A stretch of DNA of 64,000 bases from an uncultured Gemmatimonadota bacterium (lineage in GTDB: Bacteria; GCA-2686955), in the NCBI GenBank assembly GCA_964490075.1, contig CAZBBK010000001.1, positions 186,001 through 250,000 of the forward strand, in the 5' to 3' direction. Below, piece by piece: positions 1 through 64,000 of this stretch. A program made the position numbers and the translations under genes. Below the pieces are notes generated by a model, which did no database searches, was not told where the DNA came from, and saw only the letters and a list, made by a program, of their open reading frames with translations. The first letter of the stretch is position 1, and every line of letters starts with the position of its first letter.

Positions 1-391
1 TGCCTGCGTGGGCCAGGTGATGCTTGACGAAGACGATCTCGCCGCGATAGCCGATGCGGCTCTCCAGCAGCATCGGCAGCGCCAGACGATCCTGGAGCCA
101 GCTCGGCATGGTGCGCAGGAAGCGTCCCATGGAGAAAGGAAAGGAGCGGATGTGGTCGACCACGACCCGCGCGAACTTGAGATATGGTTTCTCGTAGAAG
201 CCGACGAAATCGAGATCGGCGAAGGAGGTACCGGCCGCCTGGATGCAGTAGTTGATCGCCGACTCCGGGAAATCCGCGGAGTGCTTGACGCGATTGAAGC
301 GCTCCTCCTGGGCCGCGGCCAGCAGCTTGCCATCTCTGAAGACGCATGCAGCCGCGTCGTGGTAGTGGCAAGAGAGCCCGAGGATGTTCAC
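1..391 (-). CDS. Carbamoyltransferase (NodU/CmcH family), N-terminal part; runs off the window edge
   Basis: Not in the ORF track. Manual translation from GTG 391 (GTGA overlap with the upstream stop) gives MNILGLSCHYHDAAACVFRDGKLLAAAQEERFNRVKH...FYEKPYLKF...VKHHLAHA, a clear paralog of 2617..4293. Confidence 0.92.
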   Translation of the reverse strand, partial: MNILGLSCHYHDAAACVFRDGKLLAAAQEERFNRVKHSADFPESAINYCIQAAGTSFADLDFVGFYEKPYLKFARVVVDHIRSFPFSMGRFLRTMPSWLQDRLALPMLLESRIGYRGEIVFVKHHLAHAG

Positions 392-1980
392 GAGGGGGGC
401 TCGGAAGCGGGCGCGAGCGTCTCGGCGGGCCCCGCGTCGAGCGTCTGCTCCCATTCGAGCAGCCGTCGCTGCAGCTCCTCGGCGAGGCGTGGATGCTCCT
501 CGACCACGTTGCGCAGCTCATTCGGATCGTCTCGGAGGTCGTAGAGCTCCCATTCCTCCCGCTGCAACGGCTCTCCGCAGAGATAGGACCACCAGCTGAC
601 CTGCTCCTCTACGGCACGCGCCCGGCGATGCAGCAGCTTCCAGCGCGCGGTGCGCATTCCGGTGTCGCCTACCCCCGGCCGATCGAGAAGCTCGTCGATG
701 CCGTCGGTGTAGTCACGGGGCATCTGGCTGCGGTGGCGGAAGATATCTTCCCAGAGCGGCGTGCGCTCGAAAAATGCCGCCCGATCGGGATCGCCCCGGC
801 CGCCTCGCAGCGCGCCTGCGAAGCTGCGCCCGTCCACACCGGGCAAGGCCTCGAGGTCCAGGATCTCGAGCAGTGTCGGGGCCAGGTCGACCCCTTCGAC
901 CTGCTCCGCGATGCGGCGCCCCGGCGCGCGCTGGCGCGGGTTGAGGATCAGCAGCGCGTTGCGCACCTCGGTATCGTAGATATCGTAGTGGCCGAAGTAG
1001 CCGTGCTCGCCCAGGTCCTCGCCGTGCACCCCGTGCAACACGATGAGCGTGCGCTGCAGGAGATCCTCGGGAATCGACTGCATCAGGTCGCCGATGAACT
1101 GATCCACGACCCAGAGGCCAAAATCGTAGCGGGCACGGATGAAATCCAGATCGGCGGCATCGAGCTCGCGCATCTGACCGGAGCCGAGCGCGTACATCTT
1201 GCCCTGGTAGATCCGCGACAAGACCTTGAAGCCGAGGTTCGGGAAACGGCGTAGGGGGCCCTGGTAGTCGGAAGCGACGAATTTGTCCTTGAGCAGCGGG
1301 TCACCGCTGGCGCCGTAGGGCCAGTGGAGGGTGCCGAGAATCAGCCACAGAAAGAAGGGCTCGTCGGCCTGCTCGTGGAGCCAGGCGATGGCGTCGCTGG
1401 GCACGTTGCGATTGCCGGTGAAGACGAAACGGTCGAATCCCCGACCGAAGCTCAGCCCGGGGTTGAGGCCGTCGCGGCGAAAGTGGGCGCGCCGCGACTG
1501 GAAGCTTGACATATCGGTCATGACCTCGAACGAGGAGCCCATCGCCACGGTCTGGTAGCCGGCGCCCTTCAGCGCCGCCGGGAAATAGGGGATTTCGGGA
1601 TCGAGCTGCGAAGCGAAGGAGACGAAGCCGTTGCGGGAGGGATAGCGCCCGGTGAAGAGCGACATCTGGCTGATGGGCGTCATGTAGGACTGAACGATGA
1701 AGTTCTCGAAGAGTGTTCCTTGCTTGGTCAGCTCGCAGATATTGGGGGCGGTCTGGCGATCGTAGCCGAAGCAGGGCAGATGATCGGGGCGGAAAATGTC
1801 GAGCGAGATCAGGATCAGGTTGCAGTCGCGACAGATCGGATCGTCGGCGGCGTCGGCGGCGAGGACGCGCGCGGGCTGCTCCTCACCCGGCGAGTAGAGC
1901 ACGAGGGCGATGCCCCCCAGCACCGCCACATTGAGCAGCAGCAAGAAGGCCGCGATCGCGCGCCGCCCTTTCGGCGTCAC
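388..1980 (-). CDS. Membrane-anchored sulfatase-like (alkaline phosphatase superfamily) hydrolase/transferase
   Basis: N-terminal TM helix; NLILISLDIFRPDHL, TPISQMSLFTGRYP, HWPY, HGEDLGEHG, VDLAPTLL, ELYDLRDDPNE. Thr sits at the usual Cys/Ser nucleophile position. Confidence 0.88.
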   Translation of the reverse strand: MTPKGRRAIAAFLLLLNVAVLGGIALVLYSPGEEQPARVLAADAADDPICRDCNLILISLDIFRPDHLPCFGYDRQTAPNICELTKQGTLFENFIVQSYMTPISQMSLFTGRYPSRNGFVSFASQLDPEIPYFPAALKGAGYQTVAMGSSFEVMTDMSSFQSRRAHFRRDGLNPGLSFGRGFDRFVFTGNRNVPSDAIAWLHEQADEPFFLWLILGTLHWPYGASGDPLLKDKFVASDYQGPLRRFPNLGFKVLSRIYQGKMYALGSGQMRELDAADLDFIRARYDFGLWVVDQFIGDLMQSIPEDLLQRTLIVLHGVHGEDLGEHGYFGHYDIYDTEVRNALLILNPRQRAPGRRIAEQVEGVDLAPTLLEILDLEALPGVDGRSFAGALRGGRGDPDRAAFFERTPLWEDIFRHRSQMPRDYTDGIDELLDRPGVGDTGMRTARWKLLHRRARAVEEQVSWWSYLCGEPLQREEWELYDLRDDPNELRNVVEEHPRLAEELQRRLLEWEQTLDAGPAETLAPASEPPS

Positions 1981-2600
1981 GATCCCGCCACCCGCGCACC
2001 GGCCCGAAAGGTGCGCAACAAATCCGCGCCCGGATCGACCGGGTTCTCCTTGGCGCTGAAGTACTCGGCCCGAAACAGCCGCCCGGCCGTCTCGTCGTAG
2101 AAGAAGGCGACGGTGGCGGAATAGCGCAGGAGATCGTCGCTGCAGCCGCCGAAGGCCAGGCGGCTGTTGGCAAAGAGGCGGAGCATCGCCAGGGCCGGGC
2201 CCCGCGGCGCCACTTCGACCGGCAGATAGCGTTCGGGGCAGCGCAGGGTGTGCGAGAGCTGACCGGGGTAGGGAGCCTGGCGGTCGGCGAAAAGATTTTC
2301 GATCAGGGCGCGGCTCTCATTCACCAGCGCCTCCGCCGCCGCGGAATCGAGCTCCTCGCTGACCCGGATCCGCAGCCGATCCTCTCCGATGCCGACCAGG
2401 GCGCTGCGCAGCCGCCCTTCGCTGCGCTCGGCGCGCAGCACTTCCGCATCGCCCGAGAGATCGATGGCGGCTCCCACGGTCGCCAACAGCTCCTCCACTT
2501 CCCCCGCCGCCGACTCCCGCGCGGGGAGCAGCAGGTAGATCAGAGCGGCGCTCCCCGCGAGCAGCGAGGCCAGCAGCAACGCAATCAAGCGCCCGTACAT
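1977..2600 (-). CDS. Hypothetical membrane-anchored protein
   Basis: 207 aa, hydrophobic N-terminal anchor, two Cys; stop overlaps the next start (operonic). Confidence 0.7.
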   Translation of the reverse strand: MYGRLIALLLASLLAGSAALIYLLLPARESAAGEVEELLATVGAAIDLSGDAEVLRAERSEGRLRSALVGIGEDRLRIRVSEELDSAAAEALVNESRALIENLFADRQAPYPGQLSHTLRCPERYLPVEVAPRGPALAMLRLFANSRLAFGGCSDDLLRYSATVAFFYDETAGRLFRAEYFSAKENPVDPGADLLRTFRAGARVAGS

Positions 2601-2616
2601 CGAGCACCCCTCGCGT

Positions 2617-4293
2617 TCATCGCTCCACCAGGTAGCTGCCCAGCGCCAGACAGTCCATGTCGGATTCTTCGAAGCAGCGGTAGGCCTCTTCCGGCGTGTG
2701 CACGATCGGCTCCGAATCGTTGAACGAGGTATTGAGGACCATCGGCAGACCGCTCCGCTCGTGGAAGGCCCGGATCAGCTCGTAGTAGATGCCGTTGTCT
2801 TGCGGGGTGACGGTCTGGATGCGCGAGCTGCCGTTGACGTGGGTGACGGCCGGGATCGCATCGATCTTGTCGGCGCGCACCCGCGTGATGAAGAGCATGA
2901 AGGGGCTGGCCCAGTCCTGCTCGAAGAACTCCGCCATGTGCTCGCGCAGCACGCTGGCGCCGAAGGGACGGAAGGCCTCGCGGTGCTTGATGATCAGGTT
3001 CAGCCGCTCCTTCATCCCGGCGTCGCCGGGATGCGCCAGGATGCTGCGGTTGCCCAGGGCGCGCGGGCCGAACTCCATGCGACCGTTGAACCAGCCGACC
3101 ACGCGGCCGGCCGCCAGCCGGTCGGCCGTCTGAGCGACCAGCTCATCCGGCTCCAGCTTGCGGAACTTCGCTCCCCGGTTGCGCAGCAGCACCTCGATCA
3201 CGCGATCGCTGAACGCGCCGCCCAGCGCGCAGGAAGTCATCGGCGCCCCGCGCGGCTGACCGCGCACCGTGTGATACAGATAGAGTGCCGCGCCCAGCGC
3301 CCCCCCCGCATCGCTCGCGGCCGGCTGGATGAAGATCTCCTCGAAATCGGTCTCTTCACGAATCCTGCTGTTGGCGGTCACGTTCAGAAACACGCCGCCG
3401 GCCAGGCAGAGGCGCTTCTCGCCGGTCTCACGATACACGTGGCGCGCCATGGCCAGCAGCAGCTCCTCGGTCACGCGCTGCAGGCTGGCGGCGATATCGC
3501 GATGGCGGTCGCTCAGCTCGTCGCCCGGCTTGCGCGGCGGGCCGAAGAGCTCTTCGAACCTGGAATTGTGCATCTTCTCGCCGCGGTTGAACGAAAAGTA
3601 GCGAGTATCGAGCTCGAAGCTGCCGTCATCGCGGACCAACACGATCTCGCGGAACTGGTCGACGAAGCTCGGCTCGCCGTACTCCGCCAGCGCCATCACC
3701 TTGCCCTCGCCCGAGAATACCCGAAAGCCCAGGTAGGCGGTGACGATCGAGTAGAGCAGCCCCAGCGAATGCGGGTAGTGCATCTCCTTGTTCAGCTCGA
3801 TCTGATTGCCGCGGCCGCTGCCGAAGGCGGCGCAGGCGTACTCGCCGACCCCGTCGACGGTCAAGATCGCCGCGCTCTCGAAGGGCGACACCAGGAAGCT
3901 GCTGGCTGCATGCGAAAGGTGATGCTTCACATAGCGCACCGGCTTCTTGAGGCTGAGCTCCTCCTCGATCGTAGCCGAGACGGCAAGCCGATCCTTCAGC
4001 CACAGCGGCATGGTATCGAGGAAGTTGCGCAAAGTGAAAGGATAGCCGGCCAGGTGGCTCAGAATCGTGCGCTCGAACTTGAGGTACATCTTCTCGTAGA
4101 AGGCGACCTCGTCGACGTCGTAGATGGTGACGCCGGCCTCCTGCAGGCAGTAGTTGACCGCCTGGATCGGAAACACCGGAGAGTACTTGTCGCGATTGAA
4201 ACGCTCTTCCTGCGCCGCCGCGACGATCTCTCCATCACGGACCAGCGCCGCGCACGAGTCGTGGTAGTAGCAAGAGAGTCCGAGAACTATCAC
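2617..4293 (-). CDS. Carbamoyltransferase (NodU/CmcH/SxtI family)
   Basis: LGLSCYYHDSCAAL, AAAQEERF, HHLSHAAS, DGVGE, EGKVMALA, LAGGVFLN, EFGPRALGNRS, KHREAFRPF, LNTSFN. Confidence 0.96.
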   Translation of the reverse strand: MIVLGLSCYYHDSCAALVRDGEIVAAAQEERFNRDKYSPVFPIQAVNYCLQEAGVTIYDVDEVAFYEKMYLKFERTILSHLAGYPFTLRNFLDTMPLWLKDRLAVSATIEEELSLKKPVRYVKHHLSHAASSFLVSPFESAAILTVDGVGEYACAAFGSGRGNQIELNKEMHYPHSLGLLYSIVTAYLGFRVFSGEGKVMALAEYGEPSFVDQFREIVLVRDDGSFELDTRYFSFNRGEKMHNSRFEELFGPPRKPGDELSDRHRDIAASLQRVTEELLLAMARHVYRETGEKRLCLAGGVFLNVTANSRIREETDFEEIFIQPAASDAGGALGAALYLYHTVRGQPRGAPMTSCALGGAFSDRVIEVLLRNRGAKFRKLEPDELVAQTADRLAAGRVVGWFNGRMEFGPRALGNRSILAHPGDAGMKERLNLIIKHREAFRPFGASVLREHMAEFFEQDWASPFMLFITRVRADKIDAIPAVTHVNGSSRIQTVTPQDNGIYYELIRAFHERSGLPMVLNTSFNDSEPIVHTPEEAYRCFEESDMDCLALGSYLVER

Positions 4294-4311
4294 CGCTGCG
4301 CACGCCGCCTT

Positions 4312-4551
4312 TCAGAACTGCCGGTCGAGACGATCCATCTCGTAGCCCTCGGTGTCCACCCAGAGCGAGTCCTTGGAGGAGTCGCATGCGTAGAGCTTCA
4401 GGTAGCGCCGGAAGAAGAGCGCCGCTCCCAGCCGGGTGGCGCCGAACCCGAACACGTAGACCAGGAAGAGCAGCACGGTGATGACCAGGGTCTGAATCGA
4501 CCGGCCGAGACGCTGGCTCCACCATCTAAAACGTTCCCAATATTGTCTCAC
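4312..4551 (-). CDS. SxtJ-like small membrane protein
   Basis: 79 aa with one long hydrophobic stretch (ITVLLFLVYVFGFG), an S-x-W motif and a C-terminal RQF; directly upstream of the carbamoyltransferase. Confidence 0.7.
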   Translation of the reverse strand: MRQYWERFRWWSQRLGRSIQTLVITVLLFLVYVFGFGATRLGAALFFRRYLKLYACDSSKDSLWVDTEGYEMDRLDRQF

Positions 4552-4568
4552 CCGGCGCCCCGCTTCAT

Positions 4569-5603
4569 CTAGCTCTTTCCCGTCTCGACGTCCAGCTTCT
4601 TCAAGATGTCGGCGAAGAGCTCCTCGTCGACTTCCATATCCAGAAGGCCGAGCGCCTCTTCACGCGTGACCAAGCCCATGCGAATCATGTTGCTCATCTC
4701 GATGTGGTAGACGGAGTATCCGTAGTTCTCCATAGCTAGCTTGGAGGCCAGGAAGTTCAGATCGCAGTTGGTGGACTGCCTGGGATAGGAGCGCGGGGTG
4801 TATTCCCAGCCGAGCTTCTCCCGAATCACCGGAACGTACTCGTCGGGTCCACCCGGAACGAACCAGTGGGGCGAGAGCACGATCGCCTTGCTCTTGTACT
4901 TCTTCTTGGCGATCTTCAGCACATCTTCCATGCTCATGGGGAAGTCACGGTACTTGGGATCGGTCTTGACATGCTCCTTCATGAAGGCCCGGGTGGCGCT
5001 GGTCATCGCCTTGAACTCGTCCGGGTTCTGGTCGCAGGCACATTTCGAGAGCACCGAGCGGGTGCTGCCGGTGGTCTGCCCCTTGGTCCAGCCGGAAACG
5101 ATGATCGGAACGTCGAACTGGGCGGCGATCTCGTAGGTCTTGAGCATGTACCAGAGCGAGCAGACCGGACAGATGACCACCTTCGACCGAGTCTCCACGA
5201 TCTTGCGGAACAGGTCCTTCATGAAGTTGGTCTGGAAGTAGATGAAGTCGACTCCCAGCTTCTCCACGGTGCGCAGCGCGCTGGCGATGTGCTCATCGGG
5301 AACGAAGCCGTGGTTGAAGGTGAAGACCAGGGGATTCAGCTTGTAGCGCTCGCGCACGTAGTAGAGCGCGGCGGTGCTGTCCTTGCCGCCGCTCAGCATG
5401 CACAGGCAGTCGTAGTCGTGCTTGCCGCGATGCTTTTCGATGATCTTCAGGAAGTCGGTTTCCAGCAGACCGCGATCGTCCGGCGAGGCGCAGCGCTGCT
5501 CCTCGTCGAAATTGTGACAGATGTTGCACATCCCCTGGGCGTCCAGCCAGATATCGGGCGGCGCCTCGGGCAGTACGCAACGATTGCACAGGCGGGCGCT
5601 CAC
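4569..5603 (-). CDS. PP-loop ATPase (N-acetyl-sugar amidotransferase / TtuA-like), copy 2
   Basis: Likely start GTG 5603 (GTGA overlap; the track ORF is over-extended). CNRC...CNIC, SGGKDS, TFNHGF, ICPVC, KCAC, STNC. Confidence 0.85.
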   Translation of the reverse strand: MSARLCNRCVLPEAPPDIWLDAQGMCNICHNFDEEQRCASPDDRGLLETDFLKIIEKHRGKHDYDCLCMLSGGKDSTAALYYVRERYKLNPLVFTFNHGFVPDEHIASALRTVEKLGVDFIYFQTNFMKDLFRKIVETRSKVVICPVCSLWYMLKTYEIAAQFDVPIIVSGWTKGQTTGSTRSVLSKCACDQNPDEFKAMTSATRAFMKEHVKTDPKYRDFPMSMEDVLKIAKKKYKSKAIVLSPHWFVPGGPDEYVPVIREKLGWEYTPRSYPRQSTNCDLNFLASKLAMENYGYSVYHIEMSNMIRMGLVTREEALGLLDMEVDEELFADILKKLDVETGKS

Positions 5604-6619
5604 CGGATGTTCTCCACCGACAGGGCCAGCTTGCCCAGGATTCCGTTCAGCAGCTCGTCGTCGAAGTCCATGTCGAGGTTCTTCAGGGCCTCGTCGCGGC
5701 TCATCACCCCTTCCCGGACCATCTTGCTCATCTCTACGTGATAATGGGTGTAGCCATAGTCGCGCATGGAGTTGTGGACCGAGACGAAGTTCAGGGCGCA
5801 ATTTGTCGACTTGCGCGGATAGCTCTGCTCGGTGAAGTCCCAGCCGAGCGCGTCCTGGATGATCTTCACGTACTCGTCGGGACTGTAGGGCAAGAACCAG
5901 TGCGGCGAGAGCACCACTGCTTTGTGTCGCTTCTTGGCGCGTTTCAGCATCTCCTCCATGGTCCGAGGAAAGCCGCGGTACTGCGGCATATCGGCCAGCT
6001 CCTCGTCCAGGAAACGGTGGGTCTCGCTGGCCATGGCCCGGTACTCGGCCTGGTGGACGTTGCAGCCGCACGAGGACATGACCTCTTGCTTGACCGATTG
6101 CCCCTTGGTCCAGCCGGCGATGATGATTGGCGCGTCGAAGCGTGCCGCCATGCGGTAGGCGAGATCCATGTACCAGATCGAGCAGGGATGGCAGATCACC
6201 GCCTTGGATTTGGTCTCGATCATGCGCTTGAACATGTCCTTCATGAAGTTGGTCTTGAAGAACACGAAGTCGACGCCGAGCTTGTCGACTGCCTTGCGCA
6301 CGTTGTCGATCGCCTCGGTGGTCTCGAAGCCGTGATCGAAGGTGAAGGCGAGCGGGTTGACCTTGTAACGCTCTTTCATGAAGTAGAGGGCGGCGGTGCT
6401 GTCCTTGCCGCCGCTGCACATCACGAGACAGTCGTAGCGACGCTTGCCCCTTTGTTTCTCCAAGATGCGGATGAAGTCGGACTCGAGAAAAAGAGCTGTC
6501 TTCTCTTGCTTACGGAACTCGTGGCAAAGATTGCACGAGCCATCGGCACCGAGAGTGATATGAGGCGGGATCTCGGGCAGGACACAGGTGGCGCAGATAG
6601 GGCGGCTGTGGTGGCTCAT
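5600..6619 (-). CDS. PP-loop ATPase (N-acetyl-sugar amidotransferase / TtuA-like), copy 1
   Basis: CATC...CNLC, SGGKDS, TFDHGF, ICHPC, SCGC, STNC; collinear paralog of the next gene. Confidence 0.85.
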   Translation of the reverse strand: MSHHSRPICATCVLPEIPPHITLGADGSCNLCHEFRKQEKTALFLESDFIRILEKQRGKRRYDCLVMCSGGKDSTAALYFMKERYKVNPLAFTFDHGFETTEAIDNVRKAVDKLGVDFVFFKTNFMKDMFKRMIETKSKAVICHPCSIWYMDLAYRMAARFDAPIIIAGWTKGQSVKQEVMSSCGCNVHQAEYRAMASETHRFLDEELADMPQYRGFPRTMEEMLKRAKKRHKAVVLSPHWFLPYSPDEYVKIIQDALGWDFTEQSYPRKSTNCALNFVSVHNSMRDYGYTHYHVEMSKMVREGVMSRDEALKNLDMDFDDELLNGILGKLALSVENIR

Positions 6620-6634
6620 GTGCCGCTCGGGGGC

Positions 6635-6805
6635 TCAGACGCCCGCGTAGATGAAGGTGAGAACAACGGTCGGTCCAACATAATAGACCAACACCGAAAG
6701 ACCCACCAGTGTGAGCAGGAGCGGGGCGAGGAAGTAGAGCTTGTGCTCGCGCAGGAGCAGCAGCATCTCGTGCATCATGCGCTTGACGATGATGAGCTTT
6801 CGCAA
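6635..6805 (-). CDS. DUF5989/SxtK-like microprotein, copy 1 (~56 aa)
   Basis: (M)RKLIIVKRMMHEMLLLLREHKLYFLAPLLLTLVGLSVLVYYVGPTVVLTFIYAGV. TTG start at 6805 is inferred from the paralog (ATG 6853 is an alternative). Confidence 0.75.
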   Translation of the reverse strand: MRKLIIVKRMMHEMLLLLREHKLYFLAPLLLTLVGLSVLVYYVGPTVVLTFIYAGV

Positions 6806-6873
6806 TGCTCGTCCAGATCGGGGAGTAGGGGGTCGCGGGCGCGTCCAGGTCATCTGGACCGGCTCGGCTCTGA

Positions 6874-8937
6874 TCACTGCTGGAGGATCTCGGTGATGAT
6901 ACTCCCGTCGACGTGATCCGGGGGATCGATTCCCATCGCCGCGAGGATGGTGGGGAGCTGATCGACGTGGCGGATCGCCGTTGTGATCTGGTGTCCCTGT
7001 TTCACGCCGGGGCCGGCGATGACGAATGGTGTCCAAAGCCCGGGATTGTCGTCGGCCGCGATCGCCTGCTTGTAGCCGGTCTTCAGCGGCAGGTCGAAGA
7101 TCGCGCCGTCGTCGGTGATCTCCTCGTTCCAGCCATAGCCGGCGCGCCCCGCGACCAGCAGATCTCCGACGCGGTTGCGCGGCAGATCGAGGTACTCGGG
7201 CGCCTCCTCCCAGCGCACCACCGTCTCCACGGGACGAACGCCCTGGTCATCGGCGAGCGACATCAGCGCGTCGCGCACCTCGCGCCGCAGCTCCTCGTAG
7301 GCCGGCCCGCTGGCGCGCTCCCAGGGGCCGCCGAGCCCCTCGGGGTCGATGTAGACGTGGTACATCTTCAGGTAGACGACTCGGCTGCGCTGCCAGTCGA
7401 CCAGCGGTGCCCCGGTCGCCGGATCGGGAGTGTGGTGCAGCCAGCCGCGCGACGCGAAGAGGTTGTTCAGGCGCACCCAGTGGTCGAGGGGCAGCGCGCC
7501 ATGATCGGAGCTGAGCACGATCAAGCCCGCTTCGCCGACCTGGTCCAGCGCCTCGCCCACGATCCGATCGAGACCGCGATACATCTCCAGCACCTCGCCC
7601 CAGAGCTTCTCCCGCTCCTGGTCCGTGGCCTCGTCGTAGCGACGGCTCGCCGGGTCGATGTAGCCCAGCCACCAGCGGCTGGTGAGCATCTGGTTCGGAG
7701 TGTAGATGTTGTGCAGGAAGAGGTCGGGACGGTAGCGACGGTGGATCGGCTCCACCACGTCACCGTGCCAGCGCAGCGACATCCGCGCCTCGTCCAAGAA
7801 GGTGCGCTTGTCCTCCGGGTAGAAGATGAGCTGCGGGGGGTAGTTGTCGACGAAGTCGACCATCGGCCCGATCTCCGAGCCGAGCTCGGTCGCCACCCGC
7901 GAGGGCTCGGCGATCAGGGGATTGAGGCTGTCGACCAGGACGCGGATGCGGAACCAACCGCCGGCATCGAGTCGGATCAGACCGACACGGATCGCGGAGG
8001 GGACGGTGATCCCGTTCCAGCGCAGGTCGAGCGGGATCCAGTCGCTCCACTCACCCGGCGCCAGGCGCGCTGTCTCGGCCTCGCGGTCGAGCGAGAGGAG
8101 GAGCTGCTGGTAGCCGAGCCGATCGTCGCCGGGCGGATCGAGCAGGCAGCCGTGGAGGGTGGCGCCGTAGAGCTCCAGGGTGATCTCGAGCGGCTCCGAC
8201 TGCGAGGCGATTCCCAGCTCCCAGTCGAGGGCCGGCGCCGGCTCGATGAAGCGGGTCAGCTCCTGCTGAAGGAAGAAGAGCCGGGCGCCGCGGGCCAGGC
8301 TGCGGGCGCGCTGCGCCGTGGCCCGCTCGAAAATCAGTGACGGGAAATCGGCCCCCCATCCCCCCCAGCGGCCGCGCACGGTGATGCCCCCCGGTCCCAG
8401 CTCGGGCGGGGTCGAGCCCGGCATCGAGAGCAAGAAGGTGCTCTTTCCCAGATCCTCGAAGAGCGACCAGACCGCCGGCAGCTTGCGCGCCGCGGAGCTG
8501 AAGCCACCGACCGCGGGCCGGGCCAGGGGGTGTCCCTCGATGTGCATCGGCCCGTCGGCCACGCCGTGACGGCGCGGATAGGCGCCGGTGAGCAGGGTGG
8601 CGAAGTTGGTGGGGGTGTGGGAAGGGAAGGTGGGGATCGAGTAGCCCCAGGAGCCTCGTTGCATGAGGCGGCGAATGTGAGGGAGCTTGCCTTCCCGGGC
8701 CCACTGGAAGACGCGAAAGAGATCGGGGTCGCAGCGCATTCCGTCGGGGATGAACCAGTGCAATCTGGCCGCCCGCGGGGGCGCCGGATCGGGCGCGGCC
8801 GCGGTCTGGTCCGGCGTCGCCGGGGGGGCGTCGCTCGGCGGGCGCCGGAGGAGCAGCACGAGGAGGCCGGCGAGCAGGGCCAGCGCGGCTCCGACGAGGA
8901 GCGTGCGTCGAGCGGTCGAGGCGGGTCGCGGGGTCAT
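6874..8937 (-). CDS. Type I phosphodiesterase/nucleotide pyrophosphatase-like (alkaline phosphatase superfamily) protein, membrane anchored
   Basis: TM anchor; WFIPDGMR, GKLPHIRRLMQRG, PSHTPTNFATLLTG, SSDHG, GDLLV, PFVIAGPGV, VDQLPTIL. Confidence 0.88.
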   Translation of the reverse strand: MTPRPASTARRTLLVGAALALLAGLLVLLLRRPPSDAPPATPDQTAAAPDPAPPRAARLHWFIPDGMRCDPDLFRVFQWAREGKLPHIRRLMQRGSWGYSIPTFPSHTPTNFATLLTGAYPRRHGVADGPMHIEGHPLARPAVGGFSSAARKLPAVWSLFEDLGKSTFLLSMPGSTPPELGPGGITVRGRWGGWGADFPSLIFERATAQRARSLARGARLFFLQQELTRFIEPAPALDWELGIASQSEPLEITLELYGATLHGCLLDPPGDDRLGYQQLLLSLDREAETARLAPGEWSDWIPLDLRWNGITVPSAIRVGLIRLDAGGWFRIRVLVDSLNPLIAEPSRVATELGSEIGPMVDFVDNYPPQLIFYPEDKRTFLDEARMSLRWHGDVVEPIHRRYRPDLFLHNIYTPNQMLTSRWWLGYIDPASRRYDEATDQEREKLWGEVLEMYRGLDRIVGEALDQVGEAGLIVLSSDHGALPLDHWVRLNNLFASRGWLHHTPDPATGAPLVDWQRSRVVYLKMYHVYIDPEGLGGPWERASGPAYEELRREVRDALMSLADDQGVRPVETVVRWEEAPEYLDLPRNRVGDLLVAGRAGYGWNEEITDDGAIFDLPLKTGYKQAIAADDNPGLWTPFVIAGPGVKQGHQITTAIRHVDQLPTILAAMGIDPPDHVDGSIITEILQQ

Positions 8938-9014
8938 GGCAGGTCCCGATTTCGCGGCGGCGATCGGATTCGCGGGGCGGATGGCTCGAACGTCGCTCAG
9001 ACTATACTTGGCCG

Positions 9015-9557
9015 ATGTCGCACGCCAGCCGAGAAGCCGGGGGATGGCCGCTCACCGCGCTCCTGCTGTGGGCCCTCACGCTGGCCTGGGTGGCCGGGGC
9101 GATCGGGAGCGGAGAGCGCATGGTTGGTGGGACCGATCCCGAGGACGCCAGAGAGGCGATCGGCGTGGGGCCCGGCGAGCGAAGAGTGGTGCACGAGGCG
9201 ATGAACGAGAACCTGGTGGCGGTGCACCAGATCCTCCTGGCCCTGGGCGACGACCAGGTAGCCGAGGCGGCACGCCTCGCGGACCGGGCGGCGCACACCC
9301 CCGGACCGGGGCGCCGCAGCGAGTCGCTCGAGGCGCTGCTGCCGCAGCCCTGGCGGCGGCTCGGCAAGCAGGTGCACAAGGAGCTCGCCCGTTTCGCCAA
9401 GGTCGCCCGGCGCGGCGCCTCGAGATCGGAGCTGGTCGCGCGGCTGTCGCGCGTGACACAGGCCTGTGTCGACTGCCACAATCGCTATCGTCTCGTCCCG
9501 GCCGACGAGGGACGCCTCCGACTCTCGCCCATCCTCCCCAACCGAGCAGAGCCATGA
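9015..9557 (+). CDS. Cytochrome c'/c556-like (class II) protein
   Basis: N-terminal signal/TM, helical body, C-terminal heme motif CVDCH followed by YR. Confidence 0.75.
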   Translation: MSHASREAGGWPLTALLLWALTLAWVAGAIGSGERMVGGTDPEDAREAIGVGPGERRVVHEAMNENLVAVHQILLALGDDQVAEAARLADRAAHTPGPGRRSESLEALLPQPWRRLGKQVHKELARFAKVARRGASRSELVARLSRVTQACVDCHNRYRLVPADEGRLRLSPILPNRAEP

Positions 9558-9715
9558 AGAAAGCCGTCTACATCCCGCGCGAAATGATGCGCATGATCTC
9601 GCGCCACAAGCTCTACTTCTTCGCTCCCTTGCTCTTGATGCTGGCCTGCCTGGCGGGGCTGATCTACTACGCCGGACCGACGGTGCTGATCACTTTTCTT
9701 TATGCGGGGGTTTGA
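9554..9715 (+). CDS. DUF5989/SxtK-like microprotein, copy 2 (53 aa)
   Basis: ATG 9554 overlaps the cytochrome stop (ATGA). MKKAVYIPREMMRMISRHKLYFFAPLLLMLACLAGLIYYAGPTVLITFLYAGV; paralog of 6635..6805. Confidence 0.8.
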   Translation: MKKAVYIPREMMRMISRHKLYFFAPLLLMLACLAGLIYYAGPTVLITFLYAGV

Positions 9716-9909
9716 GATCAGCGGGCGCCGAGCCCGATGATCACAAGCCCCATGGTCGCGACTCGCCAGTTCAACCCGCCCTCGGTGAACCTCTTCGGGC
9801 CGATCGGGCGCGACCATCACCACCTCCCCGCTTGTCGTTCACCTGCTGGCGGGGAAGAGCTTTGTCGATCACTTATGCCATATAACTGATCGCCAATGGG
9901 GTTTGCCTG

Positions 9910-11034
9910 TCATGGGTGCGGCTCAAACCCACCTCTCCCTTCAGCGATGCTCAACAGGTCCGGGAAGGCCAGAATGGCAGGTCTCCGCCCCCTCGCGGGC
10001 CGGATCTCCGTCAAGATCCCCCCCTCTCGAAGAACGCCCAGGAAGCGTCGTGCGGTGGCCTCCGGGATCCCCGCAAATTGAATGAACCACGAACTGGAGA
10101 AGACCGGTCGCTCGAAGATCCAGTCGAGCGCCCTGATTGCATATTGGGAACGGGTCATCTCCGGCGCCCGGCTCTTCAACTCTTGATAGAGCACCAGGAT
10201 ACGCCGAGCCTTGGCCAGGTTGTCTTCGGATTGGACTCGGACCGCCTCCAGGAAAAATGCGCACCAACGGGTCCAGTCACCGTCACGGGAAACTGCCAGA
10301 AGGTGTTCATAGTAGGCATCCCGCCTGGCCTCGAAGTAGCCACTGATGTAGAAGACCGGTCTGCCGATCAAGCCTCGCTGCCAAAGAAAGAGCGGCACGA
10401 ACATGCGCCCGAGGCGGCCATTGCCGTCCAGGAAGGGATGGAGCGCCTCGAATTCGGCATGTAGCAGGCCGAGCTGAACCAGTCGATCCGGCGCGTCGCT
10501 GTGGATGAAACGCTCCCAGATACCCATCGCATCCTGGAGCTTCGCGGCGTCGATGGGAACAAAACGGGCATCTTCTTGGCTGCACCCAGGAGGCCCGATC
10601 CAGTTCGGAACCCGCCGATACTCACCGGGTGATTTCTCGGTGCCTCGCACACCGGAACACAGGACGCGGTGGGCCTCCCGAACGACGCGCTGGGAGAGGG
10701 GCAACTCCCCTAACAGGTCTTCGGCCCTGCGCGTCGCAGCCCGGTAGTTGAGAATCTCCTGAACGTCGTCCCGCCTTGCGGGTGTCGCTGCCTCGCCACC
10801 AGCCTCGACCTCGAAGACCTCCTCGATCGTGGCTTGGGTTCCCTCGATTCGCGAGGAAAGGACCGCCTCCTGGGTCCCCAGCGGGGCGAGGAGGACCCCG
10901 GGATTGGGAATGGCCTCGAGCATGCCGTCATAGCGTGCGAGTGCGGCGGTTGCCGGCCCCAGCTGAGGGATCAGCCCTTCCCACTCGAGGTCGTCCGGGG
11001 GGAAGCGCCCTTCGTGGTAGCGCACGGGTGTCAA
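9910..11034 (-). CDS. Fic/DOC family protein with C-terminal HTH
   Basis: Canonical HPFLDGNGRLGR, EAVLSSRIEGT, PGEYRRVPNWIG. TTG start at 11034 preceded by a GGGGGAGG RBS. Confidence 0.93.
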   Translation of the reverse strand: MTPVRYHEGRFPPDDLEWEGLIPQLGPATAALARYDGMLEAIPNPGVLLAPLGTQEAVLSSRIEGTQATIEEVFEVEAGGEAATPARRDDVQEILNYRAATRRAEDLLGELPLSQRVVREAHRVLCSGVRGTEKSPGEYRRVPNWIGPPGCSQEDARFVPIDAAKLQDAMGIWERFIHSDAPDRLVQLGLLHAEFEALHPFLDGNGRLGRMFVPLFLWQRGLIGRPVFYISGYFEARRDAYYEHLLAVSRDGDWTRWCAFFLEAVRVQSEDNLAKARRILVLYQELKSRAPEMTRSQYAIRALDWIFERPVFSSSWFIQFAGIPEATARRFLGVLREGGILTEIRPARGRRPAILAFPDLLSIAEGRGGFEPHP

Positions 11035-11237
11035 TGGACAGCCTCCCCCTCGAATATCAGCCGGTCGACGTCCTCGGCAGCCGGCACGGACACCCGCCAG
11101 TTCGACTCCTTGACCTTGCCGTGCTCGTCTTCGGCGGCGTCGATCTTGCGCAACTCCCTCTCCAGCGGCGCCTTCACCTGCGGCGGCAGGTCCCGCTCCA
11201 GGAATCCTGTCACTTCGGCGCTCTTGGCTTGCATCAC
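11031..11237 (-). pseudogene. Short ORF, possible remnant of a type III R-M Mod methyltransferase N-terminus
   Basis: MQAKSAEVTGFLERDLPPQVKA resembles, from memory, the N-terminal segment of Mod proteins; no MTase motifs; coupled to the Fic gene. Confidence 0.35.
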
Positions 11238-11815
11238 GGCCCGCCCCGCCCCCTCCCCCGCCCCGCCCGGCGCGCCGCGCGCAGCTCGTCGGGGTCCACC
11301 ACGCCGTTGGTGTCGGCATCGAGCTGGGTGAAGCGGCGCAGGGCTCGGGGGGCGTCCTCGCCGTCGAAGCCCTGGTCGAACTCCCGCCGGGTCAGGTGTC
11401 CGTCGCCGTCGGCGTCGTAGCGCCCCAGATGCAAGGCCGGACGCAGCCCGCCGCGCTGCAGGCGGCGCTCGGCGCGGGCTCCGGGGCGGCGCTGGGCAGC
11501 CCCGCGGCCTTCGCCCTCGCCGCTCTCCAGCTCCTCGGCGTTCAGGCTGCCATCGGCGTCGAAGTCCAGGATTCGAAACCGGACCGCGCTGAACTCGGGG
11601 CCGCCCTGGGTCCCGCGCGCGGCGAACTCCGCTTCGCTGATCCGGCCGTCCTGATCCTGGTCGAGCGTGGCCATGCGCTGCTCCAGGCGGCGCTGCCGAT
11701 CGGCACGGCCGTCGTCGGCGCAGGAGCTCGCCAGGATCCCCAGGGCGAGCGAGACCAGGGCGATTTTGGGCAGCCGCCGGCGGCCGCGGCGTCGTGAGCT
11801 CGGCGTTTCGCGCAT
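11234..11815 (-). CDS. EF-hand calcium-binding lipoprotein
   Basis: Lipoprotein-type signal ending ILASSC; four EF loops DQDQDGRISEAE, DFDADGSLNAEE, DADGDGHLTRRE, DADTNGVVDPDE. Confidence 0.85.
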   Translation of the reverse strand: MRETPSSRRRGRRRLPKIALVSLALGILASSCADDGRADRQRRLEQRMATLDQDQDGRISEAEFAARGTQGGPEFSAVRFRILDFDADGSLNAEELESGEGEGRGAAQRRPGARAERRLQRGGLRPALHLGRYDADGDGHLTRREFDQGFDGEDAPRALRRFTQLDADTNGVVDPDELRAARRAGRGRGRGGP

Positions 11816-11866
11816 GGGGGAGTTTGGCCTTGCGGGGGGGAAAGACGCAAGCTACGTTGCGGACTC

Positions 11867-13486
11867 ATGAGTCGTTTCGCCACCTTGACCCTGGGACTTC
11901 TGGCCGGGCTGGTGGCGCTGGAGATCGGGCTGCGCATCGTCGGCCTGGTCCTCGTGGAGCTGGAGCAGCGCCGCAACAGCGGGCTCGGCGGCGGCGAGGG
12001 GGAGCCGGTGACCGTCCTCTGTCTGGGCGAGTCGAGCACCGCCCTGGGGGGCGACGACGCCTACCCGCGCCAGCTCGAGGAGCTGCTCAACGAGCACGGG
12101 CCGCCCGGGCGGCGCTTTCGGGTGGTGAACGGCGGTCGTCCCGGGATCGACTCCTCGGTCATCATCCGCGACCTCGGCGAGAACCTGGAGCGCTGGCAGC
12201 CCGACATCGTCACCGTGATGATGGGGATCAACGACGGCGTGCTCAGCTTCGTCGACCTGAACCAGTTCCGGGACCGGCCGTGGCCGGGCCGGCTGCTTCC
12301 GCACCTGAAGATCTACCGCTTCGCGCGCTACCTGGCCCTGGCGCTGGGCGCCGAGGACCAACACAGACGCCAGGAGCGGCGCCTGGAGGAGCGCGAGGAG
12401 CACCTGCGCCGGGCGATCGCCGAGCGCGGCGATCCGCTCGACTCGATCGTTCTGGCGATGCTCTACCGCCGCCAGGCGCGCTCGGCCGACGCGGAGCAGG
12501 TGCTGCGCGGGCTGCTGGATCGTGCCCCGAGCGCCCGCGGATGCGTCGACCTGGCCCACCTACTGCACGACCTGGGGCGCTTCGAGGAAGAAGAGGCGCT
12601 CTATCGAGACGCCATCGCCCGCTGGCCCGACTACCACCCTGCCTACCGCTGGCTGATCCGGCTGCTCGGCCACCTCGAGCGCGACGCCGAGATCGAGGGC
12701 CTGCTGCGGGCGCTGGTGGCCGCGGCGCCGGACGCCGAGTCGTACATCGAACTGGCCAAGCACTACCGCGGGTTGGGCCGCGGCGCCGAGGCCGAGGCGA
12801 TGTATCGCGAAGCGATGAAGGTCGAGAAAAGCCCCTACGCCGCCTGCGACCTGGCCGCGATGCTGCGCGAGATGGGCCGCCTGGGAGAGGCGGAGAGACT
12901 GCTGCGCAAGGCCGAGCGCATCGAGCCGGGGAACGCCTGGACCGCGCTCGAGCTGGCCAGGGTTTGCGTCGCGAGCGAGCGCTTCGAAGAGGCGGAGCAG
13001 CTCCTGCTCTCCATCCTCGATGCTAGCGAGCCGCGCTACCGCCCGGCCCGGCACTCCTGGGACGTTCGCCCCCGGGATCGCGCCAGCGCGGCGCTCGAGC
13101 TGGCCGACCTCCAGCACCGGCGAGGCGACCCCCAAAGCGCCCGCGCCGTGCTCGAGCGGATCGCGCCCAATCCAATGACCCACCACAACTACCAGGAGCT
13201 GGTGTCGAAGGTCCTGACGAAGGTCGGGCGCCTAGTCGCCATTCAGTATCCGGTGCGCTCGGTCGCGCTGCTCGAGGCGATGATCCCGGAGCGCGCGGGA
13301 GTGGTGCTGGTCGACAACCAGCGGTGCTTCGAGGACGCGATCGCTCGCGACGGCTACAATGCGCTTTTCCTCGACCATTTCGCTTCGGACTTCGGCCACA
13401 CCAAGCGCCGGGGGCATGCGCTGATCGCACGCAACACGGCCCGCGCCATTCTCGGCGAGTTCTACGGTGTGGAAGCGCTTCCCTAG
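11867..13486 (+). CDS. SGNH/GDSL-like protein with inserted TPR repeats
   Basis: TM anchor (LEIGLR), block I VLCLGESST, VVNGGRPG, MMGIND, a TPR-like helical run, C-terminal DFGH. Confidence 0.82.
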   Translation: MSRFATLTLGLLAGLVALEIGLRIVGLVLVELEQRRNSGLGGGEGEPVTVLCLGESSTALGGDDAYPRQLEELLNEHGPPGRRFRVVNGGRPGIDSSVIIRDLGENLERWQPDIVTVMMGINDGVLSFVDLNQFRDRPWPGRLLPHLKIYRFARYLALALGAEDQHRRQERRLEEREEHLRRAIAERGDPLDSIVLAMLYRRQARSADAEQVLRGLLDRAPSARGCVDLAHLLHDLGRFEEEEALYRDAIARWPDYHPAYRWLIRLLGHLERDAEIEGLLRALVAAAPDAESYIELAKHYRGLGRGAEAEAMYREAMKVEKSPYAACDLAAMLREMGRLGEAERLLRKAERIEPGNAWTALELARVCVASERFEEAEQLLLSILDASEPRYRPARHSWDVRPRDRASAALELADLQHRRGDPQSARAVLERIAPNPMTHHNYQELVSKVLTKVGRLVAIQYPVRSVALLEAMIPERAGVVLVDNQRCFEDAIARDGYNALFLDHFASDFGHTKRRGHALIARNTARAILGEFYGVEALP

Positions 13487-13507
13487 GGCGCCCTCCGGCT
13501 TCATCCG

Positions 13508-14644
13508 ATGACCATCTACCTCGACAACGCAGCGACCACGCGACCCGATCCGGCGGTCGTCGATGAGCTCCTGGAGGTGTCGCGCCAGGCTTACGGCAAC
13601 GCATCGTCGGTGCACACCGCCGGTGTGCGCGCCGCCAAGGCGATCGAGCGTTCGCGCGCCCGAATCTCCGCGGCGCTCGGCTGCCGGCCGGACGAGCTGA
13701 TCTTCACCTCCGGCGGCACCGAGTCGAACAACCTGGCCCTCAAGGGAATCGCGGCTCGGGCGCCGGAACGAATCGACAGGCGCATCGTCACCACGGCGCT
13801 CGAGCACCCGAGCGTGTCCCGCCCCGCCCATTGGCTCGCCGAGCAGGGCTTCGAGCTGGAGCTGGTGCCGGTGGACGGCGAGGGCCTGGTCGATCCCGAG
13901 CGGGTGCGCCGGGCGCTGGGCGCCAAAGGCGCGTTGGTCTCGATCGCCCAGGGCAACGGCGAGGTGGGAACGATTCAGCCGATCGCCGAGGTCGGCGCGA
14001 TCTGTCGCGAGCACGGGGCTCTTCTGCACGTCGACGCATCGCAGAGCTTCACCAAGGTCGGCATCGACGTCGCGGCCCAGCGCATCGACTTGTTGACGAT
14101 CAGCTCCCATAAGATCCACGGCCCGATCGGCGTGGGGGCGCTCTTCGTGCGCCAGGGCGTCGAGCTCGAGCCGCTGCTGCACGGCGGCGACCACGAGCGC
14201 GGGCTGCGCTCGGGCAGCTCCAACACACCAGGAATCGCGGGCTTCGGCAAGGCGGTGGAGATCGCCGATCCGGCCGACGCGGCGCGCATGACAGCCCGGC
14301 GAAATCGCTTCATCGACGAGATCGGCGCGCGCATCGCCGAGGTGCGGTTGAACGGCCCGCGCGGCGAGCGCCGCCTGTGCAACAACATCAGCCTGTGCAT
14401 CGCCGGCGTCGAGGGACGCGCGCTGCAGGCCGCGCTGAGCCGGCGCGGAATCGCCATCTCCACAGGCTCGGCCTGCTCCTCGACGGTGCGTACCCCGAGC
14501 GCGGCGTTGACGGCGATGGGACTGGACGAGCGAGCGGCGCGCGGCACGGTGCGCGTCACGCTGAGCAAGTGGACAACCGACGCAGAGCTGGAGCAGGCGC
14601 TGAGCACTCTCGAAGAGGCGGTGGCGAAGGAGCGCGGAAGATGA
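13508..14644 (+). CDS. iscS: Cysteine desulfurase (IscS/NifS group I)
   Basis: YLDNAATT, FTSGGTESNN, LHVDASQ, SSHKIHGP (PLP Lys), STGSACSS (catalytic Cys). Confidence 0.93.
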   Translation: MTIYLDNAATTRPDPAVVDELLEVSRQAYGNASSVHTAGVRAAKAIERSRARISAALGCRPDELIFTSGGTESNNLALKGIAARAPERIDRRIVTTALEHPSVSRPAHWLAEQGFELELVPVDGEGLVDPERVRRALGAKGALVSIAQGNGEVGTIQPIAEVGAICREHGALLHVDASQSFTKVGIDVAAQRIDLLTISSHKIHGPIGVGALFVRQGVELEPLLHGGDHERGLRSGSSNTPGIAGFGKAVEIADPADAARMTARRNRFIDEIGARIAEVRLNGPRGERRLCNNISLCIAGVEGRALQAALSRRGIAISTGSACSSTVRTPSAALTAMGLDERAARGTVRVTLSKWTTDAELEQALSTLEEAVAKERGR

Positions 14645-14880
14645 ACGAGCTCGAGGCCCAAGAAGAGATCGACTTGACGGGGGTTCCCTGCCCGCAGAAC
14701 GCCGCCCGAGCGCTGCTGCGCCTGGAGACCATGGCATGCGGTGAGCTCCTGAGAATCGTCATCGACGACGGCGAGCCGATCGAGCAGGTGCCGAGTTCGG
14801 TGCTCGAAGAAGGCCACACCATTCGCAGCAAGGCGCAGCTAGAGGACGGGCGCTGGGTGCTCTTTATCGAGGCGGATTGA
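14641..14880 (+). CDS. TusA/SirA-family sulfur carrier
   Basis: 79 aa from ATG 14641 (ATGA overlap with iscS): IDLTGVPCPQN...GELLRIVIDDGEPIEQVP...GH. Confidence 0.88.
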   Translation: MNELEAQEEIDLTGVPCPQNAARALLRLETMACGELLRIVIDDGEPIEQVPSSVLEEGHTIRSKAQLEDGRWVLFIEAD

Positions 14881-16540
14881 TCTCGTAGAGCTCCGAAATC
14901 GTGTTGGCGACATGCCGCGCGAGCACGCCCGCGCCCTGCTCGGTGTAGTGAGAAAAGCTGTAGGGAAAGCGCGGCTCGAAGAAGTAGTCGTCGGGGGACG
15001 CCGCGAAGAGCTGCTTGTTGTCGATGAAGAGCACATCGTCCGCTGGTGGCGCGTAACGGTGCAGCAGCTCCAAGCTGAAGGAGGGATACTGCATCACGAT
15101 CAGTTGAATGCCCTCGCGGCGGGTCAGCTCGTAGAGCCGCCGGTAGCTCTCGGCCAGACTCGGGATCTGGCCCACGGCGTGCTCGAGCAACTCGCCCACC
15201 CGATCGGCGTCGCCGGCCAGTCGGAACAGCTTCGCCAGCTCGAAATACTCGGCCAGGCGCCCGGTGGTCTTGAGCAGCTCGCGGCGCACCCGCTCCTCTT
15301 TGTCGAGCTCCCCGGTTTGGCGGTAGACGGTGCTCAAGAGCCACATATTGACATGCTTGCGTGGCGTGGCCTGGATTGCGCGCGTGAGATGGAATTCGGC
15401 CCGGTTCCAACTGTTGGTGGCGATGAAGACTCGGCCCAGAGCGGCATGTTTCAACATCTTCAGGGACGGAAAGATCTCGTTGTAGCGAGTCGCCCAGACC
15501 GATGAATCGACCTTGCGCAAGAGCGTCAACGCGCCGCCACAGTCCCCCAGCTCGCGATTGACGTCGGCCAGCGCCAGCAGGAGATAGTTTTTCACCAGCT
15601 CCGACTCTCGGAAGGAGCGCGCTTCCCCCAGCGCCTCTTCGATGATCGCTTCGGCCTCCAGCAGGCGCCCGTTCTCGGCCAGGAGCTCGGCCAGCACCAC
15701 GGAGTACATTCCTTCGTCGGGATGCAGCAGGATGGCCGCCTCGAGAATCTGCTCCGCCTCCGGGCTCTCGCCGCAGGTGGCGAGCACGCGCGCCAGCACG
15801 TTGTAGCCGACATCGTGCTCGGCGATCATCTGCTGGAGCAGCGCTCGAGCGCGCTCCAGCCGCCCGGTGTCCCAGTAGTAGAGCGCCAGCCGCATCCCCG
15901 GCAGGACCGCCTCGGCCAGCTCGGGCGCGTCGATCAGCCGGGTCTCCCGCACCCAGGTCTTTAGCTGCTGGGTGATGCTCTTGTTGGCGCTCGCGGACAG
16001 CTCCTCCAGGGAGGCGACGTCGCCGGCGTTTTCGTTGTAACGCAGGAGCACCCCTTCGCGGAGCCAGCTCACCAGCTGCACGGTGCGCAGCGAGGCCAGC
16101 CAGGAGGGCAGCTCGGCGGTGGCGGGGGTGCCGTCCTTGGCGGTGTCCTTGATGCCCATCATGGCGATGACCACGTGGGGGCGGTAGTCGGGCAGCGTGC
16201 TCTCGAGCAGGTCGAGGGCGCTCCCGGTCTTGCCGGCCATCATCCCCAGGTTGAGCACCCGAAAGTCGATCGATGACTGGCTGGCATCGAGGATCCGCTG
16301 GAGCTGAGTGGGGTAGGAGGTGCGCGGCACGAGCATCCTGCCGGACTCGTCGCCGGCCACCGCGGTGGTCGACTCGCCGATGCAGGCGATGCGGATCTCG
16401 CGCTCACCGCCCTCGATCAGGGCACGGTTGCGGCGCGCCTGCAGGTGGGCGAAGCCTCCGTAGGCGAGGGCCAGGCCGATTTCCAGCAGACCCAGCGTGA
16501 GCGCGGCCCCGATGGTCACGGAGATCAGCTTGCGTCTCAT
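14864..16540 (-). CDS. SGNH/GDSL-like protein with inserted TPR repeats (paralog of 11867..13486)
   Basis: TM anchor, IACIGESTT, VLNLG, MMGIKD, TPR run, IVMQYP, C-terminal SHYTEQG. Confidence 0.78.
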   Translation of the reverse strand: MRRKLISVTIGAALTLGLLEIGLALAYGGFAHLQARRNRALIEGGEREIRIACIGESTTAVAGDESGRMLVPRTSYPTQLQRILDASQSSIDFRVLNLGMMAGKTGSALDLLESTLPDYRPHVVIAMMGIKDTAKDGTPATAELPSWLASLRTVQLVSWLREGVLLRYNENAGDVASLEELSASANKSITQQLKTWVRETRLIDAPELAEAVLPGMRLALYYWDTGRLERARALLQQMIAEHDVGYNVLARVLATCGESPEAEQILEAAILLHPDEGMYSVVLAELLAENGRLLEAEAIIEEALGEARSFRESELVKNYLLLALADVNRELGDCGGALTLLRKVDSSVWATRYNEIFPSLKMLKHAALGRVFIATNSWNRAEFHLTRAIQATPRKHVNMWLLSTVYRQTGELDKEERVRRELLKTTGRLAEYFELAKLFRLAGDADRVGELLEHAVGQIPSLAESYRRLYELTRREGIQLIVMQYPSFSLELLHRYAPPADDVLFIDNKQLFAASPDDYFFEPRFPYSFSHYTEQGAGVLARHVANTISELYEINPPR

Positions 16541-16694
16541 GGGGCCGGTTCACGGTGCATGGGTGGGGACGGGGGGGAGAACACAGGGGGCATGCGCCAA
16601 TTGTACTATCGGCGAAGTGCTGGTTCGGCGCGTGAAGCGATCGCCCGCGGTGCCGGAGCCGCCCTTGCGGCGCTCGAAACAATATCATTCCGCC

Positions 16695-19130
16695 ATGTTG
16701 CCCTTGCCGAGATCGCACACGATCATCGCCTGCCTGGTTCTCTGCGCCTCGTGCTCCGATTCGCCGCGGCGACGCGACCCGGTCGATGATCTCGAGCGCG
16801 GCCGGGAATCGGCGGCAAAGCTGATCCCCGCGGAGCTCGAGGTGACGCCCGAGACGGCGCCCCCGGGCGCGCGGCTGAACCTGCGGGCTCGGATTCCGCG
16901 GCCGCCGCCGGGGTGGACGGAGCTGGAGGCCGAAGTCCGCGTGGACGGCGCCGAGACCGGGGACTCGATCGCGCTGCGCGCCACCGGAGAGGCACTGGCG
17001 GGCACCCTTGGCGTCGTCGCGCCGCAAGATCCGGGGGACCACCGCTTCACCCTTCGCGGCCGCGCGGGCGCGCATCGCATCGTGGCACACGCCCTGGTCC
17101 AGGTCAGCGCCGCTCCGTCCTGCGCCGAAGGAGAGGTCCGCGAGGCGGGACGCTGCGTGCCCCGGATCGACGGGCATCACCTGCGTGTGAATCGCGCCAT
17201 CCATGTCAACCAGCGACGCTCGCCTCCGGGGGGCGGCGGAGCGGCGATGACCCATCCTCGCAACGCCACATCGGTCGACGGGGTGGTCGTCGCCTGCATG
17301 ACCGACGCGATCGGACTGATCCCGGTGGCCGAGATGCCCGCGATCGAAGGCCCGCCGGACGGGGCCTCCGAGAGATTGCGCGCCAACCTCGTAGAGGTCT
17401 TCATGAACGAGAGCGGGATCCGCGCCGCCGAGCGCCTGCTGGTGCTCCCGGATCGCGGCATCGTCCTTTCGGCGTCGCGCGGCGCCGACAACTCGGGCCG
17501 GGGCGGCCTCGCGACCTGGCGGCTGCCGCCCCTCGATGCAGCGACCCTCGAGCCGCCGGAGCACCTCTCGTCGGTGGTCGACCGGCGCGGCTTCGGCGCC
17601 ACGTTGCGGGCCGGAGAGCGGATCTACGCCCTTCACAACCCGAACGCGATCGCCCGGGTGCGGATCTCGGACCAGGGCCGGATCGAGGTGAGCGACGAGC
17701 TGACCCTGCCCGCCCTGCGCAACGCGACGGCCATCGCCCACGACGGCATCCACCTCCTGGTGGCGGGCGGGATCGAACCCGGGGCCGAGAGCGAAGGCGC
17801 CGGCACGATCGAAGTGCTCGACGCGCGCGGCACCGGTCCACCGCTCCCACTCGGCTCCGCGCCCACCACCGGAACCCCGCGCGGAATCGCGGTGCTCGAC
17901 GACGCCATGGTCGCCGTCGCCAACGGCGCGCTCGGGATCGACCTCATCGACCTGAGCGACCCGGCGGCGCCGCGCCTGGTCACGACGGTGCCGACGCCAG
18001 CCTCGGCCATGGGGCTCTCGTTCGAGGAGGGCTACCTGCTGGTGGCCGACTGGGACAATATCCGGCTCTACGACGCATCGCGGCGCGGGCAGCTGCGGCT
18101 TCTCGACGCCTTGGACGGATTCCATTCCGCCTTTCGGGCGGCAGGCGGCGGGCTCCACCGCAACGGTCTCACGGCCGCCAACTTCGTGCGCCTGGAGGGG
18201 GGGCGATTCCTGGCGGGGGAGCTCGACGTGCTGCTGGTCGGCGAGATCCGTCGCGGCGCGGGAGCGCCTCGACTGGTGATCCACGATCGCAACCACCTGC
18301 GGCGGCGCGGCGCCGGCGAGGATCAGCCCTTCACCATCCGGGTGTCGAACGGTGGCCGCCACCAGCTCGACCTGATGCAGCCGGGCGATCCGGATCCGGA
18401 GGCGGGCGGGCACTGGTGCCTCGCTCCGGGCCGATCGGCGAAGCTCGAGCTTCGCGCCTCGGGGGTAGCGCTCGAACGGCGCCGCGGCGACACGGCGGTC
18501 GTGATCCGCTCCAACGATCCCGAGCACCGGCGCACGCGCATCGGCCTGCTCCCCGCGAGCGACTATTCTGTGGGGGACCCGGCCCCGAGCTTCCGGCTGC
18601 CGATGGTCAACATCTGCCCCGACGGCAGCTGCCCGGAGCGCGTGGGCTGCTTCGATCTGCAAGAGGAGCTGGCGCGCGGACGGCCGATTCTGCTGGCCGC
18701 CTTCGCCTCCTGGTGACCGATCTGCGGTCTGGAGGTTCCAGACCTGATGAGCGCCGTGAGGCGCGAGTTCACGCCCGAAAAGGTGCGCGCGCTCGCGATC
18801 AACTGGCGCCAGGATCGACGCATCGTGCGCAAGTTCATCGCCGATACCGGCCTCGAGGTGCCGGTGCTGCTCGATCGCGAGCGCGGCGGCGACCCCTCCT
18901 GTTTCGCGCTGCCCTCCGGCTCGGCGGAGACGCTCACGGAGCATTTTCGCGATCGAGTGCGATCGGTGGGAACCGACGCCCCCTTCCCCTTGCAGATCAT
19001 CATCGACCCCGAGGGCCGACTGGCCTATCTGAGCCGCGTCCACTCTTCCGAGAGGGCGATCACGGTCCTCAGAGGACTGGTGGAACAGCAGCGCGAAGAA
19101 CCCGGACAGATCGCGGCGGAGACTCGATGA
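16695..19130 (+). CDS. Putative selenoprotein 1: lipoprotein with Ig-like domain, LVIVD beta-propeller, Ig-like domain and TlpA/redoxin domain (UxxC)
   Basis: Lipobox-like LCASC; LVIVD-type repeats. Track ORFs 16497..18716 and 18747..19130 are in frame across TGA 18714-18716, giving AFASW-U-PICGLEVPDL...LAINW...VPVLLD...PFPLQIIID; SECIS-like hairpin follows. Confidence 0.88.
18726..18744 (+). promoter_or_regulatory. Bacterial SECIS-like hairpin
   Basis: GGTCTGGA-GGT-TCCAGACC, a perfect 8-bp stem with a G-containing loop, 9 nt after the UGA; identical in the paralog. Confidence 0.82.
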
Positions 19131-20878
19131 GCCACGCCGCAGCGTGCCCCGTCCCATCCGGATCGAGCGGACGATCGATCGTGATCGTCGCGCCGCGCTT
19201 CACTTCCCTGCGTCGCTTCGGCGTCGACTCCCTGGAAGTCCCGCTGCGCCTGATGACCCGGCAGGGCGCACCGGCTTCGCTGGTCCATCTCGACGCGATC
19301 ATCCATTCATCGACCCTGAGAGCGGCGCCGCGCGGCGGTGGTCTGAACCGGGTGAATCCGATGGCCGGTTACTACCTGGAGAGCTTCTTCAAGCAGCGCG
19401 GCTACCGGGCAATCGCGCTCTTCGACATGAATGACGCCGCGGCGCTCAGGCGGGCCATGCGGACCGATCCGCTGGCCCTGCTCTTCTCGACGACCTTCGT
19501 CACCGAGCCCGCGGTGCTGGTCGCCTGTCTGCGCAAGCTGCGCGCTGCCGCCGGCCCCACGCCGATCCTGGTCGGCGGCCAGTACATCGACATGCAGGCC
19601 TGGTTCCTGCGAACCGACCGCAGCAATCGTTGGAAACGAGACCTGGCCGAGCTCGGCGTCGCATCGAGCGAATATCTTCTCTTCCATGAGCGCAGCGATC
19701 CACTGCTGCGAAAGTGCATCTTCATCGCCTCGGCCCAGGGCGAGCACACGGCCGCAAGGGTCCTCCAAAGGCTGGAGAAAGGCCGCGGAGCCAGTGAAGA
19801 TCTCGCCGATATTCCCAACCTGGTGCTCCGCGATTCGGAGCGCGGCTGGCATCATTCAAGTGTTTGGCGCGAGCCCGTGGATCTGGACCAGGATTACACG
19901 CGGTGGGATTTGATCGACGAGATGCCCTCCGCGGTTCCGATTCGCAGCGTGCTCGGGTGCGCCGAGAGGTGTAAATTCTGTGGCTTTCGAATCCTCCATC
20001 CTCGGGTGGTGGGACGCGGCGCCGCGTCGATCATCGACGAAGTGAAGCTGGCCATGGCGCGCGGCGTGGCCTTCTTCAACTTCGTCGACGACAATGTTTT
20101 CGTGACTCCCGAGCGCGCCCGCTGCCTCTGTGAGAGCCTCGTCCGGGCGGAGCTCGACATGGTCTGGGGCGCCTTCTTCAACGCCGACCGGGTCAGCGAA
20201 GTGAACGCCGAGCAAATCGTCGAGTCGGGGTTCCGCTACGGTCTGACCGGCCTGGAGAGCGGAGATCCGAGGCAGCTGGAGCGACTCGGCAAGAGGGGCG
20301 ATCCCGGCGCGCGAGTGCGCGGAGTGGAGCTACTCACCAGCCTTGGGGCAATCATCGACTGCACCTTCTTGGTCGGATTCCCCGGCGAGAGCGAGGCGAC
20401 GCTCGATGCCACCGCCGCGTTGATCAACTCCCTGCCCACCGGCGGCGCGGGCCATGCCTGCTTCGAGCTCTTCCCATTCACGCTGCTGTCCGGCACGGAG
20501 GCGGACACCCCGAGATTTCGGCGCGAGCACGATCTCAGAGGGGGCGGCTCGGACTGGTCTCACGCCACGATGGGCAGCTCCGAAGTGGTCGATCGCTACG
20601 CGCCGCACACCTTCCGACAGGTCGACCACATCCCCTACTATCATGGAGATATCGACGCGCCTTCCTGGTGGGACCCGAAGCGGAGAGACGAGGCCTTCGC
20701 CCGGCGGACCGCGATCACCCACGCCTTCATGGACAGCCGGGACGACGCCTGGATACAGAGACTCTTCGACGACCTTCATCGGCTCATCGCCGATCCCGGG
20801 CGGCGCGGCGACCCACCGCGTTGGACCGAGATTCTGGCCGATCGGGAGGGGCAATCGACCGGGATGATCCGACCTTGA
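19127..20878 (+). CDS. B12-binding (class B) radical SAM protein, PhpK-like features
   Basis: Start ATG 19127 (ATGA overlap). Cobalamin-type N-domain (LLFSTTF...ILVGG, QGE, IPNL), CAERCKFC, FVDDN, GLESG, LVGFPGE, WSHATM. Confidence 0.85.
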   Translation: MSHAAACPVPSGSSGRSIVIVAPRFTSLRRFGVDSLEVPLRLMTRQGAPASLVHLDAIIHSSTLRAAPRGGGLNRVNPMAGYYLESFFKQRGYRAIALFDMNDAAALRRAMRTDPLALLFSTTFVTEPAVLVACLRKLRAAAGPTPILVGGQYIDMQAWFLRTDRSNRWKRDLAELGVASSEYLLFHERSDPLLRKCIFIASAQGEHTAARVLQRLEKGRGASEDLADIPNLVLRDSERGWHHSSVWREPVDLDQDYTRWDLIDEMPSAVPIRSVLGCAERCKFCGFRILHPRVVGRGAASIIDEVKLAMARGVAFFNFVDDNVFVTPERARCLCESLVRAELDMVWGAFFNADRVSEVNAEQIVESGFRYGLTGLESGDPRQLERLGKRGDPGARVRGVELLTSLGAIIDCTFLVGFPGESEATLDATAALINSLPTGGAGHACFELFPFTLLSGTEADTPRFRREHDLRGGGSDWSHATMGSSEVVDRYAPHTFRQVDHIPYYHGDIDAPSWWDPKRRDEAFARRTAITHAFMDSRDDAWIQRLFDDLHRLIADPGRRGDPPRWTEILADREGQSTGMIRP

Positions 20879-23800
20879 GCACGCCCGCAGCGGAACCGCC
20901 ACCGAGCTCTTCCTGGCGCTCGATGCCTTCGCGAATCCCCTCGATCGACGCGCGCTTCGCCACCGCGCTGCTGGTGCTCGTGATCATCGCAGCCTTCGTC
21001 GCGGCCGAGCTGGCGCTCTCCACCGAGATGATCGCCTCGACCCTCTTCCTCGACGGACGGGACGGGGCGGGCTACCTGGAACGAGCCAGCGGACCCTGGC
21101 TGCAGACCGACGGCTACCACGGGCCGGCCTACTCGTGGGCGATTCGCGTCGTCTCCGGTCTCGGGATGGACCCGTGCCGCGCGGCGCGCTGGGCGAGTGG
21201 GGGCTTCGCGGGGCTGTTCCTGGCCGCGTCGTGGCGGCTCCTCGCGGGTCTGGGCCGGCGCCGCGAGGCGCTGCTGGCGTGTGCGCTCCTGGCCACCCAT
21301 CCGCTGGTGATCCGCGCCGGGCTGGGCACCCGCTCGGACATGATGGGGGCCGCCCTTTTCGTGACAGCGCTGGCGATCTACCTGGAGCATCGCATGCCGC
21401 ATCGCCGGCGCGCGCTGCTCGCGGGGGCGGTGCTCGGCCTCGCCTACATGACCCGCTTCGTCTATGTCCTGGGGCTCGCGATCCCGGTCGTGGATCTGTG
21501 CATCGCCGCGCGCGACCGGAGCGCGCTGCGGCGGGCGCTCGCGAAGACCTTGTCCTTCGGCGCCGGATTCCTGGGGGCGGCCGCGCCCTGGCTCTGGCAC
21601 GTTGCGACGCAGCCCGGCGTCCGCTTACTGGGCTTCAACCACATCAACGTGGCCTTCAAGCTCTTCCACGATGCGAACGACTGGGGCAGCTTCCCGAACC
21701 GGCACGACTACGGTGGGATCGTCGATGTGTTGCGCCGCGATCCCGCGCACTTCTTCGAATCGTGGGGGCGCTCGCTGCTCCGCCTGCCGTACGACATGGC
21801 GCAGCTCTTCCCCGATCTGGAGCTGCTCTGCGCCGCGGGCGCCCTGGTCTGGTTGTTCAAGGGGGAGCGCCGACACCTGGCCTTGGTGGTGCCTTGTGCC
21901 TGCTACGCCGCGGCGATCTCCATGGTGCACTACAGCGGACACCACCTGGTGACCCTGGCACCGCTGGCCGCGGGGTTGGTCGCCGCGGGATTGGCGTGGC
22001 TGCCGAATCGCCTCAGGCGTTCCGGGCGGCGCACAACGCTGCCGATCTGGCCGCTGGCGGCGGGCGCCGTGGTCTGGATCTGCGCGGCGCGGGGAGTCGA
22101 GCGGTATCGTGGGTACGAGGATCGCTGGGCGAGCCTCGCGGCGGCGGCGGACGCGCTGCGGGAGCATGCGCCCAAGGAGGCTCGGGTCTGGGGGCTGGAT
22201 CCGGCGGTCGCGGAGCTATCGGGAACCCGGCCGGTCGACATGTGGCGGAGCCTGACGGAGAACCGCGGCGTCGAGCTCGGGGAGCTGCTGCGCCGGGAAG
22301 ACGTCGACTACGTGGTGCTCGACGCCAACACCGCCGCCGCCTTCCCCCGCACCGCACCGCTCTACCGCGATCCCGAGAGCGCGCGCGGCACCTCGCTGTT
22401 CGAACCGATCCACGTCTCGGGAGACGCGCCGACCTGCGGCATCGTGGTGTTCTCGGTGACCGGCGGCGTCGACGCACCGGCGGCCCCCAACATCGTCATC
22501 CTCGACATCGATATCTTGCGCGCCGACGCGCTGCCCTGCTTCGGCAATTCTCGCGACACCGCTCCGAATCTATGTCGCTTCGGCGCGGGCGCGGTGCTCT
22601 TCGAGCGCAACTTCTCCCCCTCGTTCTGGACCCTGCCGGCGCTGGTCTCCACCTTGACCGCTCAGTACCCCTCGCGCCACGGCCTCTTCGTCACACCGAT
22701 GGGCGCGCGGCTGCGGGGACTGAAGGCCGGTCGCCTGGCGGAAAACACCTGGACGCTGCCGAGCATCCTCGCCGCCAACGGCTACTCGACCCACTACGTG
22801 GGACAGGACAACACGCGCCTGCTCAACGAGGAAAACGGGATGCTGGGCGAGTTCGAGCAGAGCACGGAATCGAGCGGCATCGAGTCGTGGCTGGCGGCTC
22901 TGCGCCGGGCCGAGGAACACGGCTCCCCCTTCTTCGTCCATTTCTACTCACGCGGGGTGCGCCTTCCCTACTCCGACGACAACCACGGGCGCCCCCTCTC
23001 CGACGACCTGCGCCGCTGGTCCGATGCCCAGCTCGTGCCACCCCCCGGCTTCCCCGCCACGCCCCGGGCGCTGGAGCTGGCCAGCGCGCGGCCCGTGGCC
23101 GCCCGACCCGAGCACTACTTTCCGCCCTGGGCGATGGAGCGACGCCCCGAGCTCTTCACCAGCGACCAGGGCGGCGACCCACAGGAGATCTTCGCCTACC
23201 TGTGCTCGATCCGCGAGGAGCTGGAACCGCCCTACCGCCACCGCGCCCAGGATGCCCTCTGGTCTCCTTGGCGCGATGCCGTGACCGGGGGCGGCGAGGC
23301 GGCGCGAGCCTACGCCCGCCTGCAGTACGACACCAAGGTGCGTCATCTCGATCGACTCCTGGGGCCGCTACTCGACCATCTGTCGGGGCCGCGGGCCGAC
23401 GATACCATCGTCGTCGTCAGCTCGACCCACGGCGAGTTCATCGGCGAGCACGACTTGGTCGGCCATGGGCGCAACCTCTTTCAAGAGGTGCTTCATACAC
23501 CCTTGATGGTGCGCATTTCCGGGTTCAAGCCTACGCGCATCGCCGAGATCACGCAGCACGTCGACATCCTTCCCACGCTGCTCGATGCGCTGGGAATCCG
23601 CATTCCCGAGCGCGCCCAGGGGCTCTCATTGCTGCCCTGGATGCGCCGCGGACAGGGCGACCGGGAGCGCTTCGCGATCAGCGAGATGGAGCTACACTCG
23701 GCCTGCATCCAAAGCCGTAACTGGAAGCTGATCGCGCGGAGGGCAGAGCCGCGCTCGATCCCGCGACAGCTTTTCCACCTGGCAAAAGATCCACGAGAAG

Positions 23801-23964
23801 AGCACGATCTACTCGGCCGTGAGCGCGCTCTCGGCGATCAGCTCGGTCGAATTCTGGATGCGACGCTCGGCGATCCAGCCCGCTGGGCGCTGGAGCCCGG
23901 CGAAGGCCGCGCTCTGCTCGACGACGCCGCGCGCGAGCAGGTGCAGCGGCGCGGCTACTTCTGA
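20875..23964 (+). CDS. Fusion of a GT-C/PMT-like multi-TM glycosyltransferase domain and a sulfatase-like domain
   Basis: TTG 20875 (TTGA overlap) or ATG ~20923. Multi-TM N-half (DG.GY, HGPAY, RSD, GLAYMTR); C-half PNIVILDIDILRAD, WTLPAL, STHGE, VDILPT, LFHLAKDPRE. Confidence 0.8.
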   Translation: MSTPAAEPPPSSSWRSMPSRIPSIDARFATALLVLVIIAAFVAAELALSTEMIASTLFLDGRDGAGYLERASGPWLQTDGYHGPAYSWAIRVVSGLGMDPCRAARWASGGFAGLFLAASWRLLAGLGRRREALLACALLATHPLVIRAGLGTRSDMMGAALFVTALAIYLEHRMPHRRRALLAGAVLGLAYMTRFVYVLGLAIPVVDLCIAARDRSALRRALAKTLSFGAGFLGAAAPWLWHVATQPGVRLLGFNHINVAFKLFHDANDWGSFPNRHDYGGIVDVLRRDPAHFFESWGRSLLRLPYDMAQLFPDLELLCAAGALVWLFKGERRHLALVVPCACYAAAISMVHYSGHHLVTLAPLAAGLVAAGLAWLPNRLRRSGRRTTLPIWPLAAGAVVWICAARGVERYRGYEDRWASLAAAADALREHAPKEARVWGLDPAVAELSGTRPVDMWRSLTENRGVELGELLRREDVDYVVLDANTAAAFPRTAPLYRDPESARGTSLFEPIHVSGDAPTCGIVVFSVTGGVDAPAAPNIVILDIDILRADALPCFGNSRDTAPNLCRFGAGAVLFERNFSPSFWTLPALVSTLTAQYPSRHGLFVTPMGARLRGLKAGRLAENTWTLPSILAANGYSTHYVGQDNTRLLNEENGMLGEFEQSTESSGIESWLAALRRAEEHGSPFFVHFYSRGVRLPYSDDNHGRPLSDDLRRWSDAQLVPPPGFPATPRALELASARPVAARPEHYFPPWAMERRPELFTSDQGGDPQEIFAYLCSIREELEPPYRHRAQDALWSPWRDAVTGGGEAARAYARLQYDTKVRHLDRLLGPLLDHLSGPRADDTIVVVSSTHGEFIGEHDLVGHGRNLFQEVLHTPLMVRISGFKPTRIAEITQHVDILPTLLDALGIRIPERAQGLSLLPWMRRGQGDRERFAISEMELHSACIQSRNWKLIARRAEPRSIPRQLFHLAKDPREEHDLLGRERALGDQLGRILDATLGDPARWALEPGEGRALLDDAAREQVQRRGYF

Positions 23965-26123
23965 TCGTGGAATCGAGCCTCAGGAGTATTCGGCATCTCC
24001 TGCGATCGGTAGCGGTTGAGCTCGAACATCGAAATCTCTATCTCGATCCTCTCGAGCGAGCGTCCGGCATCCCATCTCTCCGGTCTTCGCACCAGCTCCA
24101 CACCGATAGCACTGATCTCCGTCGCGAGGGTCCATTCCGGTACGCCAGCCAGACCGAATACATAGCGATGCGGCTCTCCGTCGGCGAATAAGGGGGTCGC
24201 GACGGATCGGCGCCAACGAAACGAGGGGTCGGCCGGCGATTGCCAGTAGACCCGTAGCTTGGGCAAGGCATTTCGGGTGGCGAGCGAGCCGAAGCGATCG
24301 GGGGAGAGGGGTGCCGCTTCCTCGGGCTCCATCCGCGCGGACATGACCAGGTTCAAAACATCGAAATCCGCCCCTCGCATCGGCCCCAGGCCGACGAGCA
24401 TCAGCGCCGGCGTCACCGCGCTCTGTTGGCGCGATTCCGGAGCCAGCCGATCCGATGTGTGACGCAGCCCACCGCGGTCGGTCCGGACCAAATCGCCGCG
24501 CGATGCCATCCAGCTCACGCCGGTATCGGCGCCGAGAAGAGCTCGCGGCGGGCGATCGATGGGGCGCTCGCCCTCGAGATGCCAGCCCTTCATCACGGCG
24601 TCCGTGATCGAGCTGATGCGCAGGTCGTGATCGTGGGCGATTTGGAGCACGGTAAAGGGGAGAGCCTCGCGCAGCGCATCGGCCCCGAATCCATCCTCCA
24701 CGATGCGTGGCAAGCATCTGGAACCGATTGCCAGAGGATCGGCGGCCATCTCTGCGCATGGAAGCGCCGCGTCGAGCGATCCATGCAAGACATAGCGATA
24801 ATCGAGCGGATAGCGGCGCTGCAAATAGCGAGAGAAGAGGAAGCTCGGGACCCGACTCGACGGATGCCGGTCCACGACGAAAACAGTATTTTCCTCGGGG
24901 ATCGCCGGCAGCGCGCCCAGAACTGCTCGCTCCGGTTCCTCTCCGGGGTGCCCCCTCCCCCTTGCCCTGCGCGCACTCGACTCGGCATCGAGGAGCGCCA
25001 GGTAGGCGCAGCCAAGGGTCGCAACGCACAACCAGGCCGCCCGAGCTCCTCGACCGCGAACCCAGGGTGTCACCGCCACCGCGAGCCCCGGCAGGAGGAT
25101 CGCCGCGGTCAAATGACAGAAGCGAAAGGGAGGGGTCGGCTCCGGACCGAGCATTACCCAAGCGTAGCCGGCGGGGAGGCCGGCGACGAACATGCCGATC
25201 ACTGTCGCCGCGAACACGACTCCCGCCGCGCGATACTCCTCGCCGCGCCGGCTCGCCATCCAGGCGGCGACGCCCGCGAGGGCGAGGAGCAAGAAGATCG
25301 TCGGATCCCGATCGAGCCCTGGACGGGCCAGCAGACAGAGCGGCAGATCGTAGAAGGCGAAGCGCAGCGTGCTCATCGCCACGACGGCCGAGCCCGGCGC
25401 TCGGACCAGCGGGGGGTTGATGAGGGAGTAGACGAGAAGGACCGCGGCCAGGAGCGGTACAAGGGTCTTCATGGGCCGCCGCGGCGCGGCGGGAGTCACG
25501 ATGCAGAGGAGCAGCGCCACGATCGGAAACGAAACCGCCGTTTCCTTGCAGAACAACCCGCATGCCCACAATGCGCCACCCACGCCCAGCCAAGCGTGGC
25601 TCTTCCCGCGCCGCCACCCCAATACGGACGCCAGAGCGAGCAGGAAGAACATCGTCGTCAGCACGTGCTCGCGGGCCGATATCCACGCCACGGATTTGTC
25701 CATCACCGGCAGCACCACGAAGAGCTGCGCCGCGCAGAATCCGAGCGTGGGGCTGGAGCCCAGTCTGGTCGCCACGCGATAGAGCGCGCAGGCCGCGACC
25801 AGGTGCGCCGCCAGATCGACCGCGGCGAAGGGAGCCGCGTTCAGGCCCCAGATCTCCCACTGCAACCCCCAGAGCAGCAGGGAGAGGGGACGGTACTTGG
25901 TGCCGGATGAAACTGCTTCGAAGAGCTCGGCGCCATTCCCGGCGCGTAGCAGATGCGCGATCCCTTCGGCGATGTCGACATTGTGCCAGTCGTCCCAGCC
26001 GTAGAATTGACCATCGAGCGCCGCACCCCAGGCCACCCATAGCAGAGAGGCGAACCATCCCGCGCCCATCGCCATGGTGACCGTTGAGCGCCCGAGCAAG
26101 CAATCCGACTCGAATCTGAGCAT
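23955..26123 (-). CDS. Multi-TM GT-C-like membrane protein
   Basis: WDDW, YRPL, SVAWISAR, GLFCKETA motifs, many TM segments and a soluble C-terminal domain; start uncertain. Confidence 0.65.
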   Translation of the reverse strand: MLRFESDCLLGRSTVTMAMGAGWFASLLWVAWGAALDGQFYGWDDWHNVDIAEGIAHLLRAGNGAELFEAVSSGTKYRPLSLLLWGLQWEIWGLNAAPFAAVDLAAHLVAACALYRVATRLGSSPTLGFCAAQLFVVLPVMDKSVAWISAREHVLTTMFFLLALASVLGWRRGKSHAWLGVGGALWACGLFCKETAVSFPIVALLLCIVTPAAPRRPMKTLVPLLAAVLLVYSLINPPLVRAPGSAVVAMSTLRFAFYDLPLCLLARPGLDRDPTIFLLLALAGVAAWMASRRGEEYRAAGVVFAATVIGMFVAGLPAGYAWVMLGPEPTPPFRFCHLTAAILLPGLAVAVTPWVRGRGARAAWLCVATLGCAYLALLDAESSARRARGRGHPGEEPERAVLGALPAIPEENTVFVVDRHPSSRVPSFLFSRYLQRRYPLDYRYVLHGSLDAALPCAEMAADPLAIGSRCLPRIVEDGFGADALREALPFTVLQIAHDHDLRISSITDAVMKGWHLEGERPIDRPPRALLGADTGVSWMASRGDLVRTDRGGLRHTSDRLAPESRQQSAVTPALMLVGLGPMRGADFDVLNLVMSARMEPEEAAPLSPDRFGSLATRNALPKLRVYWQSPADPSFRWRRSVATPLFADGEPHRYVFGLAGVPEWTLATEISAIGVELVRRPERWDAGRSLERIEIEISMFELNRYRSQEMPNTPEARFHDQK

Positions 26124-26271
26124 GGTTCGAACCTGGGGGGTTGGCGCCGCCTCTTTCCGATCGCACTCGCGTCGGCGGTGGGGAGATGGGGACGCCGGCT
26201 CTGTTCCGAGTATGCTACGGAACTCGGTTCCAATCTCTCGATTCCGCACGCTTCGCCAGAGAATTCCCAAG

Positions 26272-28740
26272 ATGGCTCCACCCTCTCCGCCGGGGCGATC
26301 CCGCCGCTGGTGGTCGATCGCCGCTCTTCCGGTACTGGTCTTGGCCGTGGCCTGGGGACTGCGATCCAGGTCGCCGCGCCCGCCTCTGGGAGACACACCG
26401 ATTCCGCGATCGGGCATGCGATCGCCGCAGCGCAATGAGCTCGACGCCGAGCTGCTCCCGGCGCGGCTCGAGGCGACGCCCGCGCAGGTCCGACCGAACG
26501 CCCCCCTGACGCTGACCCTGCGCCTCCGCCACCCACCCGAGGACTGGTCCACGCCGACCTTCTCGATCTCCCTGAACGGCGCACCGACCGAGCATCGGAT
26601 CACGCTCGATCGGCTGCAGGGTTCCATGGAAGGCGCTCTCGAGCTCGCCGCTCCCTCCCAGAAGGGAGACCATCTTTTCAGCGTCCACGGGCGTGAGGGC
26701 GAGCGACGCATCGCGACCCACGCGCTGGTCCATGTCAGCGCCGGTGATGCCTGCGCGCCGGGGGAAATGCGCGAAGCGGGCTCTTGCGTGCCGATCGCGG
26801 AGGGCCACCACATCCGCTTCGAGGGCGGCGTGAACGTGAACAACCGCGGTCCGGATCGTTACGCCGGCGGACAGATGACCCACCCGCGGGCCGCGGCGCG
26901 GATCGGCGATGTGATCGTTGCCTGCATGACCGACGCGATCGGCCTGATCCCGGCCGACGAGCTTCCGAAGATCGGCGAGCCGGAGACCGGCGCGGCCGAT
27001 CGGCTGCGCTCGCACCTGGTCGAGGTACTGCTGGAGAAGAGCGGCATCGTGGCCTGCGAGAATTTTCTGGTCCTTGCCGACCGGGGGATCGTCATCACCT
27101 CGTCGCGCGGCGCGGACCGGCAGACCGCGGGCGGGCTGGCGAGCTGGCGGCTGCCGCCCCTCGATCGCCGTCCCCTCGCCCCACCACGCCACATCTCCAC
27201 CCTCACCAGCTCGGGAGGGTTCGAGGGAGTGGCTCGCCACGGCGATTGGATCTACGCCGTGCGCAAGCCGAACGCGATCGCCGCGCTGCGGCTTTCGGAC
27301 CAGGGCCGGCTCGGCCTCGAGCACGAGGTGGAGGTGCCGGGGATGCGCGGCGGTTGGGCGATCGCCGCCCGAGCGAACCGGCTTTTCGTGACCGACGCGC
27401 AGGGCGGGACCGATTCGAAAGGCGCGGCGGGTCGGCTCCATGTGCTGGCCCTGACTCCTTCCGGCCGGCCGCGTCTGCTCGGCTCGGCGCCGACCTCGGG
27501 AACGCCCCGGGATGTCGAGCTGCTCGGCTCCGGCGTGGTCGCGGTCGCCAACGGAGCTCTCGGGATCGATCTCTTCGACGTGTCGGAAGCGGGTGCGCCG
27601 ATCCCGATCGCGCGGGTGGAGACCCCGGGATCGACCATGGAGCTCTCGTTCGACGCCGGCTATCTGCTGGTCGCCGACTGGGACAGCATCCGGCTCTACG
27701 ACGCCTCGGAGCACGGTCGCCTGAGGCTTCTCGATGCCGCCGACGCCTTTCACCCTTCGGTCCACATCACCGGCGGCGGACTGGTGAGAACCGGCCTCTT
27801 CGCCGCCAACTTCGTCGATCTGCGCGACGGGCATTTCCTGGCCACCGAGTTCAACGTCCTGCTCAGCGGCCGGATCCAGACCGGTGCGGGCGCGGCGCGG
27901 CTGATCGTTCACGATCGAGGGGTCGCCCTACAGGCAGGCGGCGCGGAAAACCGGCCGATCGCGCTCCGGGTATCGAACGGCGGCCGCCGTCAGCTCGATC
28001 TGAGTCAGCGCGGCCAGGGGCTGACGCGCGGTGGAGGCCCGTGGTCGGTGCCTCCTGGGGCGACGGCGAAGCTGGAGATCGAGCTGGAGCGCGAGCGGGC
28101 CGCCGCGAGGAGCCGCGAATCGGTCATCGTGCTGCACTCCAACGACCCGCTGAAACGGCGGGTCCGAATTCCCGTCACCCCTCCGGCGGGATACCGCCTG
28201 GGGGATCTGCTGCCCTCGTTCCGGCTGCCGATGATCAACCTCTGTCCGGACGGCTCCTGTCCGGAGCGCACCGGCTGCTTCGACCTGGCGGAAGAGATCG
28301 CCAAGGGCCGCCCGATCCTGCTGGCGGCCTTCGCGTCGTGGTGACCGATTTGCGGTCTGGAGGTTCCAGACCTGATGAGCGCCCTTCGCGATGAGTTCGG
28401 ACCCGACCAGGTGGGCGCCGTCGCGATCAACTGGAGGCAGCCGCGCGGGATCGTCGAGAAGTTCGTCACCGACACCGGATTGCGGACGCCGATCCTGCTC
28501 GATCTCGGCCCCGGCCTGGATCCCCAGTGCTTCGCTCTTCCCCCCGGCCCCGAGCCCACGGTAATCGAGCACTTCCGCAACCGGGTGGTCTCCGAGGGCT
28601 TCAATGTGCCCTTCCCCTTGCAGATCATCGTCGATGCCGAGGGTCGCCTGGCCTTCGCCAGCCGCCGCCACGACGCCGAAGAGGCGTTGGAGGTGCTGAG
28701 GAGGCTGATCCGGGGGGATGGAGACAGGGAGCGGGGATGA
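26272..28740 (+). CDS. Putative selenoprotein 2: membrane-anchored Ig / LVIVD beta-propeller / Ig / TlpA-redoxin (UxxC)
   Basis: Full-length paralog of 16695..19130. Track ORFs 26074..28344 and 28375..28740 are in frame across TGA 28342-28344, giving AFASW-U-PICGLEVPDL. Confidence 0.88.
28354..28372 (+). promoter_or_regulatory. Bacterial SECIS-like hairpin
   Basis: GGTCTGGA-GGT-TCCAGACC, identical in sequence and spacing to 18726-18744. Confidence 0.82.
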
Positions 28741-30902
28741 ACGCCATGCCGACCGGGGCTCAGGTCGATTGGGGCGCGGTCCTGCGATTCCCCTGGCTGG
28801 TGCCCCTGGCCGTGGTGCTGGTGGCGTGGCGGGCCGGAAAGCTCCTGGAGGACTGGGCCCCCGAGCGCCAGCGTTCGCTCCCGCCCCCAGCACGGTCTCC
28901 CGGCTGGGCGCGGCTCGGCCTGCTCGGCGCATTGCTCAGCGCCCTCGGCCTGCGCCTCTACCGGATCGGCGCCGAGCCGATGGACCTCTTAGAGTACACC
29001 TACTTCTTCATGTCCGCCGGGGGGCGCGGCATCGCCGACCTGCTCTTCGCCGAGATCTCGCTGCAACAGGCACACCAACCCCTGCAGCACCTGATCCTGG
29101 CGCTCTTGGACCGCCTCTCCTCGGCCAACGAGGCGTGGATGCGCCTCCCGAGCGCGCTGCTCGGCACGGCGGCGATCGCAGTGGTTTGGACCTGGCTGCG
29201 CGAGCTCTTCAAGGGCCGCGAGCGGCTGGCGCTCGGCGCCGCCTGGCTGGTGGCGCTGCACCCGATCGAGCTCTGGTACGGCCGCGACATGACCCCCTAC
29301 GGCCTCTTCGCGCTGCTCGCCGCCGGCTCCTACCTCTGCCTCTGGCGCGGCCTGGAGCGCGGCACCCACTGGCGCCCTTTCGTGGTGCTCTCGGTGCTGG
29401 GTTTCTACCTGCACTACTACGAGATCTGGGTGCTCTTCTCGCAAATCTTGCTGGTCGCCGGCTACGTGCTGCTCTCCGAAGAGCGGCCGCGCCCCTGGCG
29501 CGCCGGCGCCCAGGCGATGCGCGCCATGACCTTCGCCGCGCTCTGCGTGGTGCCCTGGCTGCCCTTCTTCTTCCGCGCGCTGACCCTCGGCTACGCCTCG
29601 CTGAACGTCACCGGGGCCGCCTTCTCGGCCGACCTCACCCTGCTGCAGGCCCTGCCGGAGGGCTATCGCCAGATCATCGGCCTGCCTCCCGAGCTCTGGG
29701 GTCCCGCGCCAGGGGTCCTGGCGGCGGCCCTCCAGACCCTGGGAGCCGCGCTCCTCCTGCGCCGCGAGCGCGCCGCGGCGATCGCCATCCTGGCCCCGAT
29801 CGCCGGCGGAATCGTCACCGAGCTGATCTTCTACTGGAAGCTGCACAGCCTGACCGAGGGCTACTACCTGCAGATCCGCCACTACATCTACCTGATCCCC
29901 TCGAGCATCGTGCTGCTGCTGGCCGGCGGCGAACGCCTCTGCCGACTCTTGCGCCCGCTCTCGCCGCGCCTGGCCAGCGCCGCGCTCCCCCTCGCGGCAC
30001 TGGGACTGCTGACGATCCAGGTGGAGTACGGCTGGCGCTTCGTCGCGGGCGGCCAGCGCGGCGACCTGCGCACCATGGTGCGGGAGATCCGCGCCCGGGC
30101 CGAGGACGGCGACGCGATCGCGGTGCTGCCCGCCTCGTTCTACAGCCACCTCTTCGGCTACTACTTCTTCGAGGACGAGGAGGACCAGGGCGACCTCTTC
30201 GGCTCCGCGGGGTGGCACACCATCCACGCCGGGAGCGGCCCGCCGGCGACGATCTTCGTGCCTCTGACCCAGTTCCAGCTGCCCTTCCGCTTCGGCGTGG
30301 AGAACCTCTTCTTCGAGCGCCTGTGGATCGTGCACTTCCAGGAGGAGGTGCTCGATCTGCGCAAGTTCTCCGACGCCCCCCACAGCGAGCTGCTCGCCCG
30401 GTTGAGCGCTCAGGGGCAGCCGCTCGCGAGCATCGAAGGGAACCGGATTCGCGCCGACCTGGTGCGGCTCGAGCACCGGCGCAAGCCGACCTGGCACGAC
30501 GACCGGCTGCTGCTCGACATGGGTCTGATGGAGACCGAGCACGCCTGGATGCTGCGCCGCACCCGCGACGCCGGCGGAGGGCACCGGCTCGATCTCAGGA
30601 TCCCCTTGGAGCGCGGCGGCGGCGAGCTCGAGCTGCGCTATCGGATCCGCTGGGAGAGCCGGCACTTCCTCCCCCCGCGACGCATCGGAATCGAGGTGGC
30701 CGCCGGGGGGCGGCGCATCGAGCGCTTCACCTTCCAGGAGCCGGACGGGGTGCGGAGAATCGCGATCGGCGACGAGCACCAATCCCCACGCCGCCTCGAT
30801 CTGAGCCTTCGCAGCGACCGCCCGCTCTGGTTCAAGCAGCCCCCGCACACCCTCGACGAGGGCTTCTGTATCGACTGGCTGGTGCTGGAGCGATCGCCAT
30901 GA
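28737..30902 (+). CDS. GT39/PMT-like (GT-C) membrane glycosyltransferase
   Basis: ATG 28737 (ATGA overlap); LRLYRIG, HQPL, RLPSALLG, LHPIELWY, PYGL, FYLHYY, PWLP. Confidence 0.8.
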   Translation: MNAMPTGAQVDWGAVLRFPWLVPLAVVLVAWRAGKLLEDWAPERQRSLPPPARSPGWARLGLLGALLSALGLRLYRIGAEPMDLLEYTYFFMSAGGRGIADLLFAEISLQQAHQPLQHLILALLDRLSSANEAWMRLPSALLGTAAIAVVWTWLRELFKGRERLALGAAWLVALHPIELWYGRDMTPYGLFALLAAGSYLCLWRGLERGTHWRPFVVLSVLGFYLHYYEIWVLFSQILLVAGYVLLSEERPRPWRAGAQAMRAMTFAALCVVPWLPFFFRALTLGYASLNVTGAAFSADLTLLQALPEGYRQIIGLPPELWGPAPGVLAAALQTLGAALLLRRERAAAIAILAPIAGGIVTELIFYWKLHSLTEGYYLQIRHYIYLIPSSIVLLLAGGERLCRLLRPLSPRLASAALPLAALGLLTIQVEYGWRFVAGGQRGDLRTMVREIRARAEDGDAIAVLPASFYSHLFGYYFFEDEEDQGDLFGSAGWHTIHAGSGPPATIFVPLTQFQLPFRFGVENLFFERLWIVHFQEEVLDLRKFSDAPHSELLARLSAQGQPLASIEGNRIRADLVRLEHRRKPTWHDDRLLLDMGLMETEHAWMLRRTRDAGGGHRLDLRIPLERGGGELELRYRIRWESRHFLPPRRIGIEVAAGGRRIERFTFQEPDGVRRIAIGDEHQSPRRLDLSLRSDRPLWFKQPPHTLDEGFCIDWLVLERSP

Positions 30903-31429
30903 GGCCCGCCCGATCGCGCATCCTGCGCGAAGGCCTGCTGCTGGGAGCGCTCTGCGTCGTGGCCGCCCTGAGCGGCGCCGCGCATTGGACACGCAGCGTG
31001 CGCCCCGAGCGCCCGCGTCTCGCCTCGGTGCGCGCGCGGCGGATCAACCCGCTCGACGTCGAGCCCGCGGTGAATCGCGCTCTGCGGCGCCACACCCCCG
31101 GTGCCTTCGTGGTCGAGACCCACCTGGTAGAGCCGCCGCGCGGCGGCACCTACTATTCCTTCCTGATGTCGGACCGGGAGCGTCGTTGGGCGCTGCGGGT
31201 GTCGAGGCAGGGCGAGCTGCTGGGCAAGCTCTGGGAGCTGCGGCCGCTTTCGATCGCCGAGATCCCACGGCGCGGCCGGCCGCCGGCGCCGGAGCCGGGC
31301 ACACCGCCCCTCCAGGCCTGGCGCGCCGCGGCCGGCGACTCGGTGATCTACCGAATGGCCGGTTTCTCGCCGGCCGACGTGCTGCTTGAGTGGGAGTGGC
31401 CGACGGTGGTGGAGGCGCCGCGGCGTTGA
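30899..31429 (+). CDS. Hypothetical exported protein
   Basis: ATGA-coupled start, N-terminal hydrophobic segment, 176 aa. Confidence 0.55.
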   Translation: MRPARSRILREGLLLGALCVVAALSGAAHWTRSVRPERPRLASVRARRINPLDVEPAVNRALRRHTPGAFVVETHLVEPPRGGTYYSFLMSDRERRWALRVSRQGELLGKLWELRPLSIAEIPRRGRPPAPEPGTPPLQAWRAAAGDSVIYRMAGFSPADVLLEWEWPTVVEAPRR

Positions 31430-31661
31430 GAGCCATCCAACGCGCTGCGTGGCTCGCGAGCGACCCCTTTCCAGCCCGACTCGATCGAGCGCAACCTGCT
31501 GCGCCGAGTGGATTTTCCGCTGATTGCGCCAGCGTGCGTTATGCTTGGCTTGCACTTGGACGGCGATGCGGCTGCGCGCCGGGAGGGGCGCGTCGGTCGC
31601 GAATCGCGTCCGTGATCGGGCCCTCGATGCGGGCGAAGAGAGGATCCAGAAGGTCTTGATC

Positions 31662-33446
31662 ATGCGGAATGCGGGGGATCGACCGGCTTTTCCAACCGTC
31701 GTCCATGCCCTTCAGCACTGGGCGCGGCATCGGCCCGATTCCCAGGCGTGCGTATTTCTGAAGGAGGGCGAGGACGAGGACGAGCGGCTCTCCTTCGGGG
31801 AGCTCGATCGAAGGTCGCGAGCGATCGGTGCGGCGCTCGGCGCGTCGATCGCGCCCGGGGAGCGGGCTCTGCTGCTCTTCTCGAGCTACCCGGAGTCGGT
31901 GGCGGCATTTCTCGGATGCCTATACGCGGGGGTGATCGCGGTTCCCTGTCCCCGACCGCGGCCGCGGCGTCTCGACCGCAGCGTGCCGGCGATCGCCGCC
32001 GACTGCGGGCCCGCGGCCCTGGTGACCAGCGAGAGGGAGCTGCGGACGCTGGGGTCGGGGCTGCGGGAAGTGCCGATCCTGGACCGGCTGCCGCGAATCG
32101 TGGTGGACGAGATCGATCGGCGCGGAGGGGCAGAGGGGCGCCCGCGGACCGATCCCGAGTCGATCGCCTATCTGCAGTACACCTCCGGCTCCACATCGCG
32201 CCCCAGGGGGGTCATGATGAGCCACGGCAACGTGGCGCGTAACCTCCACATGGCCGTGGTGGGCTTCGAGCTGCCGATCGACTCGAGCGCGCCCGTGTGC
32301 TGGATTCCGCTGCACCACGACATGGGACTGGTGGGGCACCTGCTGTGTGCGATCTACTTCGGCTGGACGGCTCATATCATGCCGCCCCTGGACTTCGTTC
32401 AGGCTCCGATCCGCTGGCTGCGAGCGCTCTCCGAGTCGCGCGCCAACTTCTCGGTCGCGCCGAGCTTCGCCTACGAGCATTGCGTGGCGCGCATCGGTTC
32501 CGAGCAGTGCGAGGGGCTCGATCTGTCGCACTGGCATCGCGCGGGAGTCGGGTCGGAGCCGATCCGGGCCCAGACGCTGCGGCGCTTCGCCGAGGCTTTC
32601 GCGCCCTACGGATTCCGGCCCGAGGCGCTCTTTCCCTGCTACGGCTTGGCGGAGGCGACGCTCTTCGTGGCGGGCGGCCCGGCGGCGGGCGCCCCACGGG
32701 TGCTGCATCTCGACCGGGAGCGGCTGCGCGGCCACCAGGCGGTGCCGATCGCCGCGGGGCAGGCCGATGCGCGGGCGGTGGTCGCCGTCGGGCGGGTGCC
32801 GGACGAGATCTGCCTTCGCGTGGTCGATCCCGAGCGGAGACGGGCCCTACCGGAGCTCGCGATCGGCGAGATCTGGATTTCCGGGCCGAGCATCGCGCGC
32901 GGCTACTGGCAGCGGCCGGAAGCAAGCGCGGAGACGTTTCAGGCGCATCTGGACGGCGACCCACGAGAACGGCGATTTCTGCGAACCGGTGATCTAGGAT
33001 TCCGGCACCAGGATCAGCTCTTCATCGTCGGCCGGATCAAGGACCTGATCATCATCCACGGACGCAACCACCACCCCGAGGACGTCGAGGAGACGGTGGG
33101 CCGCTGCCACGCCGAGCTCCGCGGGCAGCGCGGGGCGGCGTTTGTGATCGACGGCGCCAGCGGCGAGGCGCTGGTCGTCGTGCAAGAGGTGCGACCGAAG
33201 GCGTTGCGCGAGAGCGGCGCCGAGATCGCGGCGACGATTCGGGGCGCGGTGACGGAGCGCCACGAGATCCGGGTGCACGATGTGCTGCTGGTGCGGCCGG
33301 GCGCGGTGCCCAAGACCTCCAGCGGAAAAATCCGCCGCAAAGAGTGCCGCACGCGCTATCTGGACGGCCTGCTGGAGGGCCAGAGCGGGGCGCGGCCGGG
33401 ACCGCCGCCGGAACCGACCGCCACGACCACGGCAGAGAATGGATAG
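31662..33446 (+). CDS. Fatty acyl-AMP ligase (FAAL)
   Basis: YLQYTSGSTSRPRG, WIPLHHDMGL, CYGLAEATL, GEIW, LRTGDLG, GRIKD, PKTSSGK; followed by an ACP. Confidence 0.93.
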   Translation: MRNAGDRPAFPTVVHALQHWARHRPDSQACVFLKEGEDEDERLSFGELDRRSRAIGAALGASIAPGERALLLFSSYPESVAAFLGCLYAGVIAVPCPRPRPRRLDRSVPAIAADCGPAALVTSERELRTLGSGLREVPILDRLPRIVVDEIDRRGGAEGRPRTDPESIAYLQYTSGSTSRPRGVMMSHGNVARNLHMAVVGFELPIDSSAPVCWIPLHHDMGLVGHLLCAIYFGWTAHIMPPLDFVQAPIRWLRALSESRANFSVAPSFAYEHCVARIGSEQCEGLDLSHWHRAGVGSEPIRAQTLRRFAEAFAPYGFRPEALFPCYGLAEATLFVAGGPAAGAPRVLHLDRERLRGHQAVPIAAGQADARAVVAVGRVPDEICLRVVDPERRRALPELAIGEIWISGPSIARGYWQRPEASAETFQAHLDGDPRERRFLRTGDLGFRHQDQLFIVGRIKDLIIIHGRNHHPEDVEETVGRCHAELRGQRGAAFVIDGASGEALVVVQEVRPKALRESGAEIAATIRGAVTERHEIRVHDVLLVRPGAVPKTSSGKIRRKECRTRYLDGLLEGQSGARPGPPPEPTATTTAENG

Positions 33447-33690
33447 CGCTTCCTCTCGGCCCGGTGAGCAGGAGCTGAGCGACTGGATCGTCGACCAGAT
33501 CGCCGACGCGCTGCAGGTCGATCGCGCCCAGATCCCCCTGGATCAGCCCTTCAGCCGCCTGGGGCTCGATTCCACCGACGCGGTGGTGCTCAGCGGTACG
33601 CTGAGCGAATGGCTGGGACGGCGCATCCCGCCGACGGCGGCCTGGGATCATCCGACGGTTCAGGCACTGGCGCGGCATTTGGCGCAATGA
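33439..33690 (+). CDS. Acyl carrier protein
   Basis: 83 aa; LGLDS phosphopantetheine motif, WDHPT. Confidence 0.92.
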   Translation: MDSASSRPGEQELSDWIVDQIADALQVDRAQIPLDQPFSRLGLDSTDAVVLSGTLSEWLGRRIPPTAAWDHPTVQALARHLAQ

Positions 33691-34766
33691 AGGCGTCCGC
33701 GCGCGGCCCCTTCTTCTGGCTCGTACTGCTCCTGCTCGGCGCGGAATGTCTGCTGCGCTGGGCGCTGCCTTATCGCCTGGTACCGAACGCCGGCGAGGCG
33801 ATTCGCAATCCGCTCAGCTACCGCGGTTGGCCGGAGTACCTGGACACGCCCGACCAGGGGCGCCCGCTGGTGGTGCTGATCTCTCATTCGCAGGGGGTCG
33901 GAGAGGAGATCAGCGACCCCTCCACGATCTACGCCGCCAGGCTGCGGGCGCACCTGGCCGCGCGAGACATCGGCTTCGAGAACTGGTCCTGCCACGGACT
34001 GGGGTTGATCGAGCTCGACCTGCTCACCATGCGGGCGCTGAAGCGCGGCGCCGATCTGCTGCTCCTGGTGCTGGCGACGCGCCACTTCCGGCAGCCAGAC
34101 ACCGAGGAGATCGCCCCGCTCTCCGACATCTCCCTGACGGCGGGCGACCCGAGCCAGTGGCCGAGACTTCCGGGCTCGTTGACGATGCTGCGCCTCGACC
34201 TCGACGACGTCTTGGAGCGCTCTGTGTCGCTGCATAGCGCCCTGGCGCGCTCGCGCATCGCCCTCTTCGACTGGGCCGCCGAAAGCGTGCCCTTGCGCTG
34301 GCACGAAGTGTTGTTGGGGCACGAGCGCGACGGCTACGGGCCGCGCCTGGACCGCTTCGCCGCGGGCGGTGGCTCGCTCCTGGTGCCGGCGCGGGACGTG
34401 AACGACGCGGAGCGGTCGACCCGGCAGGCGCGCAGGATCGGTGTCGTTCCCGAGCCGCGCAGGCGATCGAACGAGACGCAATTCCCGGCGATCTACCGGA
34501 AGCTGGCCGCCCACCTGCAGGGCACCGATACGCGCTGGGCATGGGTCTGGTGCCCGATCGATCCGGCGCGACCTCAGGGGAGACGTCACAGCGACCCGGC
34601 GTTCATCGCGGCCGCGATCCGCGAGATCGAGCACAGCGGCCATCCGAGCCACGATCTGTCCGACGCCCTCGACAGCTCGTCGTTCACGACGCAGTTTCAT
34701 TTCACCGAAGAGGGGCATGCCGAGTTGGCCCGTCTGTTGAAGCAGATCATCGACGATGAGCTTTGA
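33687..34766 (+). CDS. SGNH-like (DltD/AlgJ/X-type) membrane-anchored partner of the MBOAT
   Basis: TM anchor, VVLISHS block-I-like motif, C-terminal QFHFTEEGH; lies between the ACP and the MBOAT. Confidence 0.6.
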   Translation: MKASARGPFFWLVLLLLGAECLLRWALPYRLVPNAGEAIRNPLSYRGWPEYLDTPDQGRPLVVLISHSQGVGEEISDPSTIYAARLRAHLAARDIGFENWSCHGLGLIELDLLTMRALKRGADLLLLVLATRHFRQPDTEEIAPLSDISLTAGDPSQWPRLPGSLTMLRLDLDDVLERSVSLHSALARSRIALFDWAAESVPLRWHEVLLGHERDGYGPRLDRFAAGGGSLLVPARDVNDAERSTRQARRIGVVPEPRRRSNETQFPAIYRKLAAHLQGTDTRWAWVWCPIDPARPQGRRHSDPAFIAAAIREIEHSGHPSHDLSDALDSSSFTTQFHFTEEGHAELARLLKQIIDDEL

Positions 34767-36174
34767 CAGCTACACATACGCCGTGTTCCTGGCGGCGGTG
34801 CTGCTGCTGCACCGGGCTCTGCCCTGGCGCGCCGGGCGGGTGATGCTGGCCGTGGCATCGTATCTGTTCTACGGCTGGGCGGTCCCCTGGTACTGCCTGT
34901 TGCTGTTCACGTCGACGCTGGTCGATTTCTTGGTGGCGCAGCGCATCGCCGCGACCCAAGACGACCGCAGCCGCAAGGGGCTGGTCGGCATCAGCCTGGC
35001 GGCCAACCTCGGCCTGCTCGGCGCGTTCAAGTACGGTCCCTTCATCCTCGCCACCTGGAGCGACACATTGGCGCTGCTCGGCGCGGCGCCGATCGATGCA
35101 CCGAGCTGGGCGCTGCCGGTGGGCATCTCGTTCTACACCTTCCAGACCATCTCGTACACCATCGACGTCTACTACGACAAGATTCCCGCGCAACGGAACT
35201 TCGTCTCTTTCGCACTCTACGTGGCGTTCTTTCCGCAGCTGGTAGCGGGCCCGATCGAGCGCGGCGCGCGGCTGATGCCGCAGCTCGAGCAGAAGCAGAA
35301 AGTGCGACGCGACGACTTGGAGCAGGGGTTCCAACGTATTCTCTGGGGCGTGGTGAAGAAGGTCGTGGTGGCCGATCGGCTGGGGATCTTCGTCGATGCC
35401 ATCTACGGCGCGCCGGAAGAGGCCAGCGCCGCCGTCCTGGTGGTCGCGACGGCTTGCTTCATGGTACAGGTCTACTACGACTTCAGCGCCTACTGCGACA
35501 TCGCGCTGGGAAGCGCGCGTTTGCTCGGGATTCGACTCAGCGAGAACTTCCTCTGGCCGATCTTCGCGCGCAACCCGGGCGAGTTCTGGGCCCGCTGGCA
35601 CGTCACCCTGGGCCAGTGGTTTCGCGACTATCTGCTGACGGCGCTAGGCGGACGCAAGCGCCGCGGGCGGGCGCGGAAGCTCTTCAACGGCGTCGCGGTT
35701 TTGACGCTGATGGGGCTCTGGCATGGCGCGGCCTGGAACTTCGTGCTCTTCGGGGTGGGCGCCGGGCTCGCCCTGGTCGCTCATCGCGGCGCTTTGATGA
35801 TCAAGGGCGGAGCGCCGGGCGAGCCGCTGCTCGGGCGCGGCCGTGGCGGGGAGACGCTGGCGATCGCGCTCAACACCCTGCACATCCTCTTTCTCATGGT
35901 GCTCTTCCGGGCCAGCAGCCCGCGCCAGATCTGGACCATCTCGACGGGCATCGCCGGCGGCCCCTGGACGATGAGCGCCGAGGCCTGGGTCTACCTCGCG
36001 ATCGCCGCGACGGCCTGGCTTTGCTCAGCGGCGCACAGCCGCCTGCAGATGCCCGAACGGCGCGACATCGAGCTCGCGGCACCGCTGCGCGCGGCTTTCT
36101 GGGCGGCGCTGATCCTGGGGGCTCTCTACGGCGCGGTCGACACGCGCGGGGCGTTCATCTACTTCCAGTTCTGA
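34756..36174 (+). CDS. MBOAT O-acyltransferase (AlgI/DltB family)
   Basis: ASYLFYGW, LPVGISFYTFQ, FFPQLVAGPIER, DFSAYCD, FWARWH, GLWHGA; C-terminal FIYFQF. Confidence 0.96.
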   Translation: MSFDSYTYAVFLAAVLLLHRALPWRAGRVMLAVASYLFYGWAVPWYCLLLFTSTLVDFLVAQRIAATQDDRSRKGLVGISLAANLGLLGAFKYGPFILATWSDTLALLGAAPIDAPSWALPVGISFYTFQTISYTIDVYYDKIPAQRNFVSFALYVAFFPQLVAGPIERGARLMPQLEQKQKVRRDDLEQGFQRILWGVVKKVVVADRLGIFVDAIYGAPEEASAAVLVVATACFMVQVYYDFSAYCDIALGSARLLGIRLSENFLWPIFARNPGEFWARWHVTLGQWFRDYLLTALGGRKRRGRARKLFNGVAVLTLMGLWHGAAWNFVLFGVGAGLALVAHRGALMIKGGAPGEPLLGRGRGGETLAIALNTLHILFLMVLFRASSPRQIWTISTGIAGGPWTMSAEAWVYLAIAATAWLCSAAHSRLQMPERRDIELAAPLRAAFWAALILGALYGAVDTRGAFIYFQF

Positions 36175-36231
36175 TCCGCCCTCGCGACATATACTGCTCG
36201 CAGCCCCCCGCGCCCCCACCCGAATCCTCCC

Positions 36232-37506
36232 ATGAACCCTACCACTACCGAGCAGACGGCTGAGCAGTACCCGCCAGCGACCGAGCTCCGCCAGTCGCCC
36301 GCGCTGGTCAAGCTCGATCTCTTCTGCCGCGGGCTGTGCGTGAGAACCACGTCGCTGCCGCCGGGCGCTCGACCGGTGCGGCGCACCCGCGCCGGGCTCG
36401 GCAGCGGTCTGGAGCTGATCCTCCCCAGCGGAATCAGCGTCAACGCTCCGACCGAGGAGCCCTTCTGCCGGGAGTCGCCCTACGGCCTGGAGATCGAGGC
36501 CGCGCCCGAGGCTCCGGGCGGGCCGGTCGCCGCGCGCTTGACCTACGGCGGCGAACCCTTGATCGGGGTCCACCTTCCGCAGCGGCCCGACTGGTACGGA
36601 CGGCGAACCAGCCGCGGCACCGTGATGTCAGAGGTCGCCACCCTGCAGGGGACCTACCTGGCGATCTACGCGTCGAAGGTCTGCGATTTCTGGCGCGAGG
36701 GCGGAGAGCGTCGCTGCCGCTTCTGCTCTGTGGGGATCAACGAAGGCGAGGTCGACGCCGCTCCCGCCGCAGACGACGTGCTCGAGACCGTGCACGCCGC
36801 CCGCGCCGAATCGGGCATCACCTACGTCGATATCAACACCGGCCACCGCGACGACGAAGGCCATTTCGACGATCTGGCGCCACTGGTGCGCAGGATCAAG
36901 CAGGAGACCGGGCTGCTGGTCGGCGTGCAGGCGCCTCCGGTGGCCGACCACGGCGCCTACCAGAGGATTCGCCGCGCCGGCACCGACCGCATCAGCTTCT
37001 GCCCCGAATTCAAGACCCCTTCGGTGATGGCCGAGATCTCACCGGGCAAGGCGGAGCGCTACGGCTGGGAGGGATACGTCGAGGCGATGCGGGTCTGCGC
37101 TCCGCTCTTCGACACCACCAACGGCGAGCTGATCGCGGGGCTGGAACCGGCCGAAGCGACCATCGAGGCGATCCGTGAGATCACCGCGCTGGGAGCGATT
37201 CCGACCGTCTGCGTCTTCCGTCCGCTGGTGGGCGCGGTGCTGGAGCATCGCCCCCCCCCCACCACCGCGTCGATGCGGCCGGTCTTTCGAGCCCTCTACG
37301 AGGCCTGCATGGAGCGCCACCTGCCGATCGGCGTGGCGCCGGGGATCGAGGTCAGCCTGGTGGTGCTGCCGAACGAAGCGCGCGCCTTCTCGACTCGCTC
37401 CTTCGCCCTCGCCGAGGCCCGACTCTCGGTTCTGGGGGCGCTGGCCCGCGCTCGCTTCGCCTGGCATGTGGCCCGCGCCCGACGCCGCGCCGAGGCGTGC
37501 GAATGA
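36232..37506 (+). CDS. Radical SAM protein with a non-canonical CX10CX2C motif (MSMEG_0568-like)
   Basis: CDFWREGGERRCRFC, INTG, SPGK, ELIAGLE, VCVFRPL; N-terminal RTRAGLGSG. Confidence 0.75.
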   Translation: MNPTTTEQTAEQYPPATELRQSPALVKLDLFCRGLCVRTTSLPPGARPVRRTRAGLGSGLELILPSGISVNAPTEEPFCRESPYGLEIEAAPEAPGGPVAARLTYGGEPLIGVHLPQRPDWYGRRTSRGTVMSEVATLQGTYLAIYASKVCDFWREGGERRCRFCSVGINEGEVDAAPAADDVLETVHAARAESGITYVDINTGHRDDEGHFDDLAPLVRRIKQETGLLVGVQAPPVADHGAYQRIRRAGTDRISFCPEFKTPSVMAEISPGKAERYGWEGYVEAMRVCAPLFDTTNGELIAGLEPAEATIEAIREITALGAIPTVCVFRPLVGAVLEHRPPPTTASMRPVFRALYEACMERHLPIGVAPGIEVSLVVLPNEARAFSTRSFALAEARLSVLGALARARFAWHVARARRRAEACE

Positions 37507-38342
37507 AGGCGGTGCTGCCCTTCGCCCTGGCCGGGCTGCTGCTGCTCTTCTTCCACTCGGCCCGCTCCTGGGGCTGGCGCCGCGCGGCGATCTTTTACCT
37601 GCTCTCGCTGGTCTCGATGACCTTCAAGGAGCACTACGGGATGGGCGACGGGGAGTACCAGGTGCTGGTCGGCCGCTACCAGATCTTCGGCGTGGCGCCG
37701 GGCATTCCGATCGGCTGGACTTTCGCCTACGCCCTGTCGTGGCACCTGGCCGAGTCGATCGTCACGCGAGTTCGGGGGCGCGGCGACCTGATCCTTCCGA
37801 CGGTCTCGCTGGCGGTGGTCGGAGTGTTCTTCGTCGCCTGGGCGATGGAGGTGACGGGGATTCAGATGGGGTGGTGGGAGTGGAAGATCGGCCGCCATGT
37901 TTCGGCTCCCCTGCGCGACGCGCTGCGCCGCGTGGGCGGCTGGGGTTGGCACGGGCTCAAGTTCTTCTTCGTGATCGGCATGCTGGAATGCCGCCAGGTG
38001 CGCCGGGGTGTGCCGCGGGTGCTGACGGCGCTGGCCCCGATCTGGCTGCTCTTCCGCTTCGAGCAATGGCTGATGCCCGATCGCGGCTGGATTCTCACCT
38101 CCATGGCTTTGCTCCTGCCCTTCCTGGCCTTCGCCGAGTGGCCGAAGCTGGTTCGCGCCCCGAAACAGGGGATCCCCTGGGCGCCGCAGATCGCCTCCGG
38201 GATCTTCGTGGCAGTGCTGCTCTGGTTCCACCTGGCCGCGCTGCATCGACCCGCGCTCTCCCTCTCGCTCTTGCCGATCGCGGCCATGGCGCTGGCCGCC
38301 GCCGGGGCCGAGAGGCGACCGGGGGACGACGCGGCATGCTGA
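37503..38342 (+). CDS. CruF/DUF422-like (carotenoid-biosynthesis family) membrane protein
   Basis: H....GWRRA, E....G.Y, FGVAPGIPIGW, GWWEW pattern; multi-TM. Confidence 0.65.
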   Translation: MKAVLPFALAGLLLLFFHSARSWGWRRAAIFYLLSLVSMTFKEHYGMGDGEYQVLVGRYQIFGVAPGIPIGWTFAYALSWHLAESIVTRVRGRGDLILPTVSLAVVGVFFVAWAMEVTGIQMGWWEWKIGRHVSAPLRDALRRVGGWGWHGLKFFFVIGMLECRQVRRGVPRVLTALAPIWLLFRFEQWLMPDRGWILTSMALLLPFLAFAEWPKLVRAPKQGIPWAPQIASGIFVAVLLWFHLAALHRPALSLSLLPIAAMALAAAGAERRPGDDAAC

Positions 38343-39166
38343 CGCTCCTGGCCGCGCTCGTCCTCGCGCCCATCGATTCCGCCCCCGCCGACTTCGCTGC
38401 GGAGATCGGCCTCGAGATGCTGAGCATCCCCGCCGGCAACTTCATGATGGGCTCGGCGCCCTCGGAGCGGGGTCGCGGCGCCGACGAAGCGCAACATCGG
38501 GTGACCCTCTCCGCCGACTTCCTGATCGCCGCCCACGAGCTGACCCGCGACCAGTGGAAAGCGGTGATGGGCTCCGCGCCCGGCAGCTTTCGAGACTCCG
38601 GCGATCTGCCGGTCGAAGGCGTGAGCTGGTTCGATGCGCTGCGCTTCTGCAACGGGCTCTCGGAGCACGCCGGACTCGAGCCGGTCTACACGATCGTCGG
38701 CACCAGCGCGCACTGGAATCGGCGCGCCGACGGCTACCGCCTGCCGACCGAGACGGAATGGGAGTATGCCTGCCGCGCCGGCACCACCAGCCATTTCTGG
38801 GTCGGAGACCGCGACAGAGTCATGCGGCGCGGCGGATGGTTCGGCGACAACTCCGCCCGGCGCCCCCATCCAGTGGCCGGCAAGGCCGCCAATCCCTGGG
38901 GGCTCTACGACGTGCACGGCAATGTCTGGGAATGGTGCTGGGACCACTACGGAGAGTACCCGGCCGGGCCGCTGGTCGATCCCACGGGGCCGGCGTGGGG
39001 AGCGAGCCGAGTGATTCGCGGCGGCGGCTGGAACACCGTCGCCCGCCAGTGCCGCTCGGCGACCCGCCACTACTACGAGCCCGACAACTACTGTTACGTC
39101 TTGGGGCTGCGGGTGGCTCGTTCGATCGCGGCGGGGTGGGCGCCAGGCGGGGATGCTGCCGAGTAG
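38336..39166 (+). CDS. FGE-sulfatase (SUMF1/EgtB/PvdO) domain protein
   Basis: IPAGNFMMGS, PVEGVSWFDA, YRLPTETEWEYACRAG, NPWGLYDVHGNVWEW, RGGGW, GLRVAR; short signal peptide. Confidence 0.9.
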   Translation: MLTLLAALVLAPIDSAPADFAAEIGLEMLSIPAGNFMMGSAPSERGRGADEAQHRVTLSADFLIAAHELTRDQWKAVMGSAPGSFRDSGDLPVEGVSWFDALRFCNGLSEHAGLEPVYTIVGTSAHWNRRADGYRLPTETEWEYACRAGTTSHFWVGDRDRVMRRGGWFGDNSARRPHPVAGKAANPWGLYDVHGNVWEWCWDHYGEYPAGPLVDPTGPAWGASRVIRGGGWNTVARQCRSATRHYYEPDNYCYVLGLRVARSIAAGWAPGGDAAE

Positions 39167-39232
39167 GATCATTCGGCGAGATGTGGCAAGCGGGCTCCTC
39201 GCGCCGCGGATGTGGTTCTCTCCCGTGCAGGC

Positions 39233-40627
39233 TCAACGCGATAGCGGGCGCTCACCCAGAGTGTAGACCGCACCCTTCGTCGCCCCCCTCTTGTGTAGCA
39301 GACGGCGCCCGACGAGCGCGGCGAGACGATTGCGCGCCGTACGCGCGCTGCAGTTGCAGTGGGTCGCGACCTCGGCGGACGAGACGATCTCCTTGCTGGC
39401 CACGAGCCGGAGGATCGCCAGCTCATCGGCGCTGAGATCGCTCGGCCAACGCCACACCGAAGACACCTGGGTGAAGAAGCCCTTCTGGGAGAAACGCGCC
39501 GGCGGCAGTCGACTGTCCGCGAGCTCTTGCAGGGCCAGCCGGATTCCGGTTCCCCAGCCTTCGATCAACCCCAACTCGTTGAGGGCGCGCGCAAGGACCG
39601 GGTTGCCCAGCATCGAGATGCCCGTGCCGAGATCGGTCAGCTCCAGTCCCTCGGGTATCGGACCGGAGCTCGTGATCTCGATCAGGTCGTCGAACACCGC
39701 CAGTCTCACGGGTCCCGTGCCCGGCTCGTAGCTGCGGTGGCAAAGCGCGTTGATCATGAGCTCGCGGAACGCCAACACTGGGTACGCGAAGCGCTCGCTG
39801 CGTTCTCTCTCTCCGCGCACCGCCTTGACCGGTAGATGCTTGCGAAGAAAGGTCAGCGCCTCGTTGTAGAGCTTCCAGACCGGCAGATCGACGGATCGCT
39901 TGTCGAGGAACTCGGCGGCCCTCGTGCCGCGAAATCGCGCCATCTCCAGTCCCACCCGAGGCAGGATCTCACCGGGGCGAGCATGGAAGAGGAGAAGGGC
40001 CGCTATCGTCGGCGCGAGCCCGCCGCCGACATCCACGGCCAGTCGGGTCCTCTTCAGCCAACGCTCTCGCGGCCCGCGAGGAGGAGCGATGCCCCGCCGT
40101 TCCTCGCGGGTCTGGAGGAACTCGTCGATCAGTGCGGGACTCAGGTCCTCCAGACGCAGATCATGACAGGGCAATGTGTCCCAAGACAGGCCGCGCGACT
40201 CGAGGCGCAAGCGCTCGATCGTCGCCGAATCGGCCCGCCGAGTGCTGCTGCCGATGCGCACGAAGGTGCTGCCGGCCAGAGGCCCGGCGATCACCTGGTA
40301 AGGACGCTGGTATCCCTGCTGTACGTGAATGGCGAGAATGTGCCGGCCTTCGACATTGGCGAGGCGGATCGTTGGAACGATTCGCGGCGAGATGTTGTTT
40401 GCCGCGATCGAGCTCACTTTGCGCTCCAACTCGACCGCCACTGACTCCGGCACTCCCACGACCGTCCGCGGAAGACCGTCGCTGATCCCGATGAGCAGAT
40501 CACCGGCAGCGCTATTGGCGAAGGCGCACAGGGTCGCCGCGATGTCGCGGCTCGCCGGAAAGCGCTCTTTGAGCTCGAGTTCGGTGCCCTCTGCTTCGTC
40601 GAGCAAATCGCGGACTGCCCTGGTCAT
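39233..40627 (-). CDS. Schlafen/AlbA_2 + HATPase_c_4 (RecG C-terminal-like) + HTH protein
   Basis: EGTELELKE, AFANSAAGDLLIGISD, RIGSSTR, RELMINALCHRSY, NPVLA, EGWGTG, C-terminal wHTH; GAGGAG RBS. Confidence 0.9.
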   Translation of the reverse strand: MTRAVRDLLDEAEGTELELKERFPASRDIAATLCAFANSAAGDLLIGISDGLPRTVVGVPESVAVELERKVSSIAANNISPRIVPTIRLANVEGRHILAIHVQQGYQRPYQVIAGPLAGSTFVRIGSSTRRADSATIERLRLESRGLSWDTLPCHDLRLEDLSPALIDEFLQTREERRGIAPPRGPRERWLKRTRLAVDVGGGLAPTIAALLLFHARPGEILPRVGLEMARFRGTRAAEFLDKRSVDLPVWKLYNEALTFLRKHLPVKAVRGERERSERFAYPVLAFRELMINALCHRSYEPGTGPVRLAVFDDLIEITSSGPIPEGLELTDLGTGISMLGNPVLARALNELGLIEGWGTGIRLALQELADSRLPPARFSQKGFFTQVSSVWRWPSDLSADELAILRLVASKEIVSSAEVATHCNCSARTARNRLAALVGRRLLHKRGATKGAVYTLGERPLSR

Positions 40628-40641
40628 TCGAAGGCTCCTCG

Positions 40642-40683
40642 TGCCGAATCTTGCCGAATAATATTATTCGGCAGGATTCGGCA
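40642..40683. promoter_or_regulatory. 42-bp near-perfect palindrome (candidate operator) between divergent genes
   Basis: TGCCGAATCTTGCCGAATAAT | ATTATTCGGCAGGATTCGGCA, 20/21 matches; each arm has two TGCCGAAT repeats 10 bp apart. Confidence 0.7.
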
Positions 40684-40733
40684 AACAACCCCCCGGGTTG
40701 CCCCCCGCGCCGCCGCTGTGGTTCCCTCCCGAG

Positions 40734-42038
40734 ATGGGCTCGACCGAGATCTGGACGCGCAGCCTGGTGGAACGCTCCCTGCGCATCGATCTCGATTTCC
40801 TGGGGGCGTTCGTCCTCTGGGTCACGGCGGCTCTCGCGCTCTATCATCTGTGCCCCGACCGCCACCGGAAGACGGTGCTGCTGGCGAGCGGAGTCGCCTT
40901 CCTGGCCCTCTTCCTCGAGCCGCGCGTCACCATCTTCGCGCTCGTCTTCTCCTTCGCCTTCCACCACCTGACGGTGGGCGGCGACTACCGGCGGCCGGTG
41001 CGGCTCGGCGGCGGCGCGGCGCTGCTCCTGGGGGTCTTCGTTCCGGTCTGCCTGGACGGCTGGATCTTCGACTACTTCGCGCGCGGACTGACGGTGCAGA
41101 GCGCGGTGGCGGCGTGGGCCCTGGTGGCGTTCTCGACCAAGGCCGTCTACGTGCTGCACGAGATCCACACCCGGCGCATCGAAAAGGTGTCGCTGGAGGA
41201 TTTCCTGATCTACATGTGGGCGCTGCCGGCCGGCCTGGGTCGCAGCGCCATCATCCCCTGCTCCCATTTCTGGGACCGCCATCGCTTGCGCCCTTCCCGA
41301 AAACTGGTTGCCAAAGGCGGAGCCACGCTCGCCTTCGCGGCGCTGCACCTGCTGGCGGTGCCCGTCCTCTTCAAGGCGCTCTCCGGCTACCGGCTCGACG
41401 GACGCTTCGCCTCGACCCTCGACCATCGAAGCTGGCTGGGGGTCTGGATCGCCCTCAACACCTTCCACCTGCAGATCTACCTCGCCAAGTACGGCTACGA
41501 GCAGCTCGGCATCGGCCTCGCCCGGGTGTTCGGATTCGACATCAAGGACAACTTCGCCAATCCCCTGGCCTCAAACACCTACGCGGCCTACTGGCGGCGC
41601 TGGAACATCTACTTCCGCGACCTGCTGGTATCGCTGGTCTACTATCCAACCTTGCTCGCGCTCTCGCGGACTCGGCCGCGGGCCCGCTGGCTCAATCTGA
41701 GCCTGGCCTGCGCCGCCACCTTTGGCGCGAACTACCTCTTCCTGCTCTTCTCGCACCTGCTCTTCGTCCCGCCCGGCAACGGCGCGACCCGCCTCGACGT
41801 GGCGTGGACGCTGGCGATCTTCGATCTGTGCCAGACTCTGCTCGTCGTTCTCTCGCTGGCGATCGAGTCGCGCTTCCCCTTGCGGCGCGGCCGCTTCGCC
41901 TCCTGGCCGGCCGCCGTCCTGGGCGTCGTGCTGACCTTTCATGTGCGCTCGGCGCTGCTCTTCTTCTTCAAGGTGCACAGCGGAGTCCCACCCGACGACC
42001 TCTTCGCCATCCTCGGCGCGGCGCTTCTGATTTACTGA
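40734..42038 (+). CDS. Divergent MBOAT-family membrane protein
   Basis: GLARVFGFDIKDNFANP, YWRRWNIYF...VYYP; multi-TM. Confidence 0.8.
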   Translation: MGSTEIWTRSLVERSLRIDLDFLGAFVLWVTAALALYHLCPDRHRKTVLLASGVAFLALFLEPRVTIFALVFSFAFHHLTVGGDYRRPVRLGGGAALLLGVFVPVCLDGWIFDYFARGLTVQSAVAAWALVAFSTKAVYVLHEIHTRRIEKVSLEDFLIYMWALPAGLGRSAIIPCSHFWDRHRLRPSRKLVAKGGATLAFAALHLLAVPVLFKALSGYRLDGRFASTLDHRSWLGVWIALNTFHLQIYLAKYGYEQLGIGLARVFGFDIKDNFANPLASNTYAAYWRRWNIYFRDLLVSLVYYPTLLALSRTRPRARWLNLSLACAATFGANYLFLLFSHLLFVPPGNGATRLDVAWTLAIFDLCQTLLVVLSLAIESRFPLRRGRFASWPAAVLGVVLTFHVRSALLFFFKVHSGVPPDDLFAILGAALLIY

Positions 42039-42042
42039 GCCA

Positions 42043-42576
42043 ATGTCCCTGAGCTCCAACTCCAAAGCCCGAAGCTGGTCGCGAGTCGCGATCGCGCTGT
42101 GGATCCCGACCGTCGCGGTGCTGATCTGGATGGCCCGCGATCGACCGCTCCCCGACCCCCAGGCGCAGGCCGGCGACACCCGCGAGGGGGTGGGGCTGCT
42201 GCCGGACGAGACCGAGTTCGTGCGGCGCAGGATGCGCGAGAACCTGGTGGCCTTGCACCGCATCCTCGACGCCGCCGCCAAGGACGATATGCGCACCGTG
42301 GCGCTGGTCGCCACCCACGCCGGCAATCTGCCGATGCTCGGCCAGCAGTATCCCAGCCTGCGAGGGATCATCCCGCCCCCCTGGACCCAGCTCGGCCGCA
42401 TGGTCCACACCGAGCTGGGCAACCTGGCGCGGGCCGCGCGCCGGGGCATGCCGGTCGAGGAGCTGCCGGAGCACCTGGCACGGGTGACCTCGGGCTGCGT
42501 CTCCTGCCACAACACCTACCGCATCGCCCCCGAGGATCCCGAGCGCCGCGCCCGCGCCGCGCGGAGACGACGTTGA
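42043..42576 (+). CDS. Cytochrome c'/c556-like protein (paralog of 9015..9557)
   Basis: TM anchor, MRENLVALHRIL, C-terminal CVSCH..YR. Confidence 0.75.
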   Translation: MSLSSNSKARSWSRVAIALWIPTVAVLIWMARDRPLPDPQAQAGDTREGVGLLPDETEFVRRRMRENLVALHRILDAAAKDDMRTVALVATHAGNLPMLGQQYPSLRGIIPPPWTQLGRMVHTELGNLARAARRGMPVEELPEHLARVTSGCVSCHNTYRIAPEDPERRARAARRRR

Positions 42577-42864
42577 GGAGTCGATCCCCGGCCGGCTGGC
42601 GTTGACCACCTCGAAGCACACCCCCTCGGGCCCGTGCTCGTTGAGCAGCCCCTCGAGCTGGCGCGGGTAGGCGCTCTCCCCGCCGACCGCCGTGCTCGAT
42701 TCCCCCAGGCAGAGAACCCGCACCGCCCGACCCTCGCCCGCGTCCGGCAGCACGTTGCGCCGCGCCTCGCGCGCCAGGAAGAGCCCGCCCGCGACGCGCA
42801 GCGCGATTTCGAGCGCCACCAGGCCGGCCAGGCAGCCCAGGCACGCGCTGATGAACCGGCTCAT
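42574..42864 (-). pseudogene. Truncated N-terminal copy of the SGNH-TPR gene
   Basis: MSRF...LEIALR...VLCLGESSTAVGG..AYPRQLE.LLNEHGP...RPGIDSS matches 11867.., then similarity stops at the cytochrome gene's stop codon. Confidence 0.8.
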
Positions 42865-43031
42865 GGGCAGCAACGCTAGCTCGCGTCCCGAGCGCCTTCA
42901 AGCCACGAAGCAGCGACCGAGGTTCGCGTCTTCTCGGATTCCCCCGTCAAGCATCCCGGGATGTCGGACTCAAGCAAGCGCAGCGGAGTCCGATTCCCAA
43001 CAAATAGGCCAGAGGAGCTCAGGCAGACATC

Positions 43032-43622
43032 ATGTACGGTGGATCCGGGGAGATCAGCCGACGCGCATTCATCGCCAAGGCGGGCGCGATCGGCGTGTAC
43101 GCGGCACTCGGCCTTCCGGCCTGTGGCGGTGGCTACGATCATGCGCCCCTGATCGCCCTCTGGCGACGCCGCCACGCCCTCGAGAAGCCGCGCCTGAAAG
43201 GGCTGCGCTTCACCCTCTCGCCGAACCAGATCTCCTCCGGCAAGATGCTCAAGGTGGTGCTGCGCGATCAGCTCGGCGGCGACTGGCTCTTCAAGATGGG
43301 CGATCAGGCGATCGACGGCGCCGAAGCGGTCTATCGCCTCGGCTGCCTCCTCGACTGGGAGACCCCGGAGCCGCAGCGTGCCGAGCTGCCGGTCAACGAT
43401 TCGCGGGTCACGGGCAGCGTGCAGCGCTTCGTGCCCAACGCCGGCGTGCTGGCAGAGTCTGCGCCGGGCTCCAGGCCGAGCGACTTCGGGCCGCGGTCGA
43501 GGAGCTCCGCGAGCTGCACGAGGAGGCACGCGACGGCCGCGCCCCGGAGGCCGCTCGAATACCTGGGACCCCTGACCCATCTCAACGAGCTCTTCCCGGT
43601 CTCCGATGGGTCGCACGCGTGA
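43032..43622 (+). pseudogene. Tat-signal lipoprotein with a kinase-like N-lobe, probably degenerate
   Basis: SRRAFI and LPAC signals; WLFK, AEAVYRL, GSVQRF resemble PI3/4K- or Fam20-like kinases; after ~43450 protein-like text shifts frame and no catalytic loop is seen. Confidence 0.45.
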
Positions 43623-43829
43623 GGCAATGGCGGCCTGGGCGCCGGGGCGCGCTTTCATGGCAGCAGCGCCCCGTAGAGGTGACCCGCCCCCCGGGCGGCC
43701 CGAGATCCCCCGCGTGGCACGCCGAGCGGCCGGCGAAGATCCCGCTCGATCGGACCTCGGCTACGATGTCGTCGGCCCGCCAGAGTACAGTGGTTGCCCG
43801 CTTCGCAATTCCCAATTGGACCGCCAGGA

Positions 43830-45128
43830 ATGCCCGAACTGCCGCGGCTGATCGAGGGGCTCGATCTGAAGGTGCTGCACTTGGAGCTTTCGCTCTTGGT
43901 CACCTATCTGGTGTATTGCGCTGGGACGGCGGCGCTGCTGCACGTGGTGCCCGAGCGGAGCCGCCTTTGGGTACTGCTGTGCGCCAGCCTGCTCTACCTC
44001 GCGATCTTCTTCAGCCCCACCCTAACGCTCTTTCTGCTCGGCTTCACCCTACTCCTGCAGGGGACCAGTGCCGGGCCCCTGCGCTCGGCGCGGCTCGGCC
44101 TGCTACCGGCCGCCGCTTTGCTGCTGGCGGTCTTTCTGCCGGCCTGCTTCAGCGGGCGGCTGGTGGAGCTGGGCCCTCGGGGACCGCTCGACCAGGCGCG
44201 CGGCTTCGTCGCCCTCTTCTTGCTGATCACCTACTTCAAGAAGGCCCTCTACTACCTCTACGAGCTGCGCTGCGGGCGCGTCGAGCGCGCCGACCTGGCC
44301 GGCGTGCTGGTCTACTTCCTCTCCCTGCCCTTCCTACTGGGCATGGCCCCGGTGGTCTCCTACACCCACTTCCACGACCGCTTCGGGGCCCTGCCTCCCG
44401 CCCGGGCGGTGATCTCGGCGCTGCGCACGATCGCCAAGGCTCTGCTCCATTTCCTGGGCCTGGCGCTGATCCGTTCGCTCTTCAACGACCTGTGGATCGG
44501 TCCGACCTTCGTCGCCTCCGCCGCCGCCCTTTCCCCTCCCAGCGTGGCGCTGGCGCTGGCGCTGAACTACCTGGCCTTCTACGCCTACCATTACGGTGCC
44601 GACCAGCTCTCGGTGGGGATGGCGCGGCTGCACGGCTTCGACATCCGGGACAACTACGCAAACCCACTCGCGGCCCGCGACTATGCCGACTTCTGGCGGC
44701 GCTGGAACGTCCATTTTTTCGCGAGATGATGGTCTCGATCGTCTGCCTGCCGGTCATGTTGCGGCTCACCCGGCGCAATCCGCGGCGAAAGGCCTTCAAT
44801 CTGAGCATCGCCTGCACCGCGACCTTCGTCTGTCAGGGTTTCGTGAGCATCTTCGCCAGCGGGATCACGCTGCCGATCGTTTTGCACGATCTCTGGATCG
44901 ATCTCTGCTGACGCGGGGGCTCTATCATCTGCTGCAGATCCCTCTGGTGGTCGGATCGCTGTTACTCTTGGGCAGGAAACGTCGCAGAGGATTTTCGTTG
45001 AGGTGGAGGGCCGAGGTGGGTATTGGGATTACTTTCTGCCTTCGTTCGCTGGTTATGACTCTTGCCCACAGCAACAAGGGGTCGGCCTCGGCGAAGCCTT
45101 CGACATCGTGGCCGCACTGCTGTCTTGA
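43830..45128 (+). pseudogene. MBOAT-family gene with three frameshifts (paralog of 40734..42038)
   Basis: Similarity to the paralog continues across shifts at the T6 run 44714-44719, at ~44905 and at the G run ~45078-45081, ending GEAFDIVAALLS-stop. Confidence 0.8.
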
Positions 45129-45151
45129 AGAGACGGATTGGGGGATCCGGC

Positions 45152-47290
45152 ATGGACCCAGTCGATCTTGCACCGACCCGCGGGACACTGCTCGCGCTCC
45201 TCGTCGCCCTCGGCGGCTGCGGGGGGAGCGGAGAGCCGGTTCGGGGGACCGCCCCGGGGCCGGGCGAGGCTCCCCGCACCCTGCTGCTCATCGAATGGAC
45301 CGGGGCGGAGCCGGAGCTCGTGGGGTCGATGCTCGCCGAGGGCGAGCTGCCGAATCTACGGAGGTTGGTCGCCGAGGGCGGCTACGCGGAGCTCGCCACC
45401 GAGGGAGCGCGGTGGAGCGATGTGCCCTGGGCCGATGCGACGATGGCCGGGCAATCGGCGGTGCCGCCGGGCGACAGCTTCTTCGAATCGCTGAAAAGGA
45501 CCGACCCCTCGATCAAGAGGGTCGCGGTCGACGGGGGGCAGGGAAGCGCCCGCGACTGGGATCTGGACCTTTTGGTCGACACGGGGGGCGGGAGCAACGC
45601 CTGGGTCACCGAGAAAGCGGTGGTCTGCCTGAGCGACCTCGCCGAGGAGCGGACCACGGCCTTCATCCGCTACCGCGCTTCGGGGAGGGAGCGCTTGCAG
45701 GAGTCCGACGAGGCGCTGAGGACGCTACGCACGGCGCTGCGAATCCTGGGGTTGCGTGACGAGACACGCATCTACGTCGGCGGAGGGTCGAAGGACGAGA
45801 TGCGGTTCCTGGCGACCAACGACGGGGGGGTGGCCTCGGTCGTGGCGCGGATGAGGGAGAGCGAAGCCGCGAGCTCGAGCGTTCGTGAACGCCCCGATGG
45901 GACGAAGACCACCGCACTCTCCCTCCCGAATATCCTCTTGATCGTCGTCGACACTCTTCGTGCGGACCGCCTTTCCGCCTACGGCTACCCGAAACCCACC
46001 ACTCCGAATATCGATGCGCTCGCCGCTCGGGGGGTGCGTTTCGAGGCCGCGAGCGCTCCCTCGTGCTGGACGCTCCCCTCTTTCGCTTCGATCCTGACAG
46101 GCAAGCATGCGCGGACACTCGGGCTATTCGACGAAGAGCGGCAAGTCGTGAGATTCCCTTATCCCAATCCTCCTTTGGATGCACGGGAGACCCTCCTCTC
46201 GGAGGTGTTGCAGGGGGCGAATTACCGTACCGCGGCCTTTTTCACTGGGCGTTTCAACGATGTGGAATACGGCTTTGCCCGAGGTTTCGACTGCTACCGT
46301 AACTGCAGGCGTGCCGGCGACCACAGCTTTCGTGCCAAATGCTCGTTTCCTGAGTTTCTTTCCGATCTCATGGCCTGGACCGCCGCTTCCGATGGGCGGC
46401 CCTTCTTCGCCATGCTCAATCCGGCGGATGTCCATCGGCCCTACCTGCCGCCGATCGAGTACCGGAAGCCGCATGTGGGAACTTACGAGGGCCCTCTCGC
46501 GACGATCGGCTTGTCCCGGAATCTTCTGCTGAGTATCGGCAGCGATATCGATGGTTGGTACTTCGCTCCAGGATCGCCCTCGGATGGAGTCCGCCGCCGT
46601 CTGGACCAGAGGGACATCGACTATCTGAGGAATCGCTACGACGCGGCCCTCACCTACACCGACGACTATGTCGGATTGATCCTCGATCGCCTGGGCGATG
46701 AGATTCTCTCGAACACCATCGTCGTCGTGATCGGCGACCACGGAGAGTCGCTCGGGGATCACGGAGTTTTTCTTCACAACACCAGTCCGCCTCGGCTCTA
46801 CGAAGAGATTTGCCATGTACCCTGGATCATGAGCGCGCCGGCGCAATGGCTCGGGCCGGTTCGGCGGCCGGTGGTTCGGGAGCCGGTGATGCTCGTCGAC
46901 CTGATGCCGACGCTGCTCGATCTGGTCGGGGTTCCGGTGGAGGATCGCCCGCGAGGGATGCAGGGGAGGAGTCTGCTCGGGGTGATCCGCGGCGAGGAAG
47001 AGGAGGATCCGGACCGGATCGTCTTGTCGGAAGCGGTCGGATACGGCCGTCTGGTCAGCATGGTGCGACAAGGGGATTGGAAGCTGATCTCGACGAGTTG
47101 GAAGGGGCGATCGCCGAGACTGGAGCTCTATGATCTCGGATCCGACCCGGGCGAGACCAAAAACCTGGCGCGGCGGGAGCGCGCCAAGACCGAGCATCTG
47201 CTGGAAGAGCTCGACAGACTGCGTCATCCTCCGCGCTCTCTTCTGTCGCCGGCTTCCGCGGGAGATCGCGGTCTCGCGGCGAGCTGGTGA
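45152..47290 (+). CDS. Lipoprotein with a degenerate phosphodiesterase-like N-domain and a sulfatase-like domain
   Basis: LGGC lipobox; GELPNLRRL; PNILLIVVDTLRADRL, WTLPSFASILTG, HRPY, DHGE, VDLMPT, ELYDLGSDPGE. Confidence 0.85.
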   Translation: MDPVDLAPTRGTLLALLVALGGCGGSGEPVRGTAPGPGEAPRTLLLIEWTGAEPELVGSMLAEGELPNLRRLVAEGGYAELATEGARWSDVPWADATMAGQSAVPPGDSFFESLKRTDPSIKRVAVDGGQGSARDWDLDLLVDTGGGSNAWVTEKAVVCLSDLAEERTTAFIRYRASGRERLQESDEALRTLRTALRILGLRDETRIYVGGGSKDEMRFLATNDGGVASVVARMRESEAASSSVRERPDGTKTTALSLPNILLIVVDTLRADRLSAYGYPKPTTPNIDALAARGVRFEAASAPSCWTLPSFASILTGKHARTLGLFDEERQVVRFPYPNPPLDARETLLSEVLQGANYRTAAFFTGRFNDVEYGFARGFDCYRNCRRAGDHSFRAKCSFPEFLSDLMAWTAASDGRPFFAMLNPADVHRPYLPPIEYRKPHVGTYEGPLATIGLSRNLLLSIGSDIDGWYFAPGSPSDGVRRRLDQRDIDYLRNRYDAALTYTDDYVGLILDRLGDEILSNTIVVVIGDHGESLGDHGVFLHNTSPPRLYEEICHVPWIMSAPAQWLGPVRRPVVREPVMLVDLMPTLLDLVGVPVEDRPRGMQGRSLLGVIRGEEEEDPDRIVLSEAVGYGRLVSMVRQGDWKLISTSWKGRSPRLELYDLGSDPGETKNLARRERAKTEHLLEELDRLRHPPRSLLSPASAGDRGLAASW

Positions 47291-47297
47291 TTGGCCG

Positions 47298-47618
47298 ATG
47301 GGGAAGAGTATCGCATTCGCACTCGCATCGATTCGATCGCTAGCCTGTCGCGATGCACTTTCCGTCCAGCCCGACTATTTCCCCACCGATGGGTGGCGAA
47401 CGAAGGCACCGCACGACCTTGGGATCGATCGCTCGGTGCTCGACGCATTGCACCGCGCTTTCTCGAGAGGCGAGTATGGATATGTAGACGGAATGTTGAT
47501 TGTACGCAACGGATATATCGTCTACGAAAAGAGCTACACGCTTCGATACGATCGCGCCAACGAGGGGGCACGGCGCCGACACCCGAGTTTCTATTACGAC
47601 GCATCGCCATATCCCTAA
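47298..47618 (+). pseudogene. Serine hydrolase (beta-lactamase class C-like) N-terminal fragment truncated by IS1595
   Basis: PTDGW...LGID...MLIVRNGYIVYEKSY; ends at the IS left end with no SxxK motif. Confidence 0.65.
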
Positions 47619-48673
47619 GGGGGTGGACGGTTAGCTCCTCCTGCCACAATATGTAGTGGTGGACTCTCCGTACGACGATGGCCCGCTGACGCGACTGGTG
47701 GCCGTGCGCGACTACCCGCGCACCTACCGCGAGTTCGCCGAGATGTACCCCGACGACGACGCCTGCGCAGCGTGGTTGGAGCAACTGCGCTGGCCGAACG
47801 GATTCGTCTGCCCGAAGTGCGAGACGGGCGCATCGCCGTGGCAGCACACTCGTGGGCGGCTCGTCTGCTCATCGTGCCGTCATCAGGGGACGGTGACCGC
47901 AGGCACCATCCTGGACAAGACGCGCACGCCGCTGACCACCTGGTTCGAGGCAGCGTGGCACGTGACCACCGCAAAGAACGGGCTGTCTGCGAAGACCCTC
48001 GAGCGAACGCTTGGCGTCAGGTACCGTGTCGCATGGACCGTACTCCAGCGGTCCAGGGTGGCGATGGTGCGCTCTGAGCGCAAGCGGCTCTCTGGCGCCG
48101 TCGAAGTCGATGAGACCTTGATCGGCGGCGTCAGACGTGGCGGGAAGCGCGGTCGCGGTACCTCCAAGTCGGTGGTGGTGATCGGCGTCGAAGTACTCGA
48201 GCCCAAGGGCTTCGGTCGAGTGAGGATGCGCCGCGTGCCCGATGCGTCGGGCGATCATCTCGTGCCGTTCGTGTGCGCCGTCGTCGCTCCGGGTTCTACC
48301 GTCCGCACCGACCGCTGGGGCGGCTACAACGACCTGCCGAAGCTCGGCTACACTCGCCACAAGACCGTGCTGTCCGCGTCCGAGGATCCGGCCCACGTCA
48401 CCATGCCGGGTGTACATCGGGTCGCCAGCTTGCTGAAGCGCTCGATCCTCGGCACCCACCAGGGATCGGTCACATCCGACCACCTGCAGGCCTACCTGGA
48501 GGAGTTCACTTTCCGGTTCAACCGTCGCACCTCGGCCAGCCGCGGCCTCGTCTTCCGTCGGCTCCTCGAACAGGCCGTCGTCACCGGGCCAGTGACCGAA
48601 TCGCAGGTGACCCGTGGCTACGACTGGTGACCACTAGATGTAGGGGGGGGAGGAGCTAACCGCCCACCCCCTT
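47617..48673 (+). mobile_element. IS1595-family (ISXO2-like) insertion sequence
   Basis: 25-bp terminal inverted repeats AAGGGGGTGG[A/G]CGGTTAGCTCCTCC (47617-47641 and 48649-48673, one mismatch); no target duplication visible. Confidence 0.9.
47656..48630 (+). CDS. IS1595-family transposase
   Basis: RWPNGFVCPKC...CSSC zinc ribbon, VEVDET, TDRWGGY, HLQAYLEEFTFRFNRR. Confidence 0.93.
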   Translation: MVDSPYDDGPLTRLVAVRDYPRTYREFAEMYPDDDACAAWLEQLRWPNGFVCPKCETGASPWQHTRGRLVCSSCRHQGTVTAGTILDKTRTPLTTWFEAAWHVTTAKNGLSAKTLERTLGVRYRVAWTVLQRSRVAMVRSERKRLSGAVEVDETLIGGVRRGGKRGRGTSKSVVVIGVEVLEPKGFGRVRMRRVPDASGDHLVPFVCAVVAPGSTVRTDRWGGYNDLPKLGYTRHKTVLSASEDPAHVTMPGVHRVASLLKRSILGTHQGSVTSDHLQAYLEEFTFRFNRRTSASRGLVFRRLLEQAVVTGPVTESQVTRGYDW

Positions 48674-49334
48674 TCAGAAAAAGACATCACCGCCGATGCA
48701 TTGCTCACCCAGCGTTCATTGACGGAATACATCGTCTCACGCGGCGCGCACTACCACTTCACCGTCAAAGACAACCAACCGACACTGGCCGAGGACATCC
48801 GCCTGCTCTTCAAAGGGCGTGGTGCATCGGACTACGTCGAACCGGTGAACATCGCTCATGGGCGCATTGAAACGCGGCGCATCTGGTACAGCACGGCACT
48901 GAACGACTATCTCAGCTTTCCGCATGTCGGCCAGCTCTTCCTGATTGAACGAGATCGCACCAGCAAGAAGACCGGCGACAAAAGCCGGGAGATCGCCATC
49001 GGCGTCACCAGCAGAACACCAGAGCAGTGTACGCCGAAACGGCTGCTCGAGATCAATCGCGGCCATTGGACCATCGAGAGTCTTCACTACATCATTGACT
49101 GGAATTACGACGCGGACCGCAGCCGGATCCGCACCGGCAATGGTCCTGCCAATGTGACCCGGCTGCGTCGTTTCGCCATCGGCGTGCTCAAGTCCTTCAA
49201 GAAGCCCAACCAGAGCATTCCCGAAATGATGCGCCAGCTCACCCGCCGGCCGCGCCAAGTGCTCGATTACCTGAGGCTGACTGCCAACTCCGCCCGCGTG
49301 GCTCGCGCTGCAGCATGAGAACAGATTCGCCGTG
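48674..49334 (+). mobile_element. ISAs1-family remnant: 3' half of the transposase (stop 49318) and probable right end
   Basis: ITADALLTQR, TVKDNQPTL, HGRIETR, RGHWTIE.LHY..D; 5' part missing at the IS1595 boundary; IR-like GAACAGATTCGCCGTG at 49319-49334. Confidence 0.85.
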
Positions 49335-49453
49335 GGGTCGGAGGCGAGGGGCGCAATTGGAGAAGCGCCCTGTTCTTTCGGGACGGTATCGGAGCCGCAG
49401 GAGAGGACGCTGAGCGCAAGCGCCGCCAGTACCCACTTCGTTTCCATGCGCAT
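49335..49453 (-). pseudogene. Lipoprotein N-terminal fragment interrupted by ISAs1
   Basis: MRMETKWVLAALALSVLSCGSD... with a GGTGAGG RBS; runs into the IS end after ~40 codons. Confidence 0.55.
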
Positions 49454-49575
49454 GGCCTCACCGCCTGCTTTCGAGGGCACGAATTCCGACGGGTCGATCG
49501 GTGGTTCCGTCTACGTCGATGTGCCCTCGCGACAGCGACCGAACGCGGACCTGAGCGTGAACCCTTGGACGAGAG

Positions 49576-51051
49576 CTAGCGAATCGGGTTCACGGCCGGA
49601 GCATCTCGAGGCCGACGCTCGATCGGGTGTTGCTGGCCCGTGGTTCCCGACTCGAGCTCGGCGAGGCGCCGGCGGAAGTGCTCGTGTCGGGGATCGAGCT
49701 GGAGCATGTGCCGGCAGAGCGAAATCTCCGCATCGCGCCGGCCGCCTCGGCGGTAGAGATGGGCTAGGGATTTCGACGCCAGGGCGTGGCCTGGGTTGCC
49801 CTCGAGCGCCTCTTCCAGGACCTCGATCGCGCGCTCGAAATCCCCGGCATCGGCCAACATGAGCGCGTACTCCACGGCGGCGTCGCGGGCCCGGCCTTTC
49901 ATGGCGTGGCGTTCCCACAGATCGAGCTCGGCGCGGGCTTGCGCGGAGCGATAGTCGGCCATCTCCGCCGGGTCGGTGGTCGATCCCGCGGCGAGCGGGA
50001 CGGGCGGGTACAGACTCGCGGCCGCGTCGCGCACCGCGTCGTAGGCACAGGTGGCCATCACGGCGTAGCCGGTTCCGCTGGGGTGGTGTCCATCGCCCGA
50101 AATCAGGCGGTCGCGACCGAGCTTGCGCACCGTCTGGTTGAAGGCCGGGCCGACGTCGGCGAGAAAGAGATCGAGGCGCTCCGCCGCGGCCAACTGGGTG
50201 CGGCCGAGCCCGAAGAAGGCTTCTTCGGGATAGGTGAGCAGGACCATCTTGGCGCCCTCGGATCGGACCCGACGCGCGATCTCCTCGATGTTGCGATCCA
50301 GGCGACCGAAGGCGAGCCCTTGGGCCTCGGGGCTGGTCGACATGCCGATGTCCATCGGTCCGCCGATCCCCGCGGGGGCCTCTCGCCTCTTCTGCCCGAC
50401 CTTGCCGCCGCGCTCGCCCTTCGGCTTTCGGACCGCGTCGATCTCGCCCCGCTCGACGGCGCCGCGCAGCGCCATTCGCTCGGCCGGCGTGTCTTTTCTG
50501 AGCGTGGTGGGGACTTTGGCGAGCGCCGCATCGTCGCCGCTCTCCGACCACCAGGCCGGCGCTCCGAGCGACACCGTCCAGTGGATCAGCCGGTAGAGGC
50601 GCAGCCGGTGCAGCCAGGCGCGAGTGCGCGCGAAGGAGGAAACGTCGGCCTCGAGCGCGGCGCGTCGATTCCACACGTCGTTCAGGCCCGCCAGCACACA
50701 GACGATCTGCGGGTCGGTCTCTTCGAGGAATCCCGGCAGCTCGGCGCGGATCTCGCTGGAGGAACGCCCCGGCACTCCCATGTTGCGCACCGTGACGTCC
50801 AGTCCGGGATTGCGCCGCCGCAGCAGGGTTTCGAGCTGGCGCGGCCACGAGTAGAGATTGGGGGCGGTGCCCATGCCGTAGGTGTAGGAGTCACCGACGC
50901 AGAGAATGCGCAGGCTCCCGTGCTCGCGGAGGACGCGGGTCCGCCGCAGGACCACCCATCCGGCCGCCCGCAGCCCGAGCTCGAGCGCCGCCAGCGTGAC
51001 GACGGCGCTCAGGATCGCGAAGAGCACGCGGCGCGGGCGGGAGAGCCGCAC
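49576..51051 (-). CDS. SGNH/GDSL hydrolase/transferase with C-terminal TPRs
   Basis: TM anchor, ILCVGDSYTYG, NMGVPG, LAGLND, DGHHP (complete Ser-Asp-His set). Confidence 0.88.
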   Translation of the reverse strand: MRLSRPRRVLFAILSAVVTLAALELGLRAAGWVVLRRTRVLREHGSLRILCVGDSYTYGMGTAPNLYSWPRQLETLLRRRNPGLDVTVRNMGVPGRSSSEIRAELPGFLEETDPQIVCVLAGLNDVWNRRAALEADVSSFARTRAWLHRLRLYRLIHWTVSLGAPAWWSESGDDAALAKVPTTLRKDTPAERMALRGAVERGEIDAVRKPKGERGGKVGQKRREAPAGIGGPMDIGMSTSPEAQGLAFGRLDRNIEEIARRVRSEGAKMVLLTYPEEAFFGLGRTQLAAAERLDLFLADVGPAFNQTVRKLGRDRLISGDGHHPSGTGYAVMATCAYDAVRDAAASLYPPVPLAAGSTTDPAEMADYRSAQARAELDLWERHAMKGRARDAAVEYALMLADAGDFERAIEVLEEALEGNPGHALASKSLAHLYRRGGRRDAEISLCRHMLQLDPRHEHFRRRLAELESGTTGQQHPIERRPRDAPAVNPIR

Positions 51052-51053
51052 CC

Positions 51054-52406
51054 TCAGTCGTCCTTCCGGCCCGGGGGCCTGCCCTCGGGCGAATCGGAGG
51101 CGCAGCGGAAGCCCATCACGTAGTTGCCTCGGCTGCCGCCGCTGACCACTCGGCTGGAGATCCGATAGGTTCGGGGGTCGATCTCAAGCCAGCTCCCTCC
51201 CTTGACCGCGCCGCGCCTGTTGGAGTCGGCCTCCACCCATTCCATCACGTTGCCGGCCATGTCACACAGCCCGAAGAGGCTGTGGTCGCCGGCCAGCGCG
51301 CAGGGAGGCGCCAGTCCCGGGAATCGGTCGGTGTCCCCCGCTCGACCCAATGCGTAGTCCGCCAGTCCGGTCGCCGGCCCCTCGCCGAGATTGGCGAGCG
51401 AATGGCTCCCGGCCGCCACCGATTCTCCCCAGGGATAGGCCTGGAGCCGAGAACCGCGGGCGGCGCGCTGCCATTCCGCCTCGGTGGGGAGGCGCTGGCC
51501 GTTCCAGCGGCAGTAGCGTCGCGCCATGCGCAGGTTGACCGACACCACCGGCAGCTCGGGGGCCAGGATCCCCTGGGTGAAGGGATCGGGGGTCGTGGGA
51601 TCGCAGACGCCGGCCTCGACACAGCGACTGTAGGCCCGGAGAGTGACCTCGTGGCGATCGATCCAGAGCTCGTCCGTGCGCGCCAGCCGCGCCGGCGGTG
51701 CACCGGCGAAGCAGGCGTCCGGGTCGATGCAGCCTTCCCAGACCAGCCCTTCCGAGACCAGGCACATCTCGACAGGATCGTTCCAGGTCGGGACCTGGCG
51801 CACGATCGGCTCCGGAGGCGGCTCCTCGCCGGCCACCGCGCGCAGCCAGGCGGCGCCCCGCTGGCGCAGGATGTGGCGGGCTCGCAGCTCGATCTCGGTG
51901 GCGGTGGCCTGAATCGGGAAGCGCTCGATCACCAGGTCGATCACCCGCACCCCTCCTGCTACCATCGCCGACCGAAACGCGTCGATGGCGGCGGAATCGA
52001 AGTGATGCAGGTAGGTGAACACGAGCACCACCAGGGCTCCCTCGAGGTCGAGTCGGCTCACCACCGTTCGCAGGGCCGCGGTCTCGCGGGAGGCCCAGAT
52101 CGGTCCTCCGAGAAACACCAGATCCCGGCCGCCGGTCTCCACCGCGAGCTCCGCCGCCACGGGACCGCGCGCGGCTCCCGCCGGCGGATCGTGCACGCGC
52201 TCGATCTCCGCGCCGAAGGCCGAGCCCAGTGTGCTCGCCAGGCCGAGGGTCTTGCCGCCGACGCTGTGGACCACGACCAGAGTCGAGAGAGGAGGAGGCG
52301 GGGGCGGTAGGCTCTTGGAGCGGCGCCCGCCCCCTTGTTGGGCCGCGGCGCCGCCCGTGAGGGTGAGACCCGCCGAGAGCGCTATCGCCGCGGTCGCGCA
52401 ACGCAT
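51054..52406 (-). CDS. Exported flavodoxin-like + FGE-sulfatase domain fusion
   Basis: Signal peptide; VVHSVGGKT...DLVFLGGPIW; then IDRHEVT, RLPTEAEW, YPWG, DMAGNVMEW, GFRC. Start 52406 or 52448. Confidence 0.8.
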   Translation of the reverse strand: MRCATAAIALSAGLTLTGGAAAQQGGGRRSKSLPPPPPPLSTLVVVHSVGGKTLGLASTLGSAFGAEIERVHDPPAGAARGPVAAELAVETGGRDLVFLGGPIWASRETAALRTVVSRLDLEGALVVLVFTYLHHFDSAAIDAFRSAMVAGGVRVIDLVIERFPIQATATEIELRARHILRQRGAAWLRAVAGEEPPPEPIVRQVPTWNDPVEMCLVSEGLVWEGCIDPDACFAGAPPARLARTDELWIDRHEVTLRAYSRCVEAGVCDPTTPDPFTQGILAPELPVVSVNLRMARRYCRWNGQRLPTEAEWQRAARGSRLQAYPWGESVAAGSHSLANLGEGPATGLADYALGRAGDTDRFPGLAPPCALAGDHSLFGLCDMAGNVMEWVEADSNRRGAVKGGSWLEIDPRTYRISSRVVSGGSRGNYVMGFRCASDSPEGRPPGRKDD

Positions 52407-52503
52407 TCGGTTACCTCGTGGGCGGAGCTGGCTGGGATGTCGACTCATGATCGCCGCGAGAATACCTGATCGGGGGCGGCGCCTTCCCCGCTAAGCTCGC
52501 GCC

Positions 52504-53859
52504 ATGCAAGTCGATCGCTCCTGTGGACGCGGGATCGCCGCCAGGGGGCTGGTCGCCGCCACGATGCTGGGGCTCGGTTGCGCGGATCAGGAGCGCGAGA
52601 CCAGGGACGGAGTGGAGCCGAGCGAGAGGGCGAGCGCGATCACGCTCCAGCGTCCCGCGTTGCGCACCGAGAGCCTGCCCGGTCGCAGCGGCCGTTGGCT
52701 GCGTGCGCAAGACACGCCGCGCCGTGGCGAGGATCTCGACAAGGCGCCGGAAGCGATCGAGGCCCTTGCTTATGTCAGCGGTTCCCGACCGGCGCCGGCC
52801 CTGCGCGGCGTCGTGCGGCACGACTCTCTGCGGACCAGCCCGGGGCTCAACTTCCTCACCTCGGGGCACGCGCCCGAAGCGACTTTGATCGACATGGCGG
52901 GCCGTGTGTTGCACACCTGGCACGCGGACTTCTGGGATATCTGGCCCGACTACTCGATGCGAATCGATCGTCCAGGAACTGAGTACTGGCGCCGCGCATG
53001 GCTTTACGACAACGGCGACATCCTGGCGATCGCCGCCGACCTCGGCATCGTCAAGCTCGATCGCGACTCCTGCCCCATTTGGGCCAAGGCGTGCCGGGCG
53101 CACCACGATCTCGAGGTTTTGCCCAACGGAGATATCTACGTACTGGCTCGAGAGACCCGTTTCGTGGACGCCTTCGACGCGCGGAATCCGGTTTTCGACG
53201 ACGTCCTTTTGTTGCTCGGACCCGATGGCAGCGAGAAGTCCCGGCTCTCCCTCTTGGACTGTTTCCAGCGCTCGCAACTCATCGTTCCGCCTCCGGGTCG
53301 GCGCCCGCCGCACAATCTCGACCTGTTTCACACCAACAGTCTGAGAGTGCTCGATGGTGTGCTCGCCAACAAGCTGCCGGTCTTCGCTGCGGGCAACATT
53401 CTGCTTTCGATTTTGAAGCTCGATACAATCGCGATCGTTGATACCGATCGTCGCGAAGTAGCCTGGACCCTTCAGGCCGATTTCGCCAGCCAGCACGACG
53501 CACGAGTGCTGCCCGACGGCCGGTTGATGCTCATCGACAACCTCGGTCGTGTCGGTCAGTCGAGCGTCGAGGTGTACGATCCCGTCTCGCGGCATCTCGA
53601 ATGGGAGTTTCGCGGCACCGAGAACGAGCCCTTCTTCACGCGCACTTGCGGCGCCGCGCGGCGTCTGCCCAATGGCAACACTTTGTTGGTGGAGTCGGAC
53701 AACGGCCGGGCGCTGGAGATCGACGCCCAGGGTGCGGTGGTCTGGGAGTACTACAACCCGCACCGGGCCGGGCCGCGCAACGAGTACATCGCCGCCCTCT
53801 TCGATCTGCGCAGGCTGCCGCCCGAGTTCCCCATCCACTGGGCACGGGAGGCCGAGTGA
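52504..53859 (+). CDS. Arylsulfotransferase (ASST) family lipoprotein
   Basis: LGLGC lipobox; HHD, FHTNS, QHDAR, LIDN, RLPNGNTL motifs. Confidence 0.88.
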   Translation: MQVDRSCGRGIAARGLVAATMLGLGCADQERETRDGVEPSERASAITLQRPALRTESLPGRSGRWLRAQDTPRRGEDLDKAPEAIEALAYVSGSRPAPALRGVVRHDSLRTSPGLNFLTSGHAPEATLIDMAGRVLHTWHADFWDIWPDYSMRIDRPGTEYWRRAWLYDNGDILAIAADLGIVKLDRDSCPIWAKACRAHHDLEVLPNGDIYVLARETRFVDAFDARNPVFDDVLLLLGPDGSEKSRLSLLDCFQRSQLIVPPPGRRPPHNLDLFHTNSLRVLDGVLANKLPVFAAGNILLSILKLDTIAIVDTDRREVAWTLQADFASQHDARVLPDGRLMLIDNLGRVGQSSVEVYDPVSRHLEWEFRGTENEPFFTRTCGAARRLPNGNTLLVESDNGRALEIDAQGAVVWEYYNPHRAGPRNEYIAALFDLRRLPPEFPIHWAREAE

Positions 53860-56147
53860 GGACGCGACAGCTTTCGAGATCGGCGACCCACGCATCGCTC
53901 TTCCACATCGGATTGGCGATCGGAATCACGCACCTGGCGATCTCGCTGGAGATCTCGGCGACGCTCAGCTATCACCATTCGCTGATGCAGTCCTTGGTGC
54001 TCCTGATCTACCCGGTGGCCTTCGTCGGGGTCGGGGTCGGGGCGCTGCTCGAGCAACGCTTTTTCGCGAGACGATCGACGGTGCTGCTGCTGCGGCTGGC
54101 GGGGGTGGCCCTGGGTGTGCTGCTGGTGGCCACCCTGCGCGCCAACTTCCTGGTCGCCGGCTCCGGCGAATTGGCCCTGGCGATCGCCGCGCACGCGGGG
54201 GCGATGGGGGCCTGGTTCGGGCTGCTCGGGGCCGCCTTGGCGCGCGGTCTGCGGCGCGCCCGGCGCGCCGCTTTCAGCGCCGGCGGCTGGGCGGCGCACC
54301 TGGGTGGACTGCTGGCCGGCTATGTCGCGGGCCCCGCCGTGGTGACGGCGATCGGTGCCAACGCGGTGCTGGCGTCGACCGCGCTCTCGTTCGCGCTCTT
54401 GCCTCAGATCGGCGTGGTGGTGGTGGTGGCGGCCTTCCTGGCCGCTGATGGGGTGGCGCTGGACGAGCGTCTCGAGGAGCTGCGAGAAATCAGCAACTGG
54501 TCGGAGTCTCGCCTCACGCGCTTCCTCGATGACAATACCGGCAAGGTGACCGGACTCCCTGCCGCGGGAACACGGCGCGACGCGACGGTATTCCGCGGCT
54601 GGAGCCACCTGGCGCAGGTGCGGGTGACGGAGCGCGGCGATCGCCCGCAGGACGGCCACCTGGTGTTCTACAACTTCAAGCTCCAGTACCCGGTGCAACC
54701 CTTCTCGTTGCTGGAACGTGCGGCGGAGCGGGACACCGAGCTGCCGATGCGCGACCGGATCCAGGTGCGCCACAGGCTGTCGCGGCGCGGGGTCTACGCG
54801 GCGCTGCCGCCGGGCGGCCGCGGGGTAATCTGCGGGGTCGGCGCCGGCTCGCCCCTGCTCGAGCTGCCCACCGAGCCGCACCCGGGGATCGTGGTGGTGG
54901 AGCGTGATCCCGTGGTGGTGCGCTTCTTCTCGCGCCAGCGCCCGGATCTGAACGGCCACGCCTTCGCGGGGCTCAGGGCGCTTTCCGGCGACGGGCGCCG
55001 GGTGATCGAGACGGCCGAGCAGCCGCTCGACGCGATCATCCTGGAGTCGGCCCGCTTCCAGCCGCATCGCGTGATGAGCGCCGCGCTGGAGACACAGTAT
55101 CTGTACACCGAGGATGCCCTGCGCAGCTATCTCGAGCGGCTGAAGCCGACCGGAACGCTGGTCATCGAGTTCAACCGGATGGCGCGGCGGCCGGTGTCGG
55201 AGTACCTTCCGACCCAGGCTCTGAGCGCCTTGCGACGCATCGGCGCCGCGCATCGCAGCGCGAGCATCGACCTGGGCGACGCCGGGCGGGTCTGCATCGT
55301 GGCTTCGCCGACCGAGCGCGGCCTGGAGAGCGCTTTCGCGCGCATGAGCGCCGAGTGGGAGGACCTGCGCTGGGAGGAGTGGCGGCCGGGCTTCGGCGAC
55401 GACCCGATCCACGACTACCGCCTGACCGACGATAAGCCCTTCTTCGCCTGGATCACCCTCAGACCCGAGCAGCGCCGCACTCTGCTGGGAATCGCCGCAT
55501 CGATGGTGCTGATCGGATCGCTGGCCGTGGTGCTGGTCGGAGGGCGGGGGCGAGCGCGCTCCGGCGACTGGAATCCAACTGGCTACACATTTTGTATCGG
55601 GATCGGCCACATCGCCGTGCAGATCGCGACATTCGTCGCCTATCGAAGCTACTTCGGCGACGAGGTGCTGACCATCATGCGCGTGATCAGCTACTTCCTG
55701 CTCTTCGGCGCGGCGGGCAGCTTACTCAGCGCCAAGCTGCGCCACCGTACTCCCGGCGGCGCGCTGCGGTTCATCGCGGTGGTGACGATCTTCGGTCTAC
55801 ATCTGGTGCTCTTGAAGAGCCTCCCCTTCCACCACTCCGGGGCCTTCGGCCGCGAGCTCTGGGCGGCGTTGACCTTGATGCCAGGTGGCTTGCTGATGGG
55901 TGTCTTCTTCCCCCTCGCCATCGCCCGCTCCGGGGCGGCGCTGGTGGGGCGCGTGGTGCTGGTCGACGCTCTCGGCACCTTCGTCGGCTACGGACTGCTC
56001 TTTCCCTCATTGCTGAACCACGGCACGATGACCCTGGGGGCGCTCGGAACTCTGGCCTACGGCCTGGCGGCGGCGCTCTACCGTCCGGCGCGCGGGTCCG
56101 GTCAAGACACCTTTTCCCACGGCCCAAGCGAAGGGACACAGCCATGA
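53856..56147 (+). CDS. Multi-TM protein with a spermidine-synthase-like SAM-binding domain
   Basis: GTG 53856 (GTGA overlap); GVGAG, VERDP, GDGR, YLYT...L..LKP.G, TDDKPFF between TM blocks. Confidence 0.75.
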   Translation: MRTRQLSRSATHASLFHIGLAIGITHLAISLEISATLSYHHSLMQSLVLLIYPVAFVGVGVGALLEQRFFARRSTVLLLRLAGVALGVLLVATLRANFLVAGSGELALAIAAHAGAMGAWFGLLGAALARGLRRARRAAFSAGGWAAHLGGLLAGYVAGPAVVTAIGANAVLASTALSFALLPQIGVVVVVAAFLAADGVALDERLEELREISNWSESRLTRFLDDNTGKVTGLPAAGTRRDATVFRGWSHLAQVRVTERGDRPQDGHLVFYNFKLQYPVQPFSLLERAAERDTELPMRDRIQVRHRLSRRGVYAALPPGGRGVICGVGAGSPLLELPTEPHPGIVVVERDPVVVRFFSRQRPDLNGHAFAGLRALSGDGRRVIETAEQPLDAIILESARFQPHRVMSAALETQYLYTEDALRSYLERLKPTGTLVIEFNRMARRPVSEYLPTQALSALRRIGAAHRSASIDLGDAGRVCIVASPTERGLESAFARMSAEWEDLRWEEWRPGFGDDPIHDYRLTDDKPFFAWITLRPEQRRTLLGIAASMVLIGSLAVVLVGGRGRARSGDWNPTGYTFCIGIGHIAVQIATFVAYRSYFGDEVLTIMRVISYFLLFGAAGSLLSAKLRHRTPGGALRFIAVVTIFGLHLVLLKSLPFHHSGAFGRELWAALTLMPGGLLMGVFFPLAIARSGAALVGRVVLVDALGTFVGYGLLFPSLLNHGTMTLGALGTLAYGLAAALYRPARGSGQDTFSHGPSEGTQP

Positions 56148-57412
56148 TTCGGTTTTCCATCGCCACGCTCGCCGCAGCGCTCTCCCCGGCGCTCTCGGCG
56201 ACGGCAATGACCCACCCGGCCGCCCACTCCACGACCACCGAGGTCCAGATCGCGATCGACGCGCAAGGGACGATCGACGAGATCACCCCCAAGCTGCGCG
56301 GGCGGCTGGGGCTCTTCGACGATCTGTCCCACTTCCGTCGCGCGCGGATCTTCGATGGCGAGGACGGGAACTACGTGCTGGAGACGGAGTTTCTCCGGGA
56401 CGGCGCGCTGGCGCGGCGGCGCAGCGCGCTGGCACCGGCCGGTCTCGATGCCTTCAGACTCGATCTGGATGGACGGTTGGAACGCAGCGGACTGTCGCTC
56501 TTCGGCACCCAGGAAGGGCGCGGGCGCCTGGTCTTCAATCACAGCGTGCTGGCGCTCGGCTTCTACGGTTGGGCGCTGCCGGCGGCGGCCAACATCGACG
56601 ATCCCACCGGCGCAACCGTGACCTACCTGCTGACCAGCGCGGCGGGCATTTACCTCCCCTTCGCGCTGACCGACACCCGCACCGTGAGCGTCGCCCACCG
56701 GGTGCTCAACGAGTACGGAGCGACCCGAGGGATCGGCTACGGGGTGTTGCTACACGATCTCTTGCTGGAACACGAGGGATCGTTCGAGAGCGGCGTCGGA
56801 TTCGCGATGGGTGCCAGCGTCGCCGGCGCCTGGCTCGGCTACCGCGGGGGCGGCTGGCTCGACCAGGATGCCGGGCGCGCGACGCTGATCGGCGTGCTGG
56901 GGGACTACGGCCTGGCCTACGGCCTAGGCGCGGCCTACGTGGGGGGGCTGTACGACGACGAGCGGAGCAGCCGGCGGCCGGCCGATGCGCTGGCGCTGGC
57001 GGGCGGGATCGGCGGGCTGGCGGCCGGTCGCTGGCTCGGCGAGCGGCGCGACCACAGCCACGGCGACGCGCTGCTGATGCGCAGCGCCGGGGTGCTCGGC
57101 GCCCAGCTCGCGCTGCCGCTGGCCGAGGCGCTCGGCAACGTCGAGGACGACCCGAAGCTGGTCGTCGGCATGGCCATGGGCGGCTCGGCCGGCGGGCTGC
57201 TCTGGGCCGATGGGGCGCTCGAAGGGCGCCACCTCACGGAGGGCGAATCGCTGCTGATCAGCGCCGCTCAGCTGGCCGGATCGCTGGTCGCCCTGGGCAT
57301 CACCCGGCTGATCGACTCCGACACCGACAACGTTCTGCTCCACCTGAGCGGCCAGGCGGCCGGGGCCACGCTGGGCTTCGGCTGGGCCTTTCGGCAGTTT
57401 GGGAAGGACTGA
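56144..57412 (+). CDS. Hypothetical exported/membrane protein with Gly/Ala-rich helical repeats
   Basis: ATGA-coupled start, signal peptide, repeated G/A-rich hydrophobic segments. Confidence 0.6.
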   Translation: MIRFSIATLAAALSPALSATAMTHPAAHSTTTEVQIAIDAQGTIDEITPKLRGRLGLFDDLSHFRRARIFDGEDGNYVLETEFLRDGALARRRSALAPAGLDAFRLDLDGRLERSGLSLFGTQEGRGRLVFNHSVLALGFYGWALPAAANIDDPTGATVTYLLTSAAGIYLPFALTDTRTVSVAHRVLNEYGATRGIGYGVLLHDLLLEHEGSFESGVGFAMGASVAGAWLGYRGGGWLDQDAGRATLIGVLGDYGLAYGLGAAYVGGLYDDERSSRRPADALALAGGIGGLAAGRWLGERRDHSHGDALLMRSAGVLGAQLALPLAEALGNVEDDPKLVVGMAMGGSAGGLLWADGALEGRHLTEGESLLISAAQLAGSLVALGITRLIDSDTDNVLLHLSGQAAGATLGFGWAFRQFGKD

Positions 57413-57460
57413 GCGGTCTCGTACATCGGGTCTTTCCGGATCGGGCCCGCGTGCAGGCGG

Positions 57461-57552
57461 GGATTCCGGCTTTCGCCGGAATGACGAGGATGATGCGCTC
57501 TCCCGTCATTCCGGCCCGCTCTCTTCCGTCATTCCGGCGAAAGCCGGAATCC
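57461..57552. repeat. Inverted pair of REP-like 26-bp palindromic elements plus a partial copy
   Basis: GGATTCCGGCTTTCGCCGGAATGACG (57461-57486) is the exact reverse complement of CGTCATTCCGGCGAAAGCCGGAATCC (57527-57552); partial copy at 57504-57515. Confidence 0.8.
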
Positions 57553-57863
57553 AGTTCAGTCGAACACCAAACTCACGAAGTAGACCCAATCAGACTTCAA
57601 TCCAACCGTTCCCGGACAGGTCGCGGATCGCCATTCCGCCACTCGCCGACCTCGAGCGGCGGGCCGGGCAGGTCGGCATTGACGGTGCGCAAGGTGTCGT
57701 CGGGGCCCCAGACGATCAGGGCGTCGTCGAGGCGGCGGAGCTCGATCGTGGGACCGGTATCAGCGAGCACTAGCTGTCATGCTCCCACAGCAGTTACTGC
57801 CGTAAGGAGAAGAATCAGATGAACAAGTGATCGAACCAAACGCTGGTAGCTCAAAGCAACCTC

Positions 57864-58900
57864 CTATCCGGCGCCCCCTTTCAGGGCGCCCCATGTGGTT
57901 TCAGCGATCCCTGTTGGTGGTATGCGGCGATACTTCTGGACGCACTCCATCCAGGAGTCGCCTATGTAGACATGCCCCGAGTCGTCGAAGGCGATGCCCG
58001 CAATGCTCGATGTGTGCTGCCCTGGGCCGGTGCCCTCCTCGCCAAAGAGCGCAAGCAACTCAAAGCCAGGTGAGTATTATTCGACGTGATAGGCCCCTAG
58101 CACTCTAAGCACCGTGAGATTCCCCGCCTGGTCAGTCTCGATATTCCCTAAGCCGTAGCCCCCCGAATGGTCCTCGATCACGCCTCCAAGGATTTCGTAC
58201 TTGACGGGACCATAGTCGTGGACATAGGCGACGTTGCGGTTCAGGAGCGGATCCCATCCGAAGGCGATGTCGTTCGGGCTGCGGGTCTGACCCGCTAACA
58301 ACCAATGAGAAAAGAGTTCCCCATCCATCGTGAACACGAATACGCCCTGGTTGAGGTCCGTGACGTAGAGCAGACTATCGGGTCCTATCTCCAATCCCCT
58401 ACAAGTATCAAAATCATGGGGTCCACCCCCGCGCTGCCAGAACTCCTCGATGAACTCCCCGTCCGCCGTGTAGCGCTGGATTCGTGATGGATCCCAGTCC
58501 CACCAATCGGAGTCACTCACATAGACCTCCCCATTGGGCGCCACCTCCAGCCCCTGCACCGATGAGATCTCCCCCGGCCCCTCGCCCGGCGTGCCCCAGT
58601 AGTCCAGCAGCACGCCCGTGCTCGTAAAGCGTTGCACCCGCTTGCCAAAGCGCTCGCCCACATAGATCGTGCCGTCGGGGGCCACATCCAGGCAGGAGAG
58701 GGCGTTGAACTGCCCCGGTTCATCGCCCGGCTCGCCCCAGGAGAGCACGAACTCATACTGCTCCAGCTCCGTGCTGGAGCCCTGCGGGCCGCTCTCCGGG
58801 AGCGGTGGGGTGGTGGGCTCCGGGGTGCTGTGGCAAGCGGGGAGCAGTAGGGATGCCGCGATCGCGAAGGGGAGGGAGCACAAGCGTCCACCACCCTGTG
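57864..58900 (-). pseudogene. NHL-repeat beta-propeller lipoprotein with an in-frame TAA
   Basis: LLLPAC; repeats WGEPGDEPGQF, WGTPGEGPGEI, FGEEGTGPGQ. TAA 58077-58079 is followed in frame by YSPGFELL...TTWGALKG. The 5' end abuts the ISL3 remnant. Confidence 0.8.
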
Positions 58901-58910
58901 CGGCGGATCT

Positions 58911-59067
58911 TGCCCTGCTCCACGTGCACCGCAACTTCTCCCTCAGACAGGGAAAGCTCCACACGGCTAACCTCCCAAGGGCTCCTGATACCGAGAATCT
59001 GGGCATAAAGGTCTTTGTCTCTCATGGGAAATCAGCCTAATCTACCCACTCGATCAGGGGAAGAGCC
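58911..59067 (-). mobile_element. ISL3-family remnant: left end and first ~38 transposase codons
   Basis: End sequence GGCTCTTCCCCTGATCGAGTGGGTAG; MRDKDLYAQILGIRSPWEVSRVEL from ATG 59025. Confidence 0.8.
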
Positions 59068-59726
59068 ATATCTTCTATCGCAACCGCGGATCCGGCCTTT
59101 ACCAGTACTCTTCAGCCGAGATCGAGGCGTTCAACAACGCCATGATCGAGAACGGCATCTACGGGATCGAAAGCTACACCTACCTGGGCACCGCACGCAT
59201 TCAGTACAACGCTCTGGACGGCAATCTGGCCGGCGATAGCCATGGATTCGATCCGGACACCACCAACCTCTGGGGCGATCCCCTGTTCTTCGATCCTTCC
59301 CATCTCGACTTCCGTCTGCTGCCGGACTCCCCCTTGATCGACGCCGGCGACCCGGCGCACTTCGACCCCGACGGCACACGCAGCGATATCGGCATCGCCC
59401 CCTACGATCAATCGGCGAGTGCGATGCTCTACCTGAGCGCCGATCGAGAGCAGGCACGGCCCGGCGAGCTGGTGCTGCTGCGGGTCATGCTGGCGGACCA
59501 CGTCGACGCACCGAGAGCCTTCGAGATCGAGGATGCGGTCCGCACCCCCTCGGGCGAGGTGTTGCGACCGCATCGGCTCCAGGTGGTGCTGGAGGCCGGC
59601 GCCTCGGTGCTGCGCACGCTGGAGTGGCGCGTGCCCTTGGAGGCGCGGCCGGGGATCTACGAGGTCGGCGCACGCGCGGCGCCGGGCGTGACCGATCGCC
59701 TGGAGATCGAGGTGGTGGAGCGATGA
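59068..59726 (+). pseudogene. 3' remnant of a right-handed beta-helix protein, 5'-truncated by ISL3
   Basis: Frame open from the IS end (IFYRNRGSGLY...); DPLF...DFRLLPDSPLIDAG...DIG motif, then an Ig-like tail. Confidence 0.7.
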
Positions 59727-62700
59727 GATGCGGAGATGCTTGGATCATGGAGCTCGGGGTCGGTTTGCTGTTCCTGAAGCTCACGACCGCGGCCGCCGCG
59801 CCGATCGTCGTCCCTCGTGATGCCGCGACGATTCAGGAGGGGCTCGACCGCTCGGTGGCCGGCGACACCGTTCTGGTCCTGCCGGGGACTTATGGCGAGC
59901 AGATCGTATTTCCTGCCCACGATGTGTCGCTGATCGCCTTCAGAGGACCCGAGCAGACGCAGATCGACGGCCAGAACGCCGGCACCGCGGTGACGATCGA
60001 CCAGGGGGATCACCGAGGTTCGCTGCTGGGGGAGTTCACGGTGACCGGTGGAAACGCTTCCGACGGCGGCGGCATCCTGATCTCCGGCGCATCGCCCACC
60101 ATCCGTGGCAACACCATCGTGGGGAACTACAGCTCCGACGACGGAGGGGGGATCCTGGTCGTCGAGGGAGGGGTGCCGTGGATTGCCGGCAACCTGATCG
60201 AAGCGATCGAGTGTGGGCGCTATGGGGGCGGAATCCGCCTCGACAGGACCGGGCCGCAGTCGTTGGTAGAGGAGAACGAGATCATCGAGAACCGGTCCCA
60301 CTGGGGAGGAGGCGGCATCCAGGTCAACGTGTGCGACCAGGCGCTTCTGCGCCACAACCACATGCGAGGGAACTGGGCCGGCGGCAACCGCGGGGGCGTT
60401 TCGATCTCGAGCTGCGACGATGCCAGGATCGAAGGCGGATCGATTTCCTGGAACCGGGCGGACGGGCGCGGAGGGGGAGTCAAGATCTACTATGGCGAAG
60501 TCGAGCTGCACGACATCGACATCGTCGGGAACTACGCGAATTTCGACGGCGGCGGCGTCCACGTCTCGCATGACTATGGGTATGAGGAGATCGCCGTAAT
60601 CGTCGGCTGCATCGTCGCGGGTAACAGCGCATCTTCTCGGGGCGGAGGGATCTACAGAGAATACGGCGGCGGCGCCTTGGAACGCTGCACAGTGGCCGCG
60701 AACTCGTTGCGCGAGCCGGATGGCGAGGGGGCCGGAATCTACTGGTCCCGGCCCGAGTCCTCAGCTTCGATCCTCGGCGGCATCATCGCGAACAACGAGC
60801 CCGACGGTATCTACGGATACCGGTACTCTGGTCAGGCCGACATAGACCTCACGCGGAACTTGATGTGGGGACACTCCGGCAATCACTACGGCAACCTCCG
60901 CCCCGGCGCCTGGGACGTGATCGCTGATCCTCTGCCGCTCGCTCCCGACAGCCTCGACTGGCGTTTGCGCGCGGACTCCCGCGCCATCGATGCCGGGCTG
61001 AAGCAGTGGCAGGTGCCGGAAGGGGGAGGCAAGCTCGCCGACATCGGTGCCGACGAGGTGCCGATCCCGGATGGTGAGGCGGTCGGGGTGGTGCTCGATT
61101 CGGTGCCGAGCCCGGTTCCGGACGACACCGCGCTGAGGATCGCCGCGCGTGTCGTCAACCGCACCAGCCGTCCGCTCGAGGCGCGATTGCAGCTCGCGCT
61201 GACCGGTGTGGGCGGCGCGGCGGTGGCGCTCGACAGCCTGATCAGGGTGCCGCGTTTCGGCGGATCGACCGCCGCGGGCTGGGTCGAGATCGAGCCGGCG
61301 ATGCGGGCCGGCCCCGCCAGTGTGACCGCTCGCGTTCTGGTCGACCGCCCGAGCCCGGGTCCCGCCCTGCTCGCCGCCGACGCCCGCGCCCTCTCGATCG
61401 CCCACGTTGGCGACACTCTGCGGGTGCCGGGCGATGCCGCCACCATCGGCGAGGGGATCGCCCTCAGCCAGGATGGCGACCTGTTGCTGGTCGCGGCGGG
61501 AACCTGGTTGGAGCGTATCGACTTCGACGGCAAGGCGATCCACATCCTGGGCGCGGATGGCCCCCAGGCCTGCGTGATCGATGCCCAGGGCGACGGCACG
61601 GCGGTCGTGTTCCAGCGCTCGGAAGACAGCCTGAGCGTGCTGCAGGGATTCACTGTGACCGGAGGCTTCAGCGACTTACGGGACGATCTCGGGGGTGGAA
61701 TGCGCATCGCGAAGGGCTGCTCTCCCACCCTTCGCGAGATCTGGTTCGTCGCCAACGAGGCGGCGCGTTCGGGGGGCGGGGTGCGGGTCGGCGGAGGCTC
61801 TCCCCTCTTCGCGTGCTGTGTCTTCGACGGCAATATCGCGGGCGGCCTCGGCGGCGGCCTCGCCGTGGTCGACTCCACCGCGCATCCGCGTGTCCGCTCC
61901 TGCACCTTCTACGCCAACGTGGCGGGCGAAGGGGGTGCTCTCTCCCTCGCAATCGGCGACCTCACGCTCGAAGGAACATTGTTGCTCGCCAACAGCGCCT
62001 ACGGCGCAACCGCCGATTCGCCAAACCAAATCCTGCAAGGAGGCGGCAATGTCTACTGGGCGAATGAACCGGCACAGCGCGGGCCGGTGCTGATTCCCGC
62101 CAACCGGCTGCCCGGCGATCGCGACATCGATCCCTTGCTGCGCGACCCGGCGATCGGAGATTTCACGCCGCTGCCCGGCTCACCCTTGGTGAACGCCGGC
62201 CCCGCGATGCTCGACCCCGGGCCCGCCGGCGGGCCGCGCGCTGATGTCGGCGCCGTGGAGCTGCCTTATCCGCTGGTCGCGCCGATCGAAGTGTCGCTGG
62301 TCGGAGAGCTGCCGCCGCTGACCGGCGGCGAGCCCTTCGACTGGTCGTATCGGCTCATCAGCCGCGCCGACACCAGCGCCGGTTACGATGTCGTGCCGAG
62401 CATCATCGGCGACGGGTCGGCGTTGGTCGAGCTCGATACCGATCGCGCCACGCTGGATCCGGGCGACACACTGGATGTCGCGCGCAGCGATCTGTTGCCC
62501 GATCTGCTGCCGTCGGGAGACGCGCTGCTGCGCCTGCAAGTGCTCGACCGCGCCGGAGATCCGGCCGCGGCGGCGGTCGCCGAGGCCGACCTGCACCACA
62601 TCCCCCGCACGCTGCGCGTCCCCGAAGACCATCCGACCATCGGCGCCGCCATTGAAAAATCGCTTCACGCCGACACCGTCGAGATCGGTCCGGGCACCTG

Positions 62701-64000
62701 GAACGAGCTGCTGCGCCCGGCCGACCGGCGCATCGTGCTGTGATCCTCGGCCGGCGCGGAAGCGACAACGATCGACGGTGCCGGGGACGGGCCGGTGCTC
62801 TTGCTGAACGAGGGCCAGGATTCCACCATGGTGATCCAGGGCCTGACCTTCAGCGGTGGATACGCCGACGCCGGCGCCGGTCTGCTGCGGGGCGGCACCT
62901 CGCCGGTGCTGCGCGATCTGGTGGTGCAGGAGAACGTGGTGCCACTTCCCGCGCCCGACCCGGGCGGCGATCTCGGTGCCTCGACCTCGACCCGCGCCGA
63001 GGGCGTCGTGGGACATGGCGGCGGCATTCTGATCGCCCAGGGCACCCCTCGCATCGCCGACAGCGAGCTGCGCGACAACCGCGCCTCGATCGGCGGGGGT
63101 TTCTCGATCGTCGCCGGCATCGTGACTCTGGATCGCACCCGAGTCACTCGCAACAACGCATCGGTGGGTGGCGGCGGCATTCACGTTGGACATTCGGCGC
63201 GGCTGCTCTCGACCGAAGGGGCCGTGATCGACTTCAACGCGGTTCCCTGGCCGAGTCGGCTCTCCGGCGGTGAGGGACTCGATCTCCTCGCCGCGCCGCT
63301 CCCCGGTGCCGACGTTCGTCCCAATACCGGTGTGGCGCGACGCGCGGGAGGGATCTGGATCGAGGGCGACGCGGTCATGAGCGACGCGCTGGTTCACGCC
63401 AACCAGGCATTGATTCACGACGAGGCCGGAATCGGGGTGGGGGATGCCGCCTCTCTCTCACTCCATCGCTCCGAAGTGAGGGCCAATGGGGGCGACGGCA
63501 TCAGTGTGGAGTTCGGGGGCGCCTTGCTGCTGGATGGGGTTGCCGTCAGCGACAACACCGGGCACGGACTGCAAGGAAGTGGAGCGTTGGGCGTCGATCG
63601 ATGCTGGTTCCTTCGCAACGGCGGCGATGCGATTCACTCGGGCTCCGACAGCGACGCGGTCGTCGGCCGCACCAGCCTGGTGGCCAATCATGGTGCCGGT
63701 GTCTACGCCGCGGGCTATCGCGGCACTGTGCTCCTGACCTCGAACCTGATCGTCTCGAACGGCATTGGGGTCTCGGGCGGCTACGGACAAGATCTGGAAT
63801 CCCGCCACAACGACGTCTGGAGCAACGACGACGATTGGTACTGGTCCTACCCCGGCCCGACGGACATCTCCGTCGACCCGATCTTCCTCGACGAGGTGGC
63901 GGAGGACTACCGCATCGCCCCCTACTCTCCCCTGATCAACGCCGGCGATCCCGAGATCGCCCTCGATCCCGACTCCACGATCTGCGATATCGGCGCCGGC
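59723..64000 (+). CDS. Large secreted right-handed parallel beta-helix protein (three modules) with an in-frame TGA at 62741-62743; runs off the window
   Basis: Three VPxDxxTI starts, GGG(I/V) repeats, three DP...S..I/V(D/N)AG...D(I/V)GA ends. The frame stays open from 62744 to 64000 with matching sequence. Confidence 0.85.

Follow-up and report, generated by a model that had tools for sequence, protein, structure and literature searches.

ResA, TlpA and CcmG/DsbE are reductases of the CxxC type that act outside the cytoplasm in the maturation of cytochrome c and of copper centres. The known UxxC selenoproteins described as "Prx-like thiol:disulfide oxidoreductase" and "Prx-like 1/3" correspond to the families PF00578/PF08534 in PMC13188914, PMC1794560 and PMC2398784. 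For the bacterial SECIS element (bSECIS), PMC13188914 gives a consensus with a loop of 3-9 nt, a stem of 4-16 bp, an MFE of -7.5 kcal/mol or below, a G within the first two loop positions and a distance of 16-37 nt from UGA to loop.

The window analysed here, the whole 64,000-nucleotide stretch from an uncultured Gemmatimonadota bacterium (contig CAZBBK010000001.1, positions 186,001 to 250,000), contains a gene, referred to as copy A, which resembles these systems. As in the Prx-like UxxC selenoproteins, an AhpC-TSA/Redoxin-type fold is combined with a predicted selenocysteine (Sec) in the first position of UxxC and a SECIS directly 3' of it, and the occurrence is likewise in marine and delta-proteobacteria-like lineages. 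These features support placing the protein, real though unannotated, within the known UxxC "Prx-like/TlpA-like" kind of selenoprotein.

Reading frame and the in-frame TGA codon

The forward-strand ORF which opens at 16497 or 16695 and closes at 18716 terminates with ...AFASW-TGA, and this TGA was the sole interruption of the frame between 16695 and 19130. Past the TGA the frame continued as PICGLEVPDLMSAV... for 137 further codons up to a TGA stop at 19128-19130. The readthrough product was 811 aa long, and the residues spanning position 674 were ...ILLAAFASW-U-PICGLEVPDLMSAVR. Homologues could be aligned to copy A from end to end at 52-61% identity, each with a single TGA in the same column. 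A sequence-only reading of the window had noticed that the frame runs on after AFASW-TGA and had expected standard annotation to split the gene. Both points were borne out, with the 673-aa N-terminal piece (P0002) and the 118-aa C-terminal piece of a homologue (P0036) found as separate entries in public protein collections. The comparisons reported here support the reading that the two gene-caller genes are one gene, which would encode an 811-residue cell-envelope lipoprotein with selenocysteine in a thioredoxin-type active site. Feature coordinates are collected in Table 1.

Table 1. Features of copy A and its paralogue (positions within the window).
Feature	Position	Strand	Basis or remark
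Whole selenoprotein gene, copy A	16695..19130	+	811 codons plus TGA stop; translated with TGA as U
Signal peptide and lipobox, Cys20 putative lipidated residue	16695..16754	+	Family alignment, read by eye
N-terminal Ig-like beta-sandwich, residues 42-137	16818..17105	+	AF2: eight strands, pLDDT ~95
Cys143...Cys154 beta-hairpin	17121..17156	+	Strands 147-150 and 153-156; putative disulfide
Seven-bladed beta-propeller, residues ~161-535, later blades LVIVD-type	17175..18299	+	VIA-align, Foldseek, hhalign
Second Ig-like sandwich, residues 545-619, N-G-G motif	18327..18551	+	All-beta in both models
TlpA/ResA-like thioredoxin fold, residues 622-804, active site W673-U674-P-I-C677	18558..19106	+	Pfam, PDB sequence and fold matches
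UGA predicted to be read as selenocysteine, residue 674	18714..18716	+	ResA first-Cys alignment; TGA 18/18 and 13/13; no variant, 3 samples
Partner Cys677 codon of U-x-x-C pair	18723..18725	+	TGY in 18/18 sites
SECIS hairpin, 8-bp stem, loop GGU	18726..18744	+	Folding, covariation, frozen codons, bSECIS criteria
Paralogue B, same architecture	26272..28740	+	TGA 28342-28344; identical hairpin 28354-28372

An antisense ORF (16404-19157, 917 aa) and an ORF in the +2 frame were without a Pfam match and were taken as shadows of a G+C-rich gene. A promoter and terminator scan gave no signal beyond shuffled expectation.

The TGA had been proposed to fall on the first Cys of a WCxxC motif. Alignment by phmmer with Bacillus subtilis ResA (3c71_A, E 5.2e-7) placed the codon on exactly that Cys, and the Pfam redoxin families spanned the TGA. 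The pattern TGA-CCN-NNN-TGY was kept in 18/18 homologous sites. These sites are spread over 5 genomes, comprising that of the window, three relatives from its family and two to which it is not related. At all of these sites Pro and Cys were retained while the partner Cys codon varied synonymously between TGC and TGT. The TGA and the downstream hairpin recurred together at the same column in all 18, a recurrence which, on these alignments, is more than chance. A DNA-pattern search returned 13 loci, seven of them new, and in every one the frame stayed open for at least 121 codons past the TGA. These loci were from MAGs labelled Gemmatimonadetes/ota, Deltaproteobacteria, Myxococcota, Proteobacteria and Rickettsiales. 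Differences downstream of the TGA lay mostly at the third codon position (for example 9/6/41 at positions 1/2/3), and the stretch from the TGA to the following ATG, ten codons in length, showed synonymous or Ile/Val changes only. The annotation is corrected for two genes of the window and, in nine other MAG assemblies, for the 13 loci that carry this gene; public collections keep these genes as truncated "hypothetical proteins".

With respect to an erroneous base call, in which case other sequence data should read TGC or TGT, contigs from three marine metagenome samples crossed the site and showed no variant at 18714-18716; the four sequencing runs belong to one study, and one run may be the assembly source. 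About 23 database clusters, corresponding to 23 of the 28 relatives fetched, ended exactly at the Trp preceding the TGA. None of the 28 relatives inspected had Cys in the Sec column and one had Ser. The latter, the distant member P0013, has Ser-x-x-Ser at the active site, and therefore not every family member can be redox-active. Cys was found at this column in ResA, in other PDB TlpA-like proteins and in six W-C-x-x-C TlpA-like paralogues of the same genome. The family is unusual among thioredoxin-fold families in that almost every member apparently carries Sec, and Cys was seen in none of those inspected.

Paralogue B shared 52% identity with copy A and 66-68% with its own orthologues in two related genomes. 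By this comparison the duplication predates the divergence of the three genomes, and both paralogues have retained the TGA ever since. A scan for related loci with a single protein found 2. Conservation of the radical SAM, sulfatase and GDSL-TPR neighbours was not found beside the orthologues, with the exceptions of a sulfatase-type gene beside the partial copy L051 and a GDSL gene near L052. Gene neighbourhood was rejected as a functional clue, as neighbours differed between genomes.

SECIS hairpin and selenocysteine machinery

The perfect stem-loop which the sequence-only reading placed 9 nt past the TGA was recovered as the hairpin GGTCTGGA-GGT-TCCAGACC at 18726-18744, with the stem beginning 9 nt and the loop 17 nt past the codon. 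Folded alone it gave -11.9 kcal/mol (z -2.87), and 1 of 200 shuffles was as stable; in a 71-nt context the energy was -35.2 kcal/mol (z -3.38), with 0/200 shuffles as good. Loop (GGU), stem (8 bp), UGA-to-loop distance (17 nt) and energy all lay within the four bSECIS criteria as given in PMC13188914. When all 18 rows were analyzed for covariation, 91.7% of cells were paired, compared with 22-52% when the partner was slid. Compensatory changes on both sides were present in 6/6 stem pairs, and the covariation score was reached by 0/500 shuffles.

The hairpin codons were also frozen at synonymous sites across 7 full-length genes. Of the 119 residues that were invariant and have codons of four-fold or higher degeneracy, only 6 were codon-identical, and three of these (G678, L679 and V681) lay in the hairpin; the longest codon-identical run in the gene was G678-V681. 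Between proteins which share only 34-36% identity and whose MAGs carry different phylum labels, the 19-nt SECIS did not differ at all. In Rfam the hairpin was without a match: a local E-value search gave chance hits only (E of 3 or above), and at gathering score the whole window had 0 matches. Hairpin energy was rejected as a discriminator between Sec and Cys genes, as the Cys paralogues fold equally well in this 68% G+C genome; the 36 nt past the codon gave -7.3 to -13.3 kcal/mol in 7 Sec genes and -6.3 to -16.3 in 6 Cys paralogues. With its fixed spacing, covariation and synonymous freezing, the hairpin is well suited as a clean natural case on which to test the rules by which bacteria recognize a SECIS.

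A search of the genome for the Sec machinery was positive throughout. SelA (430 bits), SelB (345.6 bits, cut-off 242), SelD (318 bits) and tRNA-Sec (anticodon TCA, 75.2 bits against Rfam's 47) were all above curated cut-offs, and selD contained its own in-frame TGA in ...AGGUARK. At least six other TlpA-like genes of the genome had Sec at the same column; besides selD the genome had at least seven Sec-containing TlpA-like genes. TGA closed 3354 of the 5208 open frames of at least 400 codons; it is the main stop codon of this genome, which is not recoded. The number of such genes marks a selenium-rich lineage, notable for marine trace-element biology, in a phylum represented by five species genomes only in the collection searched.

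On this evidence we assign a probability of roughly 0.93 to the decoding of UGA674 as Sec within one polypeptide; the gene and Sec reading combined with the domain architecture described below is also considered highly probable, if slightly less so.

Domain architecture

The full-length AlphaFold model (pLDDT 86.1, pTM 0.88) showed, in order, a putative lipoprotein signal, an Ig-like sandwich, a seven-bladed propeller, a second Ig-like sandwich and a thioredoxin fold. Residues 1-40 were of low pLDDT. The C20 column was Cys in 22 of 25 aligned family members, and most boxes, judged by eye, were canonical L-x-[GAS]-C. The box of copy A, also read by eye, is L-C-A-S-C20, with an unusual Cys at -3 compared with [LVI][ASTVI][GAS]-C; Cys20 is the presumed site of lipidation. 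No Pfam match was obtained for the N-terminal Ig-like sandwich (residues 42-137). In the hairpin which follows it, C143 was conserved in 25/26 sequences and C154 in 26/27, and the two probably form a disulfide.

The propeller was matched by VIA-align to Ski8p (1sq9_A, Z 31.4, rmsd 2.9, 311 aligned, model range 161-520) and to Leptospira Lp49 (3bws_B, Z 30.0), with matches overall at Z 28-31, while the best Foldseek matches to it were of WD40 type. Alignment by hhalign to LVIVD-positive relatives reached probability 100 and E 1.3e-51 over residues 267-798, and residues 366-475 were matched by many LVIVD repeat proteins. By this profile-profile comparison, homology of the propeller to the LVIVD-positive relatives is certain. 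The sequence-only reading had described a lipoprotein joining Ig domains and an LVIVD propeller to a Sec centre. The architecture stood, by AlphaFold models, fold searches and profile-profile homology, while the Pfam LVIVD assignment (PF08309) did not, copy A scoring 17.6 bits against a cut-off of 20.2 where relatives gave 47-90 bits. Cys201 of the propeller was conserved. The second Ig-like sandwich fell, in the hhalign alignment, on the stretch of the relatives which Pfam assigns to HYDIN/ASH/DUF1573-type Ig.

Across the TGA, residues 626-730 matched AhpC-TSA (PF00578, 37.7 bits, cut-off 26) and Redoxin (PF08534, 35.3 bits, cut-off 26.6). The thioredoxin domain had 24 PDB sequence matches at E <= 0.01, the best being ResA. 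Its model (pLDDT 83.1) superposed on the putative disulfide isomerase 2ls5 (Z 17.1), on DsbE 3gl3_A (Z 16.4, rmsd 2.0) and on ResA 2f9s_A (Z 15.7, 137 aligned), with coverage of 137-149 residues for the three. W-U-P-I-C sits ahead of the helix 680-691. Among 21 sequences P763 was invariant and P765 nearly so, and both align to S-P-L-P of ResA. The redoxin carries two subfamily-specific insertions with four conserved Cys; the extra cysteines to which attention had been drawn from the sequence proved real and conserved, with C641, C646 and C652 in 31/31 aligned sequences and C736 in 8/8.

Alternative readings, proposed activity and relation to known systems

Gene-caller output and the in-frame ATG at 18747, 10 codons past the TGA of copy A, are what would be expected of two real genes, one stopping at TGA 18714 and a separate one encoding a 127-aa protein. 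Such a split, however, removes U-P-I-C-G-L-E-V-P-D-L, the stretch in which a single thioredoxin fold has its active site and where its helix 1 begins. The ten codons so excluded are under protein-level constraint, with synonymous CCG/CCT and TGC/TGT changes, and the ATG after the hairpin was absent in 5/13 pattern-found loci, which makes two genes extremely improbable. A nonsense mutation, pseudogene or assembly error has the stop codon itself in its favour and nothing more. In our view this reading is already refuted by the retention of the same codon and column at every homologous site, both old paralogues included, by the TGA of all 13 further MAG loci, by the contigs of three samples and by coding-like substitutions downstream. 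The UGA might instead be read through, not (or not only) as Sec, by near-cognate Trp, Cys or Arg insertion, or as Cys via the Sec machinery when selenium is scarce. The Sec pathway is able to insert Cys, and the inserted residue is not distinguishable by sequence alone. Against this, the genome has a complete Sec system which also serves selD and the other TlpA-like Sec genes at the same column, a conserved hairpin lies at the SECIS position, and TGA is the usual stop, so that readthrough of this kind is considered very unlikely.

Sec resists over-oxidation, a property that would suit a Prx-like role at the cell surface, in which the same selenoprotein would scavenge peroxides or act as a selenol peroxidase instead of reducing disulfides. 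AhpC-TSA was the best Pfam family, the fold matches to Bcp1 (Z 15.4) and AhpE (Z 14.7) came near the TlpA-like scores, with glutathione peroxidase at Z 12.2, and the habitat is that of marine metagenomes. The motif, however, is the thioredoxin-type W-U-P-x-C at the CxxC position of ResA and differs from the T-x-x-U/C listed for Prx selenoproteins in Table 2 of PMC2398784, and the best sequence and fold matches were ResA, DsbE and TlpA-type proteins. Peroxidase activity is regarded as unlikely, and a thiol-disulfide reductase acting extracytoplasmically as the most likely activity.

The single gene, its Sec codon and SECIS, the order of its domains and the retention of Sec across the family are taken as shown; lipidation, redox direction, electron donor and substrate are inferred. 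In the proposed course of events, SelB with Sec-tRNA(Sec) would be recruited at UGA674 by the hairpin, Sec would be inserted and translation would go on for 137 codons. The mature protein would be held at the envelope through Cys20, with the seven-bladed propeller as presumed substrate- or partner-binding module. The pair Sec674/Cys677 would cycle between selenol/thiol and selenenylsulfide, reducing disulfides outside the cytoplasm, and would be re-reduced via a DsbD/CcdA-type membrane electron carrier. Three DsbD_TM genes in the genome are possible electron donors, and no DsbD gene was found within the window. The chances that the activity is that of a DsbD-fed reductase are put at about even.

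A further suggestion, which is tentative and judged rather doubtful, is that the clade of ~800-residue lipoproteins is an envelope enzyme which strictly depends on selenium and has its own task, and is not a variant of the cytochrome- or copper-maturation reductases. It is made because Cys forms were missing from the relatives inspected, because the protein has its own propeller for substrate or partner recognition and because the active site is capped by two insertions with four invariant Cys. In oxic sea water it might, for example, reduce an extracellular or outer-envelope substrate at the surface, or act on such a substrate as a peroxidase. If this were true, the identical SECIS would mean that the gene has spread by transfer, or else that SelB and the G-L-E-V-P-D-L peptide together constrain the sequence unusually tightly.

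With respect to the classical reductases, the ResA alignment set W-C-x-x-C on W-U-P-I-C and also aligned the proline loop. ResA, DsbE, CcmG and TlpA gave fold Z scores of 15.7, 16.4, 13.4 and 12.7, and copy A is predicted to share their extracytoplasmic location. It differs from ResA, TlpA and DsbE in having Sec for Cys and large extra N-terminal domains, and no cytochrome-maturation genes were found near copy A. The NCBIfam equivalog cut-offs for ResA, DsbE(CcmG) and StoA were missed (27.6 against 170, 22.4 against 210, 21.6 against 123 and 21.0 against 359 bits), and no NCBIfam model reached its cut-off. Judged by these scores, copy A would work like ResA/DsbE/StoA but is not a member of those equivalogs. 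The "ResA-like WAxxUGC motif-containing protein" (NF041054) and the "UGC-containing TlpA family" are also TlpA/ResA-like selenoproteins, but copy A scored 18.1 bits against the NF041054 cut-off of 300 and has W-U-P-I-C, not WAxxUGC.

In human NHLRC2 (6gc1) a propeller and a thioredoxin-like domain are in one chain, and its Trx-like domain matched the model at Z 14.5, rmsd 2.1 and 147 aligned; the propeller of NHLRC2 is a six-bladed NHL propeller. Its domain order is reversed, it has Cys and not Sec and it is eukaryotic; the resemblance is one of architecture only. The LVIVD propeller-Ig-redoxin selenoproteins with a C-terminal sorting domain, for example the paralogue at G000:C77 and the G039 genes, are homologous to copy A from propeller through redoxin, with the motif W-U-P-x-C and a hairpin at the same distance. 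Unlike copy A, they have a plain signal peptide, strong Pfam LVIVD and a FlgD_ig/Por_Secre_tail C-terminus, and are without its N-terminal Ig, Cys hairpin, lipobox and two Cys-bearing insertions.

Within the searches made, the fusion family was not found in the literature or in NCBIfam, although Figure S1 of PMC2398784, on fusion selenoproteins, may show part of it. No papers joining selenoprotein and LVIVD were found, and selenoprotein literature on beta-propeller, lipoprotein or thioredoxin-like proteins held nothing relevant among the matches listed (best 12 of 56). As compared by their descriptions, the Prx-like UxxC selenoproteins differ from copy A, where a lipoprotein-type signal, two Ig-like domains and a seven-bladed propeller come first and the redoxin takes up only the final 190 of the 811 residues; this redoxin also carries the two Cys-bearing insertions specific to its subfamily. 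While the relatives inspected here included no Cys form, Cys forms are reported to far outnumber Sec forms in the Prx-like families in PMC13188914, PMC1794560 and PMC2398784. With copy A, the list of bacterial selenoproteins gains a large exported fusion protein.

Reading frame of copy A and the hairpin beyond its TGA

The plus-strand open reading frame of copy A ends in LLAAFASW at a TGA (18714-18716), past which the same frame gives P-I-C-G-L-E-V-P-D-L-M-S-A-V and continues to a TGA stop at 19128-19130; readthrough from the ATG at 16695 gives an 811-residue product. Residues 626-730, which span the internal TGA, match Pfam AhpC-TSA (37.7 bits, cut-off 26) and likewise Redoxin (35.3 bits, cut-off 26.6), and on alignment with B. 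subtilis ResA the TGA column falls on the first Cys of W-C-x-x-C. The sequence-only reading had described an AFASW-TGA end with the frame open beyond it, the TGA on the first Cys of WCxxC and a hairpin 9 nt further on, and this was confirmed as written. Were translation to end at the TGA, one single thioredoxin fold would lose its active-site motif together with the beginning of helix 1. Downstream of the TGA, in the close set of seven genes from the 18 homologous sites examined, most differences lie at third codon positions (9, 6 and 41 differences at positions 1, 2 and 3 in one pair), and over the ten codons from the TGA to the next ATG changes are solely synonymous (CCG/CCT, TGC/TGT, GAC/GAT, CTG/CTC, CCA/CCG) or Ile/Val. 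These data demonstrate that copy A is one gene, with UGA674 occupying the place of the nucleophile in a CxxC-type site; it is a genuine selenoprotein gene which has been mis-split. An antisense open frame of 917 aa (16404-19157, minus strand) exceeds the annotated sense ORF in length; a Pfam search with it returned zero matches, and it was interpreted as the shadow frame of a gene with 68% G+C.

The hairpin of copy A is a perfect inverted repeat, GGTCTGGA/TCCAGACC with loop GGT, at 18726-18744. By itself it folds at -11.9 kcal/mol, equalled by 1 of 200 shuffles, and its 71-nt context at -35.2 kcal/mol (z -3.38, equalled by 0 of 200). The bacterial SECIS consensus, as set out in a passage of PMC13188914, has a loop of 3-9 nt with G in its two initial positions, a stem of 4-16 bp, a UGA-to-loop distance of 16-37 nt and a minimum free energy of -7.5 kcal/mol or lower; the hairpin has loop GGU, a stem of 8 bp, a spacing of 17 nt and the energy already stated. 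Covariation of a six-pair helix was assessed over all 18 rows, including two short stand-alone genes which count against the helix because their hairpin lies five bases further from the TGA. Even so, 91.7% of cells were paired versus 22-52% when the partner was slid by 1-3 columns, all six pairs showed two-sided changes, and the covariation score was reached by 0 of 500 shuffles, demonstrating that the hairpin at SECIS distance covaries. In the 3' arm, Watson-Crick pairs become G-U pairs through CCA to CCG and GAC to GAT substitutions. Of 119 invariant residues whose codons are at least four-fold degenerate, only 6 are codon-identical in all seven full-length genes; three of these are G678, L679 and V681, and G678-V681 is the longest run of identical codons in the gene. 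The seven Sec genes and the six Cys paralogues of the genome could not be told apart by folding energy alone, and no Rfam family matched the element.

Conservation of the TGA and the selenocysteine system

A six-frame search of 61 genomes returned full-length relatives at 53-62% identity with one TGA each, namely copy B and, in each of two genomes from the same family, a pair of copies, together with more distant LVIVD-redoxin genes in the window's own genome and in unrelated genomes. An in-frame TGA-CCN-NNN-TGY (W/x-U-P-x-C) was present at 18 of 18 excised homologous sites, which answers the homologue alignment proposed in the sequence-only reading with TGA at this column throughout. Identity to orthologues is 59-61% for copy A and 66-68% for copy B, whose orthologues occur in two related genomes, versus 52% between A and B; by these identities the copies are old paralogues, and both have kept the TGA. 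A protein-based scan found the same TGA and a sequence-identical hairpin in a gene with only 34-36% identity from a MAG labelled 'Proteobacteria bacterium'. Searching DNA for the TGA-plus-hairpin pattern, which selects for the hairpin and is uninformative on its conservation, gave 13 loci, seven of them not found by the other searches, from MAGs labelled Gemmatimonadetes/ota, Deltaproteobacteria, Myxococcota, Proteobacteria and Rickettsiales. In all 13 the frame stays open for 121-137 codons beyond the TGA, and in 5 Ala replaces the Met after the hairpin. In one unrelated genome (G039:C1:107000-113500) four Sec-containing redoxin genes lie within 6.5 kb, two 770-aa LVIVD-Ig-redoxin-sorting-tail genes alternating with two stand-alone redoxins of ~170 aa whose hairpin is five bases further from the TGA.

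In public protein sets, a word-indexed search gave 5 proteins, 664-729 aa long, with 80-83% query coverage; one bears the name 'hypothetical protein [Gemmatimonadetes bacterium]'. An exhaustive search gave 7430 matches at E <= 1e-3 and 41 at E <= 1e-30, the weaker ones mostly long LVIVD-repeat proteins aligned to residues 366-475. Of 28 relatives inspected among its best matches, 23 terminate in F-x-S/T-W at the W673 column, two (P0023, P0046) end there with a residue other than Trp, one (P0032) is cut elsewhere, and one (P0036) is a C-terminal piece of 118 aa. The remaining one, P0013, reads through the column as W-S-P-F-S, and with Ser in place of both redox residues it is presumably redox-dead. 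None of the 28 has Cys at the Sec674 column. In most selenoprotein families Cys forms far outnumber Sec forms, according to a passage of PMC1794560; judged for most clusters from protein entries, this subfamily looks like an exception.

Two other origins of the TGA were considered. With respect to assembly error, the stretch is present in four runs of a single marine metagenome study, and one of these runs may be the assembly source; contigs from three samples (run X1 record 1, X3 record 13, X4 record 16) cross 18714-18716 without difference and no variants are listed there among metagenome contigs, so that TGA is kept where the sequence-only reading had raised TGC or TGT. With respect to the genetic code, TGA is not reassigned genome-wide, closing 3354 of 5208 open frames of at least 400 codons. 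Contigs of other organisms in runs X2-X4 match the 33-nt TGA-hairpin stretch (18714-18746) alone, with 1-3 differences and different upstream sequence, so the TGA-hairpin module also occurs in other genes of these waters.

The genome (5.7 Mb, 136 contigs, 95% complete), of which the window is C1:186001-250000, contains the Sec machinery that the earlier reading had called for: selA (430 bits), selB (345.6 bits, cut-off 242), selD (318 bits) and a single tRNA-Sec with anticodon TCA (ARAGORN; Rfam RF01852, 75.2 bits versus 47). The selD gene (C65:32509-33429) itself has an in-frame TGA (LVPAGG-U-ARK); a hairpin lies ~20 nt 3' of it. A redoxin-domain HMM run against the six-frame translation found 18 domains, 7 with an internal TGA, placed as W-U-x-x-C in six and T-U-G-G-C in the seventh; six others have an ordinary Cys codon (W-C-x-x-C). 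The complete Sec system is in use at other genes as well. The genome is rich in selenoproteins, and its phylum is represented by only five species genomes in the collection searched.

Features of the window, of the genome (contig:position) and of the copy A protein
Feature	Location	Strand	Remarks
Copy A	16695-19130	+
Copy B	26272-28740	+	822 codons; TGA 28342-28344; hairpin 28354-28372, identical to copy A's
B12-binding radical SAM gene	19127-20878	+	583 aa; ATG overlaps copy A stop (ATGA)
PMT_2 (membrane glycosyltransferase-like)-sulfatase fusion	20668-23964	+	1098-aa open frame; downstream of radical SAM gene
GDSL-lipase-plus-TPR paralogues, scattered	11867-13486	+
	14864-16540	-
	~42436-42864, ~50494-51033	-
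Fic/DOC family gene (Fic_N + Fic)	9910-11319	-
Sec TlpA-like gene	C38:37293		W-U-S-S-C
Sec TlpA-like gene	C48:18779		W-U-P-A-C
Sec TlpA-like gene	C68:13509		T-U-G-G-C; selA ~4 kb away
Sec TlpA-like gene	C1:43199		W-U-G-S-C
Sec TlpA-like gene	C77:18859		W-U-P-V-C
Beta-sandwich	residues 42-137		AlphaFold model
Cys143/Cys154 hairpin	after first sandwich		AlphaFold model
Seven-bladed-propeller-like part	residues 161-535		~30 strands; AlphaFold model and fold search
Second beta-sandwich	residues 545-619		AlphaFold model
Thioredoxin fold	last domain, after second sandwich		AlphaFold model

Protein architecture and gene neighbourhood

The full-length product, which carries an N-terminal export signal, was modelled with AlphaFold from an alignment of 32 sequences (mean pLDDT 86.1, pTM 0.88; low only at residues 1-40 and a few loops). 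The propeller part matched seven-bladed propellers, also with Foldseek: Ski8p (Z 31.4, rmsd 2.9, 311 aligned), Leptospira Lp49 (Z 30.0) and E. coli YncE (Z 29.2). The Pfam LVIVD score is slightly below cut-off; the family profile matched LVIVD relatives (47-90 bits) at probability 100 and E 1.3e-51 over residues 267-798, and LVIVD-positive relatives also have HYDIN/ASH-type Ig matches. Conserved cysteines in the N-terminal part are C20 of the putative lipobox (22/25), C143 (25/26), C154 (26/27) and C201 (28/28), and a column with Cys in 23 of 28 relatives is Ala245 in copy A. In the redoxin part the extra cysteines pointed out earlier are retained, C641, C646 and C652 in 31/31 and C736 in 8/8, with C677 in 7/8.

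The best NCBIfam match of the radical SAM gene, PhpK-family P-methyltransferase, scored 142 bits, far below the cut-off of 600. GDSL-TPR genes lie upstream of copy A. At the orthologue loci examined the radical SAM gene is absent and the neighbourhood otherwise not shared. At one locus of another genome (L051) a 52%-identical relative of the PMT_2-sulfatase gene adjoins a partial selenoprotein copy, and at another locus (L052) a GDSL gene lies downstream of the orthologue.

Function and comparison with known systems

Sec insertion at UGA674 would depend on SelB. The exported protein may be lipidated at Cys20, with the propeller as a putative binding platform, and Sec674 and Cys677 would pass through a selenenylsulfide cycle with re-reduction by a carrier of DsbD/CcdA type; three DsbD_TM genes lie in the genome, all outside the window. 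The last 288 residues, modelled apart (pLDDT 83.1), matched best a putative disulfide isomerase (2ls5, Z 17.1), then DsbE (3gl3, Z 16.4, rmsd 2.0) and ResA (2f9s, Z 15.7, 137 of 138 residues), with CcmG at Z 13.4 and TlpA at Z 12.7. A peroxidase role is the chief functional rival to thiol-disulfide exchange, peroxiredoxin fold matches being not far behind (Bcp1, Z 15.4).

In the papers and NCBIfam models searched, no description was found of a redoxin domain fused to Ig domains, a propeller and a putative lipoprotein signal. Copy A falls outside the NCBIfam equivalogs ResA, DsbE and StoA and outside NF041054, and the sorting-tail relatives lack the two insertions bearing C641, C646, C652 and C736 of this subfamily. 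Its redoxin domain belongs to the UxxC thioredoxin-fold selenoproteins, long known, in passages of PMC13188914, PMC2398784 and PMC1794560, as 'Prx-like thiol:disulfide oxidoreductase' and 'Prx-like 1/3'.

Follow-up and report, generated by a model that had tools for sequence, protein, structure and literature searches.

Two paralogous genes of an uncultured Gemmatimonadota bacterium very probably read an internal TGA codon as selenocysteine (Sec) in exported thiol-disulfide redox enzymes, with the core of the RNA hairpin that follows this codon under selection at the level of the RNA. Both genes lie on the forward strand of the 64,000 nucleotides of contig CAZBBK010000001.1 that were analyzed (the whole stretch is referred to here as the window, and its genome, G000, as the source genome). 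Paralog 2 (26272..28740) encodes 822 residues, including one Sec codon, and terminates with a TGA at 28738-28740; paralog 1 (16695..19130) starts with the ATG at 16695, encodes 811 residues, and also ends in TGA. Each contains a single in-frame TGA, present at 28342..28344 in paralog 2 (U691) and, by translation, at 18714..18716 in paralog 1 (U674), which occupies the place of the first Cys in a W-C-P-x-C redoxin motif. Reading of this codon as Sec generates W-U-P-I-C in both proteins, in which Sec is the N-terminal residue of the redox motif CxxC. The paralogs share 49-53% protein identity and a nucleotide identity of 62.3% over 2382 aligned nt. The positions and letters given in the original prediction for paralog 2, and for the two nearly identical blocks considered below, are correct.

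From its N-terminus, paralog 2 is predicted to consist of a hydrophobic anchor, an Ig-like domain, a beta-propeller, another Ig-like domain, a Cys-rich linker with three invariant Cys residues, and a thioredoxin-fold domain that carries W-U-P-I-C. Paralog 1 has the same architecture except for its lipoprotein-like N-terminus. As read from the sequence, a lipoprotein-like L-[TL]-S-C is present in paralog 1 and its orthologs and a hydrophobic anchor in paralog 2; both products are thereby predicted to be located outside the cytoplasm, tethered to the membrane. In paralog 2 the GC3 is 0.82 before the internal TGA and 0.84 after it, and thus is coding-like on both sides. The Pfam domain AhpC-TSA (PF00578) matches residues 668-745 of paralog 2 (27.7 bits; cut-off 26), Redoxin (PF08534) also matches this protein (26.8 bits; cut-off 26.6), and both matches span U691. 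Paralog 1 matches the same two families at 37.7 and 35.3 bits, respectively, again across its Sec position (U674). In an AF2 model of paralog 2 (pLDDT 73, pTM 0.78), residues 650-815 form a beta-alpha-beta pattern, and both AF2 and Foldseek assign the propeller region to the beta-propeller fold. Against the PDB, Foldseek matched nothing beyond generic propellers and filamin-NHL proteins, which gave no lead to function. The LVIVD domain (PF08309) is below its gathering score in Pfam searches of both proteins (17.6 bits against a cut-off of 20.2 in paralog 1, no match in paralog 2); precomputed domain assignments place PF08309 in shorter relatives. A member of this shorter propeller-redoxin type is present on another contig (C77) of the source genome.

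The internal TGA is highly conserved. It is present, and never replaced by Cys, at 24 of 24 related loci where the site is visible. These loci represent at least three deep (class-level) lineages, and their protein identity to paralog 2 is 28-35%. They comprise all seven copies in the source genome and two related genomes (G002 and G003) together with 17 loci of other lineages, which bears out the original proposal that paralog 2 is a genuine second selenoprotein gene. Within the class of G043, a search using an N-terminal query yielded six loci, all of which contain the TGA; at one of these (L062), tblastn shows the TGA together with a compensatory change in the hairpin. The codon is also kept at all three metagenome loci retrieved by an N-terminal peptide pattern. 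It is found at all eight loci retrieved by the hairpin pattern as well, but that pattern itself demanded a TGA. With a 31-nt degenerate pattern, members of the family were recovered from several lineages with distant labels. Sequence flanking the Sec site is conserved across 16 sequences, and contigs from three other samples of one study carry an identical TGA region. A protein search with residues 560-822 returned four proteins; DNA-pattern and whole-genome searches later gave more.

The simplest alternative is that the TGA is a true stop, in which case each gene would yield a propeller protein of ~690 residues and a separate protein of ~120 residues, starting from an ATG past the hairpin (28375 or 18747). 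Gene callers do produce this split, a 121-aa ORF is listed at 28375..28740, and all four database homologues of the region end in ...FASW. However, termination here would cut the thioredoxin fold at its active site, and both the Pfam and the PDB alignments cross the TGA, with PDB chains of ResA, StoA, and the thioredoxin family placing the catalytic first Cys of WCPxC at the U691 site. Furthermore, the reading frame is continuous across the TGA at all 24 loci, and P0023, a Cys-containing protein with the wider LVIVD-redoxin architecture, has WCPAC in one unbroken sequence of 605 aa. A true stop is therefore very improbable. It is likewise extremely improbable that the UGA is decoded by an ordinary tRNA for Trp, Cys, or Arg, or has been reassigned in this lineage, with no involvement of Sec. 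The identity of an inserted residue is indeed not readable from sequence alone. However, TGA is a stop codon in this genome, since both paralogs and many other genes terminate with it. In addition, the internal site is that of the catalytic Cys, and the genome has a complete Sec machinery: selA (430 bits), the SelB winged-helix domain (71 bits), selD (318 bits), which itself carries one TGA, and a tRNA-Sec (C3:54953-55049). The tRNA-Sec sits on another contig, and the 64-kb window contains no tRNA gene. Finally, a conserved hairpin that fits a Sec insertion sequence (SECIS) follows only the internal TGA; no significant structure is found after the terminal TGAs of the two genes (z = -0.07 and +0.43). 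Among 202 in-frame TGAs with coding-like frames on both sides, a SECIS-like hairpin is present at just six, four of which are in W-U-x-x-C motifs.

Reading of the internal TGA as Sec requires a signal in the RNA, and the candidate SECIS hairpin of paralog 2 (28354..28372, forward strand), assigned from folds, pair counts, and codon-invariance tests, begins 9 nt past the TGA. It consists of an 8-bp stem and a GGU loop, which is GUU in one relative (G108); if the closing A-U pair opens, the alternative shape has 7 bp and a 5-nt loop. The hairpin of paralog 1 (18726..18744, forward strand) has the same sequence. The 19-mer folds with an energy of -11.9 kcal/mol (z = -2.87), and one of 200 shuffled sequences folds equally well. 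The distance from the UGA to the apical loop is 17 nt, a 9-nt spacer plus the 8-nt arm. As quoted from PMC13188914, the consensus model for SECIS elements in bacteria includes an apical loop of 3-9 nt, an upper stem of 4-16 bp, a G at loop position 1 or 2, after which G or U is usual, a distance from the UGA to the apical loop of 16-37 nt, and a minimum free energy of -7.5 kcal/mol or lower. The hairpin agrees with all four of these quoted constraints (loop, stem, loop G, and spacing/energy). At gathering thresholds, Rfam identifies no family anywhere in the window.

The 45-nt blocks that contain the TGA and the hairpin (18711-18755 and 28339-28383) were reported to match at 44 positions. This is reproduced: the sole difference is ATC/ATT, and the blocks rank at the top of 2338 45-nt windows between the paralogs. 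Synonymous differences just upstream (GCC GCC TTC GCC TCC versus GCG GCC TTC GCG TCG) are also as described, and the A/T-ending codons that had been singled out in the hairpin are rare in the 18 other ORFs of the window. In these ORFs GGT accounts for 63 of 840 Gly codons (7.5%), GTT for 25 of 633 Val codons (3.9%), and CCA for 43 of 599 Pro codons (7.2%). The match at 44 of 45 positions, however, is confined to the source genome, as the same pair of paralogs matches at 39/45 in G003 and 40/45 in G002. The universally kept part is only the ~19-nt core of the hairpin.

The proposed selection on the recoding signal at the RNA level is borne out across 11 family members that were found independently of the hairpin pattern. 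In this set, which contains 68 residue-invariant degenerate columns, a single codon is used throughout in just three: GGT at +4, CTG at +5, and GAG at +6, which form the 5' arm of the hairpin. The mean pairwise codon difference is 0.102 in the five hairpin columns versus 0.573 in the other 63, and none of 100000 random sets of five columns is as low. Elsewhere in the same sequences GGT occupies 18 of 154 cells of the invariant-Gly columns and CCA 14 of 132 cells of the invariant-Pro columns. Thus, the expected drop in synonymous change is decisive across the 11 members. For the pair in the source genome alone the drop is only modest (one of 12 codons differs after Sec versus six of 11 before it, with equally low values in 12 of 389 windows), and over the 13 codons after Sec it is absent in several pairwise comparisons with paralog 2 of G002 or G003; one such comparison shows differences at seven of 12 codons, with 426 of 502 windows reaching equally low values. 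In a test with six sequences, seven of 277 windows reached the low value of the hairpin, and another block scored below it. In a Nei-Gojobori-type sliding window of 15 codons across the source-genome paralogs, the post-Sec window, which took in two diverged codons as well as untrimmed upstream sequence, is not among the 15 lowest. A second low-synonymous block of 21 nt (26920-26940 in paralog 2, 17292-17312 in paralog 1) is invariant in six sequences; it consists of common G/C-ending codons and is not taken as structure.

Examination of the hairpin in homologs, which the original prediction had proposed as a check, also gave a positive result for covariation. When more distant Sec-redoxin relatives are included, 95.6% of the 91 cells are paired, compared with at most 60% in slid registers, and three of seven pairs have changes on both sides; these pairing controls overstate the case, because the structure was derived from this same set of related, protein-coding sequences. 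Within the family, the second stem pair is G-C, then G-U (paralog 2 of G002 and G003), and then A-U (G107). Wobble and compensatory changes preserve the pairing of the stem.

Recent gene conversion or codon bias, rather than selection on the RNA, might also generate two copies that match at 44 of 45 positions. The flanks of the block (CCG ATY TGC and CTG ATG AGC GCC) do vary in the relatives, where the match falls to the lower values given above for G002 and G003, and the second 21-nt block is invariant with no suggested structure. However, the core is identical in members with only 28-35% protein identity to paralog 2, in which synonymous sites are otherwise scrambled; it is built from rare A/T-ending codons, and those changes that do occur leave the stem paired. 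Consequently, this explanation is unlikely. Gene conversion may account for the extra identity of the flanks in the source genome; for the hairpin core the codon-invariance tests refute it.

A different proposal concerns the genes downstream. Paralog 1 is followed by a gene for a B12-binding radical SAM protein, PhpK-like (19127..20878, forward strand; Pfam Radical_SAM), which scores 142 bits with NCBIfam TIGR04479, below the cut-off of 600. Its ATG overlaps the stop codon of paralog 1 (ATGA, 19127-19130), and its own stop codon overlaps the TTG start (TTGA) of a PMT_2 (GT-C) and sulfatase-type fusion (20875..23964, forward strand). In the same way, the ATG of a PMT_2 (GT-C) membrane protein (28737..30902, forward strand) overlaps the stop codon of paralog 2 (ATGA, 28737-28740). 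Another membrane protein with PMT_2 (GT-C), identified by Pfam, is divergently transcribed between these groups (23955..26123, reverse strand; frame from GC3 periodicity, start approximate). It had been suggested that, through these overlaps, the selenium supply could influence translation of the next gene. Both ATGA overlaps do exist, the TTGA overlap extends the chain into a further gene, and a premature stop ~130 codons upstream would be expected to uncouple ribosomes from the downstream start. However, both downstream starts (19127 and 28737) have their own GGAG 5-6 nt upstream, and neither the overlaps nor the neighbours are conserved. Orthologs in G002 and G003 end with TAG or TAA, lack an overlapping start, and are followed by FG-GAP/ASPIC genes, neither radical SAM nor GT-C; in a tblastn search of the orthologous loci, seven neighbours from the window gave no match at E = 1e-3, and the neighbourhood is therefore not conserved. 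Thus, the overlaps stand, and the selenium-dependent coupling is speculative, neither supported nor refuted; gating of the two downstream genes by termination and reinitiation seems quite unlikely. The radical SAM and GT-C neighbours are context, not conserved partners.

The favored explanation remains the insertion of Sec at the internal UGA of both genes. The codon and a conserved hairpin are present, as are the machinery genes, and from these we infer that SelB, carrying Sec-tRNA(Sec), would bind the hairpin when a ribosome reaches the UGA, resulting in insertion of Sec rather than termination. The product of ~820 residues would then be tethered outside the cytoplasm, by a lipoprotein-type N-terminus in paralog 1 and a signal-anchor type in paralog 2. 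There, a TlpA/ResA-like thioredoxin fold with the selenol-thiol pair U-P-I-C would be presented on a beta-propeller flanked by Ig-like domains; as a guess, the propeller probably holds the substrate. When selenium is absent, translation would stop at the UGA, yielding a product that lacks the active site. Selection on the RNA of the hairpin core would also fix the codons of the peptide G-L-E-V-P-D.

A broader reading, which is offered tentatively, is that these proteins represent an obligately Sec-using family of extracytoplasmic, propeller-tethered redox enzymes, in which a 19-nt SECIS core is frozen and part of the active-site peptide is dictated by the RNA; gating of downstream genes might be an addition. 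The obligate use of Sec is suggested by the lack of a Cys form at 24 of 24 loci, drawn from three or more class-level lineages; outside the core, the gene has diverged to ~30% protein identity. If this is correct, the nucleotide sequence of the SECIS core could be used to probe metagenomes for the family, and Sec decoding might also gate the overlapped envelope-modification genes downstream in the source genome. The retrieved database homologues are cut at the TGA and named hypothetical, so the redox active site goes unseen; reading the TGA as Sec corrects the public annotation for a large family of exported proteins from marine bacteria. The family also provides a clean natural case of RNA-level selection within a coding region, with its frozen 5'-arm codons and the G-C, G-U, A-U series. 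The conceptual gain is limited, because the UxxC redoxin type of selenoprotein has been known for about twenty years.

Among solved structures, the best matches are PDB chains 3c71_A, 3erw_A, 2b1k_A, and 3kcm_A, from the group of extracytoplasmic thiol-disulfide reductases that comprises ResA, StoA, CcmG/DsbE, and TlpA, with E between 4e-5 and 1e-3. The active-site motifs correspond residue for residue, and a similar outward-facing, membrane-tethered topology would be expected. However, ResA, StoA, CcmG, and TlpA are single-domain Cys proteins of ~140-180 residues, whereas the paralogs are multidomain and contain Sec. The NCBIfam models for ResA, DsbE, and StoA give 17-28 bits here, far below their cut-offs of 123-359; therefore, the paralogs are not members of these specific families. 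For the signal itself, the E. coli fdhF SECIS is a hairpin that lies a few nt after the UGA, with G-U in its apical loop. The hairpin described here shares the apical-loop G-U at a nearly equal distance from the UGA, but it differs in stem sequence, has no evident bulged U, and lies in an unrelated host protein.

In the literature searched ('selenoprotein' with 'LVIVD'), a propeller plus UxxC redoxin architecture was not found; supplementary tables may list such proteins. Two catalogued groups come closest. The 'Prx-like thiol:disulfide oxidoreductase' selenoproteins (PF00578; UxxC/UxxU), as catalogued in PMC13188914 and PMC9312934, have the same AhpC-TSA/Redoxin thioredoxin fold, with Sec first in UxxC and the SECIS directly downstream within the coding region. 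In contrast to these entries, whose catalogue descriptions give the redox domain alone, the redox domain of the paralogs is the C-terminal fifth of ~820 residues, the remainder including two Ig-like domains, the beta-propeller, and the invariant three-Cys linker. The 'thiol-disulfide isomerase-like protein' selenoproteins (cd02966, TlpA-like; UxxC), first reported from the Sargasso Sea (PMC1088965) and also included in PMC13188914, resemble the paralogs in their W-U/C-P-x-C ... E-x-P signature, their occurrence in marine uncultured bacteria, and their widespread Cys homologues. The available account of this group describes four short sequences and mentions no propeller fusion, whereas the paralogs do have a propeller. 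Judged by these catalogue descriptions, the paralogs are a multidomain version of the known UxxC TlpA/Prx-like selenoproteins, distinguished by the propeller/Ig architecture.

Paralog 2 extends on the + strand from an ATG at 26272 to a terminal TGA at 28738-28740 and contains a single internal TGA (28342-28344); paralog 1 (16695-19130, also +) has its internal TGA at 18714-18716. In a window of 67.7% G+C, third-position G+C before and after the internal TGA is 0.82 and 0.84 in paralog 2 and 0.86 and 0.80 in paralog 1, and by this measure both sides of each TGA are coding-like. The original prediction noted that the 45-nt blocks at 18711-18755 and 28339-28383 match at 44 positions. This is borne out: the blocks differ by one base and form the top-scoring window among the 2338 compared between the paralogs, which are 62.3% identical over 2382 aligned nt. 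The 44/45 match is peculiar to this genome (G000); the same pair of blocks is identical at 39/45 positions in G003 and 40/45 in G002, two other genomes of the phylum. Contigs from public runs break at the repeated stretch (28342-28374 and 18714-18746), and one 9655-nt contig terminates in both copies of the block, so the assembly graph is split by this repeat.

Within the block, an identical 19-mer (28354-28372 and 18726-18744, +) is predicted to fold into a hairpin with an 8-bp stem and a GGU loop (-11.9 kcal/mol), an energy matched by just 1 of 200 shuffled sequences. Its codons include GGT, GTT, and CCA, all rare here: across 18 other open reading frames of the window they account for 7.5%, 3.9%, and 7.2% of Gly, Val, and Pro codons, respectively. 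The bacterial SECIS consensus, as summarized in PMC13188914, has a loop of 3-9 nt with a G in its first two positions, a stem of 4-16 bp, a UGA-to-loop distance of 16-37 nt, and an energy of -7.5 kcal/mol or lower; the hairpin agrees with every constraint in that summary.

The G000 assembly (136 contigs, 95% complete) encodes selA, a SelB-specific winged-helix domain, selD, and one tRNA-Sec; selD (contig C65) itself contains one TGA. TGA doubles as a stop codon in this genome and terminates both paralogs, and folding revealed no structure 3' of these two terminal TGAs. A crude genome-wide scan found 202 TGAs with coding-like open frames on both sides. A hairpin of this type follows only 6, and 4 of these 6 lie in a W-U-x-x-C motif (U, selenocysteine [Sec]). 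The selenoprotein-plus-SECIS reading of both genes is very probably right. Further in-frame TGAs with coding-like flanks are present at C38:37416, C48:18932, C1:43334, C4:92299, and C3:127802, and several of these lie in a W-U-x-x-C context or precede a hairpin; G000 looks rich in selenoproteins. A gene for a class-V aminotransferase with a cysteine desulfurase/selenocysteine lyase type of fold (13487-14644, +) precedes paralog 1 by about 2 kb.

The phylum is represented by only five genomes in the collection, and the gene family is present in three of them (G000, G002, and G003); G001 (83% complete) and G004 gave no match. All seven copies (two in G000, two in G002, and three in G003, one of them split across contig ends) have the TGA and the hairpin. 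Two vary within the stem, where CCA to CCG and GAC to GAT convert a U-A pair to U-G and a G-C pair to G-U. Each of the two genera has both paralog types, and orthologs (63-65% identity) are closer than paralogs (49-53%); the duplication therefore predates the genus split.

The drop in synonymous change expected around the hairpin is real but moderate when judged from these close relatives alone. Between the G000 paralogs, 1 of 12 same-residue degenerate codons differs in the 13 codons after Sec versus 6 of 11 before it, and 12 of 389 windows score no higher than the post-Sec window. Several pairs that include paralog 2 of G002 or G003 have no drop across these 13 codons. When six sequences are compared, the seven hairpin codons score 0.200 versus 0.458 gene-wide, with 7 of 277 windows equally low. 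One block scores below the hairpin: a 21-nt stretch (26920-26940 and 17292-17312; GCC TGC ATG ACC GAC GCG ATC) that is invariant in all six close members. It consists of common G/C-ending codons only, and codon bias rather than structure probably explains it.

It is the distant relatives that decide the synonymous-site question. In public-run contigs, other organisms from the same samples match only at 28342-28374. A degenerate 31-nt pattern for the TGA and hairpin retrieved 13 loci from the species-genome collection, 5 of them copies already counted. The 8 new loci, whose records carry the labels Deltaproteobacteria, Myxococcota, Rickettsiales or Proteobacteria, have the same architecture and 30-37% identity to paralog 2. 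Because this search required the hairpin, a second search used the first 483 residues alone to remove the circularity. Among 25 genomes in the order of G041, a genome outside the phylum, 4 matched; the loci of G041, G042, and G068 contain the hairpin sequence, and the two matches in G062 are N-terminal fragments at contig ends with the Sec site off the contig. The class of G043 gave matches in 7 of 107 genomes, and all six loci new from this class have the TGA and hairpin. So do all three loci confirmed after scanning metagenomes with an N-terminal peptide as the seed; these loci possibly come from organisms already counted. In total, TGA is present at 24 of 24 loci with a visible site, and Cys at none, although one organism may account for more than one locus.

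Three codons of the hairpin are fixed in the aligned members. Among 49 same-residue columns with more than one possible codon in 16 aligned members, only +4 GGT, +5 CTG, and +6 GAG (relative to Sec) use a single codon; the same three are fixed among 68 such columns in the 11 members whose discovery did not depend on the hairpin pattern. In these 11 members, mean pairwise codon difference is 0.102 in the five hairpin columns versus 0.573 in the other 63, a value reached by none of 100000 random column sets. The original observation, two diverged copies that share the TGA and its hairpin, is confirmed. Pairing is also retained through change: in G107 GAT at both +4 and +9 creates an A-U pair where others have G-C or G-U, in line with covariation, and in G108 the loop is GUU rather than GGU (Val to Phe). 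This class of selenoprotein is old; the unusually clear feature is a coding-region RNA signal kept letter for letter while protein identity falls to about 30%.

G000 contig C77, G002, G003, and the unrelated genome G039 also encode LVIVD-propeller-redoxin proteins that are shorter and have the motif W-U-P-V-C. The C77 gene, outside the window (TGA at ~19006; L033:3507), represents a third Sec-redoxin type with orthologs in G002 and G003; its product consists of an LVIVD propeller, an Ig-like domain, the redoxin, and a C-terminal sorting-type domain. A separate hairpin occupies the same register in this gene. The sorting-type domain is found in 5 of 6 aligned shorter proteins, those with the C-terminus on the contig. 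In G039 a tandem cluster (C1:106500-113500; L035) has four Sec sites within 7 kb, with two propeller-redoxin genes (~780 residues) alternating with two small secreted redoxins; in all four, TGA occupies the position of the motif's first Cys. The hairpins of the shorter types keep the register and differ in sequence. Across 13 sequences, which are related and protein-coding and from which the structure was itself derived, 95.6% of 91 cells pair, both sides change in 3 of 7 pairs, and shifted registers do not exceed 60%. Among the 12 best protein-database matches with the shorter architecture, 11 end at the Sec codon and one (P0023, WCPAC) is a Cys form.

Both paralogs lie within a cluster of envelope-type genes, comprising three PMT_2 GT-C membrane proteins (one with a fused sulfatase-type domain), two TPR-GDSL proteins, an MBOAT, an AMP-binding enzyme, two radical SAM proteins, and the class-V aminotransferase. 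Both ATGA overlaps (19127 and 28737) exist. After the first, a TTGA overlap (20875-20878) joins the radical SAM stop to the TTG start of the PMT_2-sulfatase fusion, so that paralog 1 and the next two genes form a chain. The suggestion that selenium supply could influence downstream genes through the ATGA overlaps is unsupported: the orthologs in G002 and G003 use TAG or TAA as their stop, the next gene there is of the FG-GAP/ASPIC type, and such coupling would be specific to G000 at best. The FG-GAP/UnbV_ASPIC (CRTAC1-like) genes follow both paralog types in G002 and G003 (L030:4094-5746; L031:588-2447, - strand; L011:3245-4714); the G000 ortholog is ~28 kb distant.

AhpC-TSA and Redoxin domains (Pfam) cross the TGA in both paralogs with scores above cut-offs. 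Seventeen solved-structure sequences match at E <= 0.01 (thioredoxin-family, ResA, StoA, and DsbE/CcmG thiol-disulfide oxidoreductases), and in the three structure alignments examined the first Cys of W-C-P-x-C aligns with the TGA. An AlphaFold2 model of paralog 2, built from an alignment of 12 sequences (mean pLDDT 73, pTM 0.78), contains an all-beta domain (residues ~60-190), a propeller region (~310-540), another beta domain (~560-635), and, at ~650-815, a beta-alpha-beta fold; Foldseek matches are generic propeller and filamin-NHL proteins only. From their sequences, the N-termini read as lipoprotein-like in the paralog 1 clade and as a hydrophobic anchor in the paralog 2 clade. Besides Sec, five cysteines are invariant in 16 of 16 aligned members (-36, -30, -23, +3, and +76), three of them in a C-x5-C-x6-C linker that immediately precedes the redoxin domain; a role in a disulfide relay or metal site is possible.

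Catalogued UxxC selenoproteins include Prx-like (PF00578) and TlpA-like (cd02966) types (PMC13188914, PMC9312934, PMC1088965), and both paralogs share the defining features given in the catalogue descriptions. They fall below the specific family cut-offs for ResA, DsbE, and StoA and below that of the Pfam LVIVD model. Compared on those descriptions, both genes are filed as a new, multidomain form of the known UxxC selenoproteins.
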